Shown here: in pieces, positions 1-38,860 of the stretch
Numbering within the stretch: position 1 is the first letter of the stretch
How the letters are laid out: each line of letters starts with the position of its first letter
Sequence record: SRR20825019_232
DNA: 38,860 nucleotides
Direction: 5' to 3' (one strand)
Notes under the pieces: generated by a model
Seen by the model: only the letters and a program-made list of their open reading frames with translations
Databases searched by the model: none
Told to the model about the DNA's origin: nothing
Position numbers and translations under genes: made by a program

Positions 1-41
1 TCATAACCCGAAGGTCATAGGTTCGAGTCCTGTCCCCGCTA
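1..41 (+). tRNA. tRNA-Met (CAT), probably initiator; 5' half outside the window
   Basis: TCATAACCCGAAGGTCATAGGTTCGAGTCCTGTCCCCGCTA contains the CAT anticodon loop, CCCG anticodon-stem strand, GGTTCGAGTCC T-arm and the fMet-like CCCCGCT acceptor strand; CCA is not encoded. Confidence 0.93.
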
Positions 42-47
42 CTAGAG

Positions 48-79
48 AAAAAGGTTGTCAATTTTTGACAACCTTTTTT
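48..79 (+). terminator. intrinsic terminator after the tRNA
   Basis: AAAAAGGTTGTCAA-TTT-TTGACAACCTTTTTT perfect inverted repeat with T tract. Confidence 0.85.
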
Positions 80-127
80 GTTTTAATTTTGTCCCATCCT
101 AAAATATCGTTACACAAAAAAACGTGT

Positions 128-164
128 AAAAAAAGCCAGCAAAATGAACAATTCTGCTGGCTTT
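128..164 (-). terminator. intrinsic terminator of the 187..633 gene
   Basis: AAAGCCAGCA...TGCTGGCTTT hairpin with a T tract on the minus strand. Confidence 0.7.
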
Positions 165-186
165 GAATCTTAGTATAAGATACTTT

Positions 187-633
187 CTAAAGTCCTCCTA
201 AAATTGCATCCACTCCAAAAGTGAACTTTGATGGAGAAACGGTTTCGCTTTCATGGATAACATTACTTGGATCAGAAGCACATATATGAACTCCACCGTT
301 AAAATAATCATCGTAATATACCGCATCTTGCATTATATATAAATGCGTAGAATTTGATCCATAAATGCGAATTTTCTTGTTGTTGATTACAACACCTCTT
401 GCTATGGGAATATTAGCCGTTAAATTCACTGAATTTCCTTCATCCAATGACACAGTTGGTCCTACGTTAATGTAAGTGAATCCATCCAAGGTGTAATCTA
501 TTTCTAAACGAACAGAAATACAACCATCAGATGCCGTTGAACCACTGTGTTCAACTAATTGGTAAATAGTCGTTACTTGCGAGTAAGAAAATGCAGTAAC
601 GCATAGTGTAAAGAATAAAATTAATGCTTTCAT
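187..633 (-). CDS. secreted hypothetical protein
   Basis: 148 aa ORF with Sec-type signal peptide MKALILFFTLCVTAFSYSQ and a downstream terminator. Confidence 0.75.
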   Translation of the reverse strand: MKALILFFTLCVTAFSYSQVTTIYQLVEHSGSTASDGCISVRLEIDYTLDGFTYINVGPTVSLDEGNSVNLTANIPIARGVVINNKKIRIYGSNSTHLYIMQDAVYYDDYFNGGVHICASDPSNVIHESETVSPSKFTFGVDAILGGL

Positions 634-808
634 GAAAAGTGGTTTAGTGAATTCTATTGAACTCAGGTTATGAGATAAAGATACATTTTATAAATTAATT
701 TAGAAACGCGAATGTATCAATTAACAATAATGATAACTCAAGCCTTATGTTTTTGAGAAGAGATGGCGAGTAAAACCAATTAGAATTTACGTAAGGAAAC
801 ATTTTCCG

Positions 809-834
809 GGTTCGATAACGTTACTGTCCCCGCT
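809..834 (+). repeat. degenerate direct repeat of the tRNA-Met 3' end (att-like remnant)
   Basis: GGTTCGA-taacgtta-CTGTCCCCGCT versus tRNA 20..40 GGTTCGA-gtc-CTGTCCCCGCT. Confidence 0.6.
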
Positions 835-960
835 GATAAATTGTTTTCAAAGTAAGGCTGATTTTCAGTTAAATTGGTTACAAGGGAAACGAAAGGAATT
901 TCTAATTGGTTGGAAACATGTTTCATTTGTTGGTACTCAAGATGAAAATTAACAAACTTT

Positions 961-986
961 TTTAGTTCTTCTCTTGCAGAACTAAA
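961..986. promoter_or_regulatory. putative operator of the MarR/GbsR regulator (GTTCT-N8-AGAAC)
   Basis: TTTAGTTCT-TCTCTTGC-AGAACTAAA palindrome overlapping the -33 region of the promoter. Confidence 0.65.
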
Positions 987-995
987 AAAACCACA

Positions 996-1003
996 TACCT
1001 TTG
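996..1003 (+). promoter_or_regulatory. Bacteroidota sigma-70 -7 element
   Basis: TACCTTTG matches TAnnTTTG and ends 7 nt before the ATG. Confidence 0.7.
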
Positions 1004-1010
1004 TATCGTT

Positions 1011-1484
1011 ATGGAAGAGCTAAAGTTAAGTGAGGATCAAAAGAGGCTAATTGAAAAGTTCGGTGTCCAGTTGGAGAGCATGGGATTGCCACCGGCTCAA
1101 GCACGTGTTGCAGGGTTACTGATTATTTGTGATCGCACGGAATTAACATTCGATGAGATCAAAGACTTATTGCAATTGAGTAAGAGCGCTACGAGTAATG
1201 CGATTAATTCACTACTAAGAATGGAGCGAATCAAATACCATACAAAATCTGGTGATCGAAAACGCTATTTTACGAGTAGCATTGGAGCGATGGAGGATGA
1301 TTTTAAAGACAAGATTGGACATATCTTGAAGTTTAAGGTTATTTTTTCGGAAGTGTTGGAGTCAAGAACACCCGATACCAAGGAATTTAATGCAAAGTTG
1401 AAGAGAGTAATCGATTTTCTTGATTTTATGCAATTGGAGCTACCGAGATTATACGAAGATTGGAAGAAAAATCATAGGGACTAA
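1011..1484 (+). CDS. GbsR/MarR-family transcriptional regulator
   Basis: GLPPAQARVAGLL, wHTH LTFDEIKDLLQLSKSATSNAI and wing GDRKRYF. Confidence 0.9.
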   Translation: MEELKLSEDQKRLIEKFGVQLESMGLPPAQARVAGLLIICDRTELTFDEIKDLLQLSKSATSNAINSLLRMERIKYHTKSGDRKRYFTSSIGAMEDDFKDKIGHILKFKVIFSEVLESRTPDTKEFNAKLKRVIDFLDFMQLELPRLYEDWKKNHRD

Positions 1485-1502
1485 AAAAATTTGCCTTTTT
1501 AG

Positions 1503-1520
1503 GTTCTTTTTATACAGAAC
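1503..1520. promoter_or_regulatory. second GTTCT-N8-AGAAC operator, upstream of the tolC-like gene
   Basis: GTTCT-TTTTATAC-AGAAC, same arms and spacer as 965..982. Confidence 0.6.
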
Positions 1521-1547
1521 AAACTAATTAATTTAAAACAAACTATC

Positions 1548-2888
1548 ATGAATAGAAGTGGAGTGCTGATTGGAACACTGTTGTTGTTATTGACCCAAAT
1601 AGGGTTTTCGCAACAAGCATCTCAGCCGATGAGCTTGAAGAATTGCGTGGATTACTCATTGAAAAATAGTCTGAGTGCGTCAGTATATTCTAATCAAGTG
1701 TTAATTGCTGAGCAGCAGAATAGGGAAGGAATCTCGAGCTATCTTCCACAAGTGAACATGTCGGGATCAATAGATGATAATCTAAAAAGACAAGTAACGG
1801 TAATCCCAGCTGGTACATTTGGACCAACAGATACCAAAGTACAGTTTGGGAATCAATATAATACATCGGTCAATATCCAAGCAGATCAGGTACTTTATGA
1901 CCAAACACTTATCAGCACGTTGAAGGTAAGCAAAACGGGCATCGAACTGGCTGAATTAAAACAAGTGAAAAATGAAGATGATATTATCTACAACACACTA
2001 ATTTCCTATTACAAAGTATTGATCTATGATGAGCAAATCAAATTGCTTGCTGAGAATCAAGAAAAATTACAAGGACTGGTAGAAGTTCAAAAATTACAGT
2101 TTGAAAAAGGTGTACTTAAGGAAGCTGACTACAAAAGAATCCTAGTCAATTTTAACAATGTCAAAGCTCAGCATGAGTTAGCGGAAACAAGCAAAAAAAT
2201 GGCGCTTTCAAACCTGAAAAATGCCATGGGAATGGACCTGAATGCGTCCCTCGTATTGTCCGACTCGTTGGCACTTCAGAATGAAACGATTCGACCTTCT
2301 TTTGATGATTTCGATGTTTCCCAAAAAGCCGATTATAGAATTTTAGAGACGAACATCCTTTTACAAGAAATTGATTTGGAAAGAAAACGGGCGCAGGCCT
2401 TACCAACACTGTCCTTGTATGCACGCTACGGAGCAAGTGCTTTCGGAAATGAGTTCGCACATTCGTTTGATTCTTGGTACGATTTCTCTGTTGTTGGGAT
2501 GAAACTCAATGTCCCTGTTTTTAGCGGACTTCGACGTGTTAGTCAAATTAAACAAAGTGAGCTGAACCTAGAGAACACGAAACAAAACCTTGAAATAAAC
2601 GCTCGAAACTTCCAATTGCAACTGCAAAATGCAAATACGCAGTTAATGAGTTCTTATACAAGTGTTCAAACGAATAAGGAGAATCTGGAACTCGCAAATT
2701 ATGTCTACGAAAACATGGAGTTGCAGTACCAAAAAGGCGTCTCTGGATTATCCGATTTTCTGAATGCAGATTATTCGAAAAAGGAAGCACAGTCGAATTA
2801 TATCAATTCACTGTTTAACTACGTGCTTGCCAAAATAGATATCGAGCAAGCGAAAGGAACCATTAAAGAATTTGTCAATCAATTATAA
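1548..2888 (+). CDS. TolC-family outer membrane efflux protein
   Basis: signal peptide, two OEP repeats (YLPQVNMS / ALPTLSLY...LNVPVFSG) and operon context. Confidence 0.92.
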   Translation: MNRSGVLIGTLLLLLTQIGFSQQASQPMSLKNCVDYSLKNSLSASVYSNQVLIAEQQNREGISSYLPQVNMSGSIDDNLKRQVTVIPAGTFGPTDTKVQFGNQYNTSVNIQADQVLYDQTLISTLKVSKTGIELAELKQVKNEDDIIYNTLISYYKVLIYDEQIKLLAENQEKLQGLVEVQKLQFEKGVLKEADYKRILVNFNNVKAQHELAETSKKMALSNLKNAMGMDLNASLVLSDSLALQNETIRPSFDDFDVSQKADYRILETNILLQEIDLERKRAQALPTLSLYARYGASAFGNEFAHSFDSWYDFSVVGMKLNVPVFSGLRRVSQIKQSELNLENTKQNLEINARNFQLQLQNANTQLMSSYTSVQTNKENLELANYVYENMELQYQKGVSGLSDFLNADYSKKEAQSNYINSLFNYVLAKIDIEQAKGTIKEFVNQL

Positions 2889-2899
2889 GAATTAGTAAA

Positions 2900-3964
2900 A
2901 TGAAAAGAGTTTTTATTATCGTAGGAATCGTGGCTTTTGCTGGATTAGTAGCCTTCAGATTATATAGCAATAAACAAATCATCAATGAGAATAATACAGC
3001 CGTTGATCGATCTAATTTTAAAATCCCAGTAACTGTTTTCAATGTTCATGAGGTTGAATTGGGAGGAACTTTTTCGCTTCCTTCTGTCTTAGAACCGATT
3101 GAAGAAGCAAATATCGCGCTCAATACAGCAGGGAAGATTAAATCATTCAACGTTGACCTTGGCTCATACGTTCGAAAAGGGCAAGTGATTGGTTCTATCG
3201 ACAATAGCCTGAAACAACTTAGTTTGCAATCAACTCAGTTGCAAGTCGACAAACTAAAGGTAGATTACCAACGAATAAAAGAATTGTACGAAGGTAATGC
3301 GGCAACTAAATTGGATCTGGACAATGCAAAGTACAATTTGGACAATACCGTGATTCAGTTGGCTTCATTGAAACAACAAATAGCCGACGGAAGTTTGATT
3401 TCGCCAATTAACGGAATCATTACAGCGACGAATATCGAAGAAGGTGAATTCTTGAACATGGGAGTAACAGCTGCAAGAGTAGTAGATGTAACCACCATGA
3501 AAGCGAACGTAATGGTTAGCGAAAGAGATGTATATCGTTTAAAAGAAGGGATGCTGGTCGACATTAAAACAGACATTTATCCTGAAAAGAACATCGCAGG
3601 GAAAATCACATTTATTAGTCCATCGGGTGATGCAAGTCACAATTATCAAGTCGAAATTCAAATCAAAGATGTAAAGTCACTTAATCTAAAAGCGGGAACA
3701 TTTATTTCAGTGAATTTCTCGATAGATTCAAAAGAAAAAGTGATGGAAATTCCTAAAACGGCACTAGTTGAAGGGATGAAGAACCCATTTGTTTACGTCG
3801 CTAAAGGTCAAAAATTAGAGGTTCGAAAAATCGTCATCGGAAGAGATTTGGGTGAGACAATTCAGGTGCTGGATGGGTTGAAAATAAACGACCAAGTGAT
3901 CATATCAGGACAAATTAATTTGACTTCCAATAGCATAATTGAAGTCATTAACACCACAAAATAA
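2900..3964 (+). CDS. RND efflux periplasmic adaptor (MFP)
   Basis: N-terminal anchor, GKI...VDLGSYVRKGQVI lipoyl half, coiled hairpin, SPINGII, VLDGLKINDQVI. Confidence 0.93.
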   Translation: MKRVFIIVGIVAFAGLVAFRLYSNKQIINENNTAVDRSNFKIPVTVFNVHEVELGGTFSLPSVLEPIEEANIALNTAGKIKSFNVDLGSYVRKGQVIGSIDNSLKQLSLQSTQLQVDKLKVDYQRIKELYEGNAATKLDLDNAKYNLDNTVIQLASLKQQIADGSLISPINGIITATNIEEGEFLNMGVTAARVVDVTTMKANVMVSERDVYRLKEGMLVDIKTDIYPEKNIAGKITFISPSGDASHNYQVEIQIKDVKSLNLKAGTFISVNFSIDSKEKVMEIPKTALVEGMKNPFVYVAKGQKLEVRKIVIGRDLGETIQVLDGLKINDQVIISGQINLTSNSIIEVINTTK

Positions 3965-3969
3965 AGAGC

Positions 3970-6900
3970 ATGTCAATTACGGAAATAGCAGTTAAGCGTC
4001 CATTGTTGATTATTGTGATCTTTTTCACACTAATCCTCTTTGGATTCATAAGTTATCAAAGTCTAAACTACAATCTTCTGCCAAAATTTGAGGCGAATGT
4101 ATTGTCAGTTTCTACGGTGTACCGAGGGGCTTCGGCCGATGAGGTGCAAAGTTCAATCACCAAACCCATTGAAGATGCAGTTTCCTCAGTGGAAGGAATT
4201 GATCATATAAATTCTAATTCAATGGAAGGTGTTTCTGTGGTGATCATTCGATTAAAGGATGGAATTAGCACGGTTACTGCACAGTTGGATATGGAGCGGA
4301 AAATCAACCAGATGAAAGCATCACTTCCCGAGGAGGTGGATGATCCTGTTGTGAATCGATTTAACTCTGAAGAACTTCCTGTATTGCGATTAAGTGCTTC
4401 GGCAAATGCAAGTCCTACAGAGTTGTATGATATGGTGGATCAGCAAATTAAACCTTTGTTATCCAACGTTCCAGGAGTTGGAGCGATCAACTTAATCGGT
4501 GGAAATCAACGTGAAATTAAAGTTCAGTTTGACAACGATAAGATGGCGAGCTATGGAATTACAAGCTCACAAATCAATCAACAAATCGCAGCGTCCAATG
4601 TGTCGTATCCAGCGGGAAGCGTGGAAAATGATTCGAGAAGATTCACACTGAGATTGGATGAAAAGTTCAAATCTGTGGAGGATCTAAGTAATTTGATCAT
4701 TAGACAGAATGAAGATGGATCGCGTGTATTTCTGAGAGATGTCGCAACGATTTTCGACGGACAGACAGAGGATGAAATGGTCAACCGAATTAATGGTAAA
4801 CCTGGAATCGGAATCGAGATTATTAAGCAAGCGGATGCAAACTCTGTGAGTGTAAGTGAATTGGTGAAGGAGAAATTGGAAGATTTGAAAGTTCAATACT
4901 CTGAAAAGGGATTAGACTTTGAAATTGCCGTCGATCAATCACTGTATACGTTAGCTTCGGCAGATGCGGTAATGCACGATCTTTTGCTCGCGGTAATCAT
5001 CGTAGCCTTCGTAATGCTGCTGTTTTTACATAGTGTGAAGAGTTCATTCTTCGTCCTCGTAGCACTTCCTTCGGCAATGATTCCAACATTTATCATGATG
5101 TATGCGTTTGGATTCTCGTTGAACCTAATGTCGTTGATGGCACTTTCATTGGTGGTCGGAATTCTGGTCGATGACAGTATTGTAATCCTGGAGAATATTT
5201 TTCGACACATGGAAATGGGTAAAACCAGAATGAAAGCGGCACTCGATGGTCGTGCGGAAATTGGATTTACGGCAGTAGCAATTACACTGGTTGATATCGT
5301 GGTATTCGTACCAATGGCAATTAGCGGTGGAATGATCGGAAATATCTTGAGAGAATTTTCACTCGTGGTGGTATTTTCAACGCTCATGAGTTTGATTGTA
5401 TCATTTACACTCACACCATTGCTTGCTTCTCGTTTTGCTTCGTTGCCAAAATTATCTACAACAAGTTTGTACGGTAAATTTTTCCTTGGCTTTGAGAAAA
5501 TCGTTGAATCGATCAAACAAGGGTATGGAAAGCTTTTGACATGGTCTTTGGGACACAAAAGATATATTTTAATGGGCGTTTTTGCCTTGTTCGTTGGAGC
5601 GGTATCATTGGTTCCAGCTGGATTTATTGGAACAGCATTCGTGAGTCCAAGTGACAAAGGAGAACTTAACATCGCGATTGAACTTGCGCAAGGAACGTCG
5701 TTGAAAGAAACCAACTTGGCGGTGCTCAAAGCGGAAAAAATCGTAATGAAGCATCCAGAGGTGACGAAAGTCTTCACGAACGTCGGGACACAATCTGGAA
5801 ATGCATTGACAGGAGGAACGTCTACGAGTAATATTGCAGAGATTTCTATTCAAATGGTCGATAAGAAGGATCGCGAGATTTCTCAAGATGATTTTGGAGA
5901 ATTGATGAGAAATGAAATCTCTCAGATTCCAGGAGTCAAAGTAACGATCAAACCAACGGGGATCACGGGTAGTTCTGAAGCTCCGATTCAAGTGGCAGTG
6001 AAAGGAACCAACCTCGATGAAATTTGGGTAGAAGCGAAAAAAGTGAAACAGCTCATTCAGGAAACGGCAGGTACGGATTACGTTGAGTTTAGTACTAAGA
6101 ATCCACAAACGGAGATTGATATTCAACTAGACCGCGAGAAAATGAGGTTGGTTGGATTGAGTTTAACAGATGTTGGAAATAGCTTGCAAACAGCTTTCCG
6201 TGGGAACGATCAGTTGAAATACTCAGATAATGGAGAGGAATATGCGATCAATATTATCGCTGAAAAAGCAGATCGCCAAAACATTGATGATGTTCGGAAA
6301 GTTCAGATTAGAAATAATCAAGGAGCGATGGTTCAACTTTCGGAAATAGCAACTATTTCTGAAAAACTGGGACAAGCGGTACTTCAACGTTCAGATCGAT
6401 TGAATAGTATAAAAATTGATGCATTTGCAGTGGGTAGACCAGTCGGAACAATCACTCAGGATATCAAGGATGGAATTGCGAAACTCGATATGAATAAGAA
6501 TGTGATTATTGAATTTCAAGGGCAGGCAGAACAACAATCGGATGCGTTTGGAAGTCTTGGTTTGGCAATGATGATTGGATTCTTGCTAGTGTACTTAATC
6601 ATGGTAGCGTTATATGAAAGTGTGGTGTATCCATTCGTCGTTATGTTCTCTATTCCTGTGGCGTTAATTGGTGCATTTTTAGCACTTGCGCTCACGATGG
6701 AAACATTGAACATATTCGCCATTGTCGGATTAATCATGTTGATGGGATTGGTGGCCAAGAACGGAATTTTAATTGTCGATTTTACCAATCAATTGAAAGA
6801 GCAAGGTTACGAGTTGAAAGCGGCGTTAGTAGAAGCTGGGAAGGAACGACTTCGCCCAATTTTAATGACAACAATTGCGATGATCTTCGGGATGCTTCCC

Positions 6901-7110
6901 ATCGCGTTATCAGCTGGAGCTGGAGCCGAAGTAAAAAACGGAATGGCATGGGTAATCATTGGAGGGTTGACAAGTTCCTTGTTCCTAACGCTCGTGTTGG
7001 TACCAACGATTTACTATATCGTAGATAAATTAAAGGAGCGCTTTAGTAATTATAGAAAGCGCTTGGCTTCAAAAAAGGAGGTGAAATTAGACGAAATTCA
7101 AGAAGCTTAG
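3970..7110 (+). CDS. AcrB/AcrD/AcrF-family RND transporter
   Basis: 1046 aa; GILVDDSIV, GLVAKNGIL and RLRPILMT motifs. Confidence 0.96.
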   Translation: MSITEIAVKRPLLIIVIFFTLILFGFISYQSLNYNLLPKFEANVLSVSTVYRGASADEVQSSITKPIEDAVSSVEGIDHINSNSMEGVSVVIIRLKDGISTVTAQLDMERKINQMKASLPEEVDDPVVNRFNSEELPVLRLSASANASPTELYDMVDQQIKPLLSNVPGVGAINLIGGNQREIKVQFDNDKMASYGITSSQINQQIAASNVSYPAGSVENDSRRFTLRLDEKFKSVEDLSNLIIRQNEDGSRVFLRDVATIFDGQTEDEMVNRINGKPGIGIEIIKQADANSVSVSELVKEKLEDLKVQYSEKGLDFEIAVDQSLYTLASADAVMHDLLLAVIIVAFVMLLFLHSVKSSFFVLVALPSAMIPTFIMMYAFGFSLNLMSLMALSLVVGILVDDSIVILENIFRHMEMGKTRMKAALDGRAEIGFTAVAITLVDIVVFVPMAISGGMIGNILREFSLVVVFSTLMSLIVSFTLTPLLASRFASLPKLSTTSLYGKFFLGFEKIVESIKQGYGKLLTWSLGHKRYILMGVFALFVGAVSLVPAGFIGTAFVSPSDKGELNIAIELAQGTSLKETNLAVLKAEKIVMKHPEVTKVFTNVGTQSGNALTGGTSTSNIAEISIQMVDKKDREISQDDFGELMRNEISQIPGVKVTIKPTGITGSSEAPIQVAVKGTNLDEIWVEAKKVKQLIQETAGTDYVEFSTKNPQTEIDIQLDREKMRLVGLSLTDVGNSLQTAFRGNDQLKYSDNGEEYAINIIAEKADRQNIDDVRKVQIRNNQGAMVQLSEIATISEKLGQAVLQRSDRLNSIKIDAFAVGRPVGTITQDIKDGIAKLDMNKNVIIEFQGQAEQQSDAFGSLGLAMMIGFLLVYLIMVALYESVVYPFVVMFSIPVALIGAFLALALTMETLNIFAIVGLIMLMGLVAKNGILIVDFTNQLKEQGYELKAALVEAGKERLRPILMTTIAMIFGMLPIALSAGAGAEVKNGMAWVIIGGLTSSLFLTLVLVPTIYYIVDKLKERFSNYRKRLASKKEVKLDEIQEA

Positions 7111-7138
7111 TGTTAGGTAGTAGTTTATAGTAAAGTAG

Positions 7139-7171
7139 AAGCCTGCTCGATTTTTTCGAGCAGGCTTTTTT
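7139..7171 (+). terminator. intrinsic terminator between convergent genes
   Basis: AAGCCTGCTCGA-loop-TCGAGCAGGCTTTTTT. Confidence 0.9.
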
Positions 7172-7216
7172 GTGATTTTCACATTGGATTTTTTAATTTT
7201 TGGTGAATCACCTTGC

Positions 7217-7822
7217 TTATTTTTCGCAGGTTCCTTGCTGAGCGATGCACGATGTAGGATTTCCAATAAGTTTATCCACTATTCGTCCAATTTTATAGGG
7301 TACACTGCTTGTCTTTTTCCCAAAGCCCAAGAAGCTTCTCTTATCGATAAACCCAATTTGATGCATGTATTCGTGCATTAGATGTGATGCATAACATTTC
7401 ACGTCGTTGTTCAGAATGAAGCACCTATGCGTTCGAGTGACCCGAGTAGTCATATTAGTCACGCCAAAATTATCGTTGTTCTTTTTTTTAAAGGGTGTAT
7501 CAAATACACTTAAACGAAAATTGAGTTCATCATCTTTCTCAGCGTTAATGTAGTTGTTGTGTCCTCCAACGAGCAGTTCATATATTTCCCCACTAGATAA
7601 ATGGTTGTTTCCGACGTTAAAATTCTCCTCGAGAACCATCTGCTTGAATTCGTTTGAATTAAGTGCTAGCTCGAGAATTTTTGCCGCTTCTTGCAGTTTT
7701 TGTTCACTAGCAAGATCAAATGTACTATCGGGTTGCATGTTAATGTGAATGCTCTGCTGTCCAAATGAAGATGGGTCAAAGGATAGAAATAGTAGAAGGA
7801 AAAGAGTGAATTTTTTAAGCAT
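7217..7822 (-). CDS. secreted metzincin-type zinc metalloprotease
   Basis: likely start MLKKFTLFLLLFLSF (signal peptide); HEYMHQIGFID matches HEXXHXXGXX(H/D); downstream SVPY. Confidence 0.75.
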   Translation of the reverse strand: MLKKFTLFLLLFLSFDPSSFGQQSIHINMQPDSTFDLASEQKLQEAAKILELALNSNEFKQMVLEENFNVGNNHLSSGEIYELLVGGHNNYINAEKDDELNFRLSVFDTPFKKKNNDNFGVTNMTTRVTRTHRCFILNNDVKCYASHLMHEYMHQIGFIDKRSFLGFGKKTSSVPYKIGRIVDKLIGNPTSCIAQQGTCEK

Positions 7823-7884
7823 GGTCATTATTTTTTCAGATGTGTAAATAAAATGGCAGATGTGTTTGAGTCTTGAATATAGTG

Positions 7885-9153
7885 CTATTTCTCTTTTCCA
7901 CCAATTACGTACGATATCCCGAACATAAGTCCTGGTTTCCATGTGGAAATCGTTGGGACATCAATAGATGCATTTCCAAGATTAATTCCAAGCTCGTATC
8001 CCGGAGAGAGAATGCGAGTCTGTCTAATTGCTGCACCAACGTTGAACCCAAATCTGCCATATTCTGTTTGGAATAAGGATGTGAAAAAGACAGAAAAATT
8101 AGGGCTAAGATTGTCTTGACCGTCTACAGGAACGCCAAGCCCAAGTCCAAAACCAACAAGTGCGTCATTAACTCTCCAAGTTCCGTTCATGTAGGTTCCG
8201 AAGGAGGGTTGAATGTTTGAAATTCGTCTACTGACAATAAGTGAATCCACGTTTTTAAAGGCATTATTGACTGAGCCATCTGTAATGATTACATGTGCTC
8301 CAACCGAACCACTCATTTTGAAATGATTCTTTGTAATGAACGTGTGATTGTAAGAACATACCAACTGTTTAGTACTTTTTTTATAAATGCTCACTTCTAT
8401 TTCAGTTTCTTCCTTTTTTGCTTCGAAAGGAAGAAATTTCTTAAATGAAATGGAGTTGATCATCTGCATAGTTTTGGAGAGTTGGTTTTTGGTTTCTCGT
8501 ATTGTTTCAGACAAATCAATCTCTATTTCTTTGCTCCCGTCCTCAGTAAAGGAACTTATTGAAGACCTGAAATTAGTTTTTAATTGATTCATTTCGAAGA
8601 CAAGTTCATTCAATTCTTCTTGAGTGGAGACAAGAGATAAGCGATAAAGAATGTTTTGAACTTCATCATTAGTATTTTTAATGGCATTTAGAAACTTCTC
8701 TTTTTCCCTTAGCTTCTTTAAATTAGTATCATCAAAAGGAGCTAAAGATTGTTCTTTTTTATCTTTTTCATTTTCTTCCTCCTTAATTTCATTTAAAGTA
8801 TTGTCACGTATTTTTTTTAAATTTGTATTACTTGCAAACGTTTCATCTTTCACTGGAGTTGTAATGTCAGAAAAATCTCCTCCATTACTATTAATGTTTC
8901 GTTCTAATTTGTTAAATACAATAGAATCCATCATAGGATTGTAGTTATTTACTTCAATCTGTAATGATTCACCTTTTGAAACATAACTTGTTTCTTTATG
9001 AAGAGTCGATTCTCCTGTTTTTGCATCAATGGTTACAATGTTAGTTTTTTCTTGGGGGCTTTCTTTAAACATTGAACACGAAGAGAAAAAGAGTGTCAAG
9101 GAAAGCGCAGAGCCTAACAAACTGAAAACGCGAATAAATATTAAATTTTTCAT
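7885..9153 (-). CDS. lipoprotein with helical middle and beta-rich (possible OM barrel) C-terminus
   Basis: lipobox LFFSSC (Cys26); charged helical segment; alternating hydrophobic/Gly strands such as VGFGLGLGV, FGFNVGAA, GLMFGISYV. Confidence 0.75.
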   Translation of the reverse strand: MKNLIFIRVFSLLGSALSLTLFFSSCSMFKESPQEKTNIVTIDAKTGESTLHKETSYVSKGESLQIEVNNYNPMMDSIVFNKLERNINSNGGDFSDITTPVKDETFASNTNLKKIRDNTLNEIKEEENEKDKKEQSLAPFDDTNLKKLREKEKFLNAIKNTNDEVQNILYRLSLVSTQEELNELVFEMNQLKTNFRSSISSFTEDGSKEIEIDLSETIRETKNQLSKTMQMINSISFKKFLPFEAKKEETEIEVSIYKKSTKQLVCSYNHTFITKNHFKMSGSVGAHVIITDGSVNNAFKNVDSLIVSRRISNIQPSFGTYMNGTWRVNDALVGFGLGLGVPVDGQDNLSPNFSVFFTSLFQTEYGRFGFNVGAAIRQTRILSPGYELGINLGNASIDVPTISTWKPGLMFGISYVIGGKEK

Positions 9154-9202
9154 GTGATATAGATTTATATCACAAATTTCCCTCTATCTAACTCTTTCTG
9201 CC

Positions 9203-9218
9203 TCACTACAATTAGTGA
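9203..9218. promoter_or_regulatory. putative NarL/LuxR regulator box TCACTA-N4-TAGTGA (copy 1)
   Basis: TCACTA-CAAT-TAGTGA, 22 nt upstream of the minus-strand -7-like GAAATTTG (9173..9180). Confidence 0.7.
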
Positions 9219-9241
9219 AACTCACCCAAAAACACCAAAAA

Positions 9242-9898
9242 TCACAAGTCAAAGCCCTTTACAATCCCTGTTTGGATCGCATAGCGGAAGATTCCAGCAG
9301 CGTTTTTCACATCCAATTTGCTCAAAATACTTTTCCGATGGCTGTTAATCGTGTGGGTGCTCAGAAACAATTCTTCGGCAATTTCAGCCGTGCTTTTCTC
9401 AGCTACAATTAGTCGTACAACTTCTTTTTCCCGGTCTGTCAATTCTATGCGTGTTAAGTCGGCAGTTTCACTCGTTTCGACAAATGAATCTAAGAGATTG
9501 TCCAAAATTTCCTTGCTGAAATAGCGTTCTCCGACGCACAAGGTTTCAATCGCTGAAAAGAGAATTTCTTTCCCTGAGTTTTTGAGAATGTAACCATCCG
9601 CCCCAGCAGCAATCAGTGTTTTAATGAACTCGGGACGGTTATACATGCTCAGAATCAGTATTTTTATTTCTGGATACCGCTTTTTTAGACTGCTCGTCAC
9701 TTCAATTCCGTCCATTTCAGGCATGTTAATATCCAAAATCAACACATCAATTTCTTCCGTTTCCTGTATTAGAGTTAAGACTTCATGCCCATCGCGCGCT
9801 TTGGCGACAATCTCATAGTTCGGTTCCATTTCGATGAGTACGGAAAGCCCGTCGAGGATTAACTCATGATCGTCTGCTATGATAATTTTCTTAGTCAA
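9242..9898 (-). CDS. NarL/FixJ (LuxR-HTH) response regulator
   Basis: REC motifs IIADDH, LDINMPEMDG and GYILK; LuxR HTH LTDREKEV...EIAEELFLSTHTINSHRKSILSKL. Confidence 0.95.
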   Translation of the reverse strand: MTKKIIIADDHELILDGLSVLIEMEPNYEIVAKARDGHEVLTLIQETEEIDVLILDINMPEMDGIEVTSSLKKRYPEIKILILSMYNRPEFIKTLIAAGADGYILKNSGKEILFSAIETLCVGERYFSKEILDNLLDSFVETSETADLTRIELTDREKEVVRLIVAEKSTAEIAEELFLSTHTINSHRKSILSKLDVKNAAGIFRYAIQTGIVKGFDL

Positions 9899-11786
9899 TT
9901 TCGGGGAGATTAAAGGTAATTGTATGATGTGTTCCTTTTTCGGTAGTCAATTCATAGCTACCTCCGAGTTTGGCAACGCGACCCTGGATGTTTTTAAGCC
10001 CCATTCCTTTAGTAATAGAAGCAGGGTGGAAGCCATTTCCATTGTCAGAAATCGTTAGATGAATGGTATTTCCTTTCTGAACCAATTTCGCGGAAAGTAG
10101 TGAGGCATTCGCATGTTTGAGGGAATTACTGAATGCTTCCTGAATAATCCGATACACTTGAATTTCTACTTCGGAGTTGAAGCGCTGGTCCTGTGCCTTG
10201 ATGTCGATATTCACGGTCAAATCACTCGCTCCTTCGATGGTTTCTTTTAAATCGCGCAATGCCACGAATAACCCAAATTTTGAAAGTGCTCCTGATACCA
10301 AATTATGGGAGATTTCTCGGGTGTCTTTAATCGCTTTGTCCAATAATTGATACGCTTTTACATGCTTCGGGTCACTTTGAGAGGATTGCACAGGCGATGT
10401 TGCTTCAAAATACATTTTTGCTGCTGAGAGTGTGCTTCCAAGTCGATCGTGCAGATCTTCCGCAATGCGTTTTCGTTCCGTTTCTTGTCCATCTAACATT
10501 GCTTCAATCGATTTTAGCTCTTGATTAACGAGCAACGAACTAATTTCCTGGTTGTGGGCTTCATGTTCGCGTTTTCTGCGCAGTCGTTGAATGTATTGAC
10601 GTTGGAAAAAGAAGGCGATTAGTCCGATGAGTAAAATTCCTGCACCAATGATAATGCTCGTGAAGATGTCCTTTTCGGCCTTGGATTGCGCAATTTCGGA
10701 TTGCTGTTCCAGAAGTTTTCGTTCTTTCTTCTCCGTATTGTATTGAATATTGAGTTCTTCAATTTTTGTACGCGTTTTGGAATCCGAGATCTCCCGTTTT
10801 AGATCGGTCACTTTTTCAAAGTAAAAAAGCGCTGAATCTGCATTTCCCATTTCTTTGTAGAGTTCATATAAATATTGATTCGCAGTAATTCGGTAATCAG
10901 TTAAATTACTTTGTTGAGCGAGCGTATCTGCCGATTGCAAGAGTTTCTTAGATTGTTCGAATTCGTCACTCCAAAGAATTCCGGCAATATTAATATTGAG
11001 GTTCACCAGTTGTTTGTTTTGAGTGTATTTTTTGAAGTAATTGCTGAGCTCCGTGTACCTTTTTAATAGTTCTTTATTCGCCGAGAGATCACCATTTTCT
11101 GCAGCTATTTCGTATTCAGCGATCAACAGATTCATTTCAGATTCTCCGTAGTATTTTTCTTTATGGGTTTCAGGCGTCCATGCGTAACTCAATGAGAAAA
11201 AATCAATAGCTGAAGGGTATTCATACAAACAAAAACTACAAGAACCCAAACTTTGATAGGCAATTGCAACGTTTACCGAGTCTTTGTTTCTTAAAAAGGT
11301 TTCGAGTGATTTTTCAACATTGTTTTTTGCTTTGAGAAAATTTCTGTCTGCGTTCTCGTAATCTTCCTCATCCTCGCGTAGCTTACCAAGCGCCAAATAA
11401 CTATTTCCAATACTCAAACTCGTGGAAGCTGCCCAAGTGCGCTCATCTAAATGCTCTCTCAGTCGAAGTGCCGAATAAAAGGACGCCAGTGCATTGCCCC
11501 ATTGTGCTTTTTTCTGCAGTGCGACTCCTTTTCCATGATATCCCTTTGCAATGACCGAGTTGTCCTGCGCTTTTCTTCCATATTGAATAGCCAATGTTGC
11601 GTAGTGAATGGCCGAATCTGCGTGCACATCGAAGTATTCCTTAGCTATCATTGCGGATATTTCTCCTTTTTTCTGGGCTGTGGAAGCTTTCGTTAATTGT
11701 TGTTTGAGTTGAGAGATAGAATCCTGTTGCGCAGTGCCCAAAAGCGCGAGAAGCAGAAAGAGAAAAAAGAGTGAGCAACTTCGCAT
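9891..11786 (-). CDS. TPR-containing sensor histidine kinase (HisKA_3)
   Basis: signal peptide, extracytoplasmic TPR-like repeats, one TM, ERKRIAEDLHDRLG H-box, NSLKHA / DNGNGF / GMGLKNI ATPase boxes; overlaps the regulator by 8 nt. Confidence 0.93.
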   Translation of the reverse strand: MRSCSLFFLFLLLALLGTAQQDSISQLKQQLTKASTAQKKGEISAMIAKEYFDVHADSAIHYATLAIQYGRKAQDNSVIAKGYHGKGVALQKKAQWGNALASFYSALRLREHLDERTWAASTSLSIGNSYLALGKLREDEEDYENADRNFLKAKNNVEKSLETFLRNKDSVNVAIAYQSLGSCSFCLYEYPSAIDFFSLSYAWTPETHKEKYYGESEMNLLIAEYEIAAENGDLSANKELLKRYTELSNYFKKYTQNKQLVNLNINIAGILWSDEFEQSKKLLQSADTLAQQSNLTDYRITANQYLYELYKEMGNADSALFYFEKVTDLKREISDSKTRTKIEELNIQYNTEKKERKLLEQQSEIAQSKAEKDIFTSIIIGAGILLIGLIAFFFQRQYIQRLRRKREHEAHNQEISSLLVNQELKSIEAMLDGQETERKRIAEDLHDRLGSTLSAAKMYFEATSPVQSSQSDPKHVKAYQLLDKAIKDTREISHNLVSGALSKFGLFVALRDLKETIEGASDLTVNIDIKAQDQRFNSEVEIQVYRIIQEAFSNSLKHANASLLSAKLVQKGNTIHLTISDNGNGFHPASITKGMGLKNIQGRVAKLGGSYELTTEKGTHHTITFNLPEID

Positions 11787-11844
11787 TGCAGTGAATGTTG
11801 GTTTTACTCACTCAATCTACTAAAAGTTATTGGAATATAATCTT

Positions 11845-12207
11845 TTACATACCTCCGCCGCCATTGCTTACAGTCGTGCTTGTACGGCGCTTTCTTTTTG
11901 TTTTGGTACCGTTTTCCGTTGCGCAGTATATCATAAGATATTTATTTGTTAGATTTATGTTTGGTGGACAGTAGGTAGAACCTGGAAATCTTAGCTTTGA
12001 AGGTTCAGAACTGAGAGGATTCTCCTCAACTCGAATCGTCAATGCATAATGTTCTGAACTATGATTAGTCTTTTCATCGTCTGGAGGAGAAAGAAAGGGC
12101 TTTTGCCCCACTTTAAGGTCTCCATCTGGATTATCAATGTAAACAACCAATTCTAATTGATCGTCTCCATTATTCTCAAATTGGTATTCAATATCATACT
12201 TGCTCAT
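11845..12207 (-). CDS. hypothetical protein, beta-rich, with basic and Gly-rich C-terminal tail
   Basis: 120 aa ATG ORF with AT-rich translation initiation region, 24 nt downstream of the caspase gene. Confidence 0.75.
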   Translation of the reverse strand: MSKYDIEYQFENNGDDQLELVVYIDNPDGDLKVGQKPFLSPPDDEKTNHSSEHYALTIRVEENPLSSEPSKLRFPGSTYCPPNINLTNKYLMIYCATENGTKTKRKRRTSTTVSNGGGGM

Positions 12208-12231
12208 AATTATTTATTTTTTGGTTTGTAA

Positions 12232-13074
12232 TTAAAGAAAAGGCGGGAATTGTTCTGAAATCTTCGTGTGTTTATGTCCTTGTACATAGTGCCATTGAGC
12301 CGAATGGACTGGGGCTTTTCTTTCTTTGGACAAAGAGTTCTTAGTCAATTCACGGTTGAGCTCATCAAAAAAATTAGAGAGGTCGGCTTTTGGATTGAGC
12401 TTTTGAAAAGCGCTTTGAAAAGCTAAAGAAAAGTAAGTTTTTGATGTATCTCCTGGAATTATCTGTGTTGTTTCATTTTTGGCCGTTGAGGATATAATTA
12501 CAACAGACGGAGCTATTGAGTGGTGCATTGGATAGCCAGAATGATGTAATAATGGATTGTATATGTCTTGATATTTAGACCAAAATATTTCATCTATTCT
12601 CTTTTTTAGCTTTTGATTTCGCGACTCCATAGCCCCAGAATTACAACTATCTGAGATAACGATAAGTTGGACTCCTGGTTTAAAATCTTGAGCATATTTC
12701 CATAGTTCAAAATGAAACATAACGCGGTCCCATAATGCCCACCCTCTATCTTTATTTTTTGTGTTTTTTAAGAATTTGGCATACTCTTCCTTTACCGGAA
12801 CTGTGTGTCCGCAAAAAGATAACACAAGTAAATCCCCGTCTTCTAGCTCACCTTGAAAATGTATCAATTGTTTTATGAGATTTTCAGCTTTGGCCTCTTT
12901 GTTCACTAGGATGCCTTTAGGGTAGTCCTCAAAACCTAATTTCTTAAAAAAATTGTACATCTCTCTTGCAACGTGGGGACCCGCAGAGAATGGTAAGTCA
13001 ACGTCATAGTGACCTATATCGACTGTGGTTAACCCAATGTTTATCGCATACCTCTTTGGTTTTCTCTCTTCCAT
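12232..13074 (-). CDS. caspase-family (peptidase C14, metacaspase-like) protein
   Basis: YAINIG N-terminal strand, GDLLVLSFCGH (His90) and LIVISDSCNSG (Cys144) dyad motifs. Confidence 0.85.
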   Translation of the reverse strand: MEERKPKRYAINIGLTTVDIGHYDVDLPFSAGPHVAREMYNFFKKLGFEDYPKGILVNKEAKAENLIKQLIHFQGELEDGDLLVLSFCGHTVPVKEEYAKFLKNTKNKDRGWALWDRVMFHFELWKYAQDFKPGVQLIVISDSCNSGAMESRNQKLKKRIDEIFWSKYQDIYNPLLHHSGYPMHHSIAPSVVIISSTAKNETTQIIPGDTSKTYFSLAFQSAFQKLNPKADLSNFFDELNRELTKNSLSKERKAPVHSAQWHYVQGHKHTKISEQFPPFL

Positions 13075-13127
13075 AATTTATTAGTTTAGGATTTCTCCAA
13101 ATCTACCCCAATCATTTCGTTATCAGC

Positions 13128-13143
13128 TCACTACTTCTAGTGA
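13128..13143. promoter_or_regulatory. putative NarL/LuxR regulator box (copy 2), serving divergent promoters
   Basis: TCACTA-CTTC-TAGTGA; 22 nt from minus-strand TAGATTTG (13098..13105) and 22 nt from plus-strand TAACTTGC (13166..13173). Confidence 0.7.
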
Positions 13144-13198
13144 AAGTGAAATCGACAAAAACATGTAACTTGCGGAATAATCTTTTAAATCAACTACT

Positions 13199-13771
13199 AT
13201 GAATACTATTCAAATCATTTCAATCTTTCTAGCGATTGTATGCGCTGGACTTATTTTGTATTTCGGGATAAAAACAGACCTTCTCAGGGAAAAATCAACA
13301 GACACAGAAAAGGAAGGATGTTATAGCTTTTCTCGATTTCAATTTTGGTTATGGACATTAATCATTTGTCCAGTATTTGTTCTTTTTTGGGGATTTAGCG
13401 GTGACAACCCAGATATTAATGTAACAGCTCTTATTTTACTGGGTATTCCCGCAACGGTCACTATTACTTCGTCCGTAGTCGCGAATACGCACGAAGATGT
13501 GCTGCGAAAACAGCAACCAACGGGAGATCTAGAACTCAAGAGATACAGAGAAGGAGGCGCTTTCTGGACGGATTTGTTGACGGACGACAAAGGTCAATTT
13601 TCTATTGCGCGCTTACAAAATCTAATTTTTACGTTCGTTTTTGTAGTAATTTATGTTTCGATGTTCTTTGGAAGCAAAATGACTGCGTTTCCTGATTTCG
13701 AAGACAAAACATTTATCCTCATGGGAATTTCTTCAACGGGATATGTTCTTGGAAAAGCAGTGAAAAAATAA
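13199..13771 (+). CDS. multi-TM membrane protein with internal duplication
   Basis: about 5 hydrophobic segments; repeated (Y/F)SxxR(F/L)Q...T...PD...IL(L/M)GI unit. Confidence 0.85.
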   Translation: MNTIQIISIFLAIVCAGLILYFGIKTDLLREKSTDTEKEGCYSFSRFQFWLWTLIICPVFVLFWGFSGDNPDINVTALILLGIPATVTITSSVVANTHEDVLRKQQPTGDLELKRYREGGAFWTDLLTDDKGQFSIARLQNLIFTFVFVVIYVSMFFGSKMTAFPDFEDKTFILMGISSTGYVLGKAVKK

Positions 13772-13791
13772 GAAAACTCGAAATTACGATC

Positions 13792-14580
13792 TTAATGCTT
13801 TTCCGCGACTATTTTTTTGATAGAAATCAAATCTGAAATGGTGTCCCAAAGAGAAATTCGTTTTTCGAGAGATTGTTTTGCCACGGTGAGAGTTTCAGAC
13901 CATTTTTCGTCATCCTCGCCGCATAATTCAGCGATCATTTGAAGTGAAAGTGGGCCGTGCTCATCTCCATCTAGTTCAATGTGTCTTTCTAGGTAGTAAA
14001 CGAGTTTATCGCAGCGTACATTTTCATTATCTGCGCTTTTTAGAATCTCGATGAACATATCGGGAATCACATCTTCTCTACCGAAGGTAAATGCCGAAGC
14101 GATCAAATGAGTGTGATTCGTTTCAATAATTGAAAAAGAAAATTGTACGAAGTCAGACACTTTGGGGTCAATTTCTAGCTCATTTAAAGCGTCAGTAACG
14201 GTTTTTCCAGCACTGATCAGCGATATGAGTTGTTCGATGTGAGTTGTGTTTGCCCCAATTTGCGACATACTTTCCAGGTACATCTCGAAGTGACTTTTTG
14301 CCTCACCAAGTTCATTGATATCACTTTCCTCACCGTGAACAATTTCATTTATAAACCGTGCGAGTGTTGGATTTTTTACGGGAGTCCATGGGATTTCAAC
14401 GTTCGTCAGTTTCAGTTGCAAGGCCTTTAGAAGAGACATAAAGTCCCACACGGCAAACACGTGGTTCTCCATGAAGGTTTTTATATCGTCAACATTGCTT
14501 AAAACGCTGTAAAGTCTATGTTTTCTCAATTGATCTCTCAATTCAGAAATTTCATTTTCAATCGTCGATATTCTAGTCAT
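13792..14580 (-). CDS. DUF3050 family (heme-oxygenase-like) protein
   Basis: [38 protein letters not shown] and [15 protein letters not shown] motifs. Confidence 0.9.
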
Positions 14581-14673
14581 ATTCCTTCAATTAAACGAAG
14601 TGCAAAAATACGAAGGAATCTAAGGAGGAACTTAAAATCGGACGAAAAGTGCTCAGTCTTTTTGGCTCATCAC

Positions 14674-15213
14674 TTAACTTGTTGGGAAATGACGAATTCC
14701 ATTGAGAACATATAACTCTTTATTCGAGATTATTGCTTTATCATCTTTAATCACTTTTCCATCTTCATGAACCTCCCAAATCCCGTCCCTATCGCTAAAA
14801 TCGAGATAAACACCGCTTTCAAAACGAATAATATCGTCTCCCCAATAATCTTCTTCTTTGAAATTAATACCTTGATCATCTAGTATTTCTTTCACTCTTT
14901 TTCTTGTCAGATCCCGATTAAGAGTTAAAAACCAGGTGTCAACCTCTATTCGATCATTCTTGAATAATATCATCTCTGCATGGTTAGAACAATCAGCCTG
15001 AAGATGGTCATTCTGAATCGAATTTAAAATTTGGGTATCCGTATAGAAGAAGAATTCATACCAGCCATAGAATAATCCAGTAGAACCTGATCCAAAGTCT
15101 TGATCGGCTTCTGGTTCTCCCAGTAATTGAATTACTTCACTCTTGGCCATACCTATTTTTACAGGTCCAAAATCTCCAGTTAGAGCGAATTTTTCGAGAT
15201 ATATTGTTTCCAT
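14674..15213 (-). CDS. acidic hypothetical protein
   Basis: 179 aa ORF with GPVKIGMAKSEVIQLLGEP motif. Confidence 0.75.
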   Translation of the reverse strand: METIYLEKFALTGDFGPVKIGMAKSEVIQLLGEPEADQDFGSGSTGLFYGWYEFFFYTDTQILNSIQNDHLQADCSNHAEMILFKNDRIEVDTWFLTLNRDLTRKRVKEILDDQGINFKEEDYWGDDIIRFESGVYLDFSDRDGIWEVHEDGKVIKDDKAIISNKELYVLNGIRHFPTS

Positions 15214-15294
15214 TATCTATTTGAATTTAAATGGCTCCTTCTAATTAAAAACGAATTATAAGTATCCCAGTTTAAATCCCCATTATTTCGTATG

Positions 15295-15930
15295 CTAAAT
15301 ATACTTATGCGAACCATCGCAATTCGGCATTCGTTTCGACATTCCACACACGCAATCGTTCATTCCTTTTCCGCTTAAGATTCTTGGAGTATATTGTTCT
15401 ACTCTTGAAATGCGTGTTTTGGATTGCTTCGCAGCGGAAAAGAACATATTGTATGCACGTTGTCGTCCGGGAGTTAGCGCTTCGAAGGCTGTTTTTAGTT
15501 CATCGTTATTAGCCAAAATTTCCTGAAACTCTTCTACCAATTCAAAATCAGTACTCTTCGTGAGTGGTACTTTTAGCCCAGCTTTTTCGATTTCGATTGC
15601 CTCGAAAATGTAGGCTTTTATGACTGGTTCTAGTTCAATAATTTGCTCGAGGCTGGTAAGTTTAAAGAATTTCACCGATTGTGAGTTTTCGCCCGGTGAG
15701 ACAAGAAGATTTTCAGTATCACTCAGTAATACACCTTTAATAAAGCTTAGGACACAATATTCCTTAAACGCACCAAGCAAAGCAATGTTAGACTCACGGT
15801 AGGTATAACACGGAGTGCGCCATTTCAATTCTTCGGTAAGTTGACAATCAAGAAGAATCATTCTTAATTTTTCCATTTCTTCTTGCCATTTCGTGGCTTT
15901 TTCTAAAAATGTATCAACTTTTGGATTCAT
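15295..15930 (-). CDS. YdeI/OmpD-associated (DUF1801) protein with C-terminal CDGSH motif
   Basis: LTEELKWRTPCY, AFEALTPGRQRAY...AKQSKTR and CVCGMSKRMPNCDGSH. Confidence 0.88.
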   Translation of the reverse strand: MNPKVDTFLEKATKWQEEMEKLRMILLDCQLTEELKWRTPCYTYRESNIALLGAFKEYCVLSFIKGVLLSDTENLLVSPGENSQSVKFFKLTSLEQIIELEPVIKAYIFEAIEIEKAGLKVPLTKSTDFELVEEFQEILANNDELKTAFEALTPGRQRAYNMFFSAAKQSKTRISRVEQYTPRILSGKGMNDCVCGMSKRMPNCDGSHKYI

Positions 15931-15971
15931 TGTCTTTCTTGTTTTATATTCGAATATAACTTTTAATTCAT

Positions 15972-17204
15972 CTAGTTAAGTACCACTTTGTGGATCAATC
16001 GATCTCCATTTTGATGGATTAGTTCAATGAAATAGATTCCTCGTTCGAAAAGAGTGAGATCAATTGAGCGCGAACCGATAAACGAATCATTTGCGAGTTC
16101 TTGCCCTGCAGTATTGATCATCTTAAACTGATATTCGAAGTTGTCTTTACTTAAAAGTGTTACTTCAGTTTGTGCAGGATTCGGGAAAATGGAAACAATG
16201 CGATCAAGAGTTGTTTTGTCTACGTTGGCAGTAACGTCGTTTTCGAGCGAAAAAACAACAGGTAAATGATCAGACATGTAATAGAGAGCCGATAGAATCG
16301 TAGCAGGAACGGGGTTTCCAACCGCACAATCCGTAAGGTCTTGATTGTAACAAGTTCCGTTATTCCCGAGAGCTTTATAGCCAGAAAGGTATTGCAAGCT
16401 CATATTGTTTTGAAACAAGGCAGAACTCATGAGGACAAAATCGAACCTGTCATCAACGCCACCGCCAGCACCATCAGAAAGAGCGGTGAGTCGTGTAGAT
16501 TGCGTCAGAATTTCTTTGTTTGGAAAAGATGGACTGTTCCAATCACCTGGTGAATTGATAGGGTCATTCAACTGATTCGGGAGAAATTGCTGAATCAAGT
16601 GCTGATAAGCCGATTCTGAACTTGTATACAAGTTGAAGTCTCCACCACAAAGCACGAAACTATTCGCGGGTAGGGCATTAATTGCCGTTCTCATCACTTG
16701 TGCCATTTCATAACGAAGTTGTTCATTTGCACTTCCTTGAGACGATTTAAGGTGAGTTACAAAAACGTTGAGAAAAACAGTATCACCCGAGCCTTGCGTG
16801 CTATTATTCAAGAACAACTTAAAGTAGTTGATATCGCGATAATTCGTAGTCACAACGTTTTCTTCAGCAAGCCCAAAAATGTCAGCATTGTAAACGATGT
16901 TTTGTTGGAGTTTCCATGAGGTTGTTGGATTCGAAACTTGATCAACGAATGTTCCTGAAACGTAGGTTCCAGTTCCGGCGGCATTTAAGCGAGAAGTGAT
17001 TTCAGCGAGACCATTTGCAGTTTTTAATTCTTGAAGAAGCAAAAGGTCGGGAGTATAGTAATCGAAAATTTTCTCAAGTGTGTCTGCCCGAGAAGTACCT
17101 TCTGTGTAGTTAAGAACGTTGTAACTCATTACTTTGATTTCATTTTGACCAAAGCTTGAATTGAGAATAAGTGCGAATCCGAAAAGGAGAATGATTCTTT
17201 GCAT
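15972..17204 (-). CDS. secreted endonuclease/exonuclease/phosphatase with T9SS type A sorting domain
   Basis: MSYNVLNY, LQE, THLK, GDFN, DRFDF and SDHLPV motifs; C-terminal IFPNPA...GIYFIEL...KVV. Confidence 0.9.
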   Translation of the reverse strand: MQRIILLFGFALILNSSFGQNEIKVMSYNVLNYTEGTSRADTLEKIFDYYTPDLLLLQELKTANGLAEITSRLNAAGTGTYVSGTFVDQVSNPTTSWKLQQNIVYNADIFGLAEENVVTTNYRDINYFKLFLNNSTQGSGDTVFLNVFVTHLKSSQGSANEQLRYEMAQVMRTAINALPANSFVLCGGDFNLYTSSESAYQHLIQQFLPNQLNDPINSPGDWNSPSFPNKEILTQSTRLTALSDGAGGGVDDRFDFVLMSSALFQNNMSLQYLSGYKALGNNGTCYNQDLTDCAVGNPVPATILSALYYMSDHLPVVFSLENDVTANVDKTTLDRIVSIFPNPAQTEVTLLSKDNFEYQFKMINTAGQELANDSFIGSRSIDLTLFERGIYFIELIHQNGDRLIHKVVLN

Positions 17205-17221
17205 AACAGTTTTAATTTCAA

Positions 17222-17229
17222 CAAAGGTA
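17222..17229 (-). promoter_or_regulatory. -7 promoter element of the nuclease gene
   Basis: TACCTTTG on the minus strand. Confidence 0.65.
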
Positions 17230-17592
17230 CAAAATCCAGTCGCGGTACACTTTTCGTATTTGACTGAAATGGACGTTAGGATGCGTACTTTCAGTTGCTT
17301 TTAGAACTTTGATCATCAATAGAGATCGCTTCGTCGTTGGAAAATGCAAATTAATCGATACAATAAGATTGAATTTTCACGGGATTTACTATATTCGCTA
17401 TCGCTTGCTAAACCAAGAGCTTGGATTTAATAGAAACAAATCCATAGTTGCTCTCACCCTTACTTTTACAACACTACGAATTTTAGAAATATAATACACC
17501 AAAATAGAGTTGTGTTTGATGATCTCGGTTTTATCCGACAGGAAGCATAACTAACAACGAAATTGAACAAAGTATAACGATGATTGATCCCT

Positions 17593-17630
17593 AAGAAAAA
17601 CGAAGTGAATTTTCACTTCGTTTTTCTTTT
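17593..17630. terminator. bidirectional intrinsic terminator
   Basis: AAGAAAAACGAAGTGA-ATTT-TCACTTCGTTTTTCTT perfect 16-bp inverted repeat. Confidence 0.85.
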
Positions 17631-17659
17631 ATAATAGAATTCGAATTATTTCATGATTA

Positions 17660-19354
17660 CTAGAACTGCAAGTAAACGAACGGCGGAGATTCCTTTGTGA
17701 TCGCTTGATAGGCTAAAATAATGATGACGGACACACACAGTGCTTGAACGGTCATCGGCATACGCTTAAAGATATTCTCGTACCAATCTTTAGTTTTATT
17801 AGGTAACCAATGAATAATGAAACCAGCGATCATAATCCAAAAAACGGCTTGATAGGTACTTAAAACAGTGACGAAGCGATCCCATGTAAAATTGAAATGA
17901 TTCCAAATTTGATCGAGCATGACCATCGGTTGACCATCGTCTTCAAGCTTAAACCAGATTCGAGTGAATGTGATAAAGTTGAATGTCAGGAATATTTTCC
18001 AAAAGTGAGTAATCCAAGTAGTGCTGTTCTCATAAAAGCTTATTTTCCTCCAGTATTTAAAGAAAACGAGTGCTGCGCCGTTCATAGCTCCCCAAATCAC
18101 GAAATTTTCACTTGGACCATGCCATAATCCTCCAACTACCATGGTAATAATGAGGTTTAGATCTCGGTGAACGTAACGTTTAAAGTCTTTAATGCTGAAT
18201 ACACCAATAACATAGATGATTGTTAATCCACCATAGACATAGAGCAGTTCATACCATTGAGTAATGAAGATGAGAAAGGTAAAAATAAACAGTATGGCGA
18301 TGTAAGAACCCAATCCACCGCCACGATTTCCGCCCAGAGGAATGTATAAATAGTCTTTCAGCCAAGATCCAAGGGAAATGTGCCATCTTCGCCAGAAATC
18401 GGCTACGTTAATTGCTTTGTAAGGGGAATTAAAGTTAGGTTTAAGCGAGAACCCCATGAGTCGGGAAAGCCCTATTGCAACGTCGGTATATCCTGAGAAA
18501 TCGGCGTAGATGTGCAAGGAATAAGCCCACATAGCGAGCACACTCACGAATCCTGGATAGGCTTCTGGAGCATCCGCAATTTTATCAATAAAGTGAACGA
18601 GCATGAAATCTGCGATCACAATTTTCTTCACTAATCCCTTCACAATCTGGATTACCGCCCAGCTAAAATCGTCTTTTGAAAGTTGAAAAGGTTGACTTAT
18701 TTGAGGAATGAAATCTCTCGCTCTAACGATTGGTCCCATCACCAATTGTGGGAAGAAAGTCACGAAAAATGAATAGTGAAAGAAGTTTTTTACAGGCTCA
18801 ATTTCCTTTCGGTAGATGTCAACAACGTAGCTGATATTCTGAAAGGTAAAAAAGGAAACTCCCACTGGAAGAAGGATTTTCTCCACAAAAGTCCCTTCAC
18901 CAAAGAAGCCATTTCCGAACTGAGCAAAGTGATTAACTAACTCAAATTGAGTGTTGAACATTTCGTTGAACGAGCCAGTAAAGAAGTATGCGTACTTGAA
19001 ATAGGCGAGAATGAGAATGTTAAAAATGGCAGAAAACGCAATTATCCACTTGCGCCTGAGATCTGTTTCGGCTTTGAATATTTTTCTTCCAAGGAAGTAA
19101 TTGACCGAGATGCTGAGTATGAGTAAAATCGCATACAGTCCAGAAGTCTTGTAAAAAAAGAAAATACTGATCGCCGTTAAGTAGATACTTCTGACTAATT
19201 TGTTCTTGTGCAAGAAGGAAAATACGACCATCGCAAGGAGGAAGAACATCCAAAAATCTAATTTGGTAAAAACCAATGTGCTTCCGTCACCTACTTCCCA
19301 GGAGAATGTCCGTAAGAATCGCTCAAGTGGGAATAAATTATTAATAACGTCCAT
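17660..19354 (-). CDS. MBOAT O-acyltransferase (AlgI/PatA-like)
   Basis: LPVGVSFFTFQ, FFPQLVMGPI, DFSGYTD, FWRRWHISL and GLWHG motifs. Confidence 0.95.
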   Translation of the reverse strand: MDVINNLFPLERFLRTFSWEVGDGSTLVFTKLDFWMFFLLAMVVFSFLHKNKLVRSIYLTAISIFFFYKTSGLYAILLILSISVNYFLGRKIFKAETDLRRKWIIAFSAIFNILILAYFKYAYFFTGSFNEMFNTQFELVNHFAQFGNGFFGEGTFVEKILLPVGVSFFTFQNISYVVDIYRKEIEPVKNFFHYSFFVTFFPQLVMGPIVRARDFIPQISQPFQLSKDDFSWAVIQIVKGLVKKIVIADFMLVHFIDKIADAPEAYPGFVSVLAMWAYSLHIYADFSGYTDVAIGLSRLMGFSLKPNFNSPYKAINVADFWRRWHISLGSWLKDYLYIPLGGNRGGGLGSYIAILFIFTFLIFITQWYELLYVYGGLTIIYVIGVFSIKDFKRYVHRDLNLIITMVVGGLWHGPSENFVIWGAMNGAALVFFKYWRKISFYENSTTWITHFWKIFLTFNFITFTRIWFKLEDDGQPMVMLDQIWNHFNFTWDRFVTVLSTYQAVFWIMIAGFIIHWLPNKTKDWYENIFKRMPMTVQALCVSVIIILAYQAITKESPPFVYLQF

Positions 19355-19358
19355 GCTA

Positions 19359-20660
19359 CTAGTGTGAGCGTTTATTAGCGTTAAATTGATCCATATATTT
19401 CAAATATGCGTCGATGTATAAATCTCCTTTAAAATGATATCCTTCGGAAGTGAAATGAACCAAATCACTTCGCATCAGTTTATTGTTTTTCCAAGTTCTG
19501 CTTGAACCAAGTCCACCCATGATGCCGTACATATCCCAAACGGCCACTTGATATTCTTGTGCGAGTTCAATAATCACCGTGCGCTCGCGTTCTATGTTTT
19601 TGTTGAGGTATTTTCTCTTGTAATATGAATCGTTCGGTACGGTTAGCAATATGGCACAATCTGGATTCGCTCTGAGAACCATTTGAACCATTCTCTCCAA
19701 GTTCGCTTTGTATTTTTCTGGGTTGAAATTAGCATAAGGAACATTTCCGTCATTCGTCCCTACTGAGAAGGCGAAGAAATCAGGTGGATATGCTTTCAAT
19801 TGTTCTTCGAAGCGAATGTTTGCCAAATACGTATATAATCCAGCGCCATTAATTCCAATGGATGTATAGGAAATCCCAGGATCGTCATTCATGAGGATGA
19901 AGCCATAAATTTCTAGTTCCGTCGCTTCTGGGTAATTTCGCTGAAACTGTAAGTTGAACGTGTCGATTGGATCTGTGAAATACACGTCTGTGTAACCAAC
20001 TTCTGGATTATGCTTGGATTCCACAACCAGAATTTCATCTTCTCCAAAATGCATCCAATAAGGAAATTCACCAATGTTATGAAAAACGCGCAAGTGGTTG
20101 AAAGGTGGCTTAACCTCACTTCTGTCGTGCTTGAATCGAATCGTAATCACCGAATCACCGCAGGTAACTGCTGCACCCATTAGTCCATAATCGAAATCAT
20201 ATTTACTTGGACTGTGATTTACGCTCCGGTATGCTTTCCAATTGTTTAATGACGAAAATTCATAATTCCATGGATTGTTCGTCTTAGCAAGATCGAAAGG
20301 AAAAACCCAACCGCGCTCTCCAGAAGCTCCTTTCCAATTGGTTTGTAAGTAAGTGCGAATATCGTGTGTGTAGATATCGGCTTGTAAGTGAGATCCACCG
20401 ATGTGGTACATGTTCAACTTGCCTTTTTTCGTCTCGGTAATCTGAGAGAATTTATCGTAAAAAAGTTGAAAATTTGGACTAGAGTCGGAGTAAAAAGTGT
20501 AGTTATTATATTCCCATTCAACAAACGGATAAACCGAGCGCAGGGAAGAATCTATGCGTTGAAAATCAGGAAAAGTGTAATTTTTTAAACCTGTGAGAGA
20601 ATCTTGTGCTGAACAAAATCCAACAGAGAATAAAAATAATATGATTGTACTAACTTTCAA
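19359..20660 (-). CDS. SGNH/GDSL-family O-acetyltransferase/esterase
   Basis: signal peptide; IGGSH, GINGA, GTND and DLVH blocks; operon with MBOAT. Confidence 0.85.
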   Translation of the reverse strand: MKVSTIILFLFSVGFCSAQDSLTGLKNYTFPDFQRIDSSLRSVYPFVEWEYNNYTFYSDSSPNFQLFYDKFSQITETKKGKLNMYHIGGSHLQADIYTHDIRTYLQTNWKGASGERGWVFPFDLAKTNNPWNYEFSSLNNWKAYRSVNHSPSKYDFDYGLMGAAVTCGDSVITIRFKHDRSEVKPPFNHLRVFHNIGEFPYWMHFGEDEILVVESKHNPEVGYTDVYFTDPIDTFNLQFQRNYPEATELEIYGFILMNDDPGISYTSIGINGAGLYTYLANIRFEEQLKAYPPDFFAFSVGTNDGNVPYANFNPEKYKANLERMVQMVLRANPDCAILLTVPNDSYYKRKYLNKNIERERTVIIELAQEYQVAVWDMYGIMGGLGSSRTWKNNKLMRSDLVHFTSEGYHFKGDLYIDAYLKYMDQFNANKRSH

Positions 20661-22142
20661 TTATAGGGAATTTCGATTGTTGTATGCCTCCATCAAGGCG
20701 TTGTAAAATAGTTGTGAGGCAATTTTCGTTCCTCCATTGGAAAAGTGGATGTAATCTTTTCCTGCGAGACCTTTCTCGACCCATGATGGCATAGAGTTGT
20801 TCCCGCCCATCGCTGCATAAAGATTCCAATAAGCTCCGCCAGAAGATTTCGTAACAGCGATCATTTGTTCTACGCAATACGAGAGATATTTGTAGCTTTC
20901 ATACTGACCATCTTTGAAAACGCTCATGTCACTTGGTCCTATCACGATTACCATGGCGTTTGGATTCAAGCGCTGAACAGTGTTAATTTGACTTTTGAAG
21001 AAGCTAGCGAAATTCCGAACCGAAGTACTGTCCTTAAAGAATGGAACTGAGTTTCCTCCAAATTGCATAATCACCAACTTTGTATTTAATTCCTGATACA
21101 TGGTTGATGCCACGGTTTGATTCATCGCTGTAAAAACAGTTCCGCTCGAACCTCTCATTCCAATGTTTGAAACCTGAACGCCGTAATCTCCTTCCAACGA
21201 AAAAGCACAAATGTTCGGACTGACTTTACCAGAAAATTCATAACGTAACTTGCCAGGAGTAGAAGGGAAGCTCAACGAAACGGTATGCTGTTTTCCATCT
21301 TTTATTAGGCTGTCTTCATGAATTACCTTTCCATTTTCAAGGACACGGAGCAATGTTGGAGCAACGCAACCGTTGTAATGCATTTTAACATTATTGAAAG
21401 AACGGGCACGCGAGTACGCTCGTCCTGAAGCAGAAATTTCAATCCATCCTTTCGACTCGTCAAGTTTCTCCAAGTTGAATGTGCTATCGATTGTGTATTC
21501 AGGAGTGAAACGCGCCGAAGAAGCCATCGCACCGTATTTTCTTGATTTAAGGCTCTCGCCTCCAAAAGCAGTATATCGTTTGAAATTTTCAGAAGTTGTT
21601 TGATTAAATGCGTAGGTATCGTAGACATTTTTCGCTGGAACTAACCCAGGGCCGTTCCCTCCAAATTGTGTTTGAATACGCTCACGGATAAAATTGGTCA
21701 TTCGATCTCCTTCGATTTGAGAATCTCCATAATGAAGAATGGAAATTTTCTTACGATCCGCTGCAGCGGTTTCTAGCGCGTTGAAAAATTTCAAAAGATT
21801 CGCTTTTCCTGCATCGTTCATTAAAAGATCGGTCGCGCTCTCTACCATTTCTGTGCCTCCACTTGGTGCTCCCATGTTACCTTTAGAACCATTCGAATGC
21901 TTCACTAAATTCGGAGTTACATCCGAATCACCGTTCATGGTAGTGTCGATATTTGCTATCAAATCCGTGATGTCGGCTTTTTTCTGTTCGACAGGATGAA
22001 GCATTTTTTCTTGCGTGAGAAATTTAACTGGGAAGTTCCCAATTTTCCAGCCGTCCGCAGGAACAAAGTATACTATTGGCATGAGCACCAAGAAGATGCC
22101 AATAACAAATAGAGCGACTTTATAAGGTTTAATTTCTTTCAC
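20661..22142 (-). CDS. membrane-anchored SGNH-family protein (PatB-like)
   Basis: N-terminal TM; YGDSQ, GMRGS, FGGN and DYIH blocks; GTG start; -7 TACTTTTG at 22163..22170. Confidence 0.85.
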   Translation of the reverse strand: MKEIKPYKVALFVIGIFLVLMPIVYFVPADGWKIGNFPVKFLTQEKMLHPVEQKKADITDLIANIDTTMNGDSDVTPNLVKHSNGSKGNMGAPSGGTEMVESATDLLMNDAGKANLLKFFNALETAAADRKKISILHYGDSQIEGDRMTNFIRERIQTQFGGNGPGLVPAKNVYDTYAFNQTTSENFKRYTAFGGESLKSRKYGAMASSARFTPEYTIDSTFNLEKLDESKGWIEISASGRAYSRARSFNNVKMHYNGCVAPTLLRVLENGKVIHEDSLIKDGKQHTVSLSFPSTPGKLRYEFSGKVSPNICAFSLEGDYGVQVSNIGMRGSSGTVFTAMNQTVASTMYQELNTKLVIMQFGGNSVPFFKDSTSVRNFASFFKSQINTVQRLNPNAMVIVIGPSDMSVFKDGQYESYKYLSYCVEQMIAVTKSSGGAYWNLYAAMGGNNSMPSWVEKGLAGKDYIHFSNGGTKIASQLFYNALMEAYNNRNSL

Positions 22143-22385
22143 TTGAGTCCATTTCGATCACGCAAAAGTAAGCAGAGTATGTTTATGCAAACGCTATCTG
22201 CAAGATATTTATCAAGAAAAATCACATGAAAACTGCAAGTTTTGACGCTTTAGAACATTGATTCACTAAAAAAGCCTTCAATTATTGATATTATTTGAAC
22301 GCAATCGTCAGATTTTTAGAGGGTTCTTTTCATAGTTCCAGTGCGCTCTTCGTTGTCTGGATAAAGATTATATACCTTTGTAACT

Positions 22386-24413
22386 ATGGAAAAATACACC
22401 AATGATTTAATTAACGAAAGTTCACCTTATTTACTTCAACATGCGCATAATCCAGTGAATTGGGTAGCGTGGTCGCCTGAAGTGTTTGAACGTGCTGAAC
22501 GAGAGGACAAATTGGTGTTAATCAGTGTGGGTTATTCCGCTTGTCATTGGTGTCACGTAATGGAACATGAGAGTTTTGAAGACGAGGAAGTGGCAGCGTT
22601 AATGAATAAGCACTTTATCAACGTAAAAGTAGATAGAGAAGAACGACCAGATGTGGATCAGGTGTACATGACCGCAGTGCAATTAATGACTCAGCAAGGT
22701 GGTTGGCCGCTTAATTGTTTTACAACTCCGGATGGAAGACCTGTTCACGGTGGAACCTATTTCCCAAAGGAACAATGGATGCACATTTTACGTTCGTTGG
22801 AGCACATGTACTCAACGGATAAAGCGAAAGTGCTCGAGTTTGCTCAGAACGTATATGAAGGAGTTCAAGCAAGTGAGTTGATAGAAAAACCCGCTGAATA
22901 CAATGAGTTTTCTGCGACAAAGTTGACAGAGTTGATCCAGCGTTGGTCAAAGAACTTCGATCAGAATGACGGAGGGAATAGTCGAGCGCCGAAGTTTCCT
23001 TTGCCAAGCAACATAGATTTTTTATTGGATTACGGAATCAGATCCAAGAACAAATTGGCGTCAGATCATGCGTTGCTCACATTGGATAAAATGGGATTGG
23101 GTGGAATCTACGATCAAATTGGTGGTGGCTTTGCGCGCTACTCGGTGGATATGCTTTGGAAAGTTCCACATTTCGAGAAAATGCTTTACGATAACGGTCA
23201 ATTATTGAGCAGTTATGCCAAAGGATTTCGAATCAATCAGAAGCCGATGTACAAGAGAATTGTTCAAGACACGGTGAACTGGCTTGAACGTGAAATGCTT
23301 GATGAATCGGGGGCGTTTTATTGTGCGCTTGATGCTGACAGTGAAGGTGTAGAAGGAAAGTTTTATGTTTGGACGGAAGCTGAGCTAAAGACATTACTTG
23401 AAGATGATTTCTCGTGGGTAAAGGAATTATATCAAGTCAATCAACGTGGTTATTGGGAAGTGGGGAATTACATTTTGCTTCGCGCTCAAGGTGATGAACA
23501 GTTTGCGAAGAAAAATGGATGGGAAATGACCGAGTTCGAATCCCAGTTGAATCGAGTGAACCATCTTCTTTTATCTGAACGAAAAAGACGAATCCGTCCT
23601 GGTTTAGATGATAAATGCTTGACTTCTTGGAACGCGATAACAATCAAAGGTCTGTGCGATGCTTATTCGACTTTTGGAGAAGATCAATACCTTTTCTTGG
23701 CACTCAAGAATGCTCGCTGGATCAAGAATACTCAATGGAAAGAAGATGGAAGTCTCTGGCGAAATTTCAAAAAGGGAAAATCTTCAGTCACTGGTTTTCT
23801 AGAAGATTATTCACATGTGATCTCGGCGTTTTTAGCACTTTACAAAATTACATTCGATGAAGAATGGCTTCTCGATGCAAAGCGTCTAATGCAATATACG
23901 TTGGATCATTTTCATGATGAGAATTCACAAATGTTCTTTTTTACAGATGAATCTACAGAGTTGATTGCACGCAAAATGGAACTGAATGACAACGTGATTC
24001 CCGCAAGTAATTCTGTAATGGCGCTTAATTTATATGAACTGGGACATTATTTCCGCAAAGATGCGTGGCTAGAAATTTCACGTCAAATGTTGGCAAATGT
24101 CTACGATGGAATGGAAATGTATGGATCTGGTTACTCAAATTGGGGAATGTTATTGAATCGCGAAGCACTTGATTTCCATGAAGTGATTGTAATTGGTGAC
24201 AATGCAAAAGAGTTAGTTCGACAATTGAGGAAAGAAGCAATTCCGGAGGTGCTTTTCGCGGCTTCCAAATCTCAATCTGAATTACCCATATTTGAAGGTA
24301 AGATTGCACAACAAGAAACGATAATCTACGTTTGTAAACAAGGCGTGTGTCAACTTCCAACTGCGGATGTAAAAGAAGCGATCGGGCAGTTATCCAATTT
24401 GAACTATGGATAA
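22386..24413 (+). CDS. thioredoxin-domain YyaL/SSP411-family protein
   Basis: [35 protein letters not shown] and [10 protein letters not shown]; promoter TACCTTTG at 22373..22380. Confidence 0.95.
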
Positions 24414-24463
24414 GATTTTTAAGTCGAATTATTAAACGGAATCATTTTTGTTTCTTTTGCATT

Positions 24464-25348
24464 GTGAAATTATTGACACTTATTATTGTTGGATTATTTT
24501 CGAGCATGTCTTACGGACAAGTGCTGGATAATAGAAATGGAGAAGCCTTTACGGATGTCCCATTCTTTAACTCAGATTTTATTAAAACGAATAGAATAAA
24601 ACGTTTCAACGCGTATTACGTTTACAAGAAGAAAGGCGACGTAATGCGTGATACGGAGTACAAGAATGTATACGAGTTTGACGAGCAAGGAAATCTGAAA
24701 TCAAGCTTCGAAACACGACAAGACGATGGAACGAAAGATACTATTTGGAACTTATACAGTTACGATCGACAGGGAAATCTTGCGAGACATAGAAAAACAG
24801 ACCTCGATGGTTACACGACGGTTGAGTATGTGTACGATTCTCTCGGAAGAGTGATTAAAGAACGTTTTCTGAGAGAAATTGATTCAGTGAATAATGAAAT
24901 TGTTCGGTCTTTGTTGTTTAATGAAGAACGAATCGAATATGCGCAGTACGACCGACAGTTAAAACGAACGCGATACAATAATTACAATCTTCCTTACCTC
25001 GATGAATTCTATAATTACAACGAATTGGGTTACATGGTTGAGCGAGAGGAGCGGATTAAAATGACTTCTACTGTTTATTCTTACGCTTATGAGTACAATG
25101 AGACTGGAAGGTTGGCGGCAATTCGTAAAACGAGTAACCGAAGCGAAGGCGTATTGGAAGAAATGAAATTCAAATACGACGATCTCGGGAACTTAATTGA
25201 AAAACACATTTACCGTGATGGAGAATTTACAACTGATGTACAAATTGTCTATAATAGTCAAACAAAATTGCTGTCGTCCGTAATTACACGACAAGTGAGT
25301 ACAGGCTTTCTAATCGTTCTTCGCTTTAGTGAATGCGATTTCTTTTGA
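24464..25348 (+). CDS. secreted YD-repeat-like protein
   Basis: likely GTG start giving a signal peptide; repeats YEFDEQGNL, YSYDRQGNL, YVYDSLGRV, YEYNETGRL, FKYDDLGNL. Confidence 0.75.
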   Translation: MKLLTLIIVGLFSSMSYGQVLDNRNGEAFTDVPFFNSDFIKTNRIKRFNAYYVYKKKGDVMRDTEYKNVYEFDEQGNLKSSFETRQDDGTKDTIWNLYSYDRQGNLARHRKTDLDGYTTVEYVYDSLGRVIKERFLREIDSVNNEIVRSLLFNEERIEYAQYDRQLKRTRYNNYNLPYLDEFYNYNELGYMVEREERIKMTSTVYSYAYEYNETGRLAAIRKTSNRSEGVLEEMKFKYDDLGNLIEKHIYRDGEFTTDVQIVYNSQTKLLSSVITRQVSTGFLIVLRFSECDFF

Positions 25349-25349
25349 T

Positions 25350-26351
25350 TTAATTCAGCTTGTTTTTAACAGAAAAATCAATCGTTTCCTCAAGAGTATG
25401 AAAGGAAAAATTGAGAGCTGACTGAACCTTTTCGCTGCTATACGAGCGATGCGAATAAAGAGCTTCGACTGTTTCTTTGGTAATAGCTGGTTTTTTTCTA
25501 CTGAACATGGAGAGGAATCTCATGAGCATCCGCACAGTTTCAACGAGCCATCTTGGCGCTGCATATTTGGGCGGTTTCTTCCCTAATTTAAGCGCAATTG
25601 TAGTGATGAGTTCTTTGAACGATTGATTGTTTCCTATGCAAAGAAAACGTTCACCAGAAATGTCACTGTTCATTAAACGCATCATTACCTCGGAGACATC
25701 GCGTGCGTCTACAATGGCATTTGAGCCAGGAGGATAAAAAGAGGTTCCATTATTCACCGTTTTGAAAACAGTTAACGAGCTTTCAGTCCATCTTCCCGCG
25801 CCGAGAACAACGCATGGATTAACCATTACGGCATTTAATCCTTCCTCAATTCCTCGCCAAACTTCTTTCTCAGCAGAATACTTCGAAATTGAATACCCCG
25901 TAGTTGTTGGTGTTGTTTTCCACGGTGTTTTTTCTGTTATGATTTTATCTGAATCGCTTCCAATCGCAGCCGTGGAGCTGATATAGCAAAGTTTCTTCAC
26001 ACCTAAATCCAAGCAAAGATTTACAATGTTTGCAGTTCCCTCCCGATTTATCTTGAGCATATCTTTAAAATCACTCGACTGAAAAGATACAAGCGCTGCA
26101 CAGTGATAAACACGATCGCATCCAGTCATGTGTTTCTCAAGAGAGGTGACGTCTAAAATATCACCTTTTACCCATTCGATTTGAGAGAAAAGAGATTCGA
26201 ATTTCAGAGGATGAAAATGCTTAAAAAATGCTTTCAATTGGTCGATTCGATCCTTCGAGCGATAGAGAACGCGTACTTTTTCGTTCGCTAGTGTTAAGTC
26301 CATCAGTAATTGAGAGCCAACAATTCCCGTTCCACCAGTTAAAAATATCAT
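25350..26351 (-). CDS. NAD-dependent epimerase/dehydratase (extended SDR)
   Basis: TGGTGIVG, HCAALVS and YSISK catalytic YxxxK. Confidence 0.92.
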   Translation of the reverse strand: MIFLTGGTGIVGSQLLMDLTLANEKVRVLYRSKDRIDQLKAFFKHFHPLKFESLFSQIEWVKGDILDVTSLEKHMTGCDRVYHCAALVSFQSSDFKDMLKINREGTANIVNLCLDLGVKKLCYISSTAAIGSDSDKIITEKTPWKTTPTTTGYSISKYSAEKEVWRGIEEGLNAVMVNPCVVLGAGRWTESSLTVFKTVNNGTSFYPPGSNAIVDARDVSEVMMRLMNSDISGERFLCIGNNQSFKELITTIALKLGKKPPKYAAPRWLVETVRMLMRFLSMFSRKKPAITKETVEALYSHRSYSSEKVQSALNFSFHTLEETIDFSVKNKLN

Positions 26352-26497
26352 ACTACGAAGTTACAATCTTTATGAAAAGACTAAACCTTTCCTCAAAATT
26401 TGTTCGATTGTGTAATTTGAGTGACTGAATGATAATTTTGTCTGAACTAGTTACCATTTTTTTTGTTTTGAAGCGGAAGTGTTCGTTACTTTGTAAT

Positions 26498-26746
26498 ATG
26501 AAATCATCCCTAGTTTCACTGCTGCTTTTGGCACTGCTTTTTTGTGCGTGCGAGTCTGAATACCAAGAAAGGTTAGATCAGGCAAAAGAATTAAAAGAAA
26601 AGATGTCTCTCGTGCAGGCGAGCAACGACATCATCCCTCGAAAACAACTTATTTATCAGATCAACAGCATTAACGAAGAAATTCGATTTTTGGCGAAAAT
26701 TTCTGGAAATGAAGAATTGTTTTTGAAAGAAGTATTTGAGGACTAG
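26498..26746 (+). CDS. small helical lipoprotein
   Basis: likely start MKSSLVSLLLLALLFCAC (lipobox). Confidence 0.6.
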   Translation: MKSSLVSLLLLALLFCACESEYQERLDQAKELKEKMSLVQASNDIIPRKQLIYQINSINEEIRFLAKISGNEELFLKEVFED

Positions 26747-26762
26747 TAAGATCATTACTACC

Positions 26763-27107
26763 TTAAATTTTTAGTTCTAATGAAGGATCCCAGAAATGCT
26801 GGGAGAAATCTTGTATTTGATCATCTTTGATAACAAGACCTTCCTCTTCTAACAATGTCTGCATTTTTGATGGTGGGTCGAAATGTGCTTTCCCAGTCAA
26901 TAATCCAATTCTGTTAACCACACGATGGGCAGGAATCTCTTTATCTTTTGCAGCAGCATTCATCGCCCATCCAACCATTCTACTTGATCTGGCAGAACCC
27001 AAGTATTTTGCAATAGAACCATAATTGGTGACCCGACCCGCAGGTATTAATCGAACTACGTCGTGAACATTCACGAAAAAATCTTTGTTCTTTTCACTCA
27101 ATTTCAT
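26763..27107 (-). CDS. MGMT-family alkyltransferase-like (ATL) protein
   Basis: IPAGRVTNYG, RMVGWAM and PAHRV (no active-site Cys); likely ATG at 27107. Confidence 0.88.
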   Translation of the reverse strand: MKLSEKNKDFFVNVHDVVRLIPAGRVTNYGSIAKYLGSARSSRMVGWAMNAAAKDKEIPAHRVVNRIGLLTGKAHFDPPSKMQTLLEEEGLVIKDDQIQDFSQHFWDPSLELKI

Positions 27108-27156
27108 AGCGAAAATTAGGATTTTTTGTCGGGAAATCAATTATGTTTTCTTGGAT

Positions 27157-28005
27157 CTATTCGCGAATTAATCGAAAGAGAGCTTTAATCCGCTTACGTT
27201 GCCAAAATCCAACTGCAGCTAGAAGAACAAGCAAAGGCCAAATTGTAATCAACGCAAGAAAGAAGTTTTGAATAAAGCTCCAGCCTGATGAAAATGAGTC
27301 TGATACTTCTTCGTAGAATGGTTTGTCGTAAATGGTTGGCTGTTCTACATAATCGACTTTTTGATAAAGGTCAAGTGTAATCGTGCTCAACGAAACTTGA
27401 TCTTGAAGATAGCGAAGTCTTCCTTCCTTTGCTTCAATTTCTTCGGTGATCACTCGAATGGCTTCTTCTGCTTCCAAGATGTCTTTTACGCTGCCCGTTT
27501 TTGTGTTCAGAATTTCAATATAACGATCGCGGACTTCTCGCTTAGTTTTAAGTCGACTTTCAATGTCAATGTATTCTTCTGTTACATCATTTGAATTCAC
27601 AGAAACTGCATCGAGGAAGATGGACTGTCCTTTTACCGATTCTAGTAATTGGTTGAATTGTTTGTTTGGAACGCGAATCGTAAGTGTATTACTGATCCGA
27701 TAGTTGTTAGATGTCATCTGCATGTCAGCAATAAATGCGTCGTGCTTATCACATAGCAAACGGATTGCCGAAGAAGATTTTTGGACGTCCTTCACTTGAA
27801 AGTTTAGGTTCGCAGTCCAAATCAGTTTCCGTGACTCAACTTGTGGAATGCCTTGCTGAGTGCTGTAAGCTTTAAGTTTGCTCAATTCCTCAGTGTGCGA
27901 ATCGTTCATAGATTCTTTACTCATAGGAGATTCACTATCTGCATTATACTGACAGCTGCCAAAAGTAAAGAGTGCACAGGCAAGAATGAATGGTGATGTT
28001 TTCAT
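27157..28005 (-). CDS. DUF4349 lipoprotein
   Basis: lipobox FGSC; RKLIWTA, TIRVP, DVTEEYIDIESRL; C-terminal TM with IWP. Confidence 0.9.
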   Translation of the reverse strand: MKTSPFILACALFTFGSCQYNADSESPMSKESMNDSHTEELSKLKAYSTQQGIPQVESRKLIWTANLNFQVKDVQKSSSAIRLLCDKHDAFIADMQMTSNNYRISNTLTIRVPNKQFNQLLESVKGQSIFLDAVSVNSNDVTEEYIDIESRLKTKREVRDRYIEILNTKTGSVKDILEAEEAIRVITEEIEAKEGRLRYLQDQVSLSTITLDLYQKVDYVEQPTIYDKPFYEEVSDSFSSGWSFIQNFFLALITIWPLLVLLAAVGFWQRKRIKALFRLIRE

Positions 28006-28130
28006 AATGATGGGTTTGTAGTTTTAGGTACAACCCAATACATCATACGTTCATACACCTTTGCAAAAGTGTTTAGAAGAATATTAACAATTCTTAAGAC
28101 AAAAGCACTGATAAAGAGCGCTTCAGTGGA

Positions 28131-29975
28131 TTACTCTACAGTTACAGATTTCGCTAAATTTCTTGGCTGATCGACATTACATCCACGCATAACAGCAATG
28201 TGATACGAGAGTAATTGAAGCGGAATAGTTGCCAATAATGGAACTAAATGCTCGTCAGTTTCAGGAATTTCAATCACGTGATCTGCAAGTTCTTTAACCT
28301 GAGTGTCGCCTTCAGTTACAATCGCAATAATTTTTCCTTTTCTCGCTTTCACCTCTTGGATATTGCTCACCACTTTCTCGTACGATGTTCCTTTCGTTGC
28401 AATAACAAAAACGGGCATAGCATCGTCAATTAGTGCAATTGGACCGTGCTTCATTTCTGCTGCCGGATAACCTTCCGCATGGATGTAAGAAATTTCTTTG
28501 AGCTTCAATGCGCCTTCTAGTGCTACAGGGAATGAACTTCCTCGTCCAAGGTAAAGTGCATTCGTAGCGTGTTGATATTGAGAAGAGATAAATTCGATCT
28601 TTTCATTCGCTTCAAGTACGCGTTGAACTTTCACAGGAATAGCTTCCAATTCTGAAAGCATTGTGCGGAATTTCGATTCGCTGATTGTTCCCTTTTTATG
28701 CGCTAGAGACAGAGCCATAAGCGTTAAAACAGTTACTTGAGCAGTAAATGCTTTTGTTGAAGCAACACCGATTTCTGGACCAGCGTGCGTATATGAACCA
28801 GCGTCTGTAATTCTTGAAATAGAAGAACCTACAACGTTACAAATTCCTAAAATTGTTGCGCCTTTGGATTTTGCCAATTCCAACGCGGCTAGTGTGTCTG
28901 CTGTTTCTCCAGATTGAGAAATGGCGATTACCACATCTTTTTCTGTGATGATAGGGTTACGGTACCTGAATTCACTAGCGTATTCTACTTCAACATTAAT
29001 TCTTGCGAGGTCTTCAAACAAGTATTCACCTACCAAACCTGCATGCCAAGATGTTCCACATGCAATCATTATAATCCGATTGGCTTTGATTAATTTCTGC
29101 TCGTAGTCTTTGATTCCTCCTAGAGAAACCCAACCTTGAGCAGCATTCAATCTACCACGGAAACAATCTTCAATAGATCGTGGTTGCTCGTGAATTTCTT
29201 TCAACATGAAATGCTCGTATCCGCCTTTTTCTAGAGCTTCTAGGTGCAATTCAAGTTCTTGGATGTAAGGAGCTTTCTCTACATCGTCAATGCTGTATAA
29301 TTTCAATGCTTCACCACGCTTCAATACTGCAATTTCTTCGTCGTTCATATAAACAACTTGCTTAGTGTATTCTACGATTGGTGTTGCGTCAGAGGCTAGA
29401 TAGAAATCTCCATCTGTTCCAATTCCAACGACAAGTGGACTACTTTTTCTTGCTGCGATAAGCTTGTCTGGCTCATCTTTAGCCATTACCACAATAGCAT
29501 AAGCACCAACAACTTGTTGAAGTGCTAAACGAACAGATTCTCCGATTTTCGTGCCTGTATTCTTACGGATGTCATCGATAAGATAACAAAGTACTTCTGT
29601 ATCAGTATCACTTCTAAAAGTATATCCCTTACGAATAAGTTCTTTTTTTAGAAGGTCATAATTCTCAATAATCCCATTGTGAATGAGTGCAATATCTTGA
29701 TTTTCAGAATAATGCGGATGCGCATTAATGTCGTTTGGTTCACCGTGAGTTGCCCAACGCGTGTGACCAATACCAAGGGTCCCGCTAGTATTCTTGTCTT
29801 CAGTGAAGTCTTCAAGATTAGAAACTTTTCCTTGTTTTTTATAGATGTTGATGTCTCCACCTGTTGAAAGTGCAACACCTGCACTGTCATACCCACGATA
29901 TTCGAGTCGCTTTAAACCTTTTATGATAATAGGGAAAGCCTCTTTTTGTCCAATATATGCAACAATTCCACACAT
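28131..29975 (-). CDS. glmS: glutamine--fructose-6-phosphate aminotransferase
   Basis: MCGIV, LEYRGYDSAG, GHTRWATHG and PRNLAKSVTVE. Confidence 0.99.
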   Translation of the reverse strand: MCGIVAYIGQKEAFPIIIKGLKRLEYRGYDSAGVALSTGGDINIYKKQGKVSNLEDFTEDKNTSGTLGIGHTRWATHGEPNDINAHPHYSENQDIALIHNGIIENYDLLKKELIRKGYTFRSDTDTEVLCYLIDDIRKNTGTKIGESVRLALQQVVGAYAIVVMAKDEPDKLIAARKSSPLVVGIGTDGDFYLASDATPIVEYTKQVVYMNDEEIAVLKRGEALKLYSIDDVEKAPYIQELELHLEALEKGGYEHFMLKEIHEQPRSIEDCFRGRLNAAQGWVSLGGIKDYEQKLIKANRIIMIACGTSWHAGLVGEYLFEDLARINVEVEYASEFRYRNPIITEKDVVIAISQSGETADTLAALELAKSKGATILGICNVVGSSISRITDAGSYTHAGPEIGVASTKAFTAQVTVLTLMALSLAHKKGTISESKFRTMLSELEAIPVKVQRVLEANEKIEFISSQYQHATNALYLGRGSSFPVALEGALKLKEISYIHAEGYPAAEMKHGPIALIDDAMPVFVIATKGTSYEKVVSNIQEVKARKGKIIAIVTEGDTQVKELADHVIEIPETDEHLVPLLATIPLQLLSYHIAVMRGCNVDQPRNLAKSVTVE

Positions 29976-29986
29976 AAGCTGTTAAT

Positions 29987-31312
29987 TTAGAATTCTGTGT
30001 AGAGCACACGTAACTTTGGCTTCGCTTTGTTTCCAGACGAAGGACCATTGAATACAATGCGATCCACGGTTGTAATAAATAAGATAGGAGAGATAACAAG
30101 ATCTGTATTCTCTACTGTTCCATTGACGATACTTTGTACATGTTCGCGAATATCAACTTCGAAGTTCTTTTTTGAACTCGAGAATCCTGCTTTAATTCCT
30201 ACTCCCACAGAGAATAGTTTTGTTGAGCCAGGAGATTGTCGTCTTGCTACCGAAGCATCAATTCCAGGTGAGTATTTTGTCGCCGTTTGATACTGAACAG
30301 GAAGTTCTAAAACTGCCTTGTGAATGATGGCATTTTTTGGAATATTGTTCAATCCGGGAATGCTGATTGACGCTCTTGAACCAAATGATTGAGCATAGAA
30401 TTCAACTTGTCCCGCAGTCGGATTGTCAATTACATTTTGAACTTTTGTACCGGAATTATCAATTTCAACGTGATTGAAATCTGCAGCTTCGGTATTGATC
30501 AGCAAATCGTATTTCTTCGCTTCTCCATTCAGTGTATAATAAATTGTCGCTTTGGAAAGCGGATCGTTTAAGTTAAAATAAAACACACCTCCTTCACCGC
30601 TTGCTTGTGGACCGTTATTTGTTTTAATAAGGAGTCCCTTGAAATAATTGGAGAAGTTTTCGTTCGAAGAAAACGTAGTTGTATTCGTCATTGCCTCAAG
30701 CATCAATGCACGGGCTTTTACTGTATCCAATTGAATACGTAGTTGCGAATCAACGGTATCGCTTCCAATAACCGTTAATTTATTCGGATCCATTTTATTG
30801 ATTTCCTTGCCCGTAGCGATCAAATTGTCACTGTCAACTTGTTTTGTTGAAAATGAATAATAGGTTGAATCTATATGAAGACCATTTGGATCGATGATTT
30901 CGAAAACTTCAAATACTTGATCTCCCGTCTCTCCGTAAAATCCGATGTATTCTAGTCCAAGAACAAAAGAGTCAATAGCGATTGAATTTAAGTCTCCAAA
31001 ATCTGGATTAAATCCTGAAAGTCTAAATTGAGTGTAAACTTCTGAGCTAACTGTTCCGAATACTGGGTCGTTGTATGATCCAAGAAGGGCAAAAGCTGGA
31101 TTATCTGAAATCACTGAATCTACTTTAAAAGTAGAGGTGAACAACTGAAAAGTATCTATTCCAGCGGAGGACAATAAGTCGTTTGGGTCAATAGTATTTT
31201 GACCAATAGTTGTTTCTTTTTTCTTGCAAGCAACTACCATCAGTAGGGCAAACAAAAAAGTAGCGGAAAGGAATAATCCTTTCCGCCACGTTAATGGGTG
31301 AGTTATATTCAT
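29987..31312 (-). CDS. DUF4270-family lipoprotein
   Basis: lipobox VVAC; LLGSYNDPVFG; C-terminal KLRVLYT; position between glgA-like and glmS; likely ATG at 31312. Confidence 0.85.
   Translation of the reverse strand: MNITHPLTWRKGLFLSATFLFALLMVVACKKKETTIGQNTIDPNDLLSSAGIDTFQLFTSTFKVDSVISDNPAFALLGSYNDPVFGTVSSEVYTQFRLSGFNPDFGDLNSIAIDSFVLGLEYIGFYGETGDQVFEVFEIIDPNGLHIDSTYYSFSTKQVDSDNLIATGKEINKMDPNKLTVIGSDTVDSQLRIQLDTVKARALMLEAMTNTTTFSSNENFSNYFKGLLIKTNNGPQASGEGGVFYFNLNDPLSKATIYYTLNGEAKKYDLLINTEAADFNHVEIDNSGTKVQNVIDNPTAGQVEFYAQSFGSRASISIPGLNNIPKNAIIHKAVLELPVQYQTATKYSPGIDASVARRQSPGSTKLFSVGVGIKAGFSSSKKNFEVDIREHVQSIVNGTVENTDLVISPILFITTVDRIVFNGPSSGNKAKPKLRVLYTEF
31254..31289 (-). terminator. terminator-like hairpin inside the 5' end of the DUF4270 CDS
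   Basis: minus strand GTGGCGGAAAGGA-TTAT-TCCTTTCCGCTAC-TTTTTT. Confidence 0.6.
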
Positions 31313-31313
31313 C

Positions 31314-32135
31314 TTATATGAGAACTTCTGCTTCAATTACTTTGTCCAAAAATTCGGAAGTCGCTTTAATTTGATGTTCTTCTGCAGTCCATTCTAATTT
31401 TAGACAGTCTGCGTCATCAAATACCTGGCGAAGTTCCGGGCTTAATTCTTCACTTCCAACGCTAATTCCGTCGACATATTTCGCAATAGTTCGAGAAATG
31501 TTAACCATACTCGGATCTTTCACGCCATCTGTTACTTCGTCATCGAATCCGTCAAATTTAAGCTTTTCAGCAAATCGAGCGTCCCAAATAGTGTTAAAGC
31601 CTTCGTCGTACATGTGATAAACCACCTTTGTGTTCGCGAAATGCGGATCGTCTTTGTATAGTTTCTTGATATATAAAACCATTAAAGAACTCATCCAGCC
31701 GTTGCAATGAATTACATCGGGTTGCCATCCAAGTTTCTTAACTGTTTCCAAAACGCCGCGACAAAAGAACATAGAACGCTCATCATTATCTGGGTGCATT
31801 TTGCCATTATCAGTCTTTAACGTAGACTTTCTTCTAAAATATTCATCGTTGTCAATGAAATAAACCTGCATACGAGCAGACGAAATTGAGGCCACTTTGA
31901 TGATTAAAGGATGATCAGTATCATCAATTATCATGTTCATTCCAGAAAGGCGAATCACTTCATGAAGCTGGTGTCTTCGTTCATTGATCACTCCGAAACG
32001 CGGCATAAACACACGAATCTCTTTCCCTCCTTCTTGAACACCTTGTGCCAAGCTCCGAGTGGTCGATGAAATTTCAGACTTAGGTAAAAACGGGAATATC
32101 TCTTGAGATATGAAAAGCACTTTCTTTTTCTCCAT
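31314..32135 (-). CDS. glycogen/starch synthase N-terminal-domain protein (Glyco_transf_5)
   Basis: KVLFISQEIFPF, IRVFMPRFGVINERRHQLHEVIRLSG, DNDER and PDVIHCNGW; likely ATG at 32135; -7 TATTTTTG at 32162..32169. Confidence 0.88.
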   Translation of the reverse strand: MEKKKVLFISQEIFPFLPKSEISSTTRSLAQGVQEGGKEIRVFMPRFGVINERRHQLHEVIRLSGMNMIIDDTDHPLIIKVASISSARMQVYFIDNDEYFRRKSTLKTDNGKMHPDNDERSMFFCRGVLETVKKLGWQPDVIHCNGWMSSLMVLYIKKLYKDDPHFANTKVVYHMYDEGFNTIWDARFAEKLKFDGFDDEVTDGVKDPSMVNISRTIAKYVDGISVGSEELSPELRQVFDDADCLKLEWTAEEHQIKATSEFLDKVIEAEVLI

Positions 32136-32231
32136 GAAATTTTGATTGGTAAAAACGTTTACAAAAATATAGAAAAAAAAGCGGAAATTCAACAAAAACA
32201 AATAGATTTGTTTGTTTAGAAGGTTTTGAAA

Positions 32232-33077
32232 ATGGGTAATTCACACGTGTTTACGACGGTTGAATCGTTACAAGAAGAGCTAGCGTCGCACGAAATGAAT
32301 TCAATTGGATTCGTGCCTACGATGGGAGCATTACATCACGGACATCTCTCATTGGTGAGAAAGGCGTTAGAGGAGAATACTCGGGTGGTACTCAGTATTT
32401 TCGTAAATCCAACCCAGTTTAATAACAAGGAAGACCTCGAAAAGTACCCCCGTAATCTGCAAAAAGATATCGACCTTTTGAATACAATTGGTGATATTCT
32501 AGTCTTTGCACCAACGCCTGAGGAAGTGTATCCTAAAGAGTTTAAAAATATTGTTTTGGACCTCGGAAAACTTGAAACTGTCATGGAAGGAAAGTTTCGA
32601 AAAGGTCATTTCAAAGGGGTAGTGAACGTTGTAAAACGCTTATTTGACATCGTTCAACCTACTCGAGCGTACTTTGGATTGAAGGATTTTCAGCAGATTA
32701 CTGTCATCAAACACATGGTTAAAGTGCTCGCGCTTCCCGTGGAAATTATTGGATGTGATATAGTTCGTGAGTCTTCAGGACTCGCAAGTAGCAGCAGAAA
32801 TGTTCGTTTGTCTGACCGAGAAAAAGAGCAAGCAATTATTCTGTTCGATGCGCTTACAATCGCCAAGCAACTTTCGTCTAAGTATGGACCAACAGATGTG
32901 CAACGTCAAGTGGAAAGTATTTTTCTTTCAAGTAAATTGAAATTGGAATATTTCGAAATAGTTGATCCAGAGACACTTCTGCCGCTAAAAAAATGGGTAC
33001 CTGGAGCGAATGCATGTATTGCGGCTTATTGCGGAGAAGTTAGGCTTATTGACAACATGCAGCTCATCGAGAAATAA
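32232..33077 (+). CDS. panC: pantoate--beta-alanine ligase
   Basis: GFVPTMGALHHGH, SIFVNPTQF, FGLKDFQQ and RLIDN. Confidence 0.97.
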   Translation: MGNSHVFTTVESLQEELASHEMNSIGFVPTMGALHHGHLSLVRKALEENTRVVLSIFVNPTQFNNKEDLEKYPRNLQKDIDLLNTIGDILVFAPTPEEVYPKEFKNIVLDLGKLETVMEGKFRKGHFKGVVNVVKRLFDIVQPTRAYFGLKDFQQITVIKHMVKVLALPVEIIGCDIVRESSGLASSSRNVRLSDREKEQAIILFDALTIAKQLSSKYGPTDVQRQVESIFLSSKLKLEYFEIVDPETLLPLKKWVPGANACIAAYCGEVRLIDNMQLIEK

Positions 33078-33116
33078 AACAATTAGTTTACCTTTGCGTC
33101 GAAATCAAAGCAGATT

Positions 33117-33467
33117 ATGTTAATACAAGTTGTTAAATCGAAAATTCATCGCGTAAAAGTTACGCAAGCGGATTTGAACTATATTGGAAGTATTACTATC
33201 GACGAAGAGTTGATGAATGCGGCAAATATGATCGAAGGAGAGCGCGTTCAAATTGTAAATATCAACAATGGGGAGCGTTTCGAAACGTATGTAATAAAAG
33301 GAGAAGCTAAAACAGGAACAATTTGCTTAAATGGTCCAGCTGCACGAAGAGTTGCCGTTGGGGATATTATTATTGTGATCGGTTATGGTTTCATGGATTT
33401 CGAAGAAGCGAAATCGTTCAAACCTTCTTTGGTTTTTCCAAATGAGGAAACTAATCTAATCGACTAA
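33117..33467 (+). CDS. panD: aspartate 1-decarboxylase
   Basis: [14 protein letters not shown] and NGERFETY...CLNGPAAR; promoter TACCTTTG at 33089..33096. Confidence 0.98.
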
Positions 33468-33470
33468 CGA

Positions 33471-34457
33471 TTGAAAGCACAAATCATAAAGATTCTCAAA
33501 ATTGTTTTACCAATTGGCTTAGGGGTTTACCTAACATGGTATTTTTTAAGCGGACTTTCGGAAAGTGATGTTGAACAAACAAAGAATGCGTTTGTTAATG
33601 CCGATTATTTTTGGGTTGGACTTGGTTTGATTGTTGCTTTTCTTAGTCACTTTAGTCGTGCTTATCGTTGGCAGTTTGCATTGGAACCACTTGGATTTAA
33701 GCCTAAATTGTCCAATTCTTACCATGCCGTGATGTCGGGTTATATCATTAACTACACAATTCCGAGATCGGGAGAAGTAGCACGTGCTGGTTTACTGGCA
33801 AATTATGAGGGAGTTCCTTTCGAAAAGGGATTTGCAACGATTGTTATTGAGCGCGTCATCGACTTAATGATGGCGGGAATTATCATTGTTATTTCGGGAT
33901 TTCTTCAGGCAAATTCAGATGAATTAAAGGCGATTTCTCAAACGGATAGTGGAGAACCGAGCTACCTGATTTGGTACATTCTCGGTGGAGCGGCAATTCT
34001 TGGAGCTATTGGTTTGATTGTTTATTTGAAAAGTCAAAAGATCAAAAGTCTTGTAAATGATAAATTGCGTGGTTTTGCGGAAGGATTAAAATCCATCTTA
34101 ACCATGAGGAAAAAGTGGGCGTATATCGGTCACACGGTCTTTATTTGGACGTGCTACGTGTCTATGATTTGGATTACAGCTCAGGCCTTCCCAGAAACAA
34201 AAGATATGCCTGTAGGTTGCGTATTCGCTGCGTTTGTGGTTGGAGCAACCGCTATTGGAGCAACTCCTGGGGGAATGGGATTTTATCCAATCTGGGTAAC
34301 AGGCGCATTAATGCTTTACGGCATTGATTTTAAGGCATTTGGAATTTTCGCTTGGGTAACTCAGACAGGTTTACTAGTCGTACTTGGATTACTTTCACTA
34401 TTTTTAATTCAGCGCCAAGCAAAAGTTGAGGGGGCTGAATTAAAAGAAAGTAAATGA
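33471..34457 (+). CDS. lysylphosphatidylglycerol synthase TM (YbhN/UPF0104) family membrane protein
   Basis: RAYRW, PRSGEVAR, ERVID and TPGGMG motifs; multi-TM. Confidence 0.88.
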   Translation: MKAQIIKILKIVLPIGLGVYLTWYFLSGLSESDVEQTKNAFVNADYFWVGLGLIVAFLSHFSRAYRWQFALEPLGFKPKLSNSYHAVMSGYIINYTIPRSGEVARAGLLANYEGVPFEKGFATIVIERVIDLMMAGIIIVISGFLQANSDELKAISQTDSGEPSYLIWYILGGAAILGAIGLIVYLKSQKIKSLVNDKLRGFAEGLKSILTMRKKWAYIGHTVFIWTCYVSMIWITAQAFPETKDMPVGCVFAAFVVGATAIGATPGGMGFYPIWVTGALMLYGIDFKAFGIFAWVTQTGLLVVLGLLSLFLIQRQAKVEGAELKESK

Positions 34458-34966
34458 CAAGAGTAGAATACATTCAGCACAAAATTGTTTCGTTAGAAGA
34501 AGCAAAAATGCGTGTAGAAATCTGGAAATTAAAAAATCAAAAAATCGCTTTTACGAATGGTTGCTTCGACATTCTTCACGAAGGTCATGTAACATATCTC
34601 GCTCAAGCTTCTGAATATGCGAACAAATTAATCGTTGGGATAAATACCGATGATTCAGTACGTCGCCAAGGAAAAGGACCAGATCGACCAGTGAACAATG
34701 AAATTTCTAGAGCCTTGGTTCTTGCCTCGTTGGGATTTGTAGATTTAGTAGTGCTTTTCAATGATGATACGCCACTAAATTTAATTGAAGCTTTGCGTCC
34801 TGGAGTATTGATGAAAGGTGCAGATTATGATCCGTATGAAACAGATCCGTCGTCCAAAAAGTACATCGTTGGATCGGATCTTATGCGAGAAAATAACGGA
34901 ATAGTAGTCGCCGTGCCTCTTGTGGATGGGTTTTCAACTACTGCGTTGATCAACAAATTGAAATAA
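34454..34966 (+). CDS. rfaE2: D-glycero-beta-D-manno-heptose 1-phosphate adenylyltransferase-like cytidylyltransferase
   Basis: FTNGCFDILHEGH, KGPDRPVN, KGADY and GFSTT. Confidence 0.88.
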   Translation: MTRVEYIQHKIVSLEEAKMRVEIWKLKNQKIAFTNGCFDILHEGHVTYLAQASEYANKLIVGINTDDSVRRQGKGPDRPVNNEISRALVLASLGFVDLVVLFNDDTPLNLIEALRPGVLMKGADYDPYETDPSSKKYIVGSDLMRENNGIVVAVPLVDGFSTTALINKLK

Positions 34967-35046
34967 TCGATTACTAACTTCCCTGATCAAATCACCACTG
35001 AACGTAACATTTTGTGTTCAGGCGCGTTTTTTGTATAAAGAATGGT

Positions 35047-36483
35047 ATGATTAAAAGTCTCCTTGTTTTTGCGCTTATTTTTTCAACGCTTTCGTCGTTT
35101 GGACAGCTGACGTTCAATAAAACCAAGCATGATTTCGGCGATCTAGAGGCGTATTCATTTCGTTTTGTGGACGTTGAATTAAAAAACAATGGAGCCAAGC
35201 AAGAATGGGTTTTAAGTGTAAAAAAGCCATTTGAGGTGATCTACATTACATCTAAGCAGATAATTGAAAAAGACAGTTCGATCATTCTTAGATTTCAAGT
35301 AAACCCTAAAGAAAAGGGAAGATTCAGCTACACGGTTCAGGTATTTACAAGCGATAGAGCAGAGGCAACAGACATTAAACTCACAGGAAATCTTCGGGAA
35401 GTTCAACAGGACGGTGGATCATCGTTCACTGCGTGTCCTAATTTTAGTGATCGACCGGGAGGAAAAAATCCAAATGATTTTGATTTAACGGTTGTAACAA
35501 TTGACAAGGAATCCAGAGAAACGCTAAGTAAATCGTCGGTTACAATGATTCAAGGTGGTCAACCCGTGTGGCAGAATAAAACAGACAAAAACGGAAAAAT
35601 AAAGGAAGAGTCAACGCTTGGGTTAAGTTATTTTTACGCGACGCATGAGGGATATTCTCCAGCGGAATTAGGCGCGTATGTCAATTTTCAACGGAACTAT
35701 ATTGTGTTGGAATTAATGAAGGACCCAACGATTGAGTTACCAATAATAATCGAAGATACAAACGTAATCGCAGATGTCCCGAATCCAGATCCTAAACCTG
35801 AGGAGATTGTGATAGAGATTTCAGAAACCTTGGAAGAGGAATTAAAACAAGAACCGACACCTGAAATTGTGGAGATTATGCCCGAACTTGCGGAACTTGA
35901 TCCCGAGAATTTTGACGAGCAGTATTTTGATCCTGTCAACGTCGTTTTTGTGCTGGATGTCTCTTCATCGATGCAACAGATTGATAAAATTGAGCTCATG
36001 AAGTATGCCCTTTTCCAGCTAACGGATATGATTCGTCCACAAGATAGAATGGGAATTGTAACTTATGCGTCGGATGCTCGAGTGTTGTTGCCAGCAACTT
36101 CTGGTGGAGACAAGCAAGCGATTAAAGCAGAGGTAGGTGAACTAAAGGCATTTGGATTCACAGCAGGCGGAAGTGGAATTAAACTTGGATTTAAGCAAGC
36201 GAATAAATCGAAGATTGAAGGTGGAGTAAATCATGTAATTGTGATTACCGACGGAGCATTCAATAGAAATTCTGCAGATTACAAAAAGTACGTTAAGAAG
36301 TATCAGAAGAAAGGAATAACGATGTCCGTGGTGGGAATCAAAAACAAACCTAACGACGAAGACGAAATGCGAGAAGCTGCGGAACTTGGAAAGGGAAGAT
36401 ACATTCCGATCTTTAAATTGGCGGATGCCCAGCGAAACCTAAAGCAAGAAATTCGTGTACTCTCGTTTAAAAAACGAAAATAG
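35047..36483 (+). CDS. secreted VWA-domain protein with DUF1573-like N-terminal Ig domain
   Basis: signal peptide from ATG 35047; FNKTKHDFGDL; MIDAS LDVSSSM and ITDGAFN. Confidence 0.85.
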   Translation: MIKSLLVFALIFSTLSSFGQLTFNKTKHDFGDLEAYSFRFVDVELKNNGAKQEWVLSVKKPFEVIYITSKQIIEKDSSIILRFQVNPKEKGRFSYTVQVFTSDRAEATDIKLTGNLREVQQDGGSSFTACPNFSDRPGGKNPNDFDLTVVTIDKESRETLSKSSVTMIQGGQPVWQNKTDKNGKIKEESTLGLSYFYATHEGYSPAELGAYVNFQRNYIVLELMKDPTIELPIIIEDTNVIADVPNPDPKPEEIVIEISETLEEELKQEPTPEIVEIMPELAELDPENFDEQYFDPVNVVFVLDVSSSMQQIDKIELMKYALFQLTDMIRPQDRMGIVTYASDARVLLPATSGGDKQAIKAEVGELKAFGFTAGGSGIKLGFKQANKSKIEGGVNHVIVITDGAFNRNSADYKKYVKKYQKKGITMSVVGIKNKPNDEDEMREAAELGKGRYIPIFKLADAQRNLKQEIRVLSFKKRK

Positions 36484-36522
36484 GAGATTTTATTCGCAGT
36501 TTCAATTATCTTCAATGGTTGA

Positions 36523-37317
36523 ATGAATACTTTTCTACTCAACATTGAACCAGTAAAGGGATTGCCAACATGGGTTGTTGCCTTGCTTTTCTTTGGTCCG
36601 TTCAGTACTGGATTGTTCATTTATTTCTACAATACGCGACATGCACGTTCTTGGCGAAAGGGGATTTTCCCTCCTAAACTCAAGCCCACCGAGGATAATT
36701 TTTTAGAAGCTTATCTCGCTATTGCCGCGAAAATGATGCTACTCGATTATCATGAGAATCGGGAAAAAATTCAATTCATCAATACCTATTTCAACAAGTA
36801 TTTCAAGTTCGCGAATTACAATTTTGGCGATTCATTCTTGTTTTCAATCAAATACCCAATTAAATTACCGACTGTTCTCAATTGGATTAAAGAGCATCAT
36901 GCTTCTCAGGGAGAAAGGATCAATGTCGTTTATTTTCTAACGGGCTTGTCAATGATTTCAGGTAAGATGTCCAAGAGAGAATTGGCATTTATCGTTGATG
37001 TATGCAATCAACTGGAAATTTCAACCCCGGAGTTAGAGCGCATTATTCGGATATATTTGTCCTACAACGAATCGAGAAAAGAGGAGAATAAGGAACACCG
37101 TTCACGCAGGACAACCATTTCGAAAAATGAAGAGTATCGCACTATTTTGGGTGTTACCGAAGGCGCGACTATGGAAGAAATTAAGTCAGCGTACAGGAAG
37201 TTAGTAAAAGTGCATCATCCGGACCGTTTTGCGACTTCAACAGACGCGCAGCAAAAGATGGCAACTGAGAAGTTCGTATTGATTCAAGAAGCGTATGAGG
37301 CGTTGATGAAAGGATAA
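36523..37317 (+). CDS. DjlA-like membrane co-chaperone (TM + TerB-like + J domain)
   Basis: C-terminal J domain EIKSAYRKLVKVHHPD...IQEAYE. Confidence 0.85.
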   Translation: MNTFLLNIEPVKGLPTWVVALLFFGPFSTGLFIYFYNTRHARSWRKGIFPPKLKPTEDNFLEAYLAIAAKMMLLDYHENREKIQFINTYFNKYFKFANYNFGDSFLFSIKYPIKLPTVLNWIKEHHASQGERINVVYFLTGLSMISGKMSKRELAFIVDVCNQLEISTPELERIIRIYLSYNESRKEENKEHRSRRTTISKNEEYRTILGVTEGATMEEIKSAYRKLVKVHHPDRFATSTDAQQKMATEKFVLIQEAYEALMKG

Positions 37318-37333
37318 TTTATGGATTTTAATT

Positions 37334-37738
37334 ATGGATAAAACAATAACGCTGGGAATTCTTCTGTTAGCTTATTCGGCCATATATCTAATCGCCTTTT
37401 TTGTGTTGGGAGGACAATATAGCTCGAGAAAACAAGAAATTAACCGCTGTCTTTTGCTTATGCGATCAGGGAAATATAACTCAGAGCGACTAGATGAAAA
37501 AGTTCAAGTTTTGCTTGGAAAAGTGAAGAGAATACGAAGATTTGCAGTATGTGTATTTTGTGGATTGCTAATGATTCATCTGCTATTAAATGCTCTTACG
37601 TTAAATGATGGGGGAGTATATATTTACATATTTGTTTCTTGGGGTTTGTTCTCTTTTCTAATAGTTTTGGTTTTCCTACTCAAGGGACAAGGAACGATAG
37701 ATTCTAATCGAAGAATGCATGGAGGAATGAGAATTTGA
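37334..37738 (+). CDS. small membrane protein
   Basis: 134 aa with three hydrophobic segments. Confidence 0.6.
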   Translation: MDKTITLGILLLAYSAIYLIAFFVLGGQYSSRKQEINRCLLLMRSGKYNSERLDEKVQVLLGKVKRIRRFAVCVFCGLLMIHLLLNALTLNDGGVYIYIFVSWGLFSFLIVLVFLLKGQGTIDSNRRMHGGMRI

Positions 37739-37849
37739 AATGTTAAATAATTGAATTTCACCGAAATTTAGGAGAAAGATAGTCGGAGTTCCTTAAATTA
37801 GAGATAACGGATAGGTTTTTAAATTTCTAACCAAATAACCATACTTGAA

Positions 37850-38305
37850 ATGATTCGATATTTTGTATTTGTTGTACTAATCGGCTTAAGCTTTATTTTC
37901 TGGAGTGTTTCTTCATCTGTACATATGGAAGAGAAGCTCAGTGGAAATCATGTCGAAGGTTTTATTCCAGAGTTGGTCAACGGCTTACCAATGAAGGAAA
38001 GTATAGGCGGATCATGTAGTATTCACATTTCACATGAACAATTGAGAGCGCAGAAGGAAATAGAGTTAGATTTTTCCGAAGAATGTGACAGTGTGAGAAT
38101 TTACATTCCAGTTGGTGGTACAGTTACACATGCTGGACTCTACAAAGATTCCGTTTCTAGGGAGTTAATTGCAGAGACTCCGTCGATTACACTGGGTGAG
38201 AATAGTAATAATTACATGACGTTGGGCAAAGAATTAAAAGGAAGATTTTACCTGAGTTATGGTTCGTGTCATTGGGGAAGTCGAATGTGGATTGTGATAA
38301 AGTAA
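37850..38305 (+). CDS. exported hypothetical protein
   Basis: 151 aa with hydrophobic N-terminus. Confidence 0.65.
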   Translation: MIRYFVFVVLIGLSFIFWSVSSSVHMEEKLSGNHVEGFIPELVNGLPMKESIGGSCSIHISHEQLRAQKEIELDFSEECDSVRIYIPVGGTVTHAGLYKDSVSRELIAETPSITLGENSNNYMTLGKELKGRFYLSYGSCHWGSRMWIVIK

Positions 38306-38314
38306 ACTTTGGAA

Positions 38315-38755
38315 ATGAATCAGCAAACATCTTTAAAAACGAAAAATCGCAATACTGTACTCTTTGGAATAATGTTGTTTGTTGGCATATTATGTATGGT
38401 GCTTAGCTTAAACTCTTGTCGCAAGGAAATCTCTCGACCCTTCAGGATTGTAAATAATTCAGGTGTTGACATTGTAAATATGTCTTTCGGGGGCGCTATT
38501 GAAGGGAATGAAATTTCGGTAGACAAGGGCGAAACATCTGACGTTATCTACCTTTCTTATGAACGAAGAATTCGTGTGACGCCTAAAATTTTGCGTGTAA
38601 ACATCAATAGTATTTTGCCGACGTCCAATTTGATAATGGTACAACCAAATGCTATTCCGTTCGACAAAAAAGATTTGAGTGAGTACAACAATTTTCTTAC
38701 AATTACCTCGAAAGATACAGGAGATTCGTTGTTTTTTTATATCGAGTTAAGCTAA
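38315..38755 (+). CDS. hypothetical lipoprotein
   Basis: lipobox LNSC followed by RKE; beta-rich. Confidence 0.65.
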   Translation: MNQQTSLKTKNRNTVLFGIMLFVGILCMVLSLNSCRKEISRPFRIVNNSGVDIVNMSFGGAIEGNEISVDKGETSDVIYLSYERRIRVTPKILRVNINSILPTSNLIMVQPNAIPFDKKDLSEYNNFLTITSKDTGDSLFFYIELS

Positions 38756-38860
38756 GGATTGTTATTACTAGTGTCCAATTGAATCGGGAAAAGATAGAAT
38801 GGAATGTTCGTAGCAGAAAAGGACCATTATGCAGGAAATGTAGAAAATAAGATGAATGGA

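Follow-up and report, generated by a model that had tools for sequence, protein, structure and literature searches.

A small beta protein accompanies a TPR-sensor two-component system and, at some loci, a caspase-like protease in a candidate signalling module

Analysis of a 38,860-nt stretch of DNA (SRR20825019_232, hereafter the window) revealed a module that is real and undescribed, yet less extensive and more variable than the seven-gene system originally predicted there. Its conserved core appears to consist of a palindromic operator, a small beta protein, a sensor kinase with a TPR domain and a NarL/LuxR-type response regulator, to which a caspase-like protease is an optional addition. 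We give about an even chance to the fuller reading of a rare signalling module in Flavobacteriales (Crocinitomicaceae-like, marine-type) with three or four components and positive autoregulation, in which the protease would act on the tail of the small protein.

An ORF call in the window recovered all seven of the contiguous predicted genes in place. On the minus strand lie an HExxH protein (ORF 7217-7942; translation probably begins at the ATG at 7828, followed by a signal peptide, giving 7217..7828), a 422-aa lipoprotein with a hydrophobic leader followed by Cys (7885..9153), the response regulator (9242..9898), the sensor kinase (9891..11786), the 120-aa small protein (11845..12207) and the 280-aa caspase (12232..13074), which is the first gene of the operon in the window. 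A 190-aa membrane protein with four hydrophobic stretches (13199..13771) is encoded on the plus strand. The predicted boundaries were borne out as well: on the left, a hairpin terminator (7137..7169, a 14-bp stem and then a T-run) lies between a convergent RND pump gene and the module, and on the right is a convergent DUF3050 gene (13792-14580, minus strand). The surroundings in the window are ordinary chromosome, with no defence-island context.

The regulator joins a receiver (Response_reg, PF00072, 2.1e-27) to a GerE helix-turn-helix domain (PF00196, 3.4e-16), both past their cut-offs, and its recognition helix is HTINSHRKSILSKL. The kinase contains TPR_12 (4.8e-12), HisKA_3 (PF07730, 1e-8, 36 bits against a cut-off of 24) and HATPase_c (PF02518, 4.6e-10), so that the domains by which this two-component class is recognized (receiver and GerE in the regulator, HisKA_3 and HATPase_c in the kinase) are all present. 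A signal-like leader (residues 1-24) and one transmembrane segment (372-397) are predicted to place a TPR domain of about 350 aa in the periplasm, in agreement with the extracytoplasmic sensing part that had been proposed. TPR-HisKA_3 kinases with LuxR regulators are common in Bacteroidota, and a scan with the regulator gave 533 relatives.

Five loci were compared, namely the window, L001 (genome G002), L002 (genome G001), G426 and G451. The small protein, the TPR kinase and the NarL/LuxR regulator are present at all five, with the small gene 5' of the kinase gene each time, and the small protein accompanies the kinase and regulator more faithfully than any other gene product. Full-length kinase orthologues occur at L001 (37% identity) and L002 (30% identity). 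The order caspase, small protein, kinase, regulator is kept in the window, L001 and L002 at a caspase identity of merely 31-33%; the predicted co-occurrence of the caspase with the kinase and regulator was thus seen at three independent loci. G426 and G451 have the small protein, kinase and regulator without a caspase, and in G426, a single 3.85-Mb contig, the trio is kept while the family caspase is absent (the best match, E 2e-5, lies inside a 1162-aa frame). The caspase is therefore dispensable to the module. The small protein was detected in 3/386 genomes of a family sample and in 3/381 genomes of an order-level sample, one of the latter matches being weak, and the three genomes of the family sample that hold it are those with a kinase-sensor orthologue at E<1e-40 (3 of the 401 searched). 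None of 80 metagenome loci with regulators 33-47% identical, 38 of which extend 3.3 kb or more beyond the regulator on its 5' side, holds a caspase, small protein or zincin.

The palindrome CACTA-N4-TAGTG, whose full operator form is TCACTA-N4-TAGTGA, occurs exactly twice in the window (9204-9217 and 13129-13142) against an expectation of 0.03, and none of 100 shuffles contained at least two copies. Operator 1 (9204..9217; CACTACAATTAGTG, extended to TTTCACTA-N4-TAGTGA on the minus strand) is situated 51-64 nt 5' of the lipoprotein ATG, and operator 2 (13129..13142; CACTACTTCTAGTG) is common to the divergent promoters of the caspase operon and the membrane-protein gene, 55-68 and 57-70 nt 5' of the respective ATGs. 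Two sites thus cover three promoters, those of the lipoprotein gene, the caspase operon and the divergent membrane gene; a palindrome shared by three promoters had been predicted. When the Bacteroidota -7 box, TAnnTTTG, was sought, a -7-like box was found 23 nt 3' of operator 1 at the predicted lipoprotein promoter (9173..9180, minus strand; GAAATTTG), a -7 box 23 nt 3' of operator 2 at the predicted caspase operon promoter (13098..13105, minus strand; TAGATTTG) and a weaker -7-like box, agreeing at 4/6 positions, 23 nt from operator 2 at the predicted membrane-protein promoter (13166..13173, plus strand; TAACTTGC). A third look-alike 5' of the kinase gene (about 11806-11826) agrees at only 9 of 12 half-site bases, and the homologous L001 spacer lacks a counterpart.

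The operator recurs in three other genomes at an equal distance to start codons and to the -7 box. A TAnnTTTG box agreeing at 5 or more of 6 positions lies exactly 23 nt from the operator in 12 of 32 site orientations, and among operator-to-box offsets of 10 to 39 none but 23 scores above 1. The 5.4-Mb genome G002 has only two operator sites, both inside the module, and two sites precede the small gene in each of G426 and G451. The G426 genome contains 11 operator-pattern sites as compared with 5 for a reversed control, indicating that some of its sites are due to chance. Regulators of the four operator-using loci are 57-67% identical and have an identical recognition helix, and L002, where no operator was recognizable, has a regulator that is 33-35% identical with a different helix. 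The operator therefore co-varies with the recognition helix across the five loci, and it lies 5' of the small gene at every locus except L002. This recurrence of operator, spacing and helix in three other genomes upheld the claim that a local regulon is tied to the two-component system. The proposed positive feedback is plausible, since the operator stands before the operon's first gene; L002 is without a recognizable operator, and autoregulation is not extended to that locus.

The caspase matches Peptidase_C14 (PF00656, 4.4e-10, 40.1 bits against a cut-off of 21.4) and has neither a signal peptide nor a hydrophobic stretch. Across 27 aligned sequences, His90 (motif FCGH), Asp142 and Cys144 (motif SDSC) do not vary, and the closest solved relatives are GSU0716 (3bij, 3.7e-32) and plant and yeast metacaspases (metacaspase-4, 1.7e-6). 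Asp142 precedes the catalytic Cys by two residues and aligns with the DSC of metacaspase-4, and it may act in the S1 pocket, which would give metacaspase-type P1 Arg/Lys specificity; metacaspases cut after Arg. The subfamily comprises about 25 full-length representatives among 1042 matches in 1.84 billion proteins and has motifs of its own, FHFE(L/I)W and WHYxQGH. The caspase gene lies between the operator position and the small gene in three of the five loci (window, L001 and L002), a gene-context count that excludes about 22 further representatives, and in two proteins (P0006, 419 aa, and P0012, 401 aa) the caspase is fused to the small-protein domain, tail included.

The 120-aa protein had been passed over in the earlier reading. 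It is a predicted cytoplasmic member of an all-beta family of 116-147 aa with a basic C-terminal tail, which in the window reads ...KRKRRTSTTVSNGGGGM. A monomer model (pLDDT 57.7) is a generic beta-sandwich without helix (best Z 4.3), and the tail is predicted to be disordered (pLDDT 26-38). Five family members gave no Pfam match at E<=10, and no family in PADLOC, Pfam or NCBIfam covers the protein. Arg108 is invariant in all five caspase-linked tails, in place of which the two caspase-less tails keep a basic cluster, and a GGGG stretch after the tail occurs in 4/5 caspase-linked proteins versus 0/2 caspase-less ones of known context. On these sequence grounds, the small protein is likely a substrate or partner of the caspase, whose most probable cleavage site in the tail is the conserved Arg cluster. 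From its co-occurrence at five loci, we infer that the small protein acts in signalling.

The remaining genes of the window did not behave as parts of one conserved seven-gene system. No homologue of the lipoprotein or of the 190-aa membrane protein was found in the four genomes searched (G001, G002, G479 and G110; the searches left out G426 and G451), HExxH homologues in the same four genomes mostly lie away from the module, and the caspase is absent from G426. The lipoprotein has no Pfam or NCBIfam family and the membrane protein no recognized family; both appear to be window-specific cargo, the lipoprotein being expressed, presumably, from operator 1. The HExxH protein, about 203 aa long if translated from the ATG at 7828 and predicted to be exported, is likewise variable cargo of the regulon outside the conserved core. 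Its motif, HEYMHQIGFID, is kept in 4/5 family members, the L001 copy (REYLQTLGFKH) having lost both His. The original designation as a metzincin holds for the extended zinc motif, which as written is metzincin-like, HExxHxxGxx(H/D), but the predicted fold (pLDDT 75.6) is nearer to aspzincins (1eb6, Z 10.1; 2x3a, Z 9.8; 1g12, Z 9.3) than to metzincins (ulilysin, MMPs, ADAM-8 and archaemetzincin; Z 4.0-4.4). The protein matched nothing in Pfam or NCBIfam and nothing significant in Foldseek (best E 0.16), and on the strength of the model we regard it as a zincin that in predicted fold comes nearest to aspzincins. In G426 genes near operator sites encode C70/C39-like, M4 and S8 peptidases and a DUF900 hydrolase, and the operator with its -7 box also stands 5' of the genes for a TIR+receiver protein and an AriA-like ATPase. 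Cargo thus appears to differ between genomes and to consist mostly of exported hydrolases or envelope proteins.

We propose that the TPR domain senses a ligand, probably a protein or peptide, in the envelope or outside the cell, and that the kinase, as in its family, would phosphorylate the regulator. A regulator dimer would then bind the palindrome, whose end 23 nt 5' of the -7 box means that the -33 region is overlapped, and would probably activate transcription; site and spacing are observed. The activated regulator would turn on its own operon, giving feedback, together with adjacent cargo genes, in the window those for the lipoprotein, zincin and membrane protein. Because of its strict co-occurrence, the small protein would be a third, cytoplasmic component of the switch. 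At a subset of loci, the window included, the caspase is set before or fused to the small protein, and cleavage at the Arg cluster may add a step of proteolysis by which the activity of the small protein is reset or triggered. That the whole constitutes a two-component system with a built-in proteolytic step, in which a co-transcribed caspase clips the Arg-rich tail of a dedicated third component, is a tentative and rather doubtful extension. If true, caspase-type cleavage would turn a reversible phosphorelay into a decision that cannot be undone, leading either to a committed stress or death programme or to the release of a signal, and prokaryotic caspase signalling would here be connected straight to a sensor of the envelope instead of to a STAND or CRISPR sensor.

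The same genes could instead form a protease-effector death module, with the small protein as a latent toxin (for example a Pepco/Trypco-like oligomeric pore or a small counterpart of gasdermin) freed when the caspase removes its tail, and with the two-component system setting the timing, for example upon envelope attack or contact with phage or a competitor. The adjacency of caspase and small protein, their fusion in two cases, and the G426 operator before the TIR+receiver protein and AriA-like ATPase are consistent with this, and a protein of 116-147 aa, all-beta with a charged disordered tail, fits the published Pepco description (bioRxiv 10.1101/2025.11.14.688446). Nevertheless, the small protein tracks the kinase and regulator and not the protease, being present in G426 without a family caspase, and its model is without helix, whereas Pepco has a basal amphipathic one. 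The five members without a Pfam match at E<=10, the failure to find Trypco2 (PF19631) in G001, G002, G479 and G110, the lack of PADLOC matches for caspase and small protein and the ordinary chromosomal surroundings also argue against a toxin, and we judge this explanation unlikely.

The abundance of TPR-HisKA_3/LuxR pairs in Bacteroidota and the exported hydrolases near operator sites (the zincin in the window and the peptidases and DUF900 hydrolase in G426) would suit an ordinary two-component system for exported proteases or envelope proteins, serving feeding or surface remodelling, with the caspase and small protein as unrelated passengers. This is made very unlikely by the position of the small gene 5' of the kinase gene in 5/5 loci and its occurrence, in the sample searched, only in genomes holding the kinase lineage, by the existence of caspase-small protein fusions and by the absence of both genes from all 80 other regulator loci. 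The agr genes have the layout agrB-D-C-A, which the order protease, precursor, kinase, regulator would parallel if the caspase freed from the small protein a C-terminal peptide for export and detection by the periplasmic TPR domain; peptide binding is common among TPR domains, and the operator before the operon would give autoinduction. Signalling peptides usually diverge, however, whereas the tail ranks with the better-conserved regions between loci whose caspases are about 30% identical, the supposed precursor has a folded domain of about 100 aa, the caspase is missing from 2/5 loci and no conserved exporter was found, the 190-aa membrane protein being seen in the window only (G001, G002, G479 and G110 searched). 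Such a loop seems highly improbable. We thus favor the reading of an autoregulated signalling module with an optional protease.

Membership in agr-type systems, which have a membrane-embedded AgrB-type processing/export protein and a short precursor peptide, was rejected; the protease here is a soluble C14 enzyme without a hydrophobic stretch, and the would-be precursor is about 120 aa and modelled mainly as a beta domain. No caspase or small protein of the module matches PADLOC-DB 2.0 profiles, and identity with a known anti-phage system was likewise rejected. In the window only the regulator helix-turn-helix matched PADLOC-DB 2.0, weakly and as CARF-HTH-type, the caspases and small proteins of L001, L002, G426 and G451 gave no match, and another caspase subfamily (G479 and G110) matched the PADLOC 'caspase' model weakly (6e-10 and 5e-8). 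The claim that no named system has this layout was supported, since no PADLOC or NCBIfam system matches. The HExxH protein resembles aspzincins (MEROPS M35: deuterolysin, AsaP1 and peptidyl-Lys metallopeptidase) in its HExxH helix and in Z scores of 9.3-10.1 across 134-136 residues, some 2 Z higher than those of the next group, but the second aspzincin motif, GTxDxxYG, is not evident in its family, where VPYxIG is conserved instead.

According to the preprint by Evans et al. (bioRxiv 10.1101/2025.11.14.688446), Pepco is a protein of 117 aa found beside Ser or Cys proteases and becomes active on losing a charged 2-kDa C-terminal tail. Pepco/Trypco proteins form a stable beta-barrel oligomer with a basal amphipathic helix. 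The module shares with Pepco/Trypco a small protein without enzymatic motif beside a protease, with a charged unstructured C-terminal tail whose cleavage here is putative. It differs in that its protease has no fused sensor, its window has no defence-island context and its small protein stays with the two-component system where the protease is missing; the small protein adjoins the caspase at three loci and is fused to it in two proteins, yet is caspase-less in G426. Assignment to Trypco1/Trypco2 was rejected, as the five members match no Pfam family, Trypco2 included, at E<=10 and PF19631 was not found in G001, G002, G479 and G110. With orthocaspases and metacaspases (GSU0716, PDB 3bij; plant MC4; yeast Mca1), the caspase shares the Peptidase_C14 domain and the His-Cys dyad in GH and DSC motifs, but it forms a small distinct subfamily with a dedicated small-protein partner. 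In domain content the module is like NarL/LuxR-type two-component systems (for example NarXL, UhpBA and LiaSR), which have the same receiver and GerE regulator and HisKA_3 and HATPase_c kinase; as for GerE-type dimeric regulators, the operator is palindromic. The best NCBIfam similarities are to MctR, NarL and UvrY for the regulator and to MctS, UhpB and LiaS for the kinase core, and the N-terminal TPR part of the kinase matches the TPR-bearing FimS of Porphyromonas weakly (2.5e-7, well below the family cut-off). In contrast to these systems, the kinase and regulator reach no equivalog cut-off, the operon always encodes a small beta protein in addition and in many cases a caspase as well, and the operator sequence with its fixed 23-nt spacing to the -7 box is specific to the module lineage.

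All seven ORFs of the original prediction were found in the window (module at about 7217-13771); the seven-gene system proposed there was not borne out, the core being three or four genes plus an operator, with variable cargo (the neighboring genes behind operator copies). Pfam assigned the regulator to the NarL/LuxR type (Response_reg, 2.1e-27; GerE, 3.4e-16), identified TPR_12, HisKA_3 and HATPase_c domains in the kinase and classified the 280-aa caspase-like ORF (hereafter caspase) as Peptidase_C14 (40.1 bits versus a cutoff of 21.4). No Pfam, NCBIfam or PADLOC family was found for the HExxH protein, the 422-aa lipoprotein, the 120-aa protein (hereafter small protein) or the 190-aa membrane protein, and Pfam at E <= 10 yielded no family for any of five small-protein members. 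A hydropathy scan detected a Cys at the end of the lipoprotein leader, four hydrophobic stretches in the 190-aa protein and none in the caspase or the small protein, both of which are predicted to be cytoplasmic. Because the same scan gave the kinase a signal-like leader (residues 1-24) and one transmembrane segment (372-397), its TPR domain (~350 aa) is predicted to be extracytoplasmic.

The remainder of the window is ordinary Bacteroidota chromosome (RND pump, glmS, panC, panD and a T9SS-tailed protein), and G+C content is flat throughout. To the right of the module lie genes for a DUF3050 protein (13792-14580, minus strand; 2.9e-100), directly adjacent, and a 179-aa protein of no family (14674-15213, minus strand); neither gene has an operator site. 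A 333-aa ORF at 24347-25348(+), which overlaps the end of a DUF255/thioredoxin-like gene and has an RHS-repeat match (1.7e-7), may be a polymorphic-toxin fragment. Short identical pieces in the zincin (HExxH), kinase and caspase genes, from contigs of one run guessed to be RNA, are not readable as expression.

HMMER, run exhaustively with the caspase over 1.84 billion representatives, returned 1042 matches at E <= 0.001, only about 25 of them full-length relatives, and His90, Cys144 and Asp142 were invariant in a 27-sequence alignment. In two representatives, P0006 (419 aa) and P0012 (401 aa), the C terminus is extended by a stretch that aligns with the small protein of the window, basic tail included; by this alignment, caspase and small protein are linked by gene fusion. 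When one genome per species was scanned with a 9-sequence caspase alignment, two loci were found; in both, the caspase gene is followed by those for the small protein (125 or 147 aa), the TPR kinase (621 or 620 aa) and the regulator, and the kinases align with the window kinase over the full length at 37% and 30% identity. A scan of metagenomes using the caspase alignment yielded no relatives. The caspase subfamily is rare among sampled whole genomes: five of 401 genomes in the order of G001 had a caspase match at E <= 1e-20, G001 being the sole subfamily member, and a match at E <= 1e-25 was present in two of the 401 genomes in the family of G002. Additional matches, in genomes G110 and G479, constitute a second, GSU0716-like subfamily that also adjoins a HisKA_3 kinase and a LuxR regulator (L010, contig C78 of G110, 193-3172; L012, contig C52 of G479, 7708-12500), with TPR repeats in the G479 kinase; Flavobacteriales may thus pair caspases with two-component systems more widely. 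In G479 the genes after the caspase encode a 181-aa membrane protein and an 842-aa secreted protein, with a C5 DNA methylase close by; in G110 a 115-aa membrane protein precedes the caspase. The membrane proteins and small ORFs on the caspase side in these two genomes were considered as kin of the 190-aa protein or small protein of the window and proved unrelated.

Searching the kinase sensor half against the 401 genomes of the G002 family revealed two more kinase orthologs, in G426 and G451, both outscoring that of G002. The gene order in each is small protein (116 aa), kinase, regulator, and the caspase is absent from both loci; in G426 (a single contig of 3.85 Mb) the top match to the caspase profile (E 2e-5) lies within a 1162-aa frame, and G451 has no match. 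Since small protein, kinase and regulator are kept in these caspase-less genomes, the trio is present in 5/5 loci and the caspase in 3/5, plus the two fusions. Thus, the small protein, rather than the caspase, appears to be the constant partner of the kinase and regulator. A profile built from seven small-protein sequences matched three of 386 genomes in the family sample, exactly the three with a kinase ortholog, and three of 381 (one weakly) at the order level. In a word-indexed collection of 5.8 billion clusters it retrieved only five proteins, the named ones being "hypothetical protein" from Crocinitomicaceae or Flavobacteriales MAGs; a word-based search using the 120-aa protein alone gave no match. 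As a background control, 80 metagenome loci with LuxR regulators of 33-47% identity (38 having at least 3.3 kb upstream) contained no caspase, small-protein or zincin homolog.

The window contains exactly two copies of the core palindrome CACTA-N4-TAGTG (9204-9217 and 13129-13142; 0.03 expected), and 0/100 shuffled windows held two such sites. One copy is upstream of the lipoprotein gene and the other lies between the caspase and membrane-protein genes, which diverge from it; the predicted sharing of a palindrome by three promoters therefore holds, through two sites. A third look-alike, before the kinase gene, was rejected as a poor match lacking conservation in L001, the locus of G002. The arrangement in L001 mirrors that of the window, with copies at 795-808 (57-70 nt ahead of the caspase ATG) and 4785-4798 (51-64 nt ahead of the gene after the regulator), and in the 5.4-Mb G002 assembly the full operator TCACTA-N4-TAGTGA is found only at these two places (reversed control, 0). 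In G426, and likewise in G451, two operator copies lie directly upstream of the small gene. The Bacteroidota -7 consensus is TAnnTTTG. Scoring 16 intergenic sites in both orientations for a match at 5 or more of 6 positions at offsets of 10-39 placed a -7 box exactly 23 nt from the operator core in 12 of 32 orientations, with at most one such case at any other offset, a geometry compatible with an activator occupying the -33 region. On contig C40 of G451 (L112, 133-146, contig start), the upstream operator copy has a perfect TAGATTTG box aimed off the contig start, and a divergent gene beyond it probably belongs to the regulon.

The operator co-varies with the recognition helix of the regulator. 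At the four operator-using loci the regulators are 57-67% identical and have a common helix, HTINSHRK(S/N)IL(S/N)KL; the regulator of L002, the locus of G001, is 33-35% identical and has a different helix, and L002 has no TCACTA-N4-TAGTGA operator. The single such site of G001 was discarded because it lies within a coding region, as was GGGGAG-N6-CTCCCC, a candidate alternative upstream of the L002 caspase, which recurs only once in G001, as a terminator hairpin that separates convergent genes.

Operator-driven genes outside the operon differ between genomes. The window cargo comprises the lipoprotein with the zincin, plus the 190-aa membrane protein; that of L001 comprises an unrelated outer-membrane-like gene and, divergently, a zincin homolog (219-734(-)) with a perfect -7 box, TAGGTTTG, 23 nt from the operator it has in common with the caspase. 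In this homolog REYLQ replaces the family HEYxH, both HExxH histidines being gone, and from this motif it is probably an inactive pseudo-enzyme. In G426 a DUF900 hydrolase gene is divergent from the small gene, and sites with a properly spaced -7 box also precede a secreted C70/C39-like peptidase, a TIR_2+receiver protein (3.8e-25; L116, 1-1365, minus strand) and an AAA_15 ATPase resembling AriA of PARIS (PADLOC, 2.6e-16; L118, 3-920, minus strand); the sites before the latter two genes (~133.9-139.8 kb of contig C1) each lie 23 nt from a perfect TAGTTTTG box. These two sites hint that the G426 regulator drives defense-type genes too. Sites with a weaker or no -7 box are near M4 and S8 peptidases and a DsbA + ECF-sigma pair, and some G426 sites are chance, since there are 11 versus 5 in the control. 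An operator site is found near an orthologous ECF-type sigma gene in both G426 (L132, 179 aa) and G451 (L115, 178 aa); in these two caspase-less genomes the sigma gene may belong to the regulon as a conserved, distant member. A further ECF sigma gene (191 aa) lies after that for the regulator in L111.

G001, G002, G479 and G110 yielded neither the window lipoprotein nor the 190-aa membrane protein; zincin homologs are present in all four, mostly at unrelated places, and the motif HEYxHxIGFx(H/D) is present in 4/5 family members. Foldseek with the zincin model (pLDDT 75.6) returned nothing at E <= 0.001. The top three matches in an exhaustive structural search were aspzincins (1eb6, Z 10.1; 2x3a, Z 9.8; 1g12, Z 9.3), each spanning 134-136 residues, versus Z 4.0-4.4 for metzincins. 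The fold thus lends no support to the original label of metzincin, and the model indicates a zincin-fold peptidase. The longest HExxH ORF, from 7942, shares 58 nt with the end of the lipoprotein gene; ATG 7828 is the likelier start because the protein then begins with a normal signal peptide (MTMLKKFTLFLLLF...) and the two genes are 56 nt apart.

Our preferred reading, to which we give an even chance, is a positively autoregulated module. The kinase would respond to a ligand and phosphorylate the regulator, which would bind the operator and activate, rather than repress, expression of the module itself; the small protein would be a third, cytoplasmic component, and the metacaspase-like enzyme, in loci having one, would process its Arg-rich tail, with consequences for its function. 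Every small-protein tail has a Lys/Arg cluster and then a conserved Val, followed by a GGGG stretch in 4/5 caspase-linked tails versus 0/2 caspase-less tails of known context. The tail of P0155, a distant relative of 126 aa (E 8.7e-4), reads RSRRRTNTTVSN..., nearly equal to KRKRRTSTTVSN in the window, and goes on VGIELVKG in place of GGGG. The AlphaFold model of the small protein is weak (pLDDT 57.7), with seven strands and a tail disordered from residue 100, and a fold search retrieved generic beta-sandwiches (best Z 4.3), the model being too uncertain for naming the fold. A complex of caspase and small protein predicted without alignments (score 0.00, mark 0.34) speaks neither way.

A transcriptionally licensed death pair, in which the caspase would act on the small protein as its effector, is an unlikely alternative that we still take seriously. 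We consider it improbable that the module is an ordinary protease or envelope regulon carrying passenger genes along, and slightly more improbable still that it is an agr-like peptide loop. If the small protein were a protease-activated toxin, protease-effector logic would extend to transcriptionally licensed systems.

Most of what is known of bacterial caspase-like proteases concerns executioners tied to phage sensing. For the control and targets of a stand-alone member, such as this 280-aa enzyme, the module offers a compact, testable case: the candidate substrate is specified, and in some relatives fused to the protease; the transcriptional input is defined as a TPR kinase with a LuxR regulator; and the operator is a defined one, placed unusually strictly relative to the promoter. 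With the module comes a family of small proteins that has no name as yet and is apparently the constant third partner of a two-component system in Flavobacteriales. We know of few regulator sites in marine Bacteroidota, for which the operator is a clean handle for predicting regulons.

Neither the small protein nor the system as a whole has a model in PADLOC, NCBIfam or Pfam, and full-text literature searches turned up no account of an operon of caspase, small protein, TPR kinase and LuxR regulator. The nearest published concept to the small protein is Pepco/Trypco, a 117-aa protein encoded beside Ser or Cys proteases, which makes a pore after removal of its charged C-terminal tail (bioRxiv 10.1101/2025.11.14.688446). 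Trypco2 was not found in the related genomes G001, G002, G479 and G110, and the likeness is one of logic, not membership; moreover, the small protein is kept with the two-component system where the protease is absent. The module is a new arrangement of known kinds of parts.
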